Made by a program: the position numbers and the translations under genes | Origin: Geotalea daltonii FRC-32 | GTDB taxonomy: Bacteria > Desulfobacterota > Desulfuromonadia > Geobacterales > Geobacteraceae | Direction of reading: 5' to 3' | Length of the DNA: 32,000 nucleotides | Assembly: GCF_000022265.1 (NCBI RefSeq) | Contig: NC_011979.1 | Location: forward strand, 3,300,001 to 3,332,000 | Shown: positions 1 to 32,000 of the stretch, one piece after another | Numbering within the stretch: the stretch's first letter is position 1 | Layout: each line of letters starts with the position of its first letter | Notes under the pieces: model-generated | What the model was told of the DNA's origin: nothing | What the model saw: the letters and a program-made list of their open reading frames with translations, nothing else | Database searches by the model: none

Positions 1-311
1 GGACTGTCACCAACGTGGCTGCGTTTGGCGCGTTTGTGGATATCGGCGTTCACCAGGACGGCCTTGTCCATGTGAGCCACCTGTCCCGGCGCTTTGTCAG
101 GGAAGCAAGCGAAGCGGTAAAAGTTGGGGAAATCGTCAAGGTGAAGGTTCTTGCCGTGGACCTGCAGCGGAAGCGAATATCTCTGTCGATTAAAGAAGCT
201 GAACCAGGCAGAGAGAAGGAAAAACCAGCATCACGCCCCGCAGCCGGGAAAAATACAGGGGCTGCAGATTTGAGTGGCTGGGAAAAGGCGGGATTCCGTG
301 TAAAAAAATAG
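1..311 (+). CDS. 3' fragment of a Tex/YhgF-like transcription accessory protein (C-terminal S1 RNA-binding domain); 5' end is outside the window
   Basis: Frame is open to the window edge (in frame from nt 3). Translation [28 protein letters not shown]...[23 protein letters not shown] is a canonical S1 OB-fold as found at the Tex C-terminus. TAG stop at 309-311; a hairpin terminator follows. Confidence 0.7.
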
Positions 312-340
312 GATCGTGAAAAAAGATTGCCTGAGACAGA

Positions 341-398
341 AAGGCGCCAATTATCAAGGACAACTGATGCTCCTGGATTATTGGCGCCTTTGCTTTTG
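341..398 (+). terminator. Rho-independent terminator after the Tex-like gene
   Basis: AAGGCGCCAAT (341-351) pairs with ATTGGCGCCTT (380-390), followed by TGCTTTTGC. The loop is long (~28 nt). Confidence 0.5.
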
Positions 399-417
399 CT
401 GAACTGCTGTAATTATT

Positions 418-597
418 TAGTTTCCATCCGGAAACTCCGGATGAGAAACTAGTGGTTTCCGATTCGGAAAGAGGGGATTTTTTGTTCTGGCAAGGAAATC
501 AAGGGCTTGCGCGGAGACGTACATCGGTACGTCGCACAAGTAAGCCCGCAGATTGACGCCGCCAGGGCAGAAAAGAACCCTTTCCGGATGGAAACTA
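418..597 (+). ncRNA. Candidate structured RNA / structured repeat, copy 1 (family unknown)
   Basis: A perfect 17-bp closing helix (418-434 with 581-597). A 13-bp inner helix (478-490 with 562-574, 3 G-U). Apical hairpins 503-508/542-547 and 516-522/527-533. Shares sequence blocks and compensated helices with 9952-10098. G-U pairs only work on the + strand. Confidence 0.45.
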
Positions 598-1035
598 TTT
601 ACAGCGGAGGAGTTTCCTGCCGATGTTGAAGAGGACCTCTATCTTGCCTTGCTGGCGGGAGCAGACCACGCCAAAGCCGAATACCGGGTGATCCAGGAGA
701 TCCTCTACTTTAAAGGAACCTTCCATATCGTAGGGAATTGCCCGCCCGGTATCTTTGGTGTGAAAAAGCCGTTCCCACTCTTCGCGCTCTGATTCTCCGG
801 CGTCTTTTTTCACCTTCGGCCGCGGCGATGCAGTTGATCCTGAAGCGGCTCTGCGCGGTTTAGGGTCTTCTTTCGGCTTCTCAGCACGATGGTTATGTTC
901 GCTGCCGCAGGTGTTGCATTTGACGCGGGCCACGCGTCCTCCCACCATGGCAATTATGGTATGGTTATACACAGCCTTGCATCGAGTACACATTGATTCT
1001 ATTTCACTGCCTGCAGCCAATATTCTTCCTGTCAT
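595..1035 (-). CDS. Zinc-ribbon protein with a basic linker and small C-terminal beta-rich domain (function unknown)
   Basis: 146-aa ORF. N-terminal CxxC...CxxC (CTRCKAV...KCNTCGS), a K/P/R-rich linker, and a C-terminal FKVEDLLDHPVFGFGVV...KIEVLF motif typical of small deltaproteobacterial Zn-ribbon proteins. No specific family recognised. Confidence 0.6.
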   Translation of the reverse strand: MTGRILAAGSEIESMCTRCKAVYNHTIIAMVGGRVARVKCNTCGSEHNHRAEKPKEDPKPRRAASGSTASPRPKVKKDAGESEREEWERLFHTKDTGRAIPYDMEGSFKVEDLLDHPVFGFGVVCSRQQGKIEVLFNIGRKLLRCK

Positions 1036-1063
1036 GACCTTCCTCTTGCGGTGTTTTCGCCCA

Positions 1064-1094
1064 TGAAAAAAGGTTTAACCGTTTCGGTCAAACC
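1064..1094 (-). terminator. Rho-independent terminator downstream of the tRNA operon
   Basis: On the - strand: GGTTTGACC-GAAAC-GGTTAAACC (one G-U), followed directly by TTTTTT (A-run 1065-1070 on +). Confidence 0.65.
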
Positions 1095-1109
1095 TCAAAG
1101 ATTGCTAAA

Positions 1110-1194
1110 TGGTGCGAGATGGGAGACTTGAACTCCCACGAGTTACCCCGCCAGATCCTAAGTCTGGTGCGTCTGCCAATTCCGCCAATCTCGC
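1110..1194 (-). tRNA. tRNA-Leu (anticodon TAG), long variable arm, encoded CCA
   Basis: Hand-folded cloverleaf. Acceptor GCGAGAT/ATCTCGC; anticodon stem CCAGA/TCTGG with loop CT-TAG-GA; T arm GGGAG-TTCAAGT-CTCCC; 85 nt. Confidence 0.9.
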
Positions 1195-1213
1195 TTATCT
1201 GTCACTAATAATA

Positions 1214-1234
1214 AGCCCCGTTTTTGGCGGGGCT
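1214..1234 (-). terminator. Hairpin between tRNA-His and tRNA-Leu (weak terminator or processing signal)
   Basis: AGCCCCG-N7-CGGGGCT. On the - strand it is followed by TATTATTAG, which is U-rich but interrupted. Confidence 0.3.
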
Positions 1235-1245
1235 TTGTGTCTAGT

Positions 1246-1322
1246 TGGGGTGGCTAGTGGGATTCGAACCCACGTATGAACGAGTCACAGTCGTTTGTGT
1301 TAACCGCTTCACCATAGCCACC
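1246..1322 (-). tRNA. tRNA-His (anticodon GTG) with the extra G-1, encoded CCA
   Basis: Acceptor GTGGCTA/TAGCCAC preceded by G-1 opposite discriminator C; anticodon loop CT-GTG-AC; T arm GTGGG-TTCGAAT-CCCAC. Confidence 0.9.
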
Positions 1323-1334
1323 ATATGTGGGAAA

Positions 1335-1411
<77 letters not shown>

Positions 1412-1417
1412 ACAAAA

Positions 1418-1496
<79 letters not shown>

Positions 1497-1509
1497 ATCG
1501 AAGACAAAC

Positions 1510-1538
1510 TTTATAGCACAGGATTGGGTGACCTGCAA
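1510..1538 (-). promoter_or_regulatory. Sigma70-type promoter for the tRNA operon
   Basis: On the - strand: TTGCAG (1538-1533), 17-nt spacer, TATAAA (1515-1510), about 13 nt upstream of the tRNA-Pro 5' end. An A-rich UP-like tract lies upstream. Confidence 0.45.
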
Positions 1539-1559
1539 GCTTTTTTACTCAAATTTCAA

Positions 1560-2156
1560 CTAAGTGTTTACCGTGGCAAGAAATTCCTTCAGGGCTTCAA
1601 GAGCTTTGCCCCGATGACTGATCCTGTTTTTTATGCTCATGGGCAGTTCGGCCAGGGTCAGGCTATACTCGGGAACCAGAAAAAGAGGGTCATAACCGAA
1701 TCCCTCTGATCCCCTGGGGCTGTCCAGGATCAGGCCGCGCAGTTCCCCATCGAAAGTACGGCAGGACCCGTCCGGGTAACATAGGGCCACGACACAGTGA
1801 AACGCAGCCGAACGCTCCGTCTCCGGTAGTCGAGCCAGCTCTCCAAGCAGCTTGTCGTTATTGTCCGCGTCGCTGGCCCCTTCCCCGGCAAATCTGGCCG
1901 AGAATACGCCGGGATTGCCCTCCAGGGCGTCGACAACAAGCCCGGAATCATCTGCGAGAACGGGCTTACCTGTAGCCTCTGCAGCGGCTTTTGCCTTTTT
2001 CACTGCATTTTCCGTGAAAGTCAATCCGTCTTCAACTACAGCTGGAAATGAGGAAAAATCAGCTGGGGAAAGGAGCTTTTCGACGCATCCGCGCAACAGA
2101 TCCTCAATTTCCAGCAGCTTGCCCCTGTTGCCCGTGGCGACCACAAGTTCTTTCAT
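1560..2156 (-). CDS. rdgB: Non-canonical purine NTP pyrophosphatase (RdgB/HAM1 family)
   Basis: 198 aa. Motifs [31 protein letters not shown]. The start overlaps the rph stop (ATGA). Confidence 0.9.
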
Positions 2157-2869
2157 CGGGCGAGAACCGCCTGTTGAATCTGAAACAACTGCTTGATACC
2201 GTCAACGGCCAGGGTGCGCATGGCATCCATCTGCTCGATAGTGAAAGGTTCAGCCTCGGCAGTTCCCTGGACCTCGACGAAACGGTTGGAGGAGGTCATG
2301 ACAAAGTTCATATCCACCTCGGCAGCAGAGTCCTCCACATAATTCAGATCGAGAACTGCAACTCCGCCAACGATGCCGACACTAACGGCTGCAACAGCCT
2401 CGCGGATCGGCAATGACGACAGTTCACCCTTTGCCACCAGCCCCTGCAATGCATCGCATAGCGCCACGTAGGCCCCTGTTATGGAGGCCGTACGTGTGCC
2501 CCCGTCAGCCTGAATGACATCACAGTCAATAATTATGCTTCTCTCGCCAAGGAGGGACATATCCACCACCGCCCGCAAGGAACGACCGATCAGCCGCTGT
2601 ATTTCGTGGGTCCGCCCCCCCACCTTCCCTTTCGCTGCTTCCCTTGGCGACCGGCTATGGGTAGCCCTGGGCAACATCGAATATTCCGCTGTGACCCAAC
2701 CTGTTCCCTTGCCGCGCAAAAAGGGCGGAACCGATGATTCTACGGAAGCGGTACAGATGACCTTGGTATCTCCGAATTCAACCAGTACCGATCCTTCCGC
2801 ATGCTTTATGTAATTGCGGGTTATTCTAACTTCTCTGAGACTTCCTTCTCCACGTCCGTCAAAGCGCAT
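2153..2869 (-). CDS. rph: Ribonuclease PH
   Basis: 238 aa. Motifs [16 protein letters not shown] and [18 protein letters not shown]. Classic rph-rdgB pairing. Confidence 0.92.
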
Positions 2870-2909
2870 AATTCTCCCTGATAATGATGGTTATTAAAAG
2901 CTGTGAAAT

Positions 2910-4058
2910 CTACAAGTCGGATTGGGGTTTGGCCTGAAGAACTGGCAGGTAAAGAACCCTGCCGATGGAAGTGTTGCTCTTCTTGTCGAAGATACGCTTG
3001 CCGGTGGTCGGGGTGCCCTCTCCCCACCAATTACCCATTGCCTTGAAATCATCTGCTCCGGCATTGTATAGGTCGTAATCCCCGTTGCCGACAAAAGTGT
3101 TTCCCCAGGCAACCCCCTTGCCGTCTTCCACCCTGAGACCCACCTTGCTGTTATGGGAAATGTCGTTGGCAGTCACCTTCACCCTGGCTTTGGACAGAGT
3201 AACGCCATAGTCTTTGTTTTTCAGGATCCTGTTTCCTGATAGCGTGCCTTCACCCTGGATCAGGGTAACGCCGCTGCCGTTGACACTGAAGCTGTTGCCA
3301 ATAATCCTGATCCGTCCTCCTTCGACTTTGACCGCCTCCAGGCTGTTGCTGTAGAATGTTGATCCACCCAGATAAAGGGAAGACTGGAAAGCAACTACCG
3401 CCTGTCCATTGCCTGAATAATTAACATCTCGCACATCAGCCTCGGTTTCCGTCAGTTCCAACCCGATATTGCAATTAGTGGCCCCGCCTCCGACGATAAC
3501 AGCCATGCAGTCCTGAATCCTGGCACCTGTGCCACAAGCCGCAAAACCGACATTTTTAAGGGTTATTCTGGAAAAAAGAGCCTCGATCCCAGTTTCAGCA
3601 CCTGTTATCCGGCAGTTTTCCAGGACATTTTTCTTGTCGCTGGACATGATGACGATCCCTTGCCAGTCTCCCTGTGTCGGCTCCGTATATAAAGAGGTGA
3701 AAACTACTGGTTTGTCTGCCCCCCCAAGTGCCTGGATTCTGCCATGTATCAAGAAAACCGGTTTGTCCCCACCAGGTGACTGCCTGAAGAAAACAGTGGT
3801 GCCTGGCTCTAGTGTAAGAGTTGCCTGAGGGGCAAGAATGAGTCCACCTTCGACAAGCACATTGCCCTTCCAGGTTACATCCTCGGCGATGGTCCTGTTT
3901 TTATAGGTCAGGTCGGCAACAGGAGACAGAACCGTACGATCCGGACTATCAGTTTTGTTATCCCGGTCTCCTGCGGTTGCCGGACCGGGATTTCCTGACA
4001 AAGCCAACCCCATGGCGACAGCAGCATAAACGCAGACTTTCTTGAAAATCAGATACAT
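2910..4058 (-). CDS. Secreted right-handed parallel beta-helix repeat protein (NosD/CASH-like)
   Basis: 382 aa. N-terminal signal peptide (MYLIFKKVCVYAAVAMGLALS). Repeated ~22-aa units (xGxxIxxxNCxIxG, GIxL, NxIxxN) typical of pectin-lyase-fold proteins. Confidence 0.65.
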   Translation of the reverse strand: MYLIFKKVCVYAAVAMGLALSGNPGPATAGDRDNKTDSPDRTVLSPVADLTYKNRTIAEDVTWKGNVLVEGGLILAPQATLTLEPGTTVFFRQSPGGDKPVFLIHGRIQALGGADKPVVFTSLYTEPTQGDWQGIVIMSSDKKNVLENCRITGAETGIEALFSRITLKNVGFAACGTGARIQDCMAVIVGGGATNCNIGLELTETEADVRDVNYSGNGQAVVAFQSSLYLGGSTFYSNSLEAVKVEGGRIRIIGNSFSVNGSGVTLIQGEGTLSGNRILKNKDYGVTLSKARVKVTANDISHNSKVGLRVEDGKGVAWGNTFVGNGDYDLYNAGADDFKAMGNWWGEGTPTTGKRIFDKKSNTSIGRVLYLPVLQAKPQSDL

Positions 4059-4077
4059 GATGGCACGACGTCAGTAA

Positions 4078-5184
4078 TTAAACCGCCGTCTCCTCCTTGC
4101 TGTAATACACCTTGTTCTTGCCGAACACCTTGGCCTGGTAAAGCAGTGCATCGACCTTTTCGAATAATTGATCCTTCTTGTCGGCGTCGACCGGATAAGA
4201 GGCTACTCCCACACTGACAGTAACTCCATGTCCGGCAAGCTTGGTGAATTTTGTCGCCGTTTCCGTCTCGATTATCTGGCGAAGCCGCTCTGCAACCTGG
4301 AATGCCTGCTCAAGGCGAGTTTCAGGCAGAAGAACGATGAATTCCTCTCCTCCATAACGAAAGGCATAGTCAACCCCCCTGAGTGTTCCAGCTATGAGCT
4401 CGCCGATGGAGGTAAGGACCAGATCCCCTGTCGAATGACCATATCTGTCATTGAATTTTTTAAAGTCATCAACATCAAGCATGATAATGGACAGATCCTT
4501 GTGATAGCGTTTACATCTGCCCATTTCAATGCTGAAAATATGGTGAAAATGGCGGTGGTTGTACAGACCGGTAAGGGCATCGGTTATGGCAAGAAGCTTT
4601 GTCCTGTTGTGCAGCTTGGCATTATAAATGGCCATGGCGGCAAATGAGGAAAGTACCGATAGAAGATTCATCCGCTCCTTGTCGAAGACACGGGGAACAA
4701 AATCGTCCAGGTACAGGACCCCCATCACCCGATCGCCAAAGGTAAGGGGAACGCAGACCAGCGACTGGATCCCTTCCCTGACCATCATGGGATTCTGGGA
4801 AAAATTGGCTGTAGCAGTATTTTCAACAAAGAAGATCTCCCTGGCCTTAAGTACCTGTTCCGTAAGTCCGCCAGGAGAGACATCCCAACGTTCCTTCTTG
4901 ATGAAGTCGGCAGTTAAACCCGAATGGGCATGCAGGGACAGCTCATGTTTGTTTTCGTCGTAAAGCCCCACGCTGCCGGCTGGCGTTTCAGCAAAATGCA
5001 TGGCGCTTGTCAGGATGGCCTGGAGCACCGTATCAAGATCCAAGGTGGAGACAACGGCCTTGGCCACTTCAATCAGCTCTTTCAGCGCTTTGACCTGCGC
5101 CTCCAGCGCGTCTCTTTCCTTATCCCTTGTCGCCATACTTACCCCGTTTGAATTAATCGGTAACTGATAGCACAATTTGTTCAC
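4078..5184 (-). CDS. GAF-domain diguanylate cyclase (GGDEF) with intact active site and I-site
   Basis: 368 aa. A coiled N-terminus, a GAF-like region, then a GGDEF domain with RYGGEEF and an RxxD I-site (RGVD) five residues upstream. An alternative start ATG at 5136 (MATRDKE) is preceded by GGGG. Confidence 0.85.
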   Translation of the reverse strand: MNKLCYQLPINSNGVSMATRDKERDALEAQVKALKELIEVAKAVVSTLDLDTVLQAILTSAMHFAETPAGSVGLYDENKHELSLHAHSGLTADFIKKERWDVSPGGLTEQVLKAREIFFVENTATANFSQNPMMVREGIQSLVCVPLTFGDRVMGVLYLDDFVPRVFDKERMNLLSVLSSFAAMAIYNAKLHNRTKLLAITDALTGLYNHRHFHHIFSIEMGRCKRYHKDLSIIMLDVDDFKKFNDRYGHSTGDLVLTSIGELIAGTLRGVDYAFRYGGEEFIVLLPETRLEQAFQVAERLRQIIETETATKFTKLAGHGVTVSVGVASYPVDADKKDQLFEKVDALLYQAKVFGKNKVYYSKEETAV

Positions 5185-5268
5185 CTTGTAAATGAGAACA
5201 CTGCCATGTTGGAAGAGTCTTCAGCACTTTTCACGTTGAATCAAACCCTTACGAAATATGCTTGACAG

Positions 5269-5284
5269 GCCATATATGTTGTGG
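5269..5284 (+). promoter_or_regulatory. NrdR box 1 (overlaps a TTGACA -35-like hexamer at 5262-5267)
   Basis: GCCATATATGTTGTGG. Its reverse complement CCACAACATATATGGC matches roughly 10 of 16 positions of the NrdR consensus acaCwAtATaTwGtgt. Confidence 0.6.
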
Positions 5285-5300
5285 TTTATTTCATGCCGTG

Positions 5301-5316
5301 CCACTAAATATAGTAT
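5301..5316 (+). promoter_or_regulatory. NrdR box 2
   Basis: CCACTAAATATAGTAT matches about 13/16 of the NrdR consensus. It is centred 32 bp (three helical turns) from box 1 and 42 nt upstream of the nrdJ ATG. Confidence 0.7.
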
Positions 5317-5357
5317 AAATTTGAAATACTAATTTAATTTCCAAGGAGAAAAGAAAC

Positions 5358-7586
5358 ATGAAAAAAACAACCAAGGGAAACATTCCGGGTTTATCGAAAA
5401 ATGCTGTCACTGTCCTGGAGAAGCGTTACCTGAAGCGGGACAAGGATGGAAAAGTACTCGAATCCCCCGTGGATATGTTTCGCCGGGTTGCCGAATCCAT
5501 TGCCGCAGCAGATGCAAGATTCGATAAAAAAGCCGATATCGCTGCTCTTGCCGACAAATTTTTTGCCATGATGACCTCCTTCGAATTTCTTCCCAACTCC
5601 CCCACATTGATGAACGCAGGTCGTGAGCTGGGTCAACTCTCCGCCTGTTTCGTCCTCCCGGTGGGAGATTCCATGGAAGAAATTTTCGATGCGGTAAAAC
5701 ACACTGCCCTCATCCACAAGTCCGGAGGGGGTACAGGTTTTTCATTTTCACGTCTCCGCCCGGCCAACGACATGGTCATGTCGACTACCGGCATTTCCAG
5801 CGGCCCCCTCTCCTTCATGCGCGTTTTTGATGTGGCTACCGAAACCATAAAGCAGGGAGGAACGAGACGCGGCGCCAACATGGGCATTCTGCGGGTCGAT
5901 CATCCCGATATCATGGATTTCATCATGTGCAAGGCAGATCAAAGACAGCTGAACAACTTTAACATCTCAGTCGGCCTTACCGAAGAATTCATGAAGGCTG
6001 TGGACGCAGATCGCGAGTATAACCTGATCAACCCACGCAGTGGTGAAAAAGCCGGTAGCCTCAACGCCCGCAAGGTCTTCAACCGGATCGTCAAGCAGGC
6101 CTGGGAAAATGGCGAGCCGGGCATCATCTTTATCGACCGCCTCAACAAGGACAACCCGACCCCCCACATCGGCCAGATCGAATCCACCAACCCCTGTGGA
6201 GAGCAACCGTTGCTACCCTACGAGTCGTGCAATCTGGGCTCAATAAATCTTGGCAAGATGGTGGAACATGGCGAAATCAACTGGCAGCGCCTCAAGGAGG
6301 TCATCCTGCTGGCAGTGAACTTCCTGGACAATGTCATCGAGGTCAACAACTATCCCCTCGAACAGATTGACGCCATGACCCGCGCCAACCGCAAGATCGG
6401 CCTGGGTGTCATGGGCTGGGCCGATTTGCTGATCCTGCTCGGCATCCCTTACAATTCCAAGGAAGCAATCGAGCTGGGCGAAAAAATCATGAAATTCATC
6501 AACGATGAAGGACATGCCGCCTCTGTGCAACTGGCAAAAGTTCGCGGGCCTTTCCCCAATTTCAAAGGCTCTATCTTTGACAAGCCGGGCATGGAGCCGA
6601 TCAGAAACGCAACTGTCACCACCATTGCACCCACCGGCACCATATCCATTATCGCCAACGCCTCTTCGGGTGTGGAGCCGCTCTTTGCCGTCTCCTTCAT
6701 CCGCCAGGTAATGGACAAAAATATTCTTCTCGAAGTTAATCCCATCTTTGAAGAAACGGCAAAAAAAGAGGGTTTTTATTCGGAAGAGCTGATGCAGAAA
6801 ATTGCCGAGCATGGCACTGTCCATGATATCCCGGAAATACCCGAACAGATCAGGAATGTGTTTGTCACCGCCCACGACATCACTCCTGAAGTTCATATTT
6901 CCATGCAGGCAGCCTTCCAGAAACATACAGACAATGCCGTCAGCAAAACGGTCAACTTCCCCAATTCGGCCACCATCGAAGAGGTGGAAAAGGTCTACCG
7001 TCTTGCCTATGAGACAAACTGCAAGGGGGTAACCATCTACCGCGACGGTTCCAGGGACGAACAGGTTCTTTCCACCGGAAAGAAGGATGAAGCACCGAAA
7101 ACCCTGCCGGTTGCCGATGAAAAACGGTCACACAAACGTGAGCGACCCAAGGCCCTCAAAGGGTGGACATATCAGATGCAGACCGGTTGCGGCCCCCTCT
7201 ATGTGACGGTCAACGAAGACAAGAGCGGTCTCTTTGAACTTTTCACCACCATGGGAAAGGCCGGCGGCTGTGCCGCTTCACAGAGCGAAGCTATCGGTCG
7301 AATGGTATCACTGGCATGGCGCAGTGGCATTCAGGCGCGCCAGGTTATCAAGCAGCTGCTGGGCATTTCCTGCCACTGTCCGGCCGGCTTCGGTGAAAAC
7401 AAGGTTCTTTCCTGCGCCGACGCTGTAGCCAAAGCAATTCAGGCACACATGCAGGAAAGCGGCATCGATATGGGCATAGAGCAGGCCGCCTTCGACCGTG
7501 GAGCATGCCCCGAATGCGGCGGCATCGTCGAACACGAGGGAGGATGCGCCGTCTGCCGGGTCTGCGGCTATAGTGAATGCGCGTAA
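5358..7586 (+). CDS. nrdJ: Adenosylcobalamin-dependent ribonucleoside-di/triphosphate reductase, class II
   Basis: 742 aa. Motifs LPNSPTLMNAG, SACFVL, GGGTGFSFSRLRP, active-site TNPCGEQPL. C-terminal CPECGG...CAVCRVCG zinc ribbon. Good RBS (AAGGAGAA). Confidence 0.92.
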   Translation: MKKTTKGNIPGLSKNAVTVLEKRYLKRDKDGKVLESPVDMFRRVAESIAAADARFDKKADIAALADKFFAMMTSFEFLPNSPTLMNAGRELGQLSACFVLPVGDSMEEIFDAVKHTALIHKSGGGTGFSFSRLRPANDMVMSTTGISSGPLSFMRVFDVATETIKQGGTRRGANMGILRVDHPDIMDFIMCKADQRQLNNFNISVGLTEEFMKAVDADREYNLINPRSGEKAGSLNARKVFNRIVKQAWENGEPGIIFIDRLNKDNPTPHIGQIESTNPCGEQPLLPYESCNLGSINLGKMVEHGEINWQRLKEVILLAVNFLDNVIEVNNYPLEQIDAMTRANRKIGLGVMGWADLLILLGIPYNSKEAIELGEKIMKFINDEGHAASVQLAKVRGPFPNFKGSIFDKPGMEPIRNATVTTIAPTGTISIIANASSGVEPLFAVSFIRQVMDKNILLEVNPIFEETAKKEGFYSEELMQKIAEHGTVHDIPEIPEQIRNVFVTAHDITPEVHISMQAAFQKHTDNAVSKTVNFPNSATIEEVEKVYRLAYETNCKGVTIYRDGSRDEQVLSTGKKDEAPKTLPVADEKRSHKRERPKALKGWTYQMQTGCGPLYVTVNEDKSGLFELFTTMGKAGGCAASQSEAIGRMVSLAWRSGIQARQVIKQLLGISCHCPAGFGENKVLSCADAVAKAIQAHMQESGIDMGIEQAAFDRGACPECGGIVEHEGGCAVCRVCGYSECA

Positions 7587-7605
7587 TCCATTGAAGAATC
7601 ACCGA

Positions 7606-7636
7606 AAAAGGCCTGCTGCGAAGCAGGCCTTTTTAC
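7606..7636 (+). terminator. Rho-independent terminator after nrdJ
   Basis: AGGCCTGCT-GCGA-AGCAGGCCT followed by TTTTT. Confidence 0.85.
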
Positions 7637-7672
7637 TGTGGAAGCACCATCCGATGCTGAAGAGGAGCTGCC

Positions 7673-8290
7673 TTGATTGCCAAGCTTATGTCATACCTGC
7701 TGATTGCCACGGCACTTTTCGCGGCCGTTCCAGCCCATGGGGCTCCAGACCCCCATGCTGTACATTTGGAACTGAATCTTGCCCGTACCAACCCGAAAGG
7801 CTATGCAGAATACCTTGAACAGTTTCGCCGGAAGTTCCGAGGAAAGGCCTATCGCCTTGAGGATAAGCGCACCAGGGTTGTCACGCAGGAAGGTGTTAAA
7901 GCAGTGGACGAGGCCATCCGGTTCCTCTCCCGCACCAAGCCGCTGCCACCGCTGAAATGGTCTGACGGCATGGCCTCTGCAGCATCGGAACTGGTAAAAG
8001 AACAAGGAGAAACCGGCAGAACCGGGCACAATGCAAAGAGCGGAAACATGACCGAAAGGATTGAACGCCAGGGTCGGTGGCTTGGGAAAATTGGCGAAAA
8101 TATCGGTTATGGCCCGACAGAGGCCCGTCTGATGGTCATGCAGCTCATTATCGATGATGGGGTGCTCGACCGGGGGCACCGGAAAAACATTTTTGATCGC
8201 AAGTTCAATGTGGTAGGAGTCGCCTGTGGTGAGCATCCGGTCTTTAGATCCATGTGTGCCATGGACTTTGCCGGCAGTTTTGCAGAATAG
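7673..8290 (+). CDS. Secreted CAP/SCP/PR-1 superfamily protein (YkwD-like)
   Basis: 205 aa. Signal peptide ...ATALFAAVPAHG. Motifs LNLARTNP, GHRKNIF, VGVACG. TTG start 5 nt after AGGAG; an in-frame ATG lies at 7688. Confidence 0.7.
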   Translation: MIAKLMSYLLIATALFAAVPAHGAPDPHAVHLELNLARTNPKGYAEYLEQFRRKFRGKAYRLEDKRTRVVTQEGVKAVDEAIRFLSRTKPLPPLKWSDGMASAASELVKEQGETGRTGHNAKSGNMTERIERQGRWLGKIGENIGYGPTEARLMVMQLIIDDGVLDRGHRKNIFDRKFNVVGVACGEHPVFRSMCAMDFAGSFAE

Positions 8291-8413
8291 CGCCAAGATT
8301 ACTTCTTAAGACCGGCTTAAGGTTTTTCCTTTGGTGACGAAAAGTTTTGGGTGTATATAGGGGGCAGCCGAATCCTGACGGGTTCGGCAACATTTTCATC
8401 GGGAGGTAACGCA

Positions 8414-8866
8414 ATGAAAAAGACCGTCGTAGCAACTCTCTTTCTTTTCGTCACAGGCATGGCTGCCGTGGCCCACGCAGGACTGGATGACTTCCTTTCC
8501 AGCCTCAACGTTCAGGCCAAAGCAGACCTGGGCGCCTTCAACGTCAAGCTTGGCGCACAGTTCGGCGTGCCGGTTCCCCAGGTGGAGCAGATCCTCAGGA
8601 CGGTGGCCGCTCCCGCCGACGCCTTCATGGTCCTGCAACTGAGCCAAATGGCGCAGGCCAAACCGGATACGGTTCTCCAGACATACAAGACCAAAAAGAG
8701 CAAGGGATGGGGCGTAATGGCCAAGGAACTGGGCATAAAACCCGGTTCATCAGAGTTCCATGCCCTGAAGAGCGGCAATCTATCCTTTACCGGCACCCCC
8801 GGTGGTGGCGCTTCGGACCACAGCAAAGGCAAAGGCAAGGGTAAAGGACGAGGACACAACAAGTAG
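8414..8866 (+). CDS. Small secreted protein of unknown function with a Gly/Lys-rich tail
   Basis: ATG at 8414 preceded by GGGAGG. Signal peptide [23 protein letters not shown]-terminus [12 protein letters not shown]. The track ORF (8351) starts upstream of the RBS. Confidence 0.6.
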
Positions 8867-8876
8867 TACCGTCAAC

Positions 8877-8906
8877 GTGGGACCGGGCGACGCGCCCGGT
8901 CCCACC
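8877..8906 (+). terminator. GC-rich hairpin after the small secreted protein gene (no adjacent U-tract)
   Basis: GTGGGACCGGGCG-ACG-CGCCCGGTCCCAC, a 13-bp perfect stem. A T7 run occurs only about 30 nt downstream. Confidence 0.4.
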
Positions 8907-8987
8907 GCATCATCTCACCTATGGATTTTTTTCCCATCCCAAGAGATTCCCAAAGGCAAAAAGAGGCTGCTGCCACGACCACTACCG

Positions 8988-9015
8988 TTGAATTCGGTCG
9001 CGGTTATGCTACAAT
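8988..9015 (+). promoter_or_regulatory. Sigma70-type promoter for rubrerythrin
   Basis: TTGAAT (8988-8993), 16-nt spacer, TACAAT (9010-9015), about 35 nt upstream of the ATG. Confidence 0.5.
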
Positions 9016-9050
9016 GCAGCGAACTAATTACGAAGGAAAGGAAACCGATC

Positions 9051-9626
9051 ATGACCATCAAGGGAACACAGACGGAAAAGAATATACTCACCGCTTTCTG
9101 CGGCGAGAGCCAGGCACGCAACCGCTATACCTACTTTGCTTCCAAAGCGAAGAATGAAGGCTTCGTTCAGATCTCCGATATTTTCGAAGAGACGGCAAAC
9201 CAGGAGAAGGAGCATGCAAAGCGGCTGTTCAAGCTTTTGGAAGGTGGAGAGGTCCAGATCACTGCAGCATTTCCCGCCGGTGTCATCGGAACCACTTTGG
9301 AGAACCTGGAAGAGGCAGCTGGCGGCGAGAACTACGAGCACACCCAGATGTATCCCGGCTTTGCCAAAGTGGCCAGAGAGGAAGGATTCCCCAAGATCGC
9401 CGACATCTTCATGGCCATCGCCGTCGCGGAAAAACAACACGAGAAACGGTACCTGGCTCTGAAAGCCAACATTGCCAACAATCGGGTTTTCAAAAAAGGA
9501 CAGCCGGTCGTCTGGCGATGCCGCAACTGTGGCTACATTCACGAAAACTCCACCGACGCCCCGGACAAATGCCCGGCATGCAATCACCCACAGGCCCATT
9601 TCGAGCTTTTAGGCGAAAACTGGTAG
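9051..9626 (+). CDS. rbr: Rubrerythrin
   Basis: 191 aa from the ATG at 9051 (RBS AAGGAAAGGAAA). Diiron ExxH motifs (EKEHAKR, EKQHEKR). C-terminal rubredoxin-like CRNCGY...CPACNHP. Confidence 0.92.
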
Positions 9627-9646
9627 CCGCTGAAATAACGAAAATT

Positions 9647-9925
9647 ATGCAGTGGCACGTTTACATAATTCAGTGCTTGGACAGTTCCCTCTACACCGGA
9701 ATCACCACCGACATAACACGAAGGTTCAGGGACCATGCCGCAGGCCGGGGTGCAAAATATTTCCGCCTTCATCCCCCAAAGAAATTGGTTTACGTGGAGT
9801 CGGGACATTCCAGAAGCAGCGCCGGCAAAAGGGAGATAGAGATCAAACGCTTGAAGCGGGCCGAAAAAATCCGTTTAACCTTGCAGGCAATGTCACCGAT
9901 TGACGGCGGGAGTTTGAACGTATAA
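9647..9925 (+). CDS. Small GIY-YIG nuclease superfamily protein (UPF0213/YhbQ-like)
   Basis: 92 aa. WHVYIIQCLDSSLYTGITTDITRRFRDH...GAKYFR...LVYVE...REIEIKRL is the standard stand-alone GIY-YIG pattern. Confidence 0.8.
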   Translation: MQWHVYIIQCLDSSLYTGITTDITRRFRDHAAGRGAKYFRLHPPKKLVYVESGHSRSSAGKREIEIKRLKRAEKIRLTLQAMSPIDGGSLNV

Positions 9926-9951
9926 GTTGAATAATCATTTGCCTGGTGTCC

Positions 9952-10098
9952 CGTGCGGTTAGTTCTCTGCAAGAATTTCGAGGGATTTTGGTTCCCGGCA
10001 AGGCGCGGCGACGCAGGCCTAGCAGGGCCTAAGCCGAAAGCCGCAACACAGCCGGGGGCCAAAAGACCCGAAATTATCAAGAAAGAATTAACCGCACG
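9952..10098 (+). ncRNA. Candidate structured RNA / structured repeat, copy 2
   Basis: A 15-bp closing helix (9952-9966 with 10084-10098, one G-U). Helices 9974-9979/10070-10075 and 9982-9984/10067-10069. A 13-bp helix 9986-9998/10052-10064. Sequence blocks GAGGGAUUUUGGUUCCCGGCAAGG, GCGCGGCGACG and AAAAGACCC are shared with copy 1. Confidence 0.45.
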
Positions 10099-10128
10099 TG
10101 ACCACTAGTCTTTCCTGAAGGAGATCCC

Positions 10129-11280
10129 ATGGGCATTACACTTTTGGACATGTTGCTTAATGCCGGCCTTATCAACAAGGAGCAGTTCGAAGAAGCCTTG
10201 AAGAACCGCGTTCTTTATGGTGGAAAGATCGGCACCAGCCTTATAGAATTGGGATATTTAAAGGAAGAAGACCTGGCCCGCTTCCTGGGCAAGAAACTTG
10301 CCGTCCCCTTTGTCGGGGCCGATCGACTGCTTAACATCTCCCCTGAAATAATCGAGCTTATCCCGAAGGAACTGGCGCTGACCTATGGCGTTATTCCCAT
10401 TCATCGTGATAAAAAACGACTGTATCTTGTCATGTCCGATCCTGCCGATCTGAAAGCCATCGATGAACTCTCCTTCACGACCGGTTTCATCATCAATCCG
10501 GTTGCTGCACCCGAGCTACGTCTGATGCAAGCACTGGGTAAATACTACGATTATGAAGTGGACCGGCGCTATCTGCAGATACTGCAACGCATAGAGCATG
10601 AAAAACCGGCTGAAAAACCCAAAGTCCTGCCTTCAGCTAAAAAGGCCACTGATGAAATACCGGCAGCAACGGAGTCAGCACCTGCCGCTGCCCCAGAGAC
10701 TGCAAAAACGACAGCACCCGAGGCGGTCGAAGAAGATCATCTGCAAGAGGTTGAAATTGTCGATAACGAGGAATTGGTGCGGCGGGTCGGTCACTACTCC
10801 ATTGATCTGGTTTCCCAGACACTGGCCAAGGTGGATGACCGGGAAGAAATTGCCGATACCCTTGTGGGTTACCTGAGCCAGGAGTTCAAGCGGGTTGCCT
10901 TGTTCGTCATCAGAGGTGACGCTGCCTTCGGTTGGAAAGGTGTCAACAGGGGTGAGGGAATTCGCGACTTCAGCAAGGTAGTAGTCCCTTTCATGGGTCA
11001 ATCGGTGCTGAAGACGGTGACTGACGGTATGGCCTATTATCTGGGCTCGATTCCCGACACCTCTGAGAATATGGTCATGATTAGCGGCATGGGGGGAGAG
11101 AAACCTTCTGCCGCCCTGCTGCTCCCCCTGATCGTCTCCGGCCGGGTGGTGATGATCCTTTATGTTGACGGAGGAGAAAGGGAGCTTGGTGAACGGTTCA
11201 TGGAGCTGCACAGGCTTCTGGCCAAGGCCGTGCTCGCTTTTGAAATCCTCATCTTCAGGGAAAAAATCCTCATGCTGTGA
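10129..11280 (+). CDS. T2SSE_N (MshEN-like) domain protein with C-terminal GAF-like domain
   Basis: 383 aa. The N-terminus LLDMLLNAGLINKEQFEEAL ... KIGTSLIELGYLKEEDLARFLGKK resembles the tandem MshEN motif. A Pro/Ala/Glu-rich linker follows, then a C-terminal GAF-like fold (VALFVIRGD...LPLIVSGRVVMILYVD). RBS GAAGGAG. Confidence 0.7.
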   Translation: MGITLLDMLLNAGLINKEQFEEALKNRVLYGGKIGTSLIELGYLKEEDLARFLGKKLAVPFVGADRLLNISPEIIELIPKELALTYGVIPIHRDKKRLYLVMSDPADLKAIDELSFTTGFIINPVAAPELRLMQALGKYYDYEVDRRYLQILQRIEHEKPAEKPKVLPSAKKATDEIPAATESAPAAAPETAKTTAPEAVEEDHLQEVEIVDNEELVRRVGHYSIDLVSQTLAKVDDREEIADTLVGYLSQEFKRVALFVIRGDAAFGWKGVNRGEGIRDFSKVVVPFMGQSVLKTVTDGMAYYLGSIPDTSENMVMISGMGGEKPSAALLLPLIVSGRVVMILYVDGGERELGERFMELHRLLAKAVLAFEILIFREKILML

Positions 11281-11533
11281 CCTGGCAAATCTTCCCGGGG
11301 AATTCTGCTTAAGGGCCGGCTGGTGACGCCCGCCGGCCGATCATTCTTCACCCGGATCATCCCCGTAACCGCCTTACCCTTATTCACCCTGACAAAGCAA
11401 AAAGTGATAAACCGGCTCGCCTGGAAAGAGAGGCAGGAGCCTTCTTGACAGGCCACCCACCATAGACTACCATCCAATTGAACAGGATGAAACGTAATAG
11501 TACTCCTTTTCCATCTCATTTCCGGAGAAATCA

Positions 11534-13318
11534 ATGGAACAAAAGAATCTGGACGCGCTCATATGGAAGACGCACACCCTCTACCCTGGCCCACAGTCGG
11601 CTGAGCTGGAAAATGATTTCCAAAAGGCGCCGGCTAAGGCGATGGACTTCCGAGAGCGTTATCGGGGTAAGGTTGCGAGCCTTGACGGGGCTGGTTTGCT
11701 GCAGGCCCTTAAGGAATACGAAGAACTGGAAGAATTAATCGTCAAACCGCAGCTTTATGCCCATTTGCTCTTTGCCGCCGATTCCGAGGATGAAGTCAAT
11801 AAGCGTCTTTCGCAAAAGGCTGCTGAATTCGGCAATCAGATGAGCAGAGAGGTCCTCTTTTTCGATCTGGAGATCATTCAGCTGGAGGAGCCGGCTTTTT
11901 CTGTTCTGGCTGCCGATGAACGGCTGGCCAACTACCGCCATTACATGGAAAGCCAGCGCAAGTTCCGGCCGCACATGCTGCCGGAGCGGGAAGAAACCCT
12001 CCTGAAGCAGAAGAGCCTGACCGGTACAGAAGCCTTCTCCCGGCTTTTTGACGAAGTATCGGCATCTTTCCGTTACAAATTGGAGCTTGATGGGGAAGAA
12101 CAGGAACTTACCGGCGAGGAACTGCTGGGACTACTGCATCATCCACAAGCTTCGGTCAGAGAACGGGCCTTTACGGTCTTTCTCAAACGTCATGAAGAGC
12201 AGGCCATTGTCTTTTCCACGGTTTTCAACACGGTGGCACTGGATCACGGCCAGGATCAGGAGCTCCGCAGCTATCGGCATCCCATGGAACCCACCAATCT
12301 GGGCAATGAAATTCCTGCTGAGGTTGTGAACCGGTTGATGTCGGTCTCGGAAGCAAACTACCCGCTGGCCCAGGAATACTTCCGCATCAAGGCAAAACTG
12401 CTGAAGATGGATAGGTTGAAAAACACCGACGTCTATGCCCCTCTGGGGGACACTACCAGAAGATATACCTTCGACGAGGCCCGCGATCTGGCATTGGCAG
12501 CATACGGGCGGTTTTCACCCGCTTTTCGGGATATGGCCGCAGCTTTTTTCCATGAGGGGCGAGTAGATGCCCTGCCGCGGCCGGGTAAAAGCGGTGGCGC
12601 CTTCTGTATGGGGATGACGCCCTCTCTTCCCCCCTATGTCTTGCTCAACTTCACCGGCAATTTGCGCGATGTGGCCACAATTGCCCATGAATTGGGGCAC
12701 GGCATTCACTTCACACTGGCACAGCACCAGACCATGGTCAATTATCACGCTCCCCTTCCCCTGGCGGAAACAGCTTCAGTCTTCGGCGAAATGCTGCTCA
12801 CACGCCACCTGCTGGAGGAAGAGAATGATCCACAGGTTAAGATTGCCCTGCTCTGTGCACAAATAGAGGATATAATAGCCACCACTTTCCGGCAGAACGT
12901 CCTTACCCGGTTCGAGGAACGGATGCATCTGGAACGGCAGAACGGGCTTCTGACAGCGACAAGGCTCTGCGAGCTGTGGTGGGAGGAAAATGCCCGGCTT
13001 TTTGGGGATGCGGTGGAGATGATCGATGCGTATCGCTGGGGGTGGAGCTATATTTCCCACTTCATCCACGCCCGCTTCTACTGCTATTCCTATACGTTTG
13101 CCGAGCTCCTCGTCCTCTCCCTCTACCAAAGATATCTGTCTGAAGGAGAGGCCTTCATTCCCGTTTACCGGGAGATCCTCGCCAGTGGCGGCTCCCGATC
13201 ACCGGCAAATACGGTAAGATCGGCCGGTATAGACCTGTCAGCTCCCGATTTCTGGCAGAACGGCTACGATGTCCTTCGCGACCTCGTGGAAAATTTGAAA
13301 CTCTTGATCAAACCCTGA
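11534..13318 (+). CDS. pepF: Oligoendopeptidase F family (M3B) metallopeptidase
   Basis: 594 aa. HELGHGIH zinc motif with a downstream ETASVFGE. Overall PepF-like length and layout. Confidence 0.85.
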   Translation: MEQKNLDALIWKTHTLYPGPQSAELENDFQKAPAKAMDFRERYRGKVASLDGAGLLQALKEYEELEELIVKPQLYAHLLFAADSEDEVNKRLSQKAAEFGNQMSREVLFFDLEIIQLEEPAFSVLAADERLANYRHYMESQRKFRPHMLPEREETLLKQKSLTGTEAFSRLFDEVSASFRYKLELDGEEQELTGEELLGLLHHPQASVRERAFTVFLKRHEEQAIVFSTVFNTVALDHGQDQELRSYRHPMEPTNLGNEIPAEVVNRLMSVSEANYPLAQEYFRIKAKLLKMDRLKNTDVYAPLGDTTRRYTFDEARDLALAAYGRFSPAFRDMAAAFFHEGRVDALPRPGKSGGAFCMGMTPSLPPYVLLNFTGNLRDVATIAHELGHGIHFTLAQHQTMVNYHAPLPLAETASVFGEMLLTRHLLEEENDPQVKIALLCAQIEDIIATTFRQNVLTRFEERMHLERQNGLLTATRLCELWWEENARLFGDAVEMIDAYRWGWSYISHFIHARFYCYSYTFAELLVLSLYQRYLSEGEAFIPVYREILASGGSRSPANTVRSAGIDLSAPDFWQNGYDVLRDLVENLKLLIKP

Positions 13319-13326
13319 GTTTCAAC

Positions 13327-13360
13327 CTGCCCGACAGGTCGTCGATAACCTGTCGGGCAG
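13327..13360. terminator. Bidirectional hairpin terminator between convergent pepF and the M48 peptidase gene
   Basis: CTGCCCGACAGGT-N8-ACCTGTCGGGCAG, a 13-bp perfect stem. No strong U-tract on either side. Confidence 0.5.
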
Positions 13361-13387
13361 AGCAGCCAGAACACTGCCCCTTCTCAA

Positions 13388-14194
13388 TCACTGCTGCTGT
13401 ACCTTTGCCTTGATTCTGGAAAATTCAGGGGATGCCTGCGAAGCTCCGAAAGACTTTGGAGGAAGTTTGCCGATCTCCGCCTTGACGTTCTGGATGCGCT
13501 CCGAAGTCAAGGGGTGCGAGGAGAGAAATTTGGTTAGTTTTCCAGGCTCCTGTTTGTTCTCGGCCTGGAGTTTCTGGAAGAACTTTTCCATCCCCGCAGG
13601 GTCGTACCCCGCATTGTACATGGTTTTGACTCCCAGGTAATCGGCCTGGCTCTCCATGCCTCGACTGTAGTATAATGACCCGGCTTTGCCGAAAAGCTGC
13701 GAAGCAAGCTGGGCCAGCAGGTTCGGGTCCTGGCCAAGCACCAGCTGGAGCAGAAGTGAGTAACCGTACTGCTGGGTCAGCTGTCTGGTGGAATGCCGGG
13801 CGACAACGTGATTGATCTCATGGGCCATGACGGCCGCCAGCTCGTCCTCACTTTCGGCAGCCTTGATAAGGCCGGTATTGACATAGGTGTGACCGCCCGG
13901 AATGGCAAAGGCATTAATGTTGTCATCCTTGACAACCTTGAAGGTATAGGGGAACTCCACTTTCTCCACGCCGGTCAGAAGTTTTTCGCCAATCCTGTTG
14001 ATATAGGCCTGGACCTCCGGGTCTTTTACCACCTTTTGCTCCTTCTCTATCTCTGCGGCAAATTTTTCACCCAGCTGTTTCTCTTCTTCCACGGAAATGA
14101 GGTTGAAACCGCCGACTCTCTCCGGGTTGACAGCACAACCGTTACCGATAAACAGCAGAAGCAGAGACAGAAAAAAGAAGTGAAATCTCCCCAT
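13388..14194 (-). CDS. M48 family zinc metallopeptidase lipoprotein (BepA-like protease domain, no TPR domain)
   Basis: ATG at 14194 preceded by GAGGAGG. Signal plus lipobox LLLLFIGNGC. HEINHVVARH (HExxH). The track ORF start at 14212 lies upstream of the RBS. Confidence 0.8.
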   Translation of the reverse strand: MGRFHFFFLSLLLLFIGNGCAVNPERVGGFNLISVEEEKQLGEKFAAEIEKEQKVVKDPEVQAYINRIGEKLLTGVEKVEFPYTFKVVKDDNINAFAIPGGHTYVNTGLIKAAESEDELAAVMAHEINHVVARHSTRQLTQQYGYSLLLQLVLGQDPNLLAQLASQLFGKAGSLYYSRGMESQADYLGVKTMYNAGYDPAGMEKFFQKLQAENKQEPGKLTKFLSSHPLTSERIQNVKAEIGKLPPKSFGASQASPEFSRIKAKVQQQ

Positions 14195-14208
14195 GGCTGT
14201 ACCTCCTC

Positions 14209-14736
14209 TCAAGGCGAATTAGGTTGATCTTTCAGGGTACACTGGCGTTCCCATTCTCCGTAGCCGTCTCCCTGTATGTCCCAGAATGAATCTATGCGGC
14301 CTACATAGAAATCTCGGTCGTCACACTCCTTCTCGATGGTCTGCAGGTATTGAAATGAGATCAGTCCGTGTCCGTGCAGAAAACGGTAGAAAGAACGTAT
14401 CCCCTGCAGATGACGATCTATTTCGGCGTCGCTGGGCTCAAGGGTGTTGACGATGTACCAATTCCCGGCAAATTGCCGGACCAGGCCTGGACGTTCGCTG
14501 AAGATGTTCAATTGTTTTATGGCCACGATGAAATCGCGGATGAAATAATCTGCGGCAGAGGCCAGTGTCGTTGCCTCTGCCGCATCAATGCCCTGGGCAC
14601 AGGTTTCTTCATAAAAGCGAAGGAGAAGATCCTTGCATAGTCCGTCAACGCGCAGTTCGTCCTCCAACGTGTCCAGATTAAAAGAATTTTTATCCAGCTG
14701 CAAATTTTCAAAACATTCATCACATCGCTCAGCCAT
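14209..14736 (-). CDS. Hypothetical cytoplasmic protein (175 aa), no confident family
   Basis: An ORF with RBS GAGG, packed tightly between the permease and M48 genes. Acidic and Cys-containing. IRSFYRFLHGHGLIS resembles the helix of integrase SAM-like core-binding domains, but there is no catalytic domain. Confidence 0.5.
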   Translation of the reverse strand: MAERCDECFENLQLDKNSFNLDTLEDELRVDGLCKDLLLRFYEETCAQGIDAAEATTLASAADYFIRDFIVAIKQLNIFSERPGLVRQFAGNWYIVNTLEPSDAEIDRHLQGIRSFYRFLHGHGLISFQYLQTIEKECDDRDFYVGRIDSFWDIQGDGYGEWERQCTLKDQPNSP

Positions 14737-14757
14737 GGCAACCTCATTTTTAGTTAA

Positions 14758-15612
14758 TCACCACTTGTTTCGCGGGTCAAGGGCATCTCTGATCCCCTCC
14801 CCCACCAGGTAATAGGATAGTGTGGTAATGGTGATGGCCAATCCGGGAAAGAGAAAAAGCCACCAGGCAAATTCGAGAAATTCCTTGCCGGAGGCAAGGA
14901 TGTTACCCCAGCTAGGCTCGGGGGGCTGAACGCCAATCCCTAAAAAAGACAGGGAAGATTCGGTAAGAATGGCAGCTGCAATGCCCAGTGTGGCATAGAC
15001 CAACACCGGACCTATGGCATTGGGCAAAATGTGTCGAAAAATGATGCGCAGGTCCGAGCAGCCAATGGCACGCGCAGCCAGGACGAAATCCCGCTCCCGG
15101 AGGGAAAGGACCTCTGCCCGCACCAGTCGGGAAACCCCCATCCATCCGGTAAAACCGATGATGAGCATGATGTTCAGTATGGAGGGTTCCCTAATGGTCA
15201 CTATGGCCAATATGAGAAAGAAGGTGGGGAAACAGAGCATGATGTCGACGAAGCGCATGAGCAGACTGTCGACCCAGCCGCCATAGTAACCGGCAATAAG
15301 TCCGACGACGGTGCCGATTACCGTGGCAATGCCGATGGCGACAAAGCCGACCTTGAGGGAAACCCTGGCGCCAAAGACCATGCGGCTGAAGACATCACGC
15401 CCCAGATCATCGGTGCCGAACCAGTGGCTCGTGGAGGGGGGCAGAAGCACGTGGTAGGCATCGAGCGTGTTCGGCTGATAGGGGGTTATCGCCGGTGCCA
15501 AAAAGGAAATGAGGAACATGATGCAGACTACCAGGGCACCGGAAAGTGCCAAGGGATTTCCTCGGAAGCGCCTCCAGACGACATCCCGCAAGTAGCTGTC
15601 CCGCCTGGTCAT
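14758..15612 (-). CDS. ABC transporter permease, OppC/DppC family
   Basis: 284 aa. N-terminal [15 protein letters not shown] signature, six TM segments. Overlaps the upstream permease gene by 4 nt. Confidence 0.88.
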
Positions 15613-16598
15613 AATCCCCCCCCTCGCCCGTGACGAATGCGCGGGTCGGCGAGTGCGTAGCCCACATCGGCCAGAAGATTGCCGAGCAGGGTCAGGACCG
15701 CACCAATGACGAGTATCCCCATGACCAGCGGATAGTCCCGGGCCATCACCCCCTGATAGAAGAGTTGTCCCATGCCGGGGATGGAAAAGATGCTCTCGAA
15801 AATGACACTGCCGCCGATCAGGCCAGGCACAGAAAGGCCCAGCAGGGTTATCACCGGCAGCAGGGCGTTACGCAGGGCGTGCTTATAAACCACCGTCCGC
15901 TCGGAAAGCCCTTTGGCCCTGGCGGTGGTGATGTAATCCTGGCCGAGGGTATCGATCATGCCGCTCCTCATGTACCTTGACAACCCGGCCAGACTGCCGA
16001 ATGTGGCAACACTGACCGGCAGGACAAGATGTTTGGCCAGGTCCCACAACTGCCACCAGAAGCCGTGGGTTGCATAACCGAGGGAATGAAGACCTGAAAT
16101 GGGCAGCCAGCCGAGCTTGATGCCGAACAGGTACATGAGGATCAGGCTGAGCCAAAACAGCGGCGTTGCAAAGCCGAGGAAGACGAAAACCGTCGTCCAG
16201 CGGTCGAGAGGCCCATTGCGGTGGGTCGCAGCCATGACACCGATGGGTATGGCCAGGGCAAATTCAAGGATCAGCGAGATGATGTTCAGATTGATGGTGA
16301 TGGGGAGTCTTTCCCGGATCTTGGCCGCCACCGGTCGGCCATCGGGGGAGAAAGAGTTGCCGAAATCCAGGCGGGCCAGACGGGATACCCAGCGGTAATA
16401 CTGGACATGGATCGGCTTGTCCAGCTCGTAGTATTTCCGCAAGCGGTCCCTGGTCTCAGCTGACACTTTGGGATTCATGGCCACCTGCATCTCCACCGGT
16501 TCACCAGGGGTAAGGTGGATGACGCCGAAGGTAATGACGGTAATACCGATAAGCAGCGGTATCATCAGCAACATACGCTTTGCAAGATAGTAGATCAT
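15609..16598 (-). CDS. ABC transporter permease, OppB/DppB family
   Basis: Start ATG at 16598 ([14 protein letters not shown]) overlaps the SBP stop (ATGA). Motif [27 protein letters not shown]. Confidence 0.88.
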
Positions 16599-18214
16599 CA
16601 GTAGAGCTGCTCCTCCCTTGGAACATACCACCTGATGAAATTATACATGATTCCCGCCGGCGCCGGTTCTATCCCGCGAAACCGGGCATTTACGGTGGGC
16701 AATGCATCGGGCACATAGAGGAAGGTATAGGGTTGCTCTTCGGCCAGGATATCCTGGATGCGGAAATAGCAGCGCTTGCGCTCCTTCAAATCGAATGTGG
16801 AGCGTCCTTTTTCAATGAGCTGATCGACCTCTCTGTTTTTGAAACCGATGAAATTGAGCTCTCTGGGGCCGGTCTTGCTGGAATGCCAGACATCGAAAAG
16901 GTCTGGGTCGGGAGGAATGGACCACCCCATGATAATCGCTTCGAAATCCCCCTTGTCGATGAAATTCTTCAGGAACGATGCCCACTCCACCACCCTGACC
17001 TTAACATTGATGCCGACGGCTTTCAGGCGCTGTTGGATGATCAGAGCGGTCTTCAGGCGCAGGTCGTTTCCCTGATTGGTAAGGATGGTAAAGGAAAAGG
17101 GCTTGCCGTCTTTTACCAGCATGCCGGCTGAATTCAATTTCCATCCGGCCTCGGCCAGAAGTTTTCGTGCCCGGTCTGGATTATAGTCAAAATCTCCGAT
17201 ATCTGTTTTATGGGGCCAGGTACCCGGCTTGTATGGGCCATGGGCCACTTGCCCCATGCCGAGCAGGACCCCTTGAATGATCTCGTCCTTGTTGATGGCC
17301 GAGGACATGGCTTGCCGCACCCTTTTGTCCCGAAACAGTGGATGGCGCAGATTATAGCCCAGATAAGTGTAAATCGAAGCGGGATACCGGTACTTGTTAA
17401 ACCTGGAGAGAAATTCGGGTGTATCGGTCTGCCGCTGGTACTGCACCGGGTTCAGTCCCATGTAATCAAGCCCCCCTGCCTTCAGTTCCATATACATGGT
17501 TGAGCTGTCGGGAATGATGCGGTAGACGTAACGGTCGATCCGCGGCCGCCCCTCGAAGTAGTGGTGGTTGGATTCCAAAACCAGCTGCTGCCCGGCAGTC
17601 CACTCCTTGAACTTGTAGGGACCGGTTCCGACAGGATTGCGGCTCAACTCACTTTTGGTTATATCCTTCCCTTCCAGCAGGTGGGCAGGAAGAATTGATT
17701 GATCCCATGATTCCAAGGCAGGCGCGAAGGGCTTATCGTAGGTGACACGGAAGGTGTATGGATCTAGTGCCTCGGCCCGCTTCACCTGCTTGAAATTTTC
17801 GGCATAGGCGGTGGGCGTTTTCGGATCGATGGTCACTCGATAGGTATAAAGGACATCACGGGAGGTAAAGGGATGCCCGTCATGCCAGGTTACCCCTTTA
17901 CGCAGATGAAAGGTAATGGTCAGACCGTCTCTGGAAACATCCCATGATTGGGCAAGTTCTCCCTCCAGTTTCAGGTTTTTGTCATACCTGACAAGGCCGT
18001 TGTAGATCAGTCCGGCAATATCACGGGAAGCGGAATCAGAAGCCAGGATGGGAACAAGTGTGGAAGGTTCGCCGATGGAGCCGATAATGATAGCGTCTCC
18101 GTATGCGGGGGTACCGGCGTCCCTTGTGGTGGTTTCTGGTAATTTTTTATCCGTGCAGGATACAAGGAGGGTGAAAAATAACAGCCAGAGAGAGACTATC
18201 AGGCCGATCCTCAT
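16598..18214 (-). CDS. ABC transporter substrate-binding lipoprotein, family 5 (OppA/DppA/NikA-like)
   Basis: 538 aa. Lipobox LLVSC. Family-5 SBP length and motifs ([18 protein letters not shown]). The start overlaps the TPR gene stop (ATGA). Confidence 0.85.
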
Positions 18215-19932
18215 TTTTCACCGGTCTCAGCCATTATTTTTTTTATTTTTTCGGCAATGCTTCTGTTGTCAGGTTCAAGTTTCAGGGCGCGACGGAATCC
18301 GGCCAGGGCCTTGCGGTACTCTTTTTTTGCATAGTAGACATCTGCCAGGTGACTGATAACAGTGGCATCATCATCCACCAGTTCCACTGCCCGCTCCAGT
18401 TGTCGCACCGCCTGATCGTAATGCTTCATCTTGAAGTAGACCCAGCCCAGACTGTCAATGATGAAGCCGTCGTCAGGCCTTAGCGAAGAAGCCTTTTTCA
18501 GGTACTGCAGTGCCTCATCAAGGTTGACACCCAGTTCCGCGTAGGTATAACCCAGGTAGTTCAATGCCTGCACATCGTTTGGCGTCAACTGTAAAACCTT
18601 CTTCATCCGGGCGATTGAAGCATCCTTGTTGCCAATCTTGTCATAGAGAACACCCATGCGGAAATTGAGACGCGGGTCGCTGGGAAATCTGTCATCAATC
18701 TCGGAAAGCACCTGCAGACCATCAACAAAACGATCCATGGACTCGTAGAGTCCAGCCAGATTCAGATAAAGCTCAATCTTGGTCGGTTGTTCAGCAATGG
18801 ATTCCTTGAGAAGCTGTATTCCCTTTGCTTCCTGGCCCATTTCCTTGTACAGGTACGCCAGATGCCCAACTGCGTCATAATAATAAGTCGATGAAGTCGG
18901 GATTTTTTTAAACTCTTCTATGGCAGTTTCAAAATCTTCCATTTCCTCATAGGTGGATGCCAGATAGTACCTGACCTGGTAGGCCTCCGGATCTTGGCGC
19001 AGAATGTCGCAGAACTCGGTAATCGCATCCTCGTAACGCTCCATCTCAAGCAGGATCAGTCCCAGCTTGCGGTGAGATTCCTGCCCCCCGACATTATTCC
19101 TCGCCATATCCTGCAACAGTATCAGGGCTGACTCCATATCTTTATTCTGTATATAGAGCTGTACCAGATGCTGGACAACTGTGTAATTGACAGGATTTAT
19201 CTTTAGCAGTTCCTTATAGGCATTGATGGCATCCTTTGTCAGACCTTGCATTTCCTGGGTAATAGCAAGATCAATAAATGCTTGGTCAAAGTCAGGTTTC
19301 AACTCAACTGCTTTTTTGTAATATTTGATCGCTTCGTTAGACAGTTTCATCTGGTCATATGTTTTTCCCAGATAGTAATAGCCCAACGCAGAATCGGGTG
19401 AAACTTTTATCAGTGCTTTCAGTGTATTGACAGCACCCTCATATTCAAATGTTTTCAAATAGGCAATGGCCAGATGAAGATAGATGTCTTCCTTGGCAGG
19501 TTCAAGCTCTATGGCTTTCTTGTAATAGGGTATGGCATCCTTGTCACGTTGCAGTGCCACCAGGATATTTCCGGCAAGAATCTGGGCCTCGGCAAACTCA
19601 GGATCGAGTTTTATGGCCTTTTCACAGGCTTGCAGAGCATCCTGGTAGCGGTTCATCTGCAGATAAATCTGGGCTTCGGCCTTATGAATATAAGCCGCCT
19701 GCGGGTCTGCCTCGGCAGCTGCCTGCAGAAGTGACAGAGCTCCATCCAGGTCACCCTCTAGGAGATGGAGACGGGACAGGGAGAAAATGTACCTGGCTCG
19801 TGATTCAATTATATTAATTGAAGGCTGGACAGCCTGTGGCTGAAGGGACGGTGGGGTCTGGGCATGATTGGCAGCGCATCCCGGGAAGATGATGCAGAGC
19901 AAGGGAAGGATGAGGTAAAACTTGTTTTTCAT
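18211..19932 (-). CDS. TPR-repeat lipoprotein
   Basis: Start ATG at 19932 (MKNKFYLILPLLCIIFPGCA, lipobox). About 14 consecutive 34-aa TPR units (A..Y..AL.L.P....A). Confidence 0.8.
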   Translation of the reverse strand: MKNKFYLILPLLCIIFPGCAANHAQTPPSLQPQAVQPSINIIESRARYIFSLSRLHLLEGDLDGALSLLQAAAEADPQAAYIHKAEAQIYLQMNRYQDALQACEKAIKLDPEFAEAQILAGNILVALQRDKDAIPYYKKAIELEPAKEDIYLHLAIAYLKTFEYEGAVNTLKALIKVSPDSALGYYYLGKTYDQMKLSNEAIKYYKKAVELKPDFDQAFIDLAITQEMQGLTKDAINAYKELLKINPVNYTVVQHLVQLYIQNKDMESALILLQDMARNNVGGQESHRKLGLILLEMERYEDAITEFCDILRQDPEAYQVRYYLASTYEEMEDFETAIEEFKKIPTSSTYYYDAVGHLAYLYKEMGQEAKGIQLLKESIAEQPTKIELYLNLAGLYESMDRFVDGLQVLSEIDDRFPSDPRLNFRMGVLYDKIGNKDASIARMKKVLQLTPNDVQALNYLGYTYAELGVNLDEALQYLKKASSLRPDDGFIIDSLGWVYFKMKHYDQAVRQLERAVELVDDDATVISHLADVYYAKKEYRKALAGFRRALKLEPDNRSIAEKIKKIMAETGEK

Positions 19933-20157
19933 GTAATACTTTCCGGTTAAGAAACAGCCTCTGGATAAGGTCATATGGATGGCATTCGACTAGATGTTTT
20001 TATAAGCACCACCTGCCACGGTGGAGAATTAGCAGCACATGAAAAGCTAACATAAATAGGGAATAGCGTCAAACAAACTTTATCATTTTCCGCCGGTTGC
20101 CATGCAGGGTTAATGTGATACCATTTGCAAATGAAATCAAAAGCTTAAGGACTGCCA

Positions 20158-21720
20158 ATGGCTCAAAAGTGGATAAGATCATTGCTGAATCTGCGAGCCT
20201 TCCCTGAAAAAACATCCTCAGTAAAACTCCTGCAGACCCATGTGTCATTTCTTCTTATAACCGACCATTATGTCTATAAGATCAAAAAACCTGTCAATTT
20301 CGGTTTTCTCGATTTTACCACCATGGATCGAAGGCGCTTTTACTGCCAGGAAGAGGTCCGTCTGAATCGTCGTCTTTGTCCAGATATTTATCTGGGTGTT
20401 GTAGAGATCAGGAAAACCCGGTCAGGAATTTTCATCGACGGAGAAGGCAGGATAGTCGACTATGCCGTAAAGATGAAAAGACTGCCGGAAGAGCGAATGC
20501 TGCATGTCCTACTCAGGGAAAATAATGTTTCGGAAATGGACATGCGTCGCATTGCAGCGACTATTGCCGATTTTCATAGGGCTGCAGAACGCAACCCTGA
20601 AACAGACAGCTATGGCAGCCTCGACAGCATAATTTACAACTGGGAAGAAAATTTTCACCAGTTGCAAGAGTTTGTCGGCATTTCGATTTCCGGGTGTCAG
20701 CTGCAGTTTCTCAAGTCATGGGTAAGCAGCTTCATTGATCAAAACCGGCACCTGTTTCTGGAAAGAACCGAAAAAGGTTTCATCAGGGAATGTGACGGTG
20801 ACATACACTCAGAGAATATATGCCTCACTGATACAGTCTGCATTTTTGATTGCATTGAGTTCAATAAACGATTCCGTTGCTGTGACACAGCTGCAGATCT
20901 GGCTTTTCTGCTCATGGACCTGGACTACAACAGAAAGAGCTACCTGGGTGATGTTCTGCTGGATGAATACCTGTTGCAGACCGGGGATAAGGGACTGACG
21001 GCGTTGATTGATTTCTACAAGACCTATCGTGCCGTTGTCCGAGGCAAGGTGGAAAGCTTCAAACTGCAAGAGCCGGAGATTCCTGCGGGGGAAAAAGAGT
21101 TGGCCGGACAAAGGGCGAGCCTTTATTTCCATCTGGCACGGGGCTACCAGTTGCGGCAACGACTTAAGCCTACGCTTTTCATAACCTGTGGCCTGATGGG
21201 GAGCGGCAAAAGCTCATTGACCAAGGCACTGGCATTGGAATTGGGACTTGAAACCACTGTTTCGGATGCCATAAGAAAAGAAATTGCCGAATCGGCAAAG
21301 GACAGAAGTGACTACGGTGAAGGGATATATAGCCAAAGCTGGACAGATGCAACCTACAAAGAACTTCTTATTCGCAGTGAACATGCCCTGGCTGCAGGAA
21401 ACAGCATCATCGTCGATGCCACATTCCGACGCAGGTCAGATCGTTTGGCGTTCAGACTTGTGGCAGAAAAACTGGGCGTTGATTTCGTTATTATCTCATT
21501 GTCTTGTCCCGATCAAATCACCAAAAAGCGCCTTATGCAGCGCGATAAGGACCCTCTGGCATTATCCGACGGCAGATGGGATCTGTTCCACCGGCAAAAG
21601 TCAGAGTTTCAGCCGTTGGAAGAAAATGAAGGGAAAACAATTCCCATTGATAGTTCCGCCCCTTTATTGGATAATATCGATCATCTTCTCGGTAAACTGG
21701 AGCTGATCCAATGCGCATGA
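20158..21720 (+). CDS. Fusion protein: aminoglycoside-phosphotransferase-like kinase fold plus C-terminal P-loop (AAA_33-type) kinase domain
   Basis: 520 aa. Catalytic-loop-like DGDIHSEN (DxxxxN) and FDCIEF...DLAFLLMDL. Then Walker A GLMGSGKS and IIVDATFRRR. Confidence 0.7.
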   Translation: MAQKWIRSLLNLRAFPEKTSSVKLLQTHVSFLLITDHYVYKIKKPVNFGFLDFTTMDRRRFYCQEEVRLNRRLCPDIYLGVVEIRKTRSGIFIDGEGRIVDYAVKMKRLPEERMLHVLLRENNVSEMDMRRIAATIADFHRAAERNPETDSYGSLDSIIYNWEENFHQLQEFVGISISGCQLQFLKSWVSSFIDQNRHLFLERTEKGFIRECDGDIHSENICLTDTVCIFDCIEFNKRFRCCDTAADLAFLLMDLDYNRKSYLGDVLLDEYLLQTGDKGLTALIDFYKTYRAVVRGKVESFKLQEPEIPAGEKELAGQRASLYFHLARGYQLRQRLKPTLFITCGLMGSGKSSLTKALALELGLETTVSDAIRKEIAESAKDRSDYGEGIYSQSWTDATYKELLIRSEHALAAGNSIIVDATFRRRSDRLAFRLVAEKLGVDFVIISLSCPDQITKKRLMQRDKDPLALSDGRWDLFHRQKSEFQPLEENEGKTIPIDSSAPLLDNIDHLLGKLELIQCA

Positions 21721-21968
21721 AACTCAAACAGTTGCTTTTGCTGAGTCTGCGGACCAGAGAGTCATGGGTGATCTTTTTCATTCTGGGGATCATCATGATG
21801 AATTATCCCTTCATATCCATTTTCAACAAGCCGATTTACTTCTTTGACCTGCCTCTTCTTTACCTTTATTTGCAACTGGGCTGGCTCATCTCCATCTTTG
21901 TCATCTTCCTTTTCACCAAAGCAAATCATTTTGCCGACAAGAACAACAACCACAAGGGGCGCAGTTAA
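21711..21968 (+). CDS. Small two-TM membrane protein (possible SSS accessory subunit)
   Basis: 85 aa with two hydrophobic helices. ATG 21711 or 21717 overlaps the upstream stop (ATGA), and its stop overlaps the next start (TAATG). Confidence 0.5.
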   Translation: MRMKLKQLLLLSLRTRESWVIFFILGIIMMNYPFISIFNKPIYFFDLPLLYLYLQLGWLISIFVIFLFTKANHFADKNNNHKGRS

Positions 21969-24900
21969 TGGTCAGTGCCGAACTGGTCTGGGGGATATCA
22001 ATCCTCTATATAGCTCTCCTCTTTCTGGTAGCTTACCTGGCTGACAAAAAGCAGAGAGAAGGCCAAAGCATTACCTCCAATGCAGTTGTCTATTCTCTTT
22101 CAATCGCCGTTTATGCCACATCCTGGACCTTTTACGGCAGCGTAGGCAAGGCAGCCACAACCGGTCTGGATTTCATACTCATCTATCTGGGGCCTTCACT
22201 GACAGCCTTTTCCTGGTGGTTTCTGCTACGCAAGATCATCCGGGTAACCAAAGAAAACAACACCACATCACTGGCCGACTTCGTCAGCTCTCGCTATGGC
22301 AAGTCCCAGTGGCTTGGCGCACTGGTTACCATCATCTCCATTACCGGTATAATGCCCTACATCGCACTGCAACTCAAAGCTGTTTCCAGCGCCTTTTCCA
22401 TCCTGACTGGCCATCCGGATTTCCATCTGCGTTTCATGGACAGCATTTCCCTCCCCTCACCCCACCCAGGCTTTTTTTCCGCCCTGATACTGGCTGCTTT
22501 CAGCGTCATTTTCGGCGCCCGGCACCTCGTGTCATCGGAACGTCATGAGGGGATGGTTGCAGCCATTGCAGTTGAATCCATAGTCAAACTCGTGGCTTTT
22601 CTCACCGTCGGCATCTTTGTCACCTATTTCCTCTTTGACGGCATCGGCGACATTTTCCAACGCATGTACGTGAAAGATCCTGTCCTTACTGAACAACTGA
22701 TAACCTTAGGTGATGAACAGGAAACCTCCTATACAACTTTGTTCACCATGCTGTATCTGTCAATGGGGGCTATCATGTTTCTCCCGAGACAGTTTCAGAT
22801 AATGGCCATAGAGAACTCTTCAGAAAAACACATCACCAAAGCCATGTGGCTTTTCCCCTTCTACATGTTTCTGATCAACATCTTCGTCATGCCCATCGCA
22901 ATGGGTGGCATTCTCATCACCGGCAGCAATCTCAATTCAGATTACTTCGTCCTGACTATCCCTTTACAGACAGGAAACCAGTGGATAGCGCTCATTGCCT
23001 ATATTGGCGGTTTTTCCGCAGCCGCCGGCATGGTGATGGTTGAATCGGTCACCATTTCAACCATGCTGCTCAATCATGTCATCATGCCGATCGTAATAAG
23101 ACTGAAACCGCGAACCTGGTTTCCTGAGCTGCTCATCAACACCAAGAGGGGCGGGATCTTCCTGGTGGTCTTTCTCGGCTACTTCTATCAGAATATCGTC
23201 GGCGAGACATATATGCTTGTGACCATGGGGCTCATTTCCTTTGCCGCCGCCGCCCAGTTCGCCCCTGCCGTGCTCGGCGGCCTCTACTGGCACCGTGGCA
23301 ACAAAGTCGGCGCCATCACCGGTATGTTCCTCGGCTTTATCGTCTGGTTTTACACTTTGCTGGTCCCTTCATTTATAAGATCCGGATGGTGGAACAGCGA
23401 CATCATGACCAACGGACCGTTCGGGCTCCGCTTTCTGAGGCCCACTGAACTCTTCGGCCTTACCGGGTTCGACATGTGGAGTCATGCCCTGTTCTGGAGC
23501 CTCTTTTTCAACTTGGGCACATATCTGATACTCTCCATCCTGACAGATCAGGACGAAAAAGAACAGGAGCAGGCAAGGAGATTCATTGATGTCTTATCCC
23601 CCGAAAGGGGCAAGGCTCGATGGGAAACCAAGCGTCTTTCCAAGCCGGTGACCATTCTGCAGTTCGTAAACCTGATGGCGAAATTTATCGGTGAAGCCCA
23701 GGCCCATGCGGCAATCAGCGACTACATAGGCAACAGGGAGATTGACAGCCGGGGTGGAGTTTCAGAGTTCGAGCTGCCCGACCTGAAGCGCTTCATTGAA
23801 AAGACTTTGGCCGGTTCCCTTGGCGCTGCAGCGGCGGGGGCCGTTGTCGAAAGCTATCTCACCGACGTCGGTTCGAAGATGGAGTCGGTCTACGACATAT
23901 TCAGCACTGTCCGCACCTCCCTCGACCAGAGCAGAGAGGCGCTTTTCGTAAGGCTCAGGGCATCGGAGATCATGAACCGCTCCCTGGATCTGAAAATCAT
24001 CATGAAAGACCTGCTGGAATTGTTGCAGAAGGAGTTCAAATTCGATCTTTGCATAATCAGGCTTGTGGACGAAAAAGGCATTTTGACCGTCACTGCCTAT
24101 ATCGGACCTGAAGATCAGCAGATAACGAAGAACAACTGGGTTCCTGAAATAGATACCCACATCGGGGAAGCATTTCTCAGCAACAGAACCGAATTTGTCA
24201 ACGACACCCGATACCTGACCAAGCAGAAATCAAAGGAGATCATGGAACGTGAAGGGATAAAATCCTTCGCCCACATTCCCATCGCCAGCGAAGGTGAACC
24301 GCCGGTCGGCATACTCTCAGTATTCTCCAAGTCGATTATCGGATTATTTACCGAACCTTTCCTCCAACTGCTGGGAAGCCTTGCCGGCCAGCTTGCCCAG
24401 GCAGTCAGGATCGTTTCGGAGCGTGAAGCAAAGGAGAAGGAACGGCAACAGAAAGAGGCAGCCCTGTTGGAAAACGCACGGGTTGTACGGGACATGGAGA
24501 TTGCCAAACAGATACAGCTTTCACTGCTGCCCGCTTCTCCCCCCGATCTGCCGGGGGTGCGCTTTGCCAGTTGCTGCGTTCCTGCCGCACATGTGGGTGG
24601 TGATTATTATGATTTCTTTGTTCGTGGTAAAGACAAGGTTGACCTGATAATCGCCGATGTTTCCGGACACAGTGTGGGAGCCGCACTGATCATGGTCGAG
24701 ACACGTAGCGTTCTCAGGGCACAGGTACCACTGACCACATCCAGCAGTGAAGTCCTTGCCTCGCTGAATGGGCTACTGTATGAGGACTTGACCAGGGCGG
24801 AACTTTTCATCACCATGTTTTATGCCAGTTACGATGCAGGCACCAGACTTCTCCGCTATGCAAATGCGGGTCACAACCCGCCATTGATCATGAACCCGCG

Positions 24901-25210
24901 AGGATCAGCCTGCATCGAACTGGATGCAGAAGGGCTCATACTCGGCATAAACCGCTCAGTTTCCTTCGAAGAAAAGCTATTTCAGCTGCATGCGGGTGAT
25001 CTGGTACTATTGTATACGGATGGTATCATAGAGGCACAAAACGACGCAGGAGAACTTTTTGGCGTGGACAGGCTCTGCATGATCCTCAATGGGATGTCTC
25101 AGGAATCACCCGACAGAATTATGGAGAAGGTGCTGGCTGAAGTTACTCAGTTTGCCGGGTCTAAACCACTGGAAGATGACATCTCAATGATAATAATGAA
25201 GATCGACTGA
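21968..25210 (+). CDS. Sensor phosphatase: SLC5/sodium:solute-symporter-like membrane domain - STAC-like linker - GAF - PP2C/SpoIIE (RsbU-type) phosphatase
   Basis: 1080 aa with about 13 TM helices (aa 1-530) and an SSS-sensor-like N-terminus (LLFLVAYLADKK). FIEKTLAGSLGAAAAGAVVESYL is STAC-like. GAF spans about aa 650-800. PP2C motifs ADVSGHSVGAAL, YANAGHNPP, LYTDGIIEAQ, DDISMII. Confidence 0.85.
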   Translation: MVSAELVWGISILYIALLFLVAYLADKKQREGQSITSNAVVYSLSIAVYATSWTFYGSVGKAATTGLDFILIYLGPSLTAFSWWFLLRKIIRVTKENNTTSLADFVSSRYGKSQWLGALVTIISITGIMPYIALQLKAVSSAFSILTGHPDFHLRFMDSISLPSPHPGFFSALILAAFSVIFGARHLVSSERHEGMVAAIAVESIVKLVAFLTVGIFVTYFLFDGIGDIFQRMYVKDPVLTEQLITLGDEQETSYTTLFTMLYLSMGAIMFLPRQFQIMAIENSSEKHITKAMWLFPFYMFLINIFVMPIAMGGILITGSNLNSDYFVLTIPLQTGNQWIALIAYIGGFSAAAGMVMVESVTISTMLLNHVIMPIVIRLKPRTWFPELLINTKRGGIFLVVFLGYFYQNIVGETYMLVTMGLISFAAAAQFAPAVLGGLYWHRGNKVGAITGMFLGFIVWFYTLLVPSFIRSGWWNSDIMTNGPFGLRFLRPTELFGLTGFDMWSHALFWSLFFNLGTYLILSILTDQDEKEQEQARRFIDVLSPERGKARWETKRLSKPVTILQFVNLMAKFIGEAQAHAAISDYIGNREIDSRGGVSEFELPDLKRFIEKTLAGSLGAAAAGAVVESYLTDVGSKMESVYDIFSTVRTSLDQSREALFVRLRASEIMNRSLDLKIIMKDLLELLQKEFKFDLCIIRLVDEKGILTVTAYIGPEDQQITKNNWVPEIDTHIGEAFLSNRTEFVNDTRYLTKQKSKEIMEREGIKSFAHIPIASEGEPPVGILSVFSKSIIGLFTEPFLQLLGSLAGQLAQAVRIVSEREAKEKERQQKEAALLENARVVRDMEIAKQIQLSLLPASPPDLPGVRFASCCVPAAHVGGDYYDFFVRGKDKVDLIIADVSGHSVGAALIMVETRSVLRAQVPLTTSSSEVLASLNGLLYEDLTRAELFITMFYASYDAGTRLLRYANAGHNPPLIMNPRGSACIELDAEGLILGINRSVSFEEKLFQLHAGDLVLLYTDGIIEAQNDAGELFGVDRLCMILNGMSQESPDRIMEKVLAEVTQFAGSKPLEDDISMIIMKID

Positions 25211-25320
25211 CAAAAAAGCGGGGCGCAGCTAAAAACAATTTGTTGAAGGTGGTGCTGCGGTGTTATAAACTATGAAATTAATGATACAACAATCATATCC
25301 CGTTTCAGAGGGGGCACATC

Positions 25321-25656
25321 ATGAATCTGCGGACTGAACTAAAGAATGACATAGTGATCATTTATGTTAATGAGGAAAGACTTGACGCCCATAATTCAGG
25401 TGAATTGAAGGTCGAGGTGCAGAAGCTTTTCGAACAGGGCCGAAAAAACATGCTCATCGACCTGAAAGATGTTCGCTTCATCGACAGTTCCGGGCTGGGA
25501 GCCCTCGTCTCCGGATTCAAAAACGCCATTTCCCATCAGGGCAACCTGAAGCTTTCGACCCTGCAGTCACAGGTAAAATCAATGTTCGAACTGACCAGGT
25601 TGCACAGGGTTTTTGAAATATTTCCCTCTACCGCAGAAGCACTTGAAAACTTCTAA
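25321..25656 (+). CDS. STAS-domain anti-sigma-factor antagonist (RsbV/SpoIIAA family)
   Basis: 111 aa. Conserved phosphorylatable serine context FIDSSGLGALV. RBS GAGGGGG. Confidence 0.88.
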   Translation: MNLRTELKNDIVIIYVNEERLDAHNSGELKVEVQKLFEQGRKNMLIDLKDVRFIDSSGLGALVSGFKNAISHQGNLKLSTLQSQVKSMFELTRLHRVFEIFPSTAEALENF

Positions 25657-25669
25657 ATGTGAGGCTCAG

Positions 25670-26095
25670 ATGGAAAGAAACGAGATAGAGGTAGATATCA
25701 AGGTCCCCAATCAGACCCGCTACTTGAGTCTCATAGGCCGGATCGGTGAAGACATTGCCAAGGAACTGGTCAGATATACAGGCGACAGGGATACGCTGGC
25801 CTATCATCTGAATCTTGTGCTGACAGAAGCCATGGTAAATGCCATAAAACATGCCGGCAGTGAAGATTCAGACAACCTGGTGCACATCATCATCAATATC
25901 TGTGAAAGCGAGCTGACAATCAAGGTGTTCGATTCGGGACAAGGGTTCGATATCAATATCATCCCCCCCCCCGATTTCGAGGAACTGGAAGACCGGGGTC
26001 GCGGCATTTTCATGATAAAATCGCTGATGGACTCAGTGTCTTACAAAAAAATGTGCGACGGCAACATTCTGGAAATGAAAAAGAAGCTGCAATAA
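25670..26095 (+). CDS. RsbW/SpoIIAB-type serine protein kinase (HATPase_c, anti-sigma-factor-like)
   Basis: ATG at 25670 after GAGG. N-box EAMVNAIKHA, G1 box FDSGQGF, G2 box GRGIFMIKSL. 141 aa. Confidence 0.85.
   Translation: MERNEIEVDIKVPNQTRYLSLIGRIGEDIAKELVRYTGDRDTLAYHLNLVLTEAMVNAIKHAGSEDSDNLVHIIINICESELTIKVFDSGQGFDINIIPPPDFEELEDRGRGIFMIKSLMDSVSYKKMCDGNILEMKKKLQ
25963..25972 (+). repeat. C10 homopolymer inside the RsbW-like kinase CDS
   Basis: ATCATCCCCCCCCCCGAT encodes I-I-P-P-P-D, between the G1 and G2 ATP-binding boxes. It is the longest G/C homopolymer I found in the window. Confidence 0.95.
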
Positions 26096-26096
26096 G

Positions 26097-26885
26097 TCAG
26101 TTGGAATGCCTTTTGTCCCTGAGGTACAGCCACACGATCATCCCGCACCCAAGCAACGCCATCGGCAAGCTTAGCATCTGCCCCATGGAGAACCTGCCCG
26201 CAACAAGGCCAAGCTGGGCATCCGGTTCCCTGAAGAACTCAACGATAAACCTGAACAGGCCATACAAACCGATAAATGACCAGAAAACCGCCCCCTCCGG
26301 ATGTTTCCGTCTACCTAAAAGCCATAGTATCGAAAACATTAGTGGACCCTCCAGTATGGCCTCATACAACTGGGAAGGATGACGCGGCAAGTTTCCTGCA
26401 CCGGGAAATACCACTCCCCATGGCACGTTGGTAACGCGCCCGTAAAGTTCTCCGTTGATGAAATTGCCTATCCTGCCGAGACAAAGACCGACCGGCCCGG
26501 CAATGAAGCCGATGTCGGCAATCTGATAGAAGCCGATCCTTTTCTTTCTGATATAATAAAAACCAGCTGCGATGGCACCCAACAGTCCTCCATGGAAGGA
26601 CATCCCGCCATGCCAGACGGCAAATATTTCAAGGGGTTTTGCCAGATATACCTGCAGATCGTAGAATAGTATGTAGCCTAGACGACCACCCAATATTACA
26701 CCGAGAGCCACAGTGAAGATAAGATCTGCCACATCGTCCTTGCTCAAGGGAAGATGCTTTTTTTTCACCCCTGCCTTGATTATGAAATACGCGGCAATGA
26801 ATCCGATGATGTACATGAGACCGTACCAGCGGAACTGAAGGGGACCGATGCGCAGAAAGACGGGATCGAAATCCGGAAATTTCAT
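26097..26885 (-). CDS. lgt: Prolipoprotein diacylglyceryl transferase
   Basis: Start ATG at 26885 (MKFPDFDPVFLRIGPLQFRWYGLMY) with GGAG upstream. Motifs GGRLGY, GRIGNFINGELYG, HPSQLYEA. The track ORF extends 42 codons further upstream without support. Confidence 0.9.
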   Translation of the reverse strand: MKFPDFDPVFLRIGPLQFRWYGLMYIIGFIAAYFIIKAGVKKKHLPLSKDDVADLIFTVALGVILGGRLGYILFYDLQVYLAKPLEIFAVWHGGMSFHGGLLGAIAAGFYYIRKKRIGFYQIADIGFIAGPVGLCLGRIGNFINGELYGRVTNVPWGVVFPGAGNLPRHPSQLYEAILEGPLMFSILWLLGRRKHPEGAVFWSFIGLYGLFRFIVEFFREPDAQLGLVAGRFSMGQMLSLPMALLGCGMIVWLYLRDKRHSN

Positions 26886-27004
26886 TAGAAGGCTCCAGAG
26901 GAAGTTTGCCTTAAGGTAACAACAAACTACTGCAGTGTCAACGCTGAGACATCCATGCAGAAAAACTTTATGGAGATGGGCAGCCCCCGAGGGACAACAA
27001 ACGG

Positions 27005-27033
27005 TTGACAAAAAATGTCTCGGGGCATATAAA
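27005..27033 (+). promoter_or_regulatory. Sigma70-type promoter driving the M-box leader
   Basis: TTGACA (27005-27010), 17-nt spacer, TATAAA (27028-27033). Confidence 0.6.
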
Positions 27034-27043
27034 TTTCAGGAAA

Positions 27044-27205
27044 TTCCTCGTTAGGAAGAGGCGTTAGCACAAACAGAAGCTACTGCCCAGAAACGTCGAA
27101 AGACGCCAATGCGGTAGACCAGATTCAGTCGGATTAAGGCTTTATCTAAGGTAGCTGGTGGTGGTTCACCTACGTTGTGCTCTGCTAAAACTCAAACCAG
27201 GGGAA
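27044..27205 (+). ncRNA. M-box (ykoK leader) Mg2+-sensing riboswitch aptamer
   Basis: Conserved M-box blocks in the right order: CGUUAGG-AGAGGC, CUGCCCAGAAACGUCGAAAGACGCCAAUG, UUAAGGC, GUAGCUGG, ACGUUGUGCUCUGCUAAAACUC. This closely parallels the B. subtilis mgtE leader as I recall it. Confidence 0.85.
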
Positions 27206-27226
27206 AATGGTGTCCTTTTGCGCATG

Positions 27227-27257
27227 AGGCCCTTTCTCCCTGAAAGGGCCTTTTCTT
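27227..27257 (+). terminator. Intrinsic terminator forming the M-box expression platform
   Basis: AGGCCCTTT-CTCCCTG-AAAGGGCCT followed by TTTTCTT, immediately upstream of the CDS. Confidence 0.8.
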
Positions 27258-27281
27258 GTGAATACAGACCAAAAGGACATA

Positions 27282-28538
27282 ATGAGCGAGATCTTTCTCA
27301 GTACCGTGCTGGGAAAGACCGTCATCAACGCCCAGGGGCACGAGATCGGCAAATTATGGGACCTGATCATGGTTCCCGGCGAAGTGTTTCCCCAAGTCTC
27401 GCACCTTTTGGTAAAAAAGGGCTCGCGGGTCCTGGCCCTGCCCTGGAAACGCATCTCCCTTTTCAACCGTTATGTCATTTCCGTATCCGGCACCTCAAGC
27501 CATACTCCCGAATATCTGCCCAGAGAGAACGAGATCCTCGTCAAACGCCACATCCTCGACAAACAGATTGTGGACGTCAACGGGGCGAAGGTGGTTCGGG
27601 TCAATGACCTGAAGCTTGGCAGCTACAAGGACCACCTCTGCATATTCTTCGTCGATATCGGCTTCAGAGGGCTGCTGCGCCGCCTTGGGTATGAACGCCT
27701 CGGAGAAAAAATTGCCAGCTTTATGAAGATCAAGCTGGCACACCAGCATATCAGCTGGGAATATGTGCAACTGCTGGAAATGAACCTGTCCCGGCTGACT
27801 CTGACCGTTGCCCGGGAACAGATGCAGGAACTTCACCCTGCCGACCTTGCCCATATCATCTCCAGAATACCTGCCAAAAACATCCAGACCGTTTTGAACT
27901 CCCTGGATACGGAAACCGCAGGTGAAGCCATTCATGAACTGGAACCAGAGCTCAGAAGCCGCATCATCAGCCAGCTGGACAGTGAGCAGGCCTCTGACAT
28001 CCTGGAAGAAATGGATCCTGACGAAGCGGCCGACGTCCTCGGCGACCTCCCCGAAGAAAAGGCCCAGGAGCTGCTGGGTTTGATGGATGAGGAAGAGGCT
28101 GAGGATATTCAGGAACTCATGGAACACGAAGAAGATACCGCCGGCGGACTGATGAACAGTGAGTTTCTGTCTGTATCCAGCGAGCTCATGGTTGCTGATG
28201 CCATGAAGGTGGTAAGGCTTTTGGCCCCGGATGTGGAAACGGTCTATTACATTTATGTTGTGGATAAGGAAGAGCGCTTACAGGGGGTCATCAGTCTGAA
28301 GGAATTAATTCTGGCCCATGAGGAAGAACCTGTCTCCGAACTCATGACCACCAATCTGAAGACAGTGGGTGTTGAATCCACCCCGGAAGAAATTCTCGAA
28401 ATCATAGCCAAGTACAACCTGATAGCTGTGCCGGTTCTTGACAAGGAAGAAAAGATGGCAGGGTTGGTAACGGTTGACGATGTCCTGGAAATGTTCCTGC
28501 CTTACGCCCTGAAACGCAGACGATATCACCACCATTAG
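27282..28538 (+). CDS. Soluble PRC-barrel - MgtE_N - tandem CBS protein (MgtE cytosolic module without the membrane domain)
   Basis: ATG at 27282 with AAGGA 4 nt upstream; the track's GTG at 27258 sits in the terminator tail. PRC-like N-terminus (LGKTVINAQGHEIGKLWDLIM). Acidic MgtE_N helices (LHPADLAHIISRIP...DPDEAADVLGDLPEEKAQELL). Two CBS motifs (GVISLKELI, GLVTVDDVLE). It ends without TM segments. Confidence 0.75.
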   Translation: MSEIFLSTVLGKTVINAQGHEIGKLWDLIMVPGEVFPQVSHLLVKKGSRVLALPWKRISLFNRYVISVSGTSSHTPEYLPRENEILVKRHILDKQIVDVNGAKVVRVNDLKLGSYKDHLCIFFVDIGFRGLLRRLGYERLGEKIASFMKIKLAHQHISWEYVQLLEMNLSRLTLTVAREQMQELHPADLAHIISRIPAKNIQTVLNSLDTETAGEAIHELEPELRSRIISQLDSEQASDILEEMDPDEAADVLGDLPEEKAQELLGLMDEEEAEDIQELMEHEEDTAGGLMNSEFLSVSSELMVADAMKVVRLLAPDVETVYYIYVVDKEERLQGVISLKELILAHEEEPVSELMTTNLKTVGVESTPEEILEIIAKYNLIAVPVLDKEEKMAGLVTVDDVLEMFLPYALKRRRYHHH

Positions 28539-28572
28539 CAGTATCAGAAAACTCAAAGGATTTGGACGATAA

Positions 28573-29871
28573 ATGTTTACCGGCATCAGCATAACGAAGT
28601 TGTTCAAGCCCATCCGCAAGGTGAACAGAAAGAACATCTTTCTCTTTCTCGCCATCCTCGGGCCGGGAATAATTACCGCCAACGTGGATAACGATGCCGG
28701 CGGCATAACCACCTATTCACTGGCCGGCGCCCACTACGGCTACACCCTTCTTTGGGTCATGATCCCGACCATGATTGCCCTGGTTGTTATTCAGGAGATG
28801 TGCGCCCGCATGGGAGCGGTGACGGGCAAGGGGCTGTCGGACCTGATACGGGAGTCATTCGGCGTAAAGGTAACTTTCTATGTAATGATCGCCCTCCTGC
28901 TCACCAACATGGGCAACTCCGTTTCCGAATTCGCCGGAATTGCCGCCAGCCTTGAGTTGTTCGGCATCAGCAAATATGTGTCCGTCCCCATAAGTGCCGT
29001 CCTGGTATGGCTTCTGGTGGTGAAGGGCTCCTACAAGGTAGTGGAAAAGGTCTTCCTCGTGGCTTGCATGGTTTATATAGCCTACCCTGTCGCAGCATTC
29101 ATGGCCGGCCCCCAATGGGGCACAGTTCTTAAGGCAACCGTAGTCCCCAGTTTCCGCATGGACAGCGGCTACCTGATCACCCTCATCGGTGTCGTCGGTA
29201 CGACCATTGCTCCATGGATGCAGTTCTACCAGCAATCCGCCGTCGTCGAAAAGGGAATAACCATAGAACAGTACAGCTTTTCCCGGATGGATGTCATAGT
29301 CGGCTGCCTGATGGCCATCGTCGTCGCCTTTTTCATCGTCGTTGCCTGCGCCGCCACCATAAACCTGCAGGGGCTAAAGGTGGAGACCGCTGCAGATGCC
29401 GCTCTCGCCCTTAAACCCCTGGTGGGAGAGTATGCATCATCACTGTTCGCCTTCGGCCTTTTCAATGCTTCACTCTTTGCCGCCTGCATCCTCCCCCTTT
29501 CCACTTCCTACTACGTCTGCGAAGGAATGGGATGGGAGTCGGGGATCGACAAGGATTTCAGGCAGGCGCCCCAGTTTTTCTGGCTTTTCACCATCATCAT
29601 CGTCATCAGCGCGCTTACCATTCTCCTGCCCAACGTCCCACTGATCATGATCATGTTCATTTCGCAGGTGGTAAACGGCACAGTGCTTCCCTTCGTTCTC
29701 ATCTTCATGCTGCTCCTGATCAATGACAAAAGCCTGATGGGTAACCATACCAATGGTCATGTATTCAATTTTATTGCCTGGATCACCGTTGTTGTCATGA
29801 TTGGCCTGACGCTACTCATGACCGCAGATCTGCTGTCTCCCGGTGCAGTGGGAAGAATATTCGGGTTTTGA
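28573..29871 (+). CDS. NRAMP-related transporter with NRMT-type (Mg2+) binding-site substitutions
   Basis: 432 aa with about 11 TM helices and NRAMP-like GPGIITANVDNDAGGI...YGYTLLW. The canonical TM1 DPGN is DAGG (28693-28704). The canonical TM6 A-x-x-M-P-H is T-T-I-A-P-W (29200-29217). Confidence 0.8.
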   Translation: MFTGISITKLFKPIRKVNRKNIFLFLAILGPGIITANVDNDAGGITTYSLAGAHYGYTLLWVMIPTMIALVVIQEMCARMGAVTGKGLSDLIRESFGVKVTFYVMIALLLTNMGNSVSEFAGIAASLELFGISKYVSVPISAVLVWLLVVKGSYKVVEKVFLVACMVYIAYPVAAFMAGPQWGTVLKATVVPSFRMDSGYLITLIGVVGTTIAPWMQFYQQSAVVEKGITIEQYSFSRMDVIVGCLMAIVVAFFIVVACAATINLQGLKVETAADAALALKPLVGEYASSLFAFGLFNASLFAACILPLSTSYYVCEGMGWESGIDKDFRQAPQFFWLFTIIIVISALTILLPNVPLIMIMFISQVVNGTVLPFVLIFMLLLINDKSLMGNHTNGHVFNFIAWITVVVMIGLTLLMTADLLSPGAVGRIFGF

Positions 29872-29925
29872 ACCAAGGTCTGCGCCGGTAACTTGAGCAG
29901 TGCCTCCCTTTGAAGTAAAAATAGA

Positions 29926-29949
29926 AAAGCCCGGCATGCCGGGCTTTTT
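29926..29949. terminator. Bidirectional rho-independent terminator
   Basis: AAAAGCCCGGC-AT-GCCGGGCTTTT: a perfect stem flanked by A-run and T-run, between convergent genes. Confidence 0.85.
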
Positions 29950-29961
29950 CAGTCTTACCTG

Positions 29962-30501
29962 CTATTCCATCACATTCGGTGGCACACCAGCCTTTGCCGC
30001 AGATGCGTTAAAGGCATCCAGCTTCTTTCTCAGGTCGTTAAGTCTCGATTCCGTGTTCTTTACCGTATGCTGAAGGCTTAAGTACTCTGCACGGGACATC
30101 CTGGTTGTATCGCCCAGACGCCCATTCAGTTGATCCAGTTGTTCTTCTGCAGCCTTGACATCAGCTGAAAGCTTTCCGTATTCGGCCTTCCAGGCAGCTT
30201 CATTCTTACCACCATAAACGGCAGGCTTCTTTTTGGTTTCCGCTCCGGCAACATCTTCCCTTACCTTGCTCTGCCCCTCTTCCGCCGTAGTCTTTCCCTT
30301 TTCGCCATTGTCCGTCTCGATTACCCGGGGTTGAGAATCCTCTTCTGCCCCCAGTATTTTTACGCGCTTGCGGTACTTTTTAGGCACATTGCCCAAATCT
30401 TCCGTAAAATTGACCGTTCCTCTCTCATCAGTCCATTCATAGGTCACGGCGAATGCCGGCACAGCAAAAAGGAGAAGAGAAAATACTAGTAAGGTTTTCA
30501 T
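29962..30501 (-). CDS. Secreted DUF4124-like protein with coiled-coil C-terminus
   Basis: ATG at 30501 preceded by GGAGG. Signal peptide MKTLLVFSLLLFAVPAFA followed by VTYEWTDERGTVNFTED (DUF4124 signature). The upstream extension in the track overlaps the HIT gene. Confidence 0.7.
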   Translation of the reverse strand: MKTLLVFSLLLFAVPAFAVTYEWTDERGTVNFTEDLGNVPKKYRKRVKILGAEEDSQPRVIETDNGEKGKTTAEEGQSKVREDVAGAETKKKPAVYGGKNEAAWKAEYGKLSADVKAAEEQLDQLNGRLGDTTRMSRAEYLSLQHTVKNTESRLNDLRKKLDAFNASAAKAGVPPNVME

Positions 30502-30535
30502 GCAATTCCTCCACTTGATTAATCTATCTGTGTTG

Positions 30536-30880
30536 TTAGCCGGGAGGCCAGTTGAACTGCCTCCCACCGAGAAGGTGAAAGTGAATGTGAAATACCGACT
30601 GACCCGCTCCGGCATTATTGTTGTTGACGACACGGAAACCGTCCTCAGCAATGCCTCTTTCGCGGGCGATGGCTGCAGCGACCCGAAACACATGTCCTAT
30701 CAGGGCTTCGTCCTCCGGTTGAAGGTCAAGGGTATTGGCCACATGCTTTTTAGGGATGACAAGCAGATGTTGCGGCGCAACCGGAGCAATGTCCTGGATC
30801 ACCAAAAGCTGGTCGTCCTCGAAGACCGGCTTGACTGGGATTTCGCCTTTAATCATCCTGCAGAAGAGACAATCCGTCAT
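30536..30880 (-). CDS. HIT (histidine triad) family nucleotide hydrolase
   Basis: ATG at 30880 preceded by GGGAGGGGG. CLFCRMIKGEIP and histidine triad HIHFHLLGG. Confidence 0.88.
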   Translation of the reverse strand: MTDCLFCRMIKGEIPVKPVFEDDQLLVIQDIAPVAPQHLLVIPKKHVANTLDLQPEDEALIGHVFRVAAAIARERGIAEDGFRVVNNNNAGAGQSVFHIHFHLLGGRQFNWPPG

Positions 30881-30955
30881 GCAGCCCCCTCCCTTTCTGT
30901 GAAAAAATTTCAATAGTTGTTTATACTCCGCTGGATGCCGTTTTTCAAGAAATAC

Positions 30956-31699
30956 TCATTCATTGCCCGGCTTTGACAGGTAAATGAGAAATTCCCGGTT
31001 TCCTTTTGGTCCAAGTATGGGAGACTCGGTAATGCCTTTTACTTTCAGCTTCAGGTCAAGCGCCAGGGCAGTAATAACAGAAATAACCTCTGCATGTTTC
31101 TTTACGTCCCGCACCACTCCCCCCTTCCCCACCTCACCGCGCCCGACCTCGAACTGCGGCTTGATGAGAGCTACTACAACGGCAGAAGGCGAAATAAGAT
31201 TAAGTACCGGCGGCAGCACCTTGTCCAAAGATATGAAGGAGGCATCGATGACTGCCATCTGGGGAACCTCTCCCAACTTTTCCTGCTCCAGATAACGGAT
31301 GTTGGTCTTCTCCAGATTGATTACCCGTTCATCCTGGCGGAGCTTCCATGCCAGCTGACCATAGCCCACATCGACGGCAATAACCTTTGCTGCCCCGCGC
31401 TGGAGCAGGCAATCGGTGAAACCGCCGGTAGATGCCCCAACATCCATGACAACCAGGCCGGTTACGTCTATGGCGAATTCATCGAGGGCCTTTTGCAGCT
31501 TTAAGCCACCACGACTGACAAAGGGAAGCACCTCCCCTTTCAGGCGTATTTCCGCATCGACGGCAACCATTTGTCCGGCCTTATCGGCCAGATGGTCGTC
31601 CACCACCACCTGCCCGGCCATGATCAGCGCCTTGGCCCGTTCCCGTGAAGGCGCCAGTCTCCGATCGAGCAGAATCTTATCCAGCCTCTCTTTAGCCAC
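30956..31699 (-). CDS. tlyA: TlyA family rRNA 2'-O-methyltransferase
   Basis: 247 aa, GTG start. S4-like N-terminus (RLDKILLDRRLAPSRERAKALI). FtsJ-type SAM motif VMDVGASTGGFTD. Confidence 0.85.
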   Translation of the reverse strand: MAKERLDKILLDRRLAPSRERAKALIMAGQVVVDDHLADKAGQMVAVDAEIRLKGEVLPFVSRGGLKLQKALDEFAIDVTGLVVMDVGASTGGFTDCLLQRGAAKVIAVDVGYGQLAWKLRQDERVINLEKTNIRYLEQEKLGEVPQMAVIDASFISLDKVLPPVLNLISPSAVVVALIKPQFEVGRGEVGKGGVVRDVKKHAEVISVITALALDLKLKVKGITESPILGPKGNREFLIYLSKPGNE

Positions 31700-31728
31700 T
31701 TTTTTCGGTTCCCATCTTAATGCTCATT

Positions 31729-32000
31729 TCAGATAATCCCATGGAGAACACCGCCCGGAGCGCCCAAAGCATCGACCTTTCTTTCAATGGCCGGATCCGG
31801 GATCAGTGGTGGCGCATGGTATTCCTTGGTTCTGGCATCGATTATCAGTGGGCCGGTGCAGCCCCAGTGTTTGCTCACGTCGGTTGCGCCGATGCCGTAG
31901 GTATCAGAAGCGGGATTCGATTTGGTAAAGGTGACCCAGAGAAAATTGTTCAAGGTTCTGGCGGTGAATTCACTATCATCGACAATCACCACCAAGGGAA
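31729..32000 (-). CDS. C-terminal fragment of a UbiD-family decarboxylase; 5' end is outside the window
   Basis: Frame is open to the window edge. VVIVDDSEFTARTLNNFLWVTFTKSNPASD...PLIIDAR resembles the conserved UbiD C-terminal half. Confidence 0.55.
   Translation of the reverse strand, partial: PLVVIVDDSEFTARTLNNFLWVTFTKSNPASDTYGIGATDVSKHWGCTGPLIIDARTKEYHAPPLIPDPAIERKVDALGAPGGVLHGII

Follow-up and report, generated by a model that had tools for sequence, protein, structure and literature searches.

In the window, which is the whole 32-kb stretch of Geotalea daltonii FRC-32 DNA that was analysed, the coding sequence of Tex ends at position 311 and is followed by a 21-bp inverted repeat (340-360/371-391) that forms the tex terminator hairpin. 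A convergent ORF of 146 aa, which encodes a Zn-ribbon protein on the minus strand, has its stop codon at 595-597. A hairpin-forming element, copy 1, lies past the tex terminator and its 3' arm covers this stop codon; the ORF and repeat positions confirm this arrangement, which was given in a preliminary description of the same DNA. A related element, copy 2, is located at 9946-10105, in the spacer between a GIY-YIG gene and a gene for an MshEN-domain protein. A covariance-model scan of the 32-kb window found no third copy.

The outermost arms of copy 1, found by an inverted-repeat search of the window, are 418-434 and 581-597, each of 17 nt and 100% complementary, and the 17-nt arm pattern has only two sites in the window, which are the two arms of copy 1, against 0.15 expected. 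The preliminary description had located these arms exactly, but the string that it printed, TTAGTTTCCATCCGGAAA, has 18 nt and is one base too long, the arm being TAGTTTCCATCCGGAAA. Copy 1 is a 176-bp non-autonomous MITE on the plus strand (420-595), referred to as type 1; BLAST similarity to other loci ends at 418-597 and sister copies measure 174-187 bp. It is flanked by a target-site duplication, TATTTA, whose left copy (414-419) is identical to the right copy (596-601), while the syntenic site in Geotalea toluenoxydans contig L129 has a single TATTTA. The first two bases of the right copy, 596-597, together with base 595 of the element, make up the TAG with which the Zn-ribbon ORF ends on the minus strand. 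The left terminal inverted repeat, GTTTCCATCCGGAAAC (420-435, plus strand), and the right one, CTTTCCGGATGGAAAC (580-595, plus strand), the latter delimited by the inverted-repeat search and by the alignment of sister copies, are complementary at 15 of 16 positions, and at 17 of 17 when the TA of the duplication is counted. The "perfect 17-bp helix" first reported at this locus is thus composed of both transposon ends, where the transposase would bind, plus the TA of the duplication.

Inside the left end, the terminal repeat is present again in inverted orientation (436-451, plus strand); this segment is predicted to form a local hairpin with 420-435 and is kept in nearly all type-1 copies. 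It is followed by a degenerate segment similar to the terminal repeat (452-471, plus strand), which the repeat search and the predicted fold indicate as an alternative partner of the right end. The conserved hairpin core occupies 470-582 on the plus strand and is recognized by its covariance model with 62.8 bits on the plus strand and 15.9 on the minus strand, as well as by covariation and by the family alignment. In this core, helix P1 pairs GGG with CCC (474-476/578-580), helix P2 pairs 478-491 with 561-574, and the variable P3/P4 region spans 497-552; its motifs are GGCAAGG (489-495), GACGCCGCC (555-563) and AAAAGA (571-576). Copy 1 has a G+C content of 54% and its coding capacity is limited to chance ORFs of 34-41 aa, and the compensatory changes in its stems are incompatible with coding.

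The plus strand of 418-597 is predicted to fold with -98.1 kcal/mol (z = -10.3, shuffled sequences giving -51), and the minus strand with -76.2 kcal/mol (z = -7.3). The inner helices proposed in the preliminary description are present in the predicted fold, which has 478-491/561-574, GG/CC pairs around 474-476/578-580, 503-510/540-547 and 516-522/527-533. For the 17-bp closing helix, the complementarity stands, but the minimum-energy fold of 418-597 is closed instead by 453-470/580-597, with 418-451 folded in a local hairpin. Closure by 420-432/583-595 is seen when 420-595 is folded alone, and since the folds of 418-597 and 420-595 differ in this way, the two closures of the rod are to be regarded as alternatives.

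Copy 2 is a 160-bp MITE-like element, referred to as type 2, on the plus strand (9946-10105), with the ends GTGTCCCGTGCGGTTAG and TTAACCGCACGTGACCAC and an inverted repeat at 9948-9966/10084-10102. The second copy noticed earlier is real, with a higher model score than copy 1 (77 against 63 bits), and its full span of about 9943-10108 is slightly wider than the 9952-10098 first assigned to it. Over 9943-10108, it is 93% identical to a copy located elsewhere in G. toluenoxydans JCM 15764 (L052). Its core (9978-10072) scores 77.2 bits on the plus strand and 8.6 on the minus strand, and in its predicted fold GGG is at 9982-9984, P2 at 9986-9999/10051-10064, GGCAAGG at 9997-10003 and AAAAGA at 10061-10066. 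The element folds as a 170-nt rod with -92.1 kcal/mol (z = -9). Its subfamily, the second one in Desulfobacterota, has the ends GTGTCCCGTGCGG.../...CCGCACGTGACAC. It is flanked by TG and TA, and the corresponding empty site in L129 has a single TA (GCC-TA-TTTTTT), so that the flanks, judged from these sequences, are probably a degenerate TA duplication.

Synteny between the contig L129 and the window extends from tex past the MshEN gene, and the two MshEN proteins are 98% identical. In L129, the sequence at site 1 is ...GATTATTTA|CAGCGG...; TATTTA occurs there once and the element is missing. The site is also empty in Geotalea sp. SG265 (L126) and in L128, which has a Zn-ribbon protein of 95% identity. 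A further locus, L047, was considered as an empty site and dropped, since tex is followed there by a different context. The GIY-YIG and MshEN genes, which border site 2, are separated by a spacer of 36 nt in L129 and of 203 nt in the window. The covariance model found no copy of the core across the 21-kb locus of L129. Both copies are recent insertions, as indicated by the empty sites and by the absence of copies in the L129 locus, and on this sequence comparison both took place after the window and the sequenced G. toluenoxydans assembly had diverged. Within the Geotalea toluenoxydans lineage, they are polymorphisms at the level of strains.

When the window was compared by BLAST with loci of other genomes, about 20 matches in other Desulfobacterota were obtained, all of them within 418-597, with 83-91% identity and unrelated flanks. 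These relatives of copy 1 are found in Geobacterales, Syntrophales and Syntrophobacterales MAGs. In the alignment of type-1 sister copies, the ends are sharp, GTKTCCATCCGGAAAC ... TTTCCGGAYGGAAAC, and perfect TANNTA duplications are present in 11 of about 15 copies. Type-1 copies are multiple and dispersed, about 20 in the genome-collection loci and more in metagenome loci. No plasmid match was found by BLAST for either copy. In viral contigs there were four pattern matches, none of which was confirmed by the covariance model, and so no link with phages is indicated.

Elements bounded by the terminal repeat of copy 1 were looked for in a metagenome collection. The same 16-18 nt bound six autonomous IS copies (L174, L180, L222, L226, L227 and L236), which have 1.66-1.74 kb and one ORF of about 450 aa each, with 43-71% mutual identity among the ORFs. 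The ORF of L180 scores 472 bits on the NCBIfam model NF033593, "ISNCY family transposase" (cutoff 325), and also matches the Pfam models DDE_Tnp_1 and DUF772. The transposase of this partner group is of the DDE type and related to IS5/IS1182. The L174 copy has a perfect TAACTA duplication, and among the 64 elements of the metagenome set bounded by the terminal repeat, 26 have a perfect 6-bp duplication, which is of the TANNTA form in 25. The partner IS may belong to the ISDol1 group of ISfinder (1.6-1.9 kb, 6-7-bp direct repeats), which fits the observed 1.66-1.74 kb and 6 bp.

ISNCY-family IS (NF033593) and copy 1 share terminal inverted repeats of 16-18 bp and 6-bp flanks of the TANNTA type; while the IS have an ORF for a DDE transposase, copy 1 has no ORF and its interior is unrelated to the IS. 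A transposase gene was found neither in the 32-kb window nor among the loci of the genome collection. The shared ends and the shared type of duplication suggest that copy 1 was mobilised in trans. A transposase supplied from elsewhere would bind the 16-18-bp terminal inverted repeats GTKTCCATCCGGAAAC, the element would be inserted at a TANNTA site through a 6-bp staggered cut, and the repair of this cut would leave the doubled TATTTA at 414-419 and 596-601. In this way, an ISNCY-type IS with a TANNTA target and a 6-bp duplication can be named as the likely autonomous partner of a MITE family.

The same ends also enclose short interiors that are unrelated to the one of copy 1, namely a 153-bp G-rich palindrome, a 111-bp family and a 155-bp family of the form GTCATTCTGAG...GAAGAATCTC. 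Of the loci selected by the terminal repeat, only about one in four contains the core, and the covariance model detects it in none of the autonomous IS copies. ISNCY-type ends can thus be seen to carry many interchangeable interiors.

Copy 1 shows every defining feature of a MITE that was examined. Like the bacterial MITEs Chunjie of Geotalea (Geobacter) uraniireducens Rf4, Correia of Neisseria and Nezha of cyanobacteria, it is short, non-coding, intergenic and dispersed, and has terminal inverted repeats, a target-site duplication and a very stable RNA hairpin fold. Chunjie, from a sister species, is described with 178-235 bp and fold energies of about -98 to -130 kcal/mol (PMC3184786); its terminal repeats are given as 21 bp, its direct repeats as 9 bp and its composition as A+T-rich (PMC3184786, PMC6042816). 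By this published description, copy 1 differs from it in its 16-18-bp repeats, 6-bp TANNTA duplication and 54% G+C, while size and fold energy overlap. Chunjie is also reported inside an operon that it does not disturb (PMC10969869), and the intercistronic location of copy 2 resembles the situation reported there. Classical MITE families are confined to one genus or family, whereas the interior core of copy 1 is found in at least six phyla under different ends.

The distribution of the core was obtained by a genome scan, with one genome per species, for the pattern GGGATTTT-N6-8-GGCAAGG-N50-80-AAAAGA, which returned at least 120 loci where about 25 chance matches are expected. About 100 of the matches listed form one family, confirmed by the covariance model, in at least six phyla. 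The confirmed hosts include Oscillospiraceae, Flavonifractor, Lachnospiraceae, Schwartzia and other Selenomonadales among the Bacillota; Geobacterales, Syntrophus, Syntrophobacteraceae and Desulfovibrio among the Desulfobacterota-type lineages; and Alpha-, Beta- and Gammaproteobacteria, Verrucomicrobiota, Planctomycetota and Binatia. Weaker matches occur in Balneolaceae and Bacteroidia. A Nitrospiraceae MAG (L032) has, by pattern, a truncated type-2 copy that is 87% identical to copy 2 over 97 nt and lies below the model threshold.

The core is an irregular hairpin of about 95 nt with the arrangement GGGAUUUU-P2-GGCAAGG-[variable P3/P4]-AACGCNGCC-P2'-AAAAGA-CCC. From its base, it consists of a lineage-specific outer stem, a GA bulge, the GGG/CCC helix, an A/GA internal loop and the 14-bp P2, which starts with UUUU/AAAA. 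Beyond P2, GGC-AAGG stands opposite AACGCN-GCC, followed by the variable P3/P4 hairpin, which tolerates nested insertions. The strings GGGATTTT, GGCAAGG and AAAAGA are invariant in the family alignment by construction, as they are the search pattern; in 12 copies that only the model detected, a small sample, they are mostly, not strictly, conserved.

In 63 non-redundant members, 90% of the cells of the 19 basal pairs hold standard pairs, and in control structures slid by 1-3 columns pairing does not exceed 62%. Cells in which both bases have changed number 243, against 74 +/- 8 in shuffled alignments, and none of 500 shuffles reaches 243. The sequence of P2 is nearly all different between phyla and its pairing is kept. 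The 19 pairs of the 63 members comprise 951 Watson-Crick pairs, 125 G-U/U-G and 12 A-C/C-A pairs, and this excess of G-U over A-C identifies the plus strand as the folding strand. The constraint on the plus-strand fold, first argued from the wobble pairs of copy 1, is borne out by these counts, by the model scores of the two copies (77 and 63 bits on the plus strand, 9 and 16 on the minus strand) and by the strong covariation.

The family, which had not been recognized in the preliminary description, has no counterpart in Rfam 15, which gave nothing on the element at gathering score over the whole window or at E <= 10 for both copies and 10 other members. The likeness to 6S RNA (RF00013) and Desulfotalea-1 suggested earlier did not hold, since neither copy matches them at E <= 10; the rod shape is all that these RNAs have in common with copy 1, whose element is mobile and non-syntenic. 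The core strings do not occur in the supplementary lists of "multicopy nucleotide sequences" of Geobacter genome papers. A possible IHF site, AATCAAGGGCTTG (498-510), which fits WATCAANNNNTTR, was dropped, as it is kept in only about half of the type-1 copies. Retrons, integron attC sites, K-turns, the hairpin ribozyme and rolling-circle single-strand origins were set aside too, because their defining sequence features do not fit, and no reverse transcriptase or integrase was found nearby.

The ORFs located up to 3 kb from about 100 copies were clustered, and no cluster of recurring neighbour proteins includes more than four loci. The orientation of the core relative to the neighbouring ORFs is random, with 17 (-,-), 16 (+,-), 12 (-,+) and 11 (+,+) cases, and consensus scans found neither a sigma-70-like promoter nor an intrinsic terminator in or beside either copy. 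The missing orientation bias and promoter fit poorly with an RNA that needs transcription of one strand.

Copy 1 had first been interpreted as an independent sRNA gene or 3'-end RNA element, which would give a plus-strand transcript of about 150-180 nt with a host function, loosely similar to 6S RNA. A very stable fold, wobble pairs specific to the plus strand, covariation in the family and an intergenic position past the tex terminator are what such a gene would have. This interpretation is highly improbable, and it is largely refuted by the absence of both copies at the syntenic sites of a close relative. The preliminary description itself had named bounding target-site duplications as the sign of a mobile repeat, and copy 1 has TATTTA on both sides in addition to terminal repeats common to IS that encode a transposase. 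Such a gene would also be at odds with the random orientation, with the lack of synteny and gene association over about 100 copies listed, with the lack of a promoter or terminator at either copy and with the lack of a 6S or Desulfotalea-1 match. In annotation, both hairpins are to be treated as MITE insertions and not as sRNA genes.

The copies of the core within a genome have sharp boundaries, which differ by lineage. The elements of Ca. Azophilus have the ends CTAGTGCTCCGTC...GACGGAGCACTAG and a TA within CTAG, and those of Oscillospiraceae have GAACCTGTATTCACA...TGTGAATACAGGTTC, with 3-bp TNA direct repeats in four of six copies. In Schwartzia, the ends are GGAAACGACGAATAAGTC...GACTTATTCGGCGTTTCC, which we take to resemble IS5 ends, and the 4-bp direct repeats are TTAA, TATG, TTAA and TTTA. 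Core-bearing elements thus have different ends and duplications of 2, 3, 4 or 6 bp in at least six phyla, and the presence of the core under unrelated ends indicates that it is a module inside several unrelated non-autonomous elements. As a whole, copy 1 is very probably explained as a MITE of the ISNCY-type end group whose interior is a separate, older module. The MITE kind itself is already known, while the core is absent from Rfam and widely conserved. A hairpin with compensatory changes is found from Bacillota to Verrucomicrobiota inside unrelated transposon ends.

A palindromic MITE with a functionless interior, which owes its distribution to horizontal spread of one element and its pairing to arm-to-arm correction, by template switching or hairpin mismatch repair, is an unlikely alternative. 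It agrees with the 83-91% identity of type-1 copies across Desulfobacterota orders, which points to horizontal transfer, with the free exchange of cargos under these ends, and with the lack of gene association and orientation bias. Conservation within type 1 is about equal in paired and unpaired positions (0.92 and 0.89), as this alternative would have it, but with a conservation of about 90% at all positions the comparison is uninformative. Arm correction, however, restores Watson-Crick pairs on both strands and leaves the 125 G-U against 12 A-C pairs unexplained, as it does the conserved asymmetric loops (AAGG opposite AACGCN, and A opposite GA). The sequence of P2, different nearly throughout among phyla with the pairing kept, is also contrary to it, and the differing outer ends and duplication lengths exclude one recently spreading element. 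A plain MITE model gives no account of an interior with asymmetric loops conserved across phyla.

Under the explanation of copy 1 as a MITE with an older interior module, the core would be a passenger selected at the level of the mobile element and acting as a folded single strand. Its action as RNA in read-through transcripts is a plausible reading of the sequences, although short of probable, and an action as single-stranded DNA during mobilisation or replication may be considered possible but rather doubtful. RNA is regarded as somewhat likelier than single-stranded DNA because the G-U content of the helices, 12%, is typical of RNA. The conserved irregular loops (A/GA and AAGG/AACGCN) might be the binding site of a conserved host protein, or else the core could be a processing, stability or catalytic element that reduces the cost of insertion or raises the copy number. 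It is suggested, tentatively, that the core is an undescribed and widespread structured nucleic acid, likeliest an RNA, which MITEs of at least four insertion chemistries have captured repeatedly and which benefits them. If the core is functional, it would exemplify a structured nucleic acid, RNA or DNA, that spreads as a hitch-hiker of different transposons.

REP/BIME-RAYT systems and the PATEs of IS200/IS605 resemble the core in being abundant intergenic hairpins that function through one folded strand. These elements have neither terminal inverted repeats nor a target duplication and depend on HUH enzymes, whereas copy 1 has a duplication and a DDE partner. That the element itself is a single-strand-DNA element of this type, moved by an HUH transposase through "peel and paste", would agree with the strand-specific hairpin, its conserved irregular loops and its many intergenic copies, but is extremely improbable, given the 6-bp duplication established from filled and empty sites, the ends that match IS with a DDE transposase, and the lack of a cluster of TnpA/RAYT-like ORFs beside the copies.

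Among described motifs, the Breaker laboratory has reported 250 "mobile/repeat sequence candidates", including MRSC-65-2 (PMC11109978). This motif resembles the core family in being a single long hairpin with dozens of copies per genome in diverse phyla, strongly covarying and sometimes near transposases, and its authors leave the choice between RNA and DNA open (PMC11109978). In that report, MRSC-65-2 is defined by a conserved UYCCGG repeat (PMC11109978). Only 13 of 67 members of the core family have this hexamer, even with flanks included. The core family is probably a motif other than MRSC-65-2, in a comparison made on the UYCCGG of the published definition alone.

Both insertions changed the gene borders at which they are located. 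At site 1, the 3' end of the Zn-ribbon gene is AAA TAA in the empty sites of L128 and L129 and AAA TAG in the window, with the G supplied by the first base of the element. The insertion of copy 1 therefore changed the stop codon from TAA to TAG and left the protein unaltered, and copy 1 now separates the Zn-ribbon gene from the terminator hairpin common to it and tex. The minus strand is the likeliest one to be transcribed at copy 1, since the plus strand lies behind the tex terminator hairpin, and it is probably part of the 3' UTR of the Zn-ribbon mRNA. The outcome at this site is a rewritten stop codon and a lengthened 3' UTR. At site 2, copy 2 splits the 36-nt intercistronic spacer and sits 23 nt upstream of the MshEN-domain gene, whose ribosome-binding site is intact; the leader between the two cistrons probably contains the plus strand of copy 2, 23 nt ahead of the MshEN start codon.

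The spacer between tex and the Zn-ribbon gene contains a 21-bp inverted repeat (90% complementary, window 340-391), which is kept in the relatives that lack copy 1 at this site and looks like a bidirectional terminator common to both genes. The copy 1 MITE now lies between this inverted repeat and the stop codon of the Zn-ribbon gene. The empty target of copy 1 (window 406-418 / 593-605) is a small palindrome, GCTGTAA-TTAT-TTACAGC. In a relative from a JGI metagenome (L127), the same spacer carries another insert, about 200 nt long (~3380-3680), which is not recognized by the covariance model of the conserved core hairpin, and the Zn-ribbon ORF there is truncated, at 125 aa. Insertions may recur in this spacer. 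Among public contigs, only ENA contig k141_392214 encodes an identical Zn-ribbon protein; it ends 52 nt past this gene and within the element, which is consistent with the repeat having broken the assembly. Just past the Zn-ribbon gene, the window also contains a cluster of four tRNA genes (1113-1496, minus strand).

The ISNCY-type terminal repeats of type-1 MITEs, together with TANNTA duplications, also enclose several unrelated short interiors in metagenome loci (L133-L252, e.g. L151, L163, L179, and L137). These cargos include a G-rich palindrome of 153 bp, a 111-bp family, and a 155-bp family of the form GTCATTCTGAG...GAAGAATCTC, and other interiors are found within the same ends, which look like a general carrier of hairpin cargos.

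Four type-1 copies have additional DNA nested in the core apex (P4), namely L212 3422-3679, L202 907-1152, L211 3198-3511, and L190 1641-1889, and the nested insert of L212 is similar to the G-rich cargo family. The core apex tolerates insertions. Truncated 5' half-copies of a type-2 element (L052 1006-1080) and of a Schwartzia-type element (L089 4760-4830) are decayed or broken copies.

Within copy 1, window 498-510 (AATCAAGGGCTTG) matches, by our own reading of the sequence, the IHF consensus WATCAANNNNTTR; Correia elements likewise have a match to this consensus. Among type-1 copies, only about half retain the ATCAA of this match.

Two riboswitches were also recognized. An M-box (magnesium) riboswitch is located at window 27040-27209 (plus strand), where it scores 134 bits (gathering score, 44). 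In L076, a locus from outside the window, a molybdenum-cofactor riboswitch (2256-2374), which scores 38 bits against a gathering score of 36, lies 34 nt downstream of the end of a type-1 element (2047-2222).

Follow-up and report, generated by a model that had tools for sequence, protein, structure and literature searches.

A probable IS630-type miniature element in Geotalea daltonii carries a widespread core with a covarying, strand-specific fold

Introduction

MITEs of the IS630/Tc1-mariner type, such as Correia/NEMIS of Neisseria and MADE1 of humans, are small and non-coding, carry terminal inverted repeats and are flanked by a duplicated TA. They are intergenic, often located at operon junctions, they form a long hairpin if single-stranded, and their ends match those of an autonomous insertion sequence (IS). 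The transposases of the IS630/Tc1-mariner group cut an element out via its end repeats and paste it into a TA, while the interiors of MITEs are usually treated as leftover junk of the IS. To our knowledge, no core common to many families is known for MITEs of the Correia/NEMIS or MADE1 type. A different group of mobile DNAs, which includes integron attC sites and the end hairpins of IS200/IS605, follows a logic in which the structure and a few unpaired bases are kept, the helices drift, and one strand folds properly. These sites are used by tyrosine or HUH recombinases, and no target duplication is made.

Reviews of MITEs report no common core of this kind (PMC3184786, PMC10969869). They include Chunjie, a MITE found in Geobacter uraniireducens Rf4 (NC_009483:2632106-2632324; Chen et al. 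2008), which, in the parts of its description available to us, is A+T-rich and 178-235 bp long, forms hairpins of -98 to -130 kcal/mol, has 21-bp repeats and 9-bp direct repeats (for example ACGACCGGT), and was found inserted in an operon that it left unbroken (PMC3184786, PMC10969869, PMC6042816). In the same group of bacteria, 24 "predicted short RNA elements", Gmet_R1001-R1024, were listed for G. metallireducens (Aklujkar et al. 2009; PMC2700814, Additional file 4). They are multicopy sequences of 109-116 nt, matched by BLAST and printed as the strand opposite to the one used here, and the family was also noted in G. sulfurreducens (GSU0160.1), G. uraniireducens, and Desulfotalea psychrophila (PMC2700814). 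That report describes no structure, mobility, or terminal repeats for the family, and its distribution is limited to four genomes (PMC2700814). A search for later literature on GSU0160.1 or Gmet_R1005 found no follow-up, and a literature search with strings of the core sequence described below returned unrelated primers and nothing else.

Here, we analyzed a window of 32,000 nt from Geotalea daltonii FRC-32 (NC_011979.1, positions 3,300,001 to 3,332,000), which contains two copies of a structured element. Copy 2, the main subject of this work, shares the features of IS630/Tc1-mariner-type MITEs named above, with the TA duplication presumed from its family, but it differs from them in that its interior is no deletion remnant of the IS, and in that this interior module crosses at least seven phyla and occurs with other ends and other duplication lengths. 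The family of copy 1, with elements of 174-235 nt, resembles Chunjie in organism group, length, and folding energy, as judged from the available description of the latter. By the same description, copy 2 is set apart from Chunjie by its length of 160 bp, its G+C content of 55-63%, and its TA duplication, and copy 1 by its length of 176 bp and its 6-bp duplication. Both copies are unlike attC sites and IS200/IS605 in carrying DDE-type signatures, and the likeness to these systems is one of logic, not of membership.

Results

Copy 2 occupies a gene junction that is empty in relatives

Copy 2 is located in the spacer between a GIY-YIG gene and an MshEN gene (10129-11280), which starts 23 nt past the element on the same strand. 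Its features are as follows (window coordinates):

9946..10105, plus strand: copy 2, probably a full 160-nt MITE of an IS630-type family, with ends GTGTCCYGTGCGGTTA...; 162 nt beyond the empty site
9946..9966, plus strand: left terminal inverted repeat, which pairs with 10084-10105
10084..10105, plus strand: right terminal inverted repeat, with slight decay (one G inserted, one substitution)
9944..9945, no strand: presumed left TA target duplication, mutated to TG; the flank is CTG
10106..10107, no strand: presumed right TA target duplication; the flank is TAG
9976..10074, plus strand: structured core (covariance model R1, 86.2 bits, E = 4e-23)
9986..9999, plus strand: 5' strand of helix P2, with its partner at 10051-10064; read directly
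10051..10064, plus strand: 3' strand of P2; read directly, and seen in the fold and in the pair statistics of the family

The length of the GIY-YIG/MshEN spacer was compared among related genomes, with the following result:

Window: 203 nt, with copy 2
L001 (Geotalea toluenoxydans assembly): 36 nt, without copy 2
L002 (Geotalea sp. SG265): 32 nt, without copy 2
L003 (groundwater metagenome): 79 nt, without copy 2

The alignment of the window with L001 and L002 (alignment A1) contained a single clean gap of 162 nt at copy 2, and the empty site of L001 reads GCC-TA-TTTTTTCC. The MshEN-domain protein encoded downstream is 98% identical to the protein of G. toluenoxydans. Copy 1 was likewise missing from its site in L001 and L002, and a search of L001-L004 with covariance model R1 gave no match to the core. 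Because the orthologous sites are empty and these four loci contain no core, neither copy is a conserved leader, and both are recent insertions. Copy 2 lengthens a 36-nt operon junction by 162 nt. The two genes are closely spaced, and copy 2 has left intact both the stop codon before it and the Shine-Dalgarno sequence after it. Most likely, copy 2 is today a passenger at this operon junction.

A reading made earlier from the sequence alone (the sequence-only reading) had considered copy 2 a structure-selected RNA, possibly a part of the mRNA leader of the gene at 10129, and had asked whether orthologous loci retain it. They do not, as it is missing from L001, L002, and L003. The covariation and the stable fold described below, as well as the closeness of the element to the start codon at 10129, which lies 23 nt past its end on the same strand, would agree with a cis-regulatory RNA or leader of the MshEN gene, or with a stand-alone chromosomal sRNA gene that is not a transposon. 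However, nothing corresponding to the element stands upstream of the orthologous gene in the three relatives, the terminal repeats are identical to those of an IS and are associated with TA duplications, and the repeat of copy 2 recurs at 120 or more metagenome loci. The homologues adjoin unrelated genes in either orientation (16 sense, 15 antisense), with no conserved position ahead of one class of genes such as a riboswitch-like leader would have, and the two copies in the window share no neighboring gene, as had been noticed before for the downstream gene. A leader function is thus unsupported, since the orientation is random and the orthologues do without the element. Because the orthologous sites are empty, the leader or sRNA gene reading is contradicted, and we regard it as highly improbable.

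The ends of copy 2 match those of IS630-family insertion sequences

A scan of metagenomes with the terminal repeat of copy 2, TAGTGTCCYGTGCGGYTAR, returned at least 120 loci, so that copies of the element are many and dispersed, as is typical of MITEs. Most of these loci contain elements of 158-162 nt with the core, and at least 77 matches to R1 were found among the loci listed. Among the metagenome matches listed, 33 of the 44 distinct full copies are flanked by cTA on the left and TAg on the right. Copy 2 is 89% identical to the consensus of the 44 metagenome copies, each of which is 158-162 nt long. The full-length elements were sorted by their flanks into three groups. The family of copy 2 (window, L015, L070) and all elements from Binatia start with GTGTCC or GTGTGG, and the flanks of this group read cTA...TAg. 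The Firmicutes and Elusimicrobia families start with GAACCTG, GGAAGC, or GGACCC and have the flanks TTA, TAA, or TTAA, and the remaining group is the family of copy 1, described below.

At least three metagenome loci contain elements of 1150-1160 bp which have the ends of copy 2 and the flanks cTA...TAg (L235 212-1361; L281 211-1366; and L227, reverse strand, 1160 bp). Each of them has one open reading frame of 365-380 aa, with a DDE_3 domain (E = 1.1e-22) and homeodomain-like HTH_32/29/28/23 domains (HTH_32, E = 1.3e-18), and the homologues of this protein are named 'IS630 family transposase' in databases. The first 20 nt of copy 2 (9946-9965) are matched at 20/20 positions by the 1156-bp IS of L281 at its left end, and the IS of L235 gives 16/16 nt, while the right repeat of copy 2 matches the IS ends, in reverse orientation, at 87-90%. 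The similarity between copy 2 and the partner IS is limited to the terminal 20-22 nt. Because these terminal nucleotides alone are common to both, the repeats of copy 2 derive from an IS630-family IS, and its interior does not. No partner IS was found for the TTA/TAA families, and a BLAST search of copy 2 against 72,556 plasmids gave zero matches.

Two further metagenome loci are informative about the target and the ends. In L307, an element of the copy 2 type is nested at a CTAG within an element of the copy 1 type, which confirms the preference for CTAG as a target. The 61-nt element in L230 has the ends of copy 2 and a TA duplication and is without the core, so that an element can exist with no more than the repeats. 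At copy 2 itself the flanks read TG...TA, and the empty site of L001 is CTAT, not CTAG. For this reason, the duplication of TA at this site is presumed from the flanks of the family. Copy 2 seems to be a somewhat aged copy, because its left TA has become TG and its right repeat contains one inserted base.

The small size of copy 2 (160 nt), its lack of coding capacity, its inverted repeats (9946-9966 versus 10084-10105), and its absence from L001, L002, and L003 are all as in known MITEs. The only open reading frame that overlaps it (9790-10080, minus strand, 96 aa) is a mechanical one running across the hairpin. Insertion of the family into the TA of CTAG, with duplication of TA, and a partner transposase with HTH and DDE_3 domains are both consistent with dependence on IS630. 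Because the site is empty in relatives, the ends are identical to those of IS630-family elements, and the family resides at CTAG sites with a duplicated TA, copy 2 is very probably a MITE whose ends are those of an IS630-type insertion sequence. The view that it is not a transposon, expressed in the sequence-only reading, is contradicted by the empty sites, by the IS-identical ends, and by the cTA...TAg flanks.

Copy 2 forms a stable hairpin with compensatory changes relative to copy 1

The predicted minimum free energy as RNA was -86.6 kcal/mol for copy 2 and -86.3 kcal/mol for 9945-10105, the latter with z = -8.65, and 0 of 200 shuffled sequences were equally stable, which places the fold far from chance. 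The core of copy 2, with a G+C content of 63%, consists of the end of helix P1, a GA-rich internal loop, helix P2, the junction GGCAAGG / AACACAGCC, and an apical hairpin. When read directly from the sequence, the 5' strand of P2 (9986-9998) is UUUUGGUUCCCGG and its partner (10052-10064) is CCGGGGGCCAAAA. These strands form 13 bp, including 2 U·G, and the pair C9999-G10051 extends the helix to 14 bp.

The corresponding helix of copy 1 is formed by 478-490 and 562-574. Comparison of the two copies confirmed the observation, made earlier from the sequence, that P2 differs at five columns and that pairing is intact in all five. The changes from copy 1 to copy 2 are U·G to G-C, U-A to G-C, G-C to U·G, U·G to C-G, and U-A to C-G, so that two are double Watson-Crick changes and three involve G·U, as had been counted. 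The blocks reported as shared, GAGGGAUUUU, GGCAAGG, GCGCGG.GACG, AAGCC, and AAAAGA(A)CCC, were also located in both copies. The closing helix of copy 2 (9952-9966 / 10084-10098) indeed has 15 bp with a single G·U pair (G9962·U10088). It had been described as completely different from that of copy 1, which is correct in part, as both copies begin with GTKTCC (copy 1 GTTTCCATCCGG, copy 2 GTGTCCCGTGCGG). On the other hand, its interpretation as RNA structure did not hold, because this helix is the pair of terminal inverted repeats, the first 20 nt of which are identical to the end of an IS630-family IS. The distance of 30 nt given to the ATG shortens to 23 nt, since the element and its hairpin extend over 9946-10105.

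Copy 1 belongs to a second MITE family

Copy 1 is located in the spacer between the Tex gene and a gene for a 146-aa protein, which is 182 nt shorter in L001 and L002 than in the window. Its features are as follows:

420..595, plus strand: copy 1, a 176-nt MITE of a second family, with ends GTKTCCATCCGGAAAC ... GTTTCCGGATGGAAAC; the orthologous site is empty in L001 and L002
414..419, no strand: left 6-bp target duplication TATTTA, from comparison with the empty site of L001
596..601, no strand: right 6-bp target duplication TATTTA, from the same comparison
468..584, plus strand: structured core (covariance model R1, 74.9 bits, E = 1e-19)

The sequence TATTTA is single in L001 and double in the window, with one on each side of 420-595, so that the 6-bp duplication of copy 1 is intact and confirmed by the empty site. 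Copy 1 has a perfect 17-nt inverted repeat (418-434 / 581-597), and its predicted RNA minimum free energy was -100.2 kcal/mol (z = -12.7). Its homologues, which are 174-235 nt long (L009, L042, L061, L063, L073, L074, L075, L090), belong to a family with site-dependent duplications of 6 bp, once 7 bp (TATTTA, TAGTTA, TACCTA, TAGCTC, TGGTCTA). A search for an autonomous partner with the ends of copy 1 found none, and returned only another MITE of ~206 nt with the same ends. We assign copy 1 to a second family of MITEs. The insertion point of copy 1 is a stop codon. An IHF-like sequence, AATCAAGGGCTTG, is confined to the family of copy 1.

The core is common to elements with different ends in at least seven phyla

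The inner part of both copies follows the pattern CGAGGGAUUUU / covarying helix / GGCAAGG ... AACGCAGCC / AAAAGACCCG, which spans ~100 nt. The architecture common to the elements, from outside to inside, starts with a long closing stem that is specific to each family. The segment C-G / bulged A / GG-CC comes next, then an internal loop rich in GA (GAGGGA / GACCC), P2, a junction, and a variable inner helix with the apical hairpin. In the family, P2 has first four U-A pairs that do not vary, then seven pairs with strong covariation, and finally G-C/C-G. The junction is GGCAAGG ... (A)ACGCAGCC, or GGCAAGG / AACGCAGCC in the other notation. The unpaired blocks are invariant across phyla, while the helices turn over.

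Genomes, one per species, were scanned with a loose pattern of the core, and 120 loci in genomes other than that of the window were listed, mostly chance matches. Folding and covariance model R1, built from 33 hand-picked cores, were used to sort true cores from chance matches at E < 0.01, and 49 matches passed this threshold among the genome-scan loci listed. The hosts are Geobacteraceae, Syntrophobacteraceae, other Thermodesulfobacteriota, Binatia, Elusimicrobia, Saprospiraceae, Acidovorax, Negativicutes (Schwartzia, Selenomonadales), and Clostridia (Oscillospiraceae, Flavonifractor), which represent at least seven phyla. Several 8-kb loci carry two copies of the core. As a control of specificity, 96 viral loci with chance matches to the pattern were examined, and true cores were present in one of them (L154). 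Since this locus alone has true cores, there is no link to phages. A search of the window and 18 homologue loci against Rfam 15 at the gathering threshold gave no match, and a search of both copies and L013 in E-value mode returned solely miRNA-hairpin matches far below threshold. Several other candidates did not fit and were set aside: 6S RNA, SRP RNA, K-turn, hammerhead, retron msr/msd, IS110 bridge RNA, TnpB/IscB omega RNA, plasmid ssoA origins, attC sites, CsrA sponge, and IHF site.

Covariation was analyzed in an alignment of 45 sequences with 22 modeled pairs. The pair cells were standard in 92.6% of cases, as compared to 65.5% in shuffles and at most 55% when the partners were slid by 1-3 columns. 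Changes on both sides occurred in 16 of the 22 pairs, and there were 295 double-change cells, while 93.5 were expected from shuffles. The covariation score was 0.693 versus 0.19, and 0 of 500 shuffles reached the observed value. The paired columns thus covary strongly across the 45 homologues, which is the outcome that the sequence-only reading had anticipated from a covariance model. Its claim of covariation could not be sustained by two copies alone and was established by this larger set.

The short RNA elements of G. metallireducens provide a further comparison. After reverse complementation, this family has the same core, GUGGAUUUU / helix / CAAGG ... GCGGAGGCGUAGC..GCUACGCC ... AACGCAG / helix / AAAAGCC. 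Eight of its members, taken as reverse complements, fold as P1 / UUUU-AAAA P2 / apical hairpin and align with copy 1, and their alignment covaries independently of the sequences in model R1. Copies 1 and 2 are unlike this family in having additional long terminal repeats. Hence, the core was noticed in 2009, as short RNAs, while its fold, its mobility, and its spread across phyla go beyond that listing. Gmet_R1005 corresponds to GSU0160.1, which is a copy of the core at the same position in two Geobacter species (PMC2700814); therefore, some copies of the core could have a function for the host.

The same core is contained in MITEs with different ends, among them those of copy 1 (6 bp, TANNNN), of Firmicutes and Elusimicrobia (TTA/TAA), and of Binatia (TA in CTAG). 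It is unusual among MITEs that one core goes with three kinds of target duplication, and this is not explained by a simple deletion within an IS. The inner ~100 nt is a separate conserved module that is not derived from the partner IS.

One strand of the element is under structural selection

Among the 22 modeled pairs, G·U-type cells outnumbered A·C-type cells by 93 to 9 (binomial p ~1e-18), and in the variable columns there were 82 T·G and 3 C·A. In 28 of 28 full-length elements, the strand of the model folded more stably than the complementary one, by a mean of 11.7 kcal/mol with RNA parameters, and for both copies in the window the given strand was the more stable one. The prevalence of G·U over A·C and the uniform strand preference indicate that a single strand is under structural selection. 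A double-stranded palindrome or a cruciform would not give rise to this asymmetry. When DNA energy parameters were used, the model strand won again in 28 of 28 elements, by a mean of 6.0 kcal/mol, and for this reason the energetics do not separate RNA from single-stranded DNA. The term structure-selected RNA, used in the sequence-only reading, is therefore supported as far as structural selection on one strand is concerned, while its RNA nature does not follow from the fold energies, which give 28 of 28 either way.

These data also bear on the possibility that P2 is a pair of inverted sites in double-stranded DNA, such as inner transposase sites of Tc1 elements of the IR/DR type, the arms of which change together to fit one protein. 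Both arms, when read inward, are CG.GG..TTTT-N7-GGC, and N7 differs between families in both arms, as such sites could do. However, a symmetric site predicts neither the 82 T·G versus 3 C·A nor the preference for one strand in all elements, the partner IS is without these sites, and the core also occurs with ends which imply different transposases. Paired DNA sites are thus an improbable explanation of P2.

The orientation of the elements was compared with that of flanking open reading frames (at least 150 aa, crude calls) and with local GC skew. The 16 sense and 15 antisense cases mentioned above are those of tandem contexts, and at gene ends 11 elements were in convergent and 3 in divergent contexts; such a convergent excess is usual for tolerated insertions. 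The orientation relative to GC skew was unbiased (35 versus 46). The absence of orientation bias relative to reading frames or GC skew therefore supports neither an RNA model nor a lagging-strand model. The gene-end preference, together with the strand-specific fold and the conserved unpaired bases, would suit a REP/REPIN-like or IS200/IS605-derived palindrome that a HUH (Y1) transposase moves in the form of single-stranded DNA. This origin is very hard to reconcile with the ends of copy 2, which are those of an IS630-family IS, with true duplications that depend on the site (TATTTA, TAGTTA, TACCTA, TAGCTC), with the lack of a GTAG or CGTC tag, and with the unbiased GC skew. The site-specific duplications and the missing tag also set the elements apart from REP/REPIN sequences mobilized by RAYT.

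To see where selection acts, stem variants were counted in the family of copy 2. Those private to a single copy comprised 17 G·U, 13 A·C, and 41 other mismatches, while those present in several copies included 133 double Watson-Crick cells and 85 G·U versus 45 A·C. Because the private variants do not spare the fold, the resident copies decay neutrally. Together with the random orientation, this decay suggests that the fold serves the spread of the element itself. Resident copies would then not be maintained by the host, and the lineages still proliferating would be those that keep the fold.

Discussion

The data obtained for copy 2 are consistent with a mechanism in which an IS supplies the transposase in trans, the transposase binds the two terminal repeats of copy 2 and excises the element, and the excised element is pasted into a TA, which is duplicated. 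The supply in trans and the cut-and-paste step are proposed here from the established biology of IS630/Tc1-mariner elements. The core fold, as a single strand, may in addition help the propagation of the element in cis. We know of no need of IS630-type transposases for single-stranded or folded substrates. We tentatively favor, at somewhat less than even chances, a role of the fold in cis, as a folded single strand of DNA or RNA, in the propagation of the element and not for a host gene, with the private variants on which it draws being few (17 G·U versus 13 A·C).

Regarding the core as a whole, it is possible, though rather doubtful, that this uncharacterized and widespread module was captured repeatedly by MITEs of different transposases in at least seven phyla, or co-diversified with them, and was kept because its one-strand fold and invariant loops act specifically, either as a mobilization enhancer in the form of a folded single strand or as an RNA that recruits a conserved host factor.

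A related possibility is that the core functions as an RNA. It would be transcribed by read-through or from a promoter of its own, its loops would be recognized by a conserved host factor such as a ribonuclease or an RNA-binding protein, and the MITE ends would be no more than its vehicle. This recognition might insulate or process the transcript, so that insertions in operons are tolerated. Transcripts of Correia elements, for instance, are processed by RNase III. The U·G pairs, which are frequent and sometimes tandem (93 G·U-type versus 9 A·C-type), the larger strand advantage with RNA than with DNA parameters (-11.7 versus -6.0 kcal/mol), and the invariance of unpaired blocks across phyla while helices turn over would be expected of such an RNA, and the position of copy 2 between an intact stop codon and an intact Shine-Dalgarno sequence would be compatible with it. 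Furthermore, the dapAB-dapL transcription unit of G. metallireducens contains one copy, at a position common to G. sulfurreducens, and the family of this copy was annotated as short RNAs (PMC2700814). On the other hand, there is no sense bias (16 versus 15), scans of copies 1 and 2 revealed neither a sigma-70-like promoter nor an intrinsic terminator, the private mutations of resident copies do not keep pairing, the orthologous loci work without the element, and the DNA-parameter fold prefers the same strand in 28 of 28 cases. We consider a functional RNA of this kind an unlikely explanation, although a real contender, and give a role of the fold at the RNA level in general similarly modest weight.

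For annotation, these results mean that the two "structured RNAs" of the window are MITE insertions and not riboswitch-like leaders, and that covariation alone cannot tell a host RNA gene from a mobile element. In these MITEs the interior is the conserved part, with compensatory evolution, a strand-specific fold, and invariant loops which are maintained across phyla and across different ends. If the fold does act in cis in transposition, it would link DDE-type MITEs to single-strand structure, so far a trait of HUH and integron systems. If instead it has a role as RNA, the core would amount to an unclassified RNA motif, very abundant in bacteria, that is spread by transposition.

Insertion of copy 1 at a stop codon

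The insertion point of copy 1, the 176-nt MITE at 420-595 (+), coincides with the stop codon of a gene encoding 146 amino acids (minus-strand ORF 595-1035; stop at window positions 595-601). The 3′ end of this gene reads CGC TGT AAA TAA in the empty orthologous site of G. toluenoxydans (L001), whereas it reads CGC TGT AAA TAG in the window. The first two bases of the new TAG codon, TA, belong to the target duplication, and its G derives from the last base of copy 1. Because the stop codon was rebuilt in this way, the length of the protein is unchanged. Copy 1 also lies downstream of an inverted repeat, which is probably the terminator of the Tex/S1 gene. This repeat and other features of the window are listed below; the riboswitch is located upstream of an ORF with its start near 27258.

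Features of the window
340-391, inverted repeat of 21 bp with 90% complementarity and then a T-rich run, just 3′ of the Tex/S1 gene
418-470, additional 5′ module of copy 1's family
1113-1496 (-), four clustered tRNA genes
27040-27209 (+), M-box (magnesium) riboswitch, Rfam RF00380, 133.9 bits

In the additional 5′ module the left repeat GTTTCCATCCGGAAAC precedes a local complement of itself, UCCGGAUGAGAAAC; next comes a diverged second copy of the repeat, GGUUUCCGAUUCGGAAAG, which pairs with the right end. The right end can therefore pair in two alternative ways.

Related and divergent copies of the core

The core shared by copy 1 and copy 2 is also found, reverse-complemented, in the Gmet_R10xx elements of Geobacter metallireducens. 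The strand printed for their alignment (PMC2700814, Additional file 4) was the worse-folding one in seven of the eight sequences tested. Gmet_R1005 is reported to have the same dapAB-dapL position as GSU0160.1 of G. sulfurreducens (PMC2700814), which would make it an old copy retained in position. Two divergent cores with short closing stems (GCGGGAUUUC... ACAAGG... AACGCAGUAAU...) were found on an IMG/VR contig classed as viral (L154), so the family is wider than the search pattern used here.

Divergent cores, both antisense to the surrounding genes
L154 750-870
L154 5429-5549

Partial and nested elements, and a MITE with shared ends

A 61-nt mini-element (L230 2615-2677) consists only of the two terminal repeats of copy 2 and a short spacer, without the core, and has a TA duplication. 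The right flank of the Binatia element in L043 (…CACCACAC TAGTGTCAGGACACTA) holds the short palindrome GTGTC-AG-GACAC, flanked by TA and immediately next to a full element; this palindrome resembles a footprint, or a remnant consisting of repeat alone. In an Oscillospiraceae genome (L054, about 2975-3116) the core is partially duplicated in tandem, with a copy of its 3′ half immediately upstream of a complete one.

An element of the copy 2 type is nested in one of the copy 1 type, at the CTAG of ...GAGAAACTAGTG... (L307 1231-1560), which shows that the two families coexist in one genome. Furthermore, a MITE of about 206 nt carries copy 1's terminal repeats around an unrelated interior (…GGAAAATGT…GAGGGTCGG…).

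MITE of about 206 nt with copy 1's ends
L254 117-320
L290 around 6200-6409
L330 690-895

This MITE may be the published Chunjie element of Geobacter uraniireducens Rf4. It combines copy 1's repeats with a different interior, so ends and interiors seem to be modules that can be exchanged.

Follow-up and report, generated by a model that had tools for sequence, protein, structure and literature searches.

The five genes analysed here probably form, with a likelihood of about two in three, a partner-switching module that takes its input from a CbrA-type, transporter-like membrane sensor. At its centre, gene 3 is, as judged by sequence alignment, a CbrA-type SLC5-STAC sensor module in which the histidine kinase is replaced by GAF-PP2C. 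The genes lie in a 32-kb stretch of Geotalea daltonii DNA (32,000 nucleotides, called the window below). Every ORF of genes 1 to 5 was found where the first-pass annotation had placed it, and a literature search retrieved no publication on this locus. The genes and their immediate surroundings are:

19975–20157, no strand assigned: divergent intergenic region between a TPR gene (minus strand) and gene 1, presumed to hold the promoter and leader of genes 1–3
20158–21720, plus strand: gene 1, 520 aa, a fusion of two kinase-like domains
21711–21968 (alternative start 21717), plus strand: gene 2, 85 aa, a membrane hairpin of two helices
21968–25210, plus strand: gene 3, 1080 aa, SLC5-STAC-GAF-long helix-PP2C
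25211–25320, plus strand: gene 3–gene 4 spacer, containing a candidate internal promoter and no terminator-like hairpin
25321–25656, plus strand: gene 4, 111 aa, a single-domain STAS protein (anti-anti-sigma type)
25670–26095, plus strand: gene 5, 141 aa, an RsbW/SpoIIAB-type GHKL serine kinase (anti-sigma-like)
26097–26879, convergent with gene 5: lgt

Gene 3 had previously been read as SLC5-GAF-PP2C. These three domains stood, but a STAC bundle and a long linker helix had been missed. The protein is composed of:

residues 1–526 (21968–23545, plus strand): SLC5/SSS transporter-like membrane domain, from alignment to the CbrA structure
residues 563–634 (23654–23869, plus strand): STAC four-helix bundle, from the 10ED_A alignment and the AlphaFold model
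residues 661–813 (23948–24406, plus strand): GAF domain, Pfam GAF_2, E = 1e-13
residues 796–853 (24353–24526, plus strand): long helix from GAF to PP2C, modelled by AlphaFold as one helix of 58 residues
residues 864–1080 (24557–25210, plus strand): PP2C/SpoIIE-type serine phosphatase domain, Pfam SpoIIE, E = 9e-53

Pfam makes no SLC5 call in the window protein, and this assignment comes from the CbrXA cryo-EM structure (PDB 10ED). Residues 10–631 align over 622 residues with the SLC5-STAC part of CbrA (chain A, residues 13–592; E = 6e-70), through the STAC region and up to residue 592 of the 606 in the chain. K207 of gene 3 falls on K196 of CbrA, the lysine occupying the Na2 site. In the AlphaFold model the SLC5 region is a helical transmembrane bundle and the STAC region contains helices 563–574, 576–587, 603–618 and 620–634. 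Further downstream, residues 661–838 match PDB 2qyb, a ‘membrane protein, putative’, with E = 2e-74. The 58-residue modelled helix is presumed to act as a coiled-coil signal transmitter; a coiled-coil linker mechanism has been described for RsbU-type phosphatases with GAF, PAS, REC or HAMP N-terminal domains (PMC12143880).

The PP2C domain, with RssB, Rv1364c and SpoIIE as relatives in the PDB, carries the motifs GGDYYD (877–882), ADVSGH (896–901), TDG (1017–1019) and DD (1070–1071), all kept in 24 orthologues down to 34% identity. The metal-binding residues D879, D882, D897, D1018, D1070 and D1071 are invariant in this set and Y881 nearly so. As judged by Pfam, the output of gene 3 is GAF + SpoIIE, and the histidine-kinase output (HisKA + HATPase_c) of CbrA/CrbS/MxtR-type sensors is absent. 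All five SLC5-STAC-GAF relatives tested (P0366, P0367, P0368, P0375 and P0460) are histidine kinases ending in HisKA-HATPase_c. Near-full-length SLC5-STAC-GAF-PP2C proteins account for three of the best 150 cluster representatives at 50% identity, and most of the remainder share only SLC5-STAC with gene 3. Since CbrA detects its signal without SLC5 (PMC9100948, PMC6591292), the transporter domain may not be the source of the signal.

The protein encoded by gene 2, listed previously as a mini membrane protein, is no unexplained extra, as its family accompanies SLC5-STAC sensors whatever their output. Outside the orthologous block, a family HMM matched the small ORF directly upstream of SLC5-STAC sensors with histidine-kinase output at four loci (L097, 2e-19; L096, 3e-16; L095, 2e-10; L005, 3e-5) and the ORF just upstream of an orphan SLC5-PP2C gene (L091, 7e-19), with no match beyond these five. 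Conversely, gene 2 is missing exactly where the SLC5 domain is missing (L023, L024 and L033). The family occurs in Desulfuromonadales, Deferrisomatales and Chloroflexota. Its members overlap the sensor gene by 4 or 1 nt in 24 of 27 loci, as here, where gene 2 shares 1 nt with gene 3 at the TAATG sequence of 21966–21970.

The window protein has two hydrophobic segments and basic termini, with a predicted N-in/C-in topology. Its sequence is that of Geotalea daltonii Geob_3038 (100% identity), named DUF3311 in UniRef. It gave no match to Pfam DUF3311 (PF11755), although 10 of 40 family members did at E <= 0.01, the best reaching 27.2 bits against a gathering cutoff of 30 bits. A profile of 40 relatives retrieved nothing at E <= 10 from the PDB, which holds 10ED, a result that bears on CbrX provided that its 58-aa chain is indexed. 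Gene 2 is likely a CbrX-like, DUF3311-like accessory subunit of the gene 3 SLC5 domain. The ATGA overlap with gene 1 (21717–21720), from which its start had been taken, is present; however, orthologues align from the first ATG (MRMKLK versus MWPKLK), so that translation more likely starts at 21711, with a 10-nt overlap with gene 1, than at 21717, with a 4-nt overlap.

Genes 4 and 5 complete the switch. Gene 4 matches Pfam STAS with E = 2e-20 and TIGR00377 with 77 bits against a cutoff of 53, and aligns with TM1442, RsbV and SpoIIAA. Its S56, within a DSSGLG motif, aligns with S58 of SpoIIAA and is the predicted phospho-acceptor. Gene 5 matches HATPase_c_2 of Pfam with E = 8e-22 and carries an N-box (EAMVNAIKH), a G1 box (DSGQGF) and a G2 box (GRGIF); its best PDB match is RsbW (6m36_A, E = 2e-9). 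Its scores with the NCBIfam RsbW and SpoIIAB equivalog models are sub-threshold (53 versus 145 bits). Its start at ATG 25670, preceded by GAGG, fits the orthologue lengths of 140–148 aa. The STAS protein and the kinase appear to keep every residue required for phospho-switching. The earlier proposal of a complete PP2C/STAS/RsbW-type trio is borne out, at the level of conserved residues, by catalytic or phospho-acceptor positions kept in all three proteins.

The five genes occur in the same order in each of the 23 related loci of sufficient length, some of which have different flanks, so that an objection based on non-synteny in relatives fails. The overlaps are conserved at L036/37 and L092/93 despite the absence of OppBC and lgt. 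STAS and kinase genes follow the PP2C gene in every sufficiently long clade locus, also where lgt and OppBC are replaced (L092/93) or the sensor half is deleted (L024, L033). An exception outside this set is the orphan SLC5-PP2C gene of L091, which has no adjoining STAS or kinase gene. Synteny within Geobacteraceae covers the entire neighbourhood, Opp, TPR and lgt included, and much of the gene-order conservation is therefore not independent evidence. The neighbours that persist beside the module are the divergent TPR and SBP_bac_5 genes.

Whether the order reflects one operon is a separate matter. Direct reading verified both overlapping junctions, the 13 nt between genes 4 and 5 and the convergent lgt gene that follows. 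The absence of a terminator ahead of the STAS gene was also upheld, as no terminator-like site was found on the plus strand between genes 3 and 4. The upstream intergenic region contains a single weak sigma-70-like match (20097–20124) and matched no family in an Rfam search; gene 1 has the Shine-Dalgarno sequence AAGGA 7 nt 5′ of its ATG. The 110-nt spacer between genes 3 and 4 harbours a promoter-like TTGTTG (25240–25245) and TATAAA (25264–25269) separated by 18 nt. This pair is retained in Geotalea relatives while the rest of the spacer is poorly conserved, and spacer length varies from 10 to 224 nt across loci. Of the five-gene operon proposed in the first-pass annotation, the order and overlaps hold, but one transcript spanning all five genes is no more than plausible, because a candidate internal promoter precedes the STAS gene.

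Gene 1 had been described as an APH-fold plus P-loop kinase fusion. The P-loop part is firmly supported: Pfam places an AAA_33 P-loop kinase at residues 340–486 (E = 3e-23), GLMGSGKS is kept, and G345-x-x-G348-x-G350-K351 is invariant. In the AlphaFold model of gene 1 (pLDDT 91.8) this domain matches gluconokinase 3t61, Pnkp 4mde and 2rhm with a Foldseek probability of 1.0, and a profile search recovers the same three entries. The N-terminal half (approximately residues 1–335) resembles a eukaryotic-like/APH-type kinase, but here the sequence support is weak, with E = 0.92 against Pfam APH, weak or faint precomputed APH matches among orthologues, and no PDB sequence match even by profile search. 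Its APH fold is suggested by the confident model, by a sole long fold match to maltokinase 4u94 (TM 0.30/0.34) and by a kinase-like motif, D213-G-D215-IHSE-N220 followed by D231, invariant or nearly so. In the orthologue alignment K41/K43/K44, E65/E66, G214-D215-x-H217-xx-N220 and E234 are invariant, and D213 and D231 nearly invariant. NCBI calls the orthologues ‘bifunctional aminoglycoside phosphotransferase/ATP-binding protein’ and JGI ‘aminoglycoside phosphotransferase family enzyme/predicted kinase’.

What the switch controls, and which genes belong to it, can be read in several ways. In an ordinary RsbU/V/W system, gene 5 would sequester an unlinked sigma factor (e.g. of the sigma-28/FliA type or another of group 3) and the dephosphorylated STAS protein would free it. 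We regard this as a serious possibility, at somewhat under even odds. The best solved relatives of gene 5, RsbW and SpoIIAB, are true anti-sigma factors, the models of the same two proteins give its sub-threshold NCBIfam matches, and systems with unlinked targets exist, among them Chlamydia Rsb (PMC4552016). However, gene 5 falls far under both equivalog cutoffs and, as had been noted for the module itself, no sigma factor accompanies it: none of the ORFs in the 32-kb window has a sigma-factor domain, and in none of the relatives examined was a sigma-factor gene called within 8–10 kb of the module. This lack of a linked sigma factor speaks for a different output, in which the phosphorylation state of the STAS protein would control another protein (an enzyme, a transporter or a diguanylate cyclase), as with HsbA, SypA and BtrV, and gene 5 would merely be the STAS kinase. 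Sigma-less STAS/kinase/phosphatase modules have been reviewed (PMC8256260, PMC6482189), and the sensor half belongs with CbrA, CrbS and RpuS, a family reporting on nutrient and carbon status. No candidate target is conserved beside the module, though, and the persistent TPR and SBP_bac_5 neighbours have no known STAS link; we consider this output possible but less likely than not. It is improbable, on the other hand, that the genes are two or three independent units, neighbours by descent: gene 1, a transporter that carries a regulatory tail (genes 2–3), and a switch served by another phosphatase (genes 4–5). The variable spacer with its promoter-like element, the synteny of the whole region in the family and the presence of genes 2–3 without genes 4–5 at L091 would fit such a separation, but the constant succession of PP2C, STAS and kinase genes in the clade does not, and a PP2C beside a STAS protein and an RsbW-type kinase is the defining partner-switch arrangement.

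The place of gene 1 in the partner-switching module is less clear. The suggestion that it is a second kinase input or the target is a guess. Its position as a fourth member receives support within the Geobacteraceae/Desulfuromonadales clade, where it is tied to the module by conserved overlaps, at changed-flank loci as well: the junction of genes 1 and 2 overlaps by 4 or 1 nt in 23 of 28 loci, and the overlaps along genes 1, 2 and 3 persist down to 42–44% identity for gene 1 and 48% for gene 3. In a lineage that lost gene 2 and SLC5-STAC-GAF (L023, L024, L033), gene 1 abuts a 254–267-aa PP2C-only gene (+1, −4 and +22 nt), an arrangement that appears stable since its three examples are merely 65–68% identical to each other. 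As a general companion of partner switches, gene 1 did not stand. Around 40 distant relatives (37–47% identity) lack STAS, RsbW and SLC5 genes in their vicinity; their neighbours include NTPase_1, groES and metK/ahcY, among others, with SpoIIE in 1 of 85, and the link is therefore clade-specific. Most simply, gene 1 is a lineage-specific accessory (input modulator, co-regulated enzyme or target) whose co-translation with the sensor is confined to this clade. A more integral role, as activator or regulator of PP2C (the part RsbT plays for RsbU), as second STAS kinase or as target, would agree with the overlaps, with the persistence beside the bare PP2C and with the catalytic motifs apparently kept in both kinase domains. 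We find it rather doubtful given the distant relatives without the module, the L091 orphan SLC5-PP2C without gene 1, and a C-terminal domain closer to small-molecule and polynucleotide kinases than to protein kinases; the PP2C-only layout could also be a plain internal deletion that retained the old junction. Still bolder, and unlikely in our view, is a true fourth component that, for instance, gates PP2C as RsbT gates RsbU, in a switch acting on a non-sigma target. It would explain why gene 1 was kept beside bare PP2C, STAS and kinase genes after loss of sensor and hairpin; if true, two signals would meet in the switch, one from transport at the membrane and one in the cytoplasm that the gene 1 kinase produces or senses.

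Taken together, these results suggest how the CbrA-type partner-switching module might operate. By analogy with CbrX and CbrA, gene 2 would bind to gene 3 at its SLC5 domain. The input would come from SLC5, as it binds or transports a substrate, from a ligand that the cytoplasmic GAF domain binds, or from both; passing along STAC, GAF and the coiled-coil linker, it would turn the PP2C dimer on or off. Active PP2C would strip from Ser56 of the STAS protein the phosphate placed there by gene 5. Unphosphorylated STAS would then capture the gene 5 kinase, or bind a target of its own, and this would release or engage an effector encoded elsewhere. The lack of a linked sigma factor leaves two candidates for this effector, a sigma factor from another locus or a non-sigma target.

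CbrA and other SLC5-STAC sensors are studied as rare cases of proteins linking nutrient transport with signalling; to our knowledge, the work so far concerns only those with histidine-kinase outputs. Here the same SLC5-STAC cassette and a hairpin subunit appear to be plugged into a serine-phosphatase partner switch, which supports the idea that a helical linker allows kinases and PP2C phosphatases to exchange sensor modules. Conservation of the module extends over the Geobacteraceae and Desulfuromonadales loci sampled, from organisms that matter for metal reduction and electricity-producing biofilms, and the question of what such a switch controls can be put to the test in this defined system.

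The closest parallel on the input side is CbrX-CbrA of Pseudomonas (PDB 10ED; related to CrbS/R and RpuS/R). Homology to the CbrA SLC5-STAC covers the first 630 residues of gene 3, with the Na2-site lysine kept, and in both systems the gene of a small two-helix membrane peptide lies immediately upstream and overlaps the sensor gene. The outputs differ, PAS and a histidine kinase acting on a response regulator in CbrA and GAF and PP2C acting on a STAS/kinase switch here. CbrX (58 aa) and gene 2 (85 aa) also have no detectable sequence similarity. While CbrX is reportedly conserved only within Pseudomonadaceae, the hairpin subunit described here belongs to a widespread family. The combination of SSS/SLC5, GAF and a PP2C signalling domain recalls the SSS-GAF-PP2C_SIG(-HATPase_c) architectures of Actinobacteria, listed as such in a domain survey (PMC7918813), in which the kinase-like domain is on the same polypeptide; here the kinase and STAS genes are separate, with genes 1 and 2 attached. 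Gene 1 in turn recalls Rv2004c of the M. tuberculosis DosR regulon, described as COG2187 plus a gluconate-kinase-like region (PMC1950094). This likeness, a COG2187 plus P-loop kinase build, is one of description only; Rv2004c has no known link to a partner switch, and the gene 1 family may include this dormancy gene.

On the output side, GAF, long helix and PP2C are arranged as in C. difficile RsbZ and the RsbU-type linker model (PMC12143880), and the modelled 58-residue helix would fit dimeric coiled-coil transmission, whereas the GAF domain here lies downstream of a membrane SLC5-STAC module. With the RsbU/RsbV/RsbW and SpoIIE/SpoIIAA/SpoIIAB switches of Bacillus, the locus shares a PP2C, a STAS protein with the DSSGLG serine and a GHKL kinase, their catalytic residues and the order phosphatase-STAS-kinase. 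In contrast to these, no sigma gene follows the kinase, the scores remain under the NCBIfam equivalog cutoffs, and the phosphatase is a 13-TM sensor fusion instead of a soluble RsbT-activated or an FtsZ-associated protein. A STAS/kinase/phosphatase module without an adjoining sigma gene is also found in the sigma-less or sigma-unlinked switches, namely Chlamydia RsbU/V/W, Pseudomonas HsbR/HsbA, Vibrio SypE/SypA, Bordetella BtrU/V/W and Synechocystis IcfG, and in Chlamydia the phosphatase is a membrane sensor too. We know of none among these with an SLC5-STAC sensor, a hairpin or a double kinase; the locus described here combines a transporter-like SLC5-STAC sensor and its hairpin subunit with a co-translated double kinase.

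The five plus-strand ORFs described in the first-pass annotation were all recovered, with the following limits and domain calls (Pfam and NCBIfam):

20158-21720 (+), gene 1, putative double kinase of 520 aa; AAA_33 at residues 340-486
21711 or 21717-21968 (+), gene 2, membrane hairpin protein of 85 aa; no Pfam or NCBIfam domain call
21968-25210 (+), gene 3, predicted SLC5-STAC-GAF-PP2C sensor phosphatase of 1080 aa; GAF and SpoIIE
25321-25656 (+), gene 4, STAS protein of 111 aa; STAS
25670-26095 (+), gene 5, RsbW-like kinase of 141 aa; HATPase_c_2

Both proposed gene overlaps (ATGA and TAATG) were confirmed by direct reading of the sequence: the TGA of gene 1 occupies 21718-21720, gene 2 has two possible starts (ATG 21711 or ATG 21717), and its TAA (21966-21968) has one A in common with the ATG of gene 3 (21968-21970). 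Genes 1-3 are almost certainly co-translated. They are followed by a 110-nt gap which, as had been claimed, holds no plus-strand terminator-like hairpin, and then by the closely spaced genes 4 and 5, for which we read the same 13-nt gap. A TTG at 25613 as start of gene 5 (160 aa, overlapping the STAS gene) was rejected in favour of ATG 25670, since orthologues measure 140-148 aa and a GAGG lies upstream of this ATG. The gene 3-4 spacer carries a TTGTTG-18 nt-TATAAA pair (25240-25269) kept in Geotalea relatives, so that a separate promoter for genes 4-5 is possible. A sigma-54 promoter in the same spacer was rejected on inspection by eye, the GG/GC spacing being unsuitable.

The kinase gene is followed, as had been noted, by a convergent lgt gene in which an LGT domain was called. 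The stop of lgt (-) lies 1 nt past that of gene 5 (+) (window 26093-26099) with no terminator in between, and the two transcripts must therefore overlap at their 3' ends. The reported absence of a sigma factor was borne out, since no sigma-factor domain was found in the other ORFs of the 32-kb window. A Rfam search of the locus (E <= 1) returned no riboswitch or leader RNA, and PADLOC gave for gene 1 a single weak generic P-loop match (VakA, E = 1e-4), so that the locus is not a defence system. The following features were observed elsewhere in the window:

4078-5184 (-), GAF-GGDEF diguanylate cyclase
16598-19974 (-), TPR protein and SBP_bac_5 ('OppA'-like) binding protein, divergent, with a 4-nt overlap
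27040-27209 (+), M-box magnesium riboswitch RF00380 (133.9 bits)
27226-27252, terminator-like hairpin after the M-box
27258-28538, PRC/MgtE_N/CBS protein, directly downstream of the M-box
28573-29871, Nramp transporter, following the PRC/MgtE_N/CBS protein

The M-box unit is a transport operon of an unremarkable, Mg-regulated kind and has no relation to the five-gene module.

Residues 10-631 of gene 3 aligned (E = 6e-70) to chain A of PDB 10ED, the cryo-EM structure of the SLC5-STAC domains of Pseudomonas CbrX-CbrA (a hairpin peptide and its sensor histidine kinase). K207, a position almost invariant in the orthologues, is aligned to CbrA K196, the lysine occupying the Na2 site, and residues 661-838 matched the GAF-domain structure 2qyb (E = 2e-74). 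The AlphaFold model (pLDDT 77) shows the following arrangement:

up to about residue 525, TM bundle
residues 563-634, STAC, four helices
between STAC and the long helix, GAF
residues 796-853, linker, a single 58-residue helix
residues 864-1079, PP2C

The long helix is consistent with the mechanism, based on a coiled-coil linker, that PMC12143880 puts forward for phosphatases of the RsbU type whose sensor domain is GAF, PAS, REC or HAMP. Metal-binding motifs of the PP2C are kept in all of 24 orthologues, the most distant at 34% identity, and a nearly identical gene is found in G. toluenoxydans (99% identity to one contig). As judged by its sequence, gene 3 is a CbrA-type sensor with phosphatase output.

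To collect relatives of gene 3, 1.84 billion cluster representatives were searched exhaustively with HMMER. Of the 150 best matches, three were near-full-length SLC5-STAC-GAF-PP2C proteins (P0361 from a Desulfuromonadales MAG, P0362 and P0370). The five tested relatives with SLC5-STAC-GAF in common with gene 3 were histidine kinases, and the remainder mostly shared the SLC5-STAC part alone. The PP2C output is thus a rare variant of a mostly-kinase sensor family. SSS-GAF-PP2C combinations in Actinobacteria appear in a review solely as a domain-survey result (PMC7918813). Some SLC5-STAC-GAF proteins (P0368, P0375/P0531) bear the JGI name 'sigma-B regulation protein RsbU' despite the absence of a Pfam SpoIIE domain, and contain HisKA and HATPase_c; such names are probably wrong, having been transferred on account of the GAF or SLC5 part.

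Gene 2, identical (100%) to Geob_3038 of G. daltonii FRC-32, is conserved and consists of two hydrophobic helices with basic termini. Ten of 40 relatives matched Pfam DUF3311 just below cutoff, and no other family was matched; DUF3311 genes are known neighbours of SSS symporters (PMC9100948). When the gene 2 family HMM was run against 6,393 small ORFs from the collected loci, matches outside the orthologous block lay exclusively directly upstream of other SLC5-STAC sensors:

Gene 2 family HMM matches outside the orthologous block (sensor at the locus, E-value)
L097, Deferrisomatales histidine kinase, locus 2776-7723, 2e-19
L091, orphan SLC5-PP2C, 7e-19
L096, histidine kinase on a metagenome contig, locus 1782-6087, 3e-16
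L095, Chloroflexota histidine kinase, locus 4792-10353, 2e-10
L005, Geomonas hybrid histidine kinase, locus 217-4426, 3e-5

The sensors of L095, L097, L096 and L005 are SLC5-STAC(-GAF) histidine kinases. In L095 the kinase is followed by an acetyl-CoA synthetase gene, which recalls CrbS/R control of acs. The start of a further sensor, P0381, is overlapped by an 81-aa gene. No gene 2-like ORF was found upstream of a Desulfobacca SLC5-STAC-GAF histidine kinase (L094), showing that the pairing of hairpin and sensor is frequent, not universal. Conversely, gene 2 was absent exactly where SLC5-STAC-GAF is absent (three loci). Gene 2 mirrors CbrX, a peptide packed against TM3/TM8, in position, topology and partner and, by this analogy, would be a small subunit of the SLC5-STAC sensor. 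The family profile found nothing in the PDB and had no detectable homology to CbrX, so that these three shared features are what links the two, and not proven common descent.

Gene 4 could be aligned to TM1442, RsbV and SpoIIAA, its Ser56 (in DSSGLG) corresponding to SpoIIAA Ser58. Gene 5 aligned best to RsbW (6m36_A, 2e-9) and also to SpoIIAB, with the N, G1 and G2 ATP-binding boxes retained. The proposal of a complete RsbU/RsbV/RsbW-type trio therefore stands: PP2C motifs, Ser56 and kinase boxes are all kept, and the parts for phosphorylation-dependent partner switching are present. From these residues we infer that phosphotransfer would occur among the PP2C, gene 4 and gene 5.

Synteny was examined in 80 loci (37-59% identity) obtained by scanning metagenomes with an alignment of the gene 1 family, together with genome and look-up loci, genes being located by tblastn. 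In agreement with the expected conservation, all five genes were present in order in 23 loci, and additional loci end within the block. When each gene is given the start codon closest to the preceding stop, genes 1 and 2 overlap by 4 or 1 nt in 23 of 28 loci (gap of at most 1 nt in 26), and genes 2 and 3 do so in 24 of 27; between genes 3 and 4 the spacer is 10 to 224 nt long. STAS and kinase genes follow the PP2C gene in every locus of the clade with enough sequence. Most loci are not independent evidence, since they also have the Opp/TPR/lgt flanks in common. L036/L037 and L092/L093 are without OppBC and lgt and continue with a carbonic anhydrase gene; the five genes and their overlaps are retained. 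The TPR/SBP_bac_5 pair still lies beside the block in these loci, and may have a functional tie to the sensor.

In a diverged lineage (65-68% mutual identity) neither gene 2 nor any of the sensor domains is present:

L023, 874-3244, sensor-less block, ending just past the PP2C gene
L024, 5113-8367, sensor-less block with STAS and kinase after the PP2C gene
L033, 3918-6845, sensor-less block with STAS and kinase after the PP2C gene

Here gene 1 abuts a PP2C-only gene of 254-267 aa (+1, -4 and +22 nt). In L091, whose SLC5-PP2C is the most distant one (36% identity), gene 2 is present, with gene 1, STAS and kinase absent nearby. By these comparisons gene 2 travels with the SLC5 domain, and STAS and kinase with the PP2C inside the Desulfuromonadales-type clade, and the attachment of gene 1 is tight but restricted to this clade.

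The AlphaFold model of gene 1 is confident (pLDDT 91.8), and its C-terminal domain belongs to the P-loop kinases of gluconokinase/Pnkp type. Sequence and profile searches of the PDB matched the P-loop half alone, leaving the N-terminal domain without a solved sequence relative. Support for its putative kinase fold comes from a fold match to maltokinase 4u94, from weak APH matches in orthologues and from conserved motifs (Lys/Glu, D-G-D-x-H-x-x-N and D...E). The make-up may resemble that published for M. tuberculosis Rv2004c, COG2187 plus a gluconate-kinase-like part (PMC1950094). Distant relatives occupy 41 loci without gene 2-5 relatives; among 85 neighbouring ORFs, Pfam detected no STAS, no RsbW-type and one SpoIIE domain, and recurrent neighbours were NTPase_1, groES and metK/ahcY. 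Several of these relatives (L043, L045-L051, L055, L057, L060, L067 and others) have a same-strand gene of ~170-215 aa in front of them, often overlapping or at near-zero distance, and NTPase_1 (PF03266) accounts for 8 of 38 scanned upstream neighbours. At other loci the neighbours are groES-groEL-sized genes, or metK/ahcY downstream. Such neighbours may hint at the native context of the double-kinase family.

Taken together, these results favour, with a probability of about 0.68, a pathway in which the transporter-like sensor with its hairpin subunit would control the PP2C through STAC, GAF and coiled-coil linker, PP2C and gene 5 kinase would together determine whether STAS Ser56 is phosphorylated, and the output would be encoded elsewhere in the genome. 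As the SLC5 domain of CbrA is not required for signal detection (PMC9100948, PMC6591292), the true signal may, by analogy, be cytoplasmic and sensed for instance by the GAF domain. For the output, an unlinked sigma factor comes somewhat short of even odds, and a non-sigma target of the STAS protein is a tentative candidate. An integral role of gene 1 in the switch appears rather unlikely: its conserved coupling to the module and its persistence in the sensor-less lineage argue for it, while the unrelated contexts of its wider family argue against. That the five genes are unrelated neighbours is improbable, given that the block persists when its flanks change.

A literature search on the locus (Geob_3037 to Geob_3041) found no publication. 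The module is a well-defined, testable system and in principle no surprise. Taken one by one, partner switches with no sigma factor linked to them, GAF-PP2C phosphatases and SLC5-STAC sensors are known; it is new that they are combined, that the hairpin-subunit family is widely distributed, and that a double kinase specific to the clade is present.

What the first reader, a model, noticed from the sequence alone, without database searches (positions are those of the whole stretch)
27282..28538. MgtE cytosolic sensor (N domain + CBS pair) detached, fused to a PRC barrel and paired with an NRAMP-fold transporter
In MgtE the N domain and CBS pair are covalently attached to the pore and close it when Mg2+ binds their acidic surfaces. 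Here the same module has highly acidic helices (EEMDPDEAADVLGDLPEEKAQELLGLMDEEEAEDIQELMEHEED). It ends without any TM domain, carries an extra N-terminal PRC barrel, and is encoded 35 nt upstream of an NRMT-type transporter under one M-box. Hypothesis: a trans-acting Mg2+-sensing gating or regulatory subunit has been recruited to an unrelated transporter fold. That would give two layers of Mg2+ feedback, at the RNA and protein levels. I am not aware that such a two-component NRMT system has been characterised.
Basis: inference. Interest (0 to 1): 0.7.

Follow-up and report, generated by a model that had tools for sequence, protein, structure and literature searches.

The report
Detached MgtE magnesium sensor beside NRMT transporter
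A magnesium riboswitch controls a two-gene operon that encodes a pore-less copy of the MgtE channel's magnesium-sensing domain and an NRAMP-type magnesium transporter; this widespread pairing was already noted in 2014, and the sensor's job has still not been tested properly.

Summary
An M-box riboswitch (27040-27209) with a terminator hairpin precedes a 418-aa protein with no membrane segment (27282-28538). It consists of two PRC barrels, an MgtE_N domain, a CBS pair and a short basic tail. An NRMT-clade NRAMP gene follows 34 nt downstream (28573-29871).

The pairing is strongly conserved. In 63 of 73 informative genome loci, across more than 12 phyla, the sensor has an NRMT directly downstream. 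In 63 of 75 informative metagenome loci, the NRMT has the sensor directly upstream, and 69 of 75 have it nearby.

It is not new. Shin et al. 2014 (PLoS Genet) described the "MgtE-like fragment" next to NrmT genes, often under M-boxes, and proposed feedback regulation. I found no functional follow-up.

New details:
- The PRC barrels are not an add-on. Full PRC-MgtE channels exist, and one Nitrospirota channel is 71% identical to a soluble form up to the end of the CBS pair.
- At that point the channel's acidic plug helix is replaced by a proline plus a basic tail.
- The interdomain Mg2+ ligands (Mg4, Mg6, Mg7) are kept. The Mg2/Mg3 positions are charge-reversed.
- Close relatives of EleNRMT, the NRMT with a solved structure, also carry the partner gene.

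A trans-acting Mg2+ gate is the best reading, but it is unproven.

The parts
27005..27033 (+). Promoter-like site TTGACA, 17-nt spacer, TATAAA. It ends 6 nt before the first base of the M-box match.
   Evidence: Read directly from the sequence. The scan did not list it because that scan requires T at position 6 of the -10 hexamer. Inference only.
27040..27209 (+). M-box (ykoK-type) Mg2+ riboswitch aptamer, full length
   Evidence: Rfam RF00380, 133.9 bits against a gathering score of 44, E 3e-30, model positions 1-169 of 169. My own covariance model R1 gives 155.5 bits.
27226..27262 (+). Expression platform: an 11-bp GC-rich hairpin (27226-27252) followed by TTCTTGTGAA, resembling an intrinsic terminator
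   Evidence: Terminator scan. RNA fold of 27195-27275 gives -27.7 kcal/mol, z = -2.3, and keeps this hairpin. I did not identify the anti-terminator pairing.
27273..27277 (+). Shine-Dalgarno-like AAGGA, 4 nt before the ATG at 27282
   Evidence: Sequence. This favours the ATG at 27282 over the in-frame GTG at 27258, which lies in the terminator's T-tract.
27282..28538 (+). Sensor gene: 418-aa soluble PRC-PRC-MgtE_N-CBS-CBS protein with a basic tail
27282..27485 (+). PRC barrel 1 (aa 1-68), net charge +4
   Evidence: Pfam PF05239. Beta-strands in the AF2 model, pLDDT about 80-93. Charge.
27534..27776 (+). Second beta-barrel (aa 85-165) with a helical insert. It holds the most conserved motifs of the family (D-x-Q-I-V-D-x-x-G-x-K-V-V-R-V-N-D and D-I-G-x-R-G-L-L-R-R-L-G). 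Net charge +6.
   Evidence: AF2 model. Conservation over 150 representatives at 50% clustering. Pfam did not call it in the window protein, although two PRC stretches are called in relatives.
27831..28136 (+). MgtE_N helical domain (aa 184-285), net charge -26. It contains the Mg7 (E215), Mg4 (D247) and Mg6 (D251) ligand equivalents.
   Evidence: Pfam. Alignment to 2yvy. Residue mapping. Site assignments from PMC5882242.
28149..28496 (+). CBS pair (aa 290-405), net charge -14. It contains the Mg4 partner D400 and the Mg5 equivalents N379 and E403.
28497..28535 (+). C-terminal tail LPYALKRRRYHHH (aa 406-418): a proline followed by a basic cluster. It replaces the acidic plug helix of MgtE. K411 and R412 sit at the positions of the Mg2 and Mg3 ligands E258 and D259.
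   Evidence: The tail is disordered in the AF2 model.
28573..29871 (+). NRMT-clade NRAMP transporter gene (432 aa), with AAAGGA 8 nt before the ATG
   Evidence: Pfam 3e-106. EleNRMT 7qia 3e-125. Motifs D-A-G-G (aa 41-44) and T-T-I-A-P-W (aa 210-215) match the NRMT signature DxxG / TxxA-T given in PMC8806188. Ribosome-binding site.
29925..29948 (.). Palindromic GC-rich hairpin AAAAGCCCGGCATGCCGGGCTTTT, 54 nt after the NRMT stop codon. It is the likely end of the operon and may act in both directions.
   Evidence: Terminator scan. The next gene (DUF4124, 29962-30693) is on the opposite strand.

Best explanation
This is a two-gene Mg2+-uptake operon of a known kind.

An M-box riboswitch ends transcription when cytosolic Mg2+ is high. 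When Mg2+ is low, it lets through (a) a soluble protein and (b) an NRMT-type NRAMP transporter that imports Mg2+ (and Mn2+) without proton coupling. The soluble protein is the complete cytosolic regulatory module of a PRC-bearing MgtE channel, cut off exactly where the acidic plug helix and pore would begin, and ending in a proline plus a basic tail.

The soluble protein most likely acts as the cytosolic Mg2+ sensor that the transporter lacks. Mg2+ would bind the retained acidic sites between the N domain and the CBS pair (Mg4, Mg6 and Mg7 equivalents) and compact the module, as in MgtE. In that state it would restrain the NRMT. It would dock on the inner membrane face or on the transporter through its basic tail and basic PRC barrels, not through Mg2+-bridged acidic contacts as in MgtE.

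Shown here: domain identity, operon structure, conservation of the pairing, retention of the ligand residues, and the tail replacement. Inferred: physical contact, the direction of regulation (inhibition at high Mg2+), and the docking role of the tail and PRC barrels.
For: Identity of the parts.

Conserved pairing:
- 63 of 73 informative genome loci have an NRAMP homolog directly downstream on the same strand. They span Desulfuromonadota, Nitrospirota, Chloroflexota, Acidobacteriota, Firmicutes, Coriobacteriales, Dormibacterota, Eremiobacterota and others.
- The gaps are mostly -4 to +30 nt, and 15 are 4-nt overlaps.
- All 61 partner transporters carry the NRMT signature.
- In the reverse survey, 63 of 75 informative metagenome NRMT loci have the sensor directly upstream, and 69 of 75 have it within 3.5 kb.

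Same sensor, two output formats: complete PRC-MgtE channels exist and stand alone, with no NRAMP neighbour. In Nitrospirota, channel P0126 and soluble P0440 are 71% identical up to TVDDI.D, where homology stops.

Sensor chemistry is retained. In 122 soluble representatives the Mg4 ligands D91/D247 are D in 109 and 110, the Mg6 ligand D95 is D in 120, and the Mg7 ligand E59 is E or D in 109. These sites are functionally defined in PMC5882242.

The tail differs systematically. Soluble forms have a net charge of +2.8 (representatives) to +4.1 (NRMT-paired loci), and 78% have a proline in the first six tail residues. Channels have -4.7 and no proline. Orphan sensors keep the basic tail, so it is not a by-product of the downstream ribosome-binding site.

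Logic from established knowledge: EleNRMT is an uncoupled Mg2+/Mn2+ transporter (PMC8806188). CorA and MgtE have cytoplasmic gating domains that couple transport to intracellular Mg2+ demand (PMC4072509). Shin et al. proposed the same role for this fragment.
Against: - No interaction was predicted or measured. A complex prediction could not be run with these tools.
- NRMTs transport without the partner, both in B. subtilis complementation (PMC4072509) and in proteoliposomes (PMC8806188). The partner is therefore not required for activity.
- The only co-expression test (A. capsulatum Acp2976 with Acp2977) changed nothing. That assay looked for improved rescue at low Mg2+, not for inhibition at high Mg2+. 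The same transporter behaved mainly as a Mn2+ transporter.
- About 14% of sensor genes (10 of 73) have no adjacent NRMT.
- The Mg5 site is weakened. N379 corresponds to the D226N change that was used to disable Mg5 in T. thermophilus MgtE.
- The correlation of pairwise distances between sensors and partner transporters is only r = 0.42.
- EleNRMT is described as monomeric; MgtE is described as a dimer. The stoichiometry is therefore unclear.
Confidence: 0.55

Rival explanations
1. Metal chaperone or buffer. The very acidic soluble protein takes Mg2+ (or Mn2+) from the cytosolic exit of the NRMT, or buffers it locally, without gating the transporter.
For: Shin et al. proposed this as an alternative (PMC4072509). 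The MgtE_N and CBS regions carry net charges of -26 and -14. The A. capsulatum pair appears to handle Mn2+.
Against: Per Shin et al., free cytosolic Mg2+ is about 0.5-2 mM, so a stoichiometric chaperone seems unnecessary (inference). The residues that are conserved are specifically the interdomain clamp ligands of MgtE, not general acidity. The same module is a gating domain when fused to an MgtE pore.
Confidence: 0.12
2. Autonomous cytosolic Mg2+ (or Mg-ATP/adenylate) sensor. Its main target is something other than the NRMT. Operon linkage would then only reflect co-regulation under Mg2+ limitation.
For: 10 of 73 informative loci are orphans, yet they keep intact genes and the basic tail. These include a Geomonas locus syntenic with the window but lacking the NRMT (L006). 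CBS pairs, including that of MgtE, bind ATP (PDB 5x9g appears among the fold matches). The PRC barrels are the most conserved part and have no assigned partner.
Against: Adjacency of 84-92% in both directions across more than 12 phyla, with frequent 4-nt overlaps, is typical of subunits of one system. An orphan sensor may serve an NRMT encoded elsewhere in its genome, which I could not check.
Confidence: 0.15
3. Positive factor. The sensor activates, stabilises or helps assemble the NRMT at low Mg2+, rather than inhibiting it at high Mg2+.
For: Where an M-box is present, both genes are induced together at low Mg2+. EleNRMT and other NRMTs were unstable in detergent when purified alone (PMC8806188).
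Against: NRMTs complement Mg2+-transport mutants and transport in liposomes without the partner. Co-expression did not improve rescue.
Confidence: 0.08
4. Decaying remnant of an MgtE gene that lost its pore, with no function.
For: It lacks the pore and plug. One locus (L029) has a frameshifted copy and no NRMT.
Against: Intact full-length ORFs occur in 80 loci from many phyla at 33-70% identity. There are 1194 clusters at E<=1e-30, a count that also includes true MgtE channels. Specific motifs and a specific new tail are conserved.
Confidence: 0.01

Closest known systems
The 'MgtE-like fragment'-nrmT operons described by Shin et al. 2014 (PLoS Genet 10:e1004429; C. acetobutylicum Ca_c0685 operon, A. 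capsulatum Acp2976/Acp2977)
   Same: A gene homologous to the MgtE N-terminal cytoplasmic domain sits immediately upstream of an NRMT-clade NRAMP gene and is co-transcribed under an M-box. The same regulatory hypothesis applies.
   Different: This copy comes from a Geobacteraceae-like genome; the Geotalea uraniireducens locus shows the same gene order. It is a single gene, not split in two as in C. acetobutylicum. The PRC barrels, the basic tail and the ligand pattern are not mentioned in that paper ('PRC' and 'CBS' have 0 occurrences).
MgtE Mg2+ channel (T. thermophilus; PDB 2yvx, 2zy9, 2yvy)
   Same: The N domain and CBS pair match in sequence (6e-40) and fold (Foldseek 9e-20). The ligands of Mg4, Mg6 and Mg7 are conserved. 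In B. subtilis MgtE the same two control layers operate: the M-box and, in MgtE channels generally, cytosolic-domain gating.
   Different: It has no plug helix and no 5-TM pore. The Mg2/Mg3 ligand positions are Lys and Arg. Two PRC barrels lie at the N-terminus. The transport partner is an unrelated LeuT-fold carrier.
PRC-bearing MgtE channels (about 600 aa; for example P0126 and P0424 from Nitrospirota)
   Same: Identical architecture up to the end of the CBS pair. P0126 is 71% identical to the soluble form P0440.
   Different: They continue into an acidic plug helix and the PF01769 pore, and they stand alone in the genome without an NRAMP neighbour.
EleNRMT (Eggerthella lenta; PDB 7qia; Ramanadane et al. 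2022, eLife 11:e74589)
   Same: The window transporter aligns end to end with it (3e-125) and has the same DxxG / TxxA binding-site signature.
   Different: EleNRMT was studied alone. Its closest natural relatives (91-92% identical) have a 450-aa PRC-MgtE_N-CBS gene ending 4 nt before the transporter gene, and no M-box.
CorA and CNNM/CorC cytosolic Mg2+-sensing domains
   Same: The general logic is the same: a cytosolic Mg2+-binding (or Mg-ATP-binding) domain gives feedback control over a Mg2+ pathway.
   Different: Those domains are covalently attached to the transporter. Here the sensor is a separate polypeptide. This comparison is from general knowledge and was not tested here.

Membership tests
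MgtE Mg2+ channel (TIGR00400 / PF01769) | Transmembrane pore domain (PF01769, 5 TM helices) | tested here: not met
   No PF01769 hit. The highest 19-residue hydropathy mean is 1.24. The protein ends 13 residues after the CBS pair.
MgtE Mg2+ channel (TIGR00400 / PF01769) | Full-length equivalog score | tested here: not met
   TIGR00400 scores 174 bits against a cut-off of 232.75 and matches only model positions 18-250 of 450.
MgtE Mg2+ channel (TIGR00400 / PF01769) | Cytosolic N domain plus CBS pair with acidic Mg2+ ligands | tested here: met
   PF03448 4.7e-29 and PF00571 1.1e-17. PDB 2yvy 6e-40. Mg4, Mg6 and Mg7 ligands conserved; Mg5 partly.
MgtE Mg2+ channel (TIGR00400 / PF01769) | Acidic plug helix carrying the Mg2/Mg3 ligands (E258, D259) | tested here: not met
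   It is replaced by L-P-Y-A-L-K-R-R-R-Y-H-H-H, with K411 and R412 at those positions.
NrmT-associated MgtE-like fragment (Shin et al. 2014) | Stand-alone gene homologous to the MgtE N-terminal cytoplasmic domain | tested here: met
NrmT-associated MgtE-like fragment (Shin et al. 2014) | Encoded next to, and co-oriented with, an NrmT-clade NRAMP gene | tested here: met
   The gap is 34 nt and there is no terminator between the genes. The same arrangement holds in 63 of 73 and 63 of 75 informative loci.
NrmT-associated MgtE-like fragment (Shin et al. 2014) | M-box upstream (present in many members, not all) | tested here: met
   RF00380 at 133.9 bits. An M-box is present in only 10 of the 80 genome loci and 4 of the 80 metagenome loci.
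NRMT clade of SLC11/NRAMP (downstream gene) | Binding-site signature DxxG (alpha1) and TxxA/T (alpha6) in place of DxxN and AxxM | tested here: met
   D41-A-G-G44 and T210-T-I-A213. The signature is as defined in PMC8806188.
NRMT clade of SLC11/NRAMP (downstream gene) | Loss of the two alpha6b histidines used for H+ coupling | tested here: met
   The sequence A-P-W-M-Q-F-Y-Q-Q-S has W and Q where classical NRAMPs have His. EleNRMT has W and N.
NRMT clade of SLC11/NRAMP (downstream gene) | Mg2+ transport that is not coupled to H+ | not testable with these tools
   Inferred from the end-to-end match (3e-125) to EleNRMT.
M-box riboswitch (RF00380) | Full aptamer above the gathering score, followed by an expression platform | tested here: met
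   Model positions 1-169 of 169, 133.9 bits. Terminator hairpin 17 nt downstream. I did not identify the anti-terminator.
PRC barrel (PF05239) | PRC-barrel fold at the N-terminus | tested here: met
   Barrel 1: 27.8 bits against a cut-off of 21.2. Barrel 2 (aa 85-165) rests only on the AF2 model and on second PRC stretches called in relatives.
Trans-acting gating subunit of a transporter (functional class) | Physical, Mg2+-dependent interaction with the NRMT that alters transport | not testable with these tools
Only genomic association is available.

The most novel reading that the evidence does not exclude
The detached PRC-MgtE_N-CBS protein is a true trans-acting Mg2+ gate. A sensor that evolved as the covalent lid of a channel (MgtE) has been released and re-used as a soluble regulatory subunit of an unrelated LeuT-fold carrier (NRMT). 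It would dock through a new basic tail and its PRC barrels, in place of Mg2+-bridged acidic contacts. Coriobacteriales would show an intermediate form, in which a sensor still anchored by a degenerate, probably non-conducting MgtE membrane domain sits next to the NRMT. This would be a documented case of a regulatory module moving between two transporter folds, and it would explain how an uncoupled Mg2+ uniporter is kept from overloading the cell.
Probability: 0.35. Interest if true: 0.7.

Novelty: new member of a known kind. Interest (0 to 1): 0.4.

Why it matters
NRMTs are the fourth class of bacterial Mg2+ importers. By homology with EleNRMT, transport is probably not coupled to protons, and the transporter has no cytosolic domain. 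How flux is limited is therefore an open question.

The partner gene has been known since 2014 but has had only one preliminary co-expression test. The structural and biochemical NRMT model, EleNRMT, was studied without it, although its close relatives encode it 4 nt upstream.

The comparative data here turn a vague idea into precise experiments:
- which residues to mutate: D247/D400, D251 and E215, plus the K/R tail;
- which natural controls exist: PRC-MgtE channels whose sensor is about 70% identical;
- which expression system is ready: the Eggerthellaceae pair.

If the gating role is confirmed, it would show that a channel's sensor domain can work as a portable subunit on a different transporter fold.

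Tried and rejected
- Single-sequence AF2 of the sensor gave an unusable model (pLDDT 45.5). I repeated it with a 69-sequence alignment (pLDDT 81.6, pTM 0.44). Domain folds are trustworthy but inter-domain packing is not.
- A complex prediction was not possible.
- The mirror-tree correlation between sensor and NRMT distances across 61 pairs was r = 0.42. That is too weak, and too confounded by phylogeny, to use either way.
- I expected the M-box to be general. It is not: 10 of the 80 genome loci, 4 of the 80 metagenome loci, and none in the close relatives L003, L005 and L006 or in Eggerthellaceae. 'Two layers of feedback' therefore applies to a minority that includes this window.
- I considered that the basic tail might come from purine-rich ribosome-binding sequence overlapping the gene end. 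I rejected this because the window has a 34-nt gap and orphan sensors keep the tail.
- I considered that the long (about 620-aa) partners in Coriobacteriales carry an unrelated membrane anchor. I rejected this because hhalign shows a divergent MgtE membrane domain (97% probability).
- Two papers searched for Mg2+-site residue lists gave nothing. The assignments came from PMC5882242.
- Literature searches for follow-up work on the partner protein found none. The library lacks most subscription journals.
- An NJ tree of 146 representatives did not resolve one versus several fission or fusion events. Channel forms fall into 11 separate groups, most of them near each other.
Full report
WHAT IS THERE

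The window holds a compact unit on the + strand.
- A promoter-like TTGACA-17-TATAAA lies at 27005-27033. I read it; the scan did not list it.
- A full-length M-box riboswitch aptamer lies at 27040-27209 (RF00380, 133.9 bits, gathering score 44).
- A strong hairpin with a T-run follows at 27226-27262.
- A 418-aa ORF starts at the ATG at 27282, which has an AAGGA 4 nt upstream, and ends at 28538.
- After a 34-nt gap with its own ribosome-binding site, a 432-aa ORF runs from 28573 to 29871.
- A palindromic GC-rich hairpin lies at 29925-29948.

The flanking genes have no apparent link to metal transport and are either on the opposite strand or separated by lgt. They are a partner-switching module (transmembrane region-GAF-SpoIIE/PP2C, STAS, anti-sigma-type kinase), lgt, DUF4124, HIT and a TlyA-like methyltransferase. 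The operon therefore has two genes.

THE TWO PROTEINS

Protein 1, the sensor:
- Pfam finds PRC (1-66), MgtE_N (184-285, 4.7e-29) and a CBS pair reaching about residue 404.
- The MgtE equivalog model matches only its cytosolic half and scores below its cut-off.
- The best solved relatives are MgtE cytosolic domains, by sequence (2yvy, 6e-40) and by fold.
- No hydrophobic segment reaches transmembrane level.
- An AF2 model built on 69 homologs (pLDDT 81.6) shows two beta-barrels (1-68 and 85-165), the helical N domain, the CBS pair and a disordered tail.
- Charge is strongly segregated: barrels +4 and +6, N domain -26, CBS pair -14, tail +4.

Protein 2, the transporter:
- It is an NRAMP (3e-106) whose closest structure is EleNRMT (7qia, 3e-125, aligned end to end).
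- It carries the NRMT binding-site signature DxxG / TxxA and lacks the two alpha6b histidines.

IS THE PAIRING CONSERVED?

Survey A started from the sensor. I aligned the N-terminal 285 residues of 22 diverse family members and scanned one genome per species.
- All 80 best loci encode full-length relatives (33-70% identity).
- They come from Desulfuromonadota, Nitrospirota, Chloroflexota, Acidobacteriota, Firmicutes, Coriobacteriales, Dormibacterota, Eremiobacterota, Armatimonadota, Binatota, Methylomirabilota and others.
- Of 73 loci with enough downstream sequence, 63 have an NRAMP homolog immediately downstream on the same strand.
- Gaps are mostly between -4 and +30 nt, and 15 are 4-nt overlaps.
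- All 61 full-length partner transporters carry the NRMT signature.

Survey B started from the transporter, using metagenome contigs.
- Of 75 informative loci, 63 have the sensor directly upstream on the same strand.
- Six more have it within 3.5 kb. Two of these are convergent downstream.
- Six have none.

The association is therefore ancient and tight in both directions. Ten sensor genes are orphans. One is a Geomonas locus that is syntenic with the window but lacks the transporter.

PRIOR KNOWLEDGE

Shin et al. 2014 (PMC4072509) discovered NrmT through M-boxes. [quoted passage not shown]
- They speculated that it provides cytoplasmic feedback regulation or acts as a chaperone.
- Co-expression of the A. 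capsulatum pair did not change rescue of a Mg2+-transport mutant, and that transporter behaved mainly as a Mn2+ importer.
- The ancillary gene was not needed for complementation.

The 2022 EleNRMT study does not mention a partner ('accessory' and 'operon' have 0 occurrences). Three full-text searches found no later work on it. The finding is a new member of a described kind of operon, and the role of its second gene is still open.

WHAT THE COMPARISON ADDS

(1) The PRC barrels are not an addition made on detachment.
- Among the 150 best cluster representatives, 22 are about 600 aa long.
- Of the nine of these that I scanned with Pfam, six have the MgtE pore domain PF01769 after the same PRC-MgtE_N-CBS module.
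- Two such channels that I examined stand alone, with no NRAMP neighbour.

(2) In Nitrospirota, channel and soluble forms are very close.
- Soluble P0440 is 71% identical to channel P0126 over the whole module. The barrels are the most conserved part (up to 93% identity in 30-residue windows).
- Homology stops exactly after TVDDI.D. The channel continues VMEDEATEDIYRLAG (the acidic plug), whereas the soluble form ends RILPPKAKRKRKKV.

(3) This replacement is general.
- Soluble tails have a median length of 16 residues, a proline among the first six in 78%, and a net charge of +2.8 (+4.1 in NRMT-paired loci).
- Channel forms have -4.7 and no proline.
- In the window, K411 and R412 occupy the positions of E258 and D259, the Mg2 and Mg3 ligands of T. 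thermophilus MgtE.

(4) The ligands of the interdomain sites are retained.

| T. thermophilus MgtE site | Ligand(s) | Window residue(s) | In 122 soluble representatives |
|---|---|---|---|
| Mg4 | D91 / D247 | D247 / D400 | D in 109 / 110 |
| Mg6 | D95 | D251 | D in 120 |
| Mg7 | E59 | E215 | E or D in 109 |
| Mg5 | D226 / D250 | N379 / E403 | first position N in 60, D in 30; second D or E in 90 |

D214 and E216 are strongly conserved in the PRC-MgtE channels (D in 21 of 22, E in 19 of 22) but relaxed in the soluble family.

(5) Coriobacteriales MAGs (L039, L040) have a 621-636-aa partner next to the NRMT. Its C-terminal part is a divergent MgtE membrane domain (hhalign 97%, E 4.6e-11). The glycine-rich pore motif is replaced there, for example by RIAEEISTRS. 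This is a possible intermediate form.

(6) The closest natural relatives of EleNRMT (91-92% identical; Paraeggerthella and related genera) have a 450-aa PRC-MgtE_N-CBS gene ending 4 nt before the transporter gene.

(7) M-boxes are a minority feature.
- They occur in 10 of the 80 genome loci and 4 of the 80 metagenome loci. Geotalea has one. Several close relatives and the Eggerthellaceae have none.

HOW IT MOST LIKELY WORKS

Shown:
- An M-box with a terminator precedes both genes.
- The first gene encodes the MgtE sensor module with its interdomain Mg2+ ligands, but without the plug or pore.
- The second gene encodes an NRMT.
- The two genes are inherited together across phyla.

Established elsewhere:
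- M-boxes switch expression off at high Mg2+.
- Mg2+ binding at Mg4-Mg7 closes the N and CBS domains of MgtE and is needed for channel closure (PMC5882242).
- EleNRMT is an uncoupled Mg2+/Mn2+ transporter.

Inferred: the soluble module senses cytosolic Mg2+ by the same clamp motion and, in the compact state, restrains the NRMT. This would supply in trans the feedback gate that CorA and MgtE carry in cis. The charge-reversed tail and the basic barrels are the obvious candidates for docking to the membrane surface or the transporter. I put the regulatory-subunit reading at about 0.55.

The rivals are set out in the rival-explanations section: chaperone or buffer, an autonomous sensor with another target, a positive factor, and a decaying remnant.

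The main evidence against the best explanation:
- No interaction data exist.
- NRMTs work alone.
- There is one negative, though poorly suited, co-expression test.
- 14% of sensors are orphans.
- The Mg5 site is weakened.

VERDICT

It is a new member of a known kind. Interest is moderate (0.4). A specialist would not be surprised by the pairing. The role of the partner is a real open question that has stood since 2014, and the details found here make it directly testable: the sensor shared with PRC-MgtE channels, the plug-to-basic-tail swap, the retained clamp ligands, and the partner next to close relatives of EleNRMT.

Noticed in passing
P0126, P0153, P0164, P0188, P0226 and others; loci L167 4001-5824 and L168 4001-5818: A subfamily of complete MgtE channels (about 600 aa) carries the same two N-terminal PRC barrels. 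Two that I examined stand alone, with no NRAMP neighbour. In Nitrospirota their sensor part is up to 71% identical to soluble NRMT-type sensors.
   Followed up: yes
L040 4932-6842 and L039 56-1921 (Coriobacteriales MAGs); also P0175, P0197, P0207, P0220: Here the NRMT partner is 611-636 aa long. It keeps the acidic plug and has a divergent MgtE membrane domain that Pfam does not recognise and whose glycine-rich pore motif is replaced. It may be a non-conducting, membrane-anchored sensor next to the NRMT.
   Followed up: partly
L163-L166 (Paraeggerthella and other Eggerthellaceae), sensor 2644-3996, NRMT from 4001: The closest natural relatives (91-92% identical) of EleNRMT, the NRMT with a solved structure, have a 450-aa PRC-MgtE_N-CBS gene ending 4 nt before the transporter gene, and no M-box. 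The EleNRMT paper does not mention a partner.
   Followed up: yes
L105 530-3467 and L106 334-3467 (metagenome contigs): Three-gene arrangement: M-box, then an OprB-family outer-membrane porin gene (PF04966, 1.8e-36), then the sensor, then the NRMT. This suggests riboswitch control of an outer-membrane entry route as well.
   Followed up: partly
L054 4287-4464 and 4605-4776 (Pelosinus MAG): Two M-box aptamers in tandem (154.6 and 168.6 bits) lie upstream of the sensor-NRMT pair.
   Followed up: no
L070 1633-2892, 2920-4272, 4277-5596 (Chloroflexota MAG): Two sensor genes flank a single NRMT gene, all on the same strand.
   Followed up: no
L006 (Geomonas MAG), sensor 4986-6251: This locus has the same gene order as the window (SpoIIE/STAS/kinase, lgt, sensor, DUF4124, HIT, methyltransferase), but the NRMT gene is absent and no M-box was found. 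Nine other orphan sensors were seen (L012, L017, L020, L029, L035, L052, L055, L076, L077). L029 is frameshifted.
   Followed up: partly
L037 (labelled Methanobacteriaceae archaeon MAG) and L024 (labelled Saccharimonadales MAG): Sensor-NRMT pairs occur in bins assigned to an archaeon and to a CPR bacterium. This is either horizontal transfer of the cassette or mis-binning.
   Followed up: no
window 21968-26095 (+): A partner-switching module lies just upstream, separated from the operon by lgt on the opposite strand. It comprises a 1080-aa protein with a long hydrophobic N-terminal region (weak SSF hit in the Geotalea ortholog), GAF and SpoIIE/PP2C phosphatase domains, followed by a STAS protein and an anti-sigma-type HATPase kinase. 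The same gene order holds in Geotalea uraniireducens (L001).
   Followed up: partly
window 1113-1496 (-): A cluster of four tRNA genes (55.7-76.1 bits).
   Followed up: no
window 27005-27033 (+): A near-consensus sigma-70 promoter, TTGACA-17-TATAAA, ends 6 nt before the M-box. The promoter scan missed it because the scan demands T at the last -10 position.
   Followed up: partly
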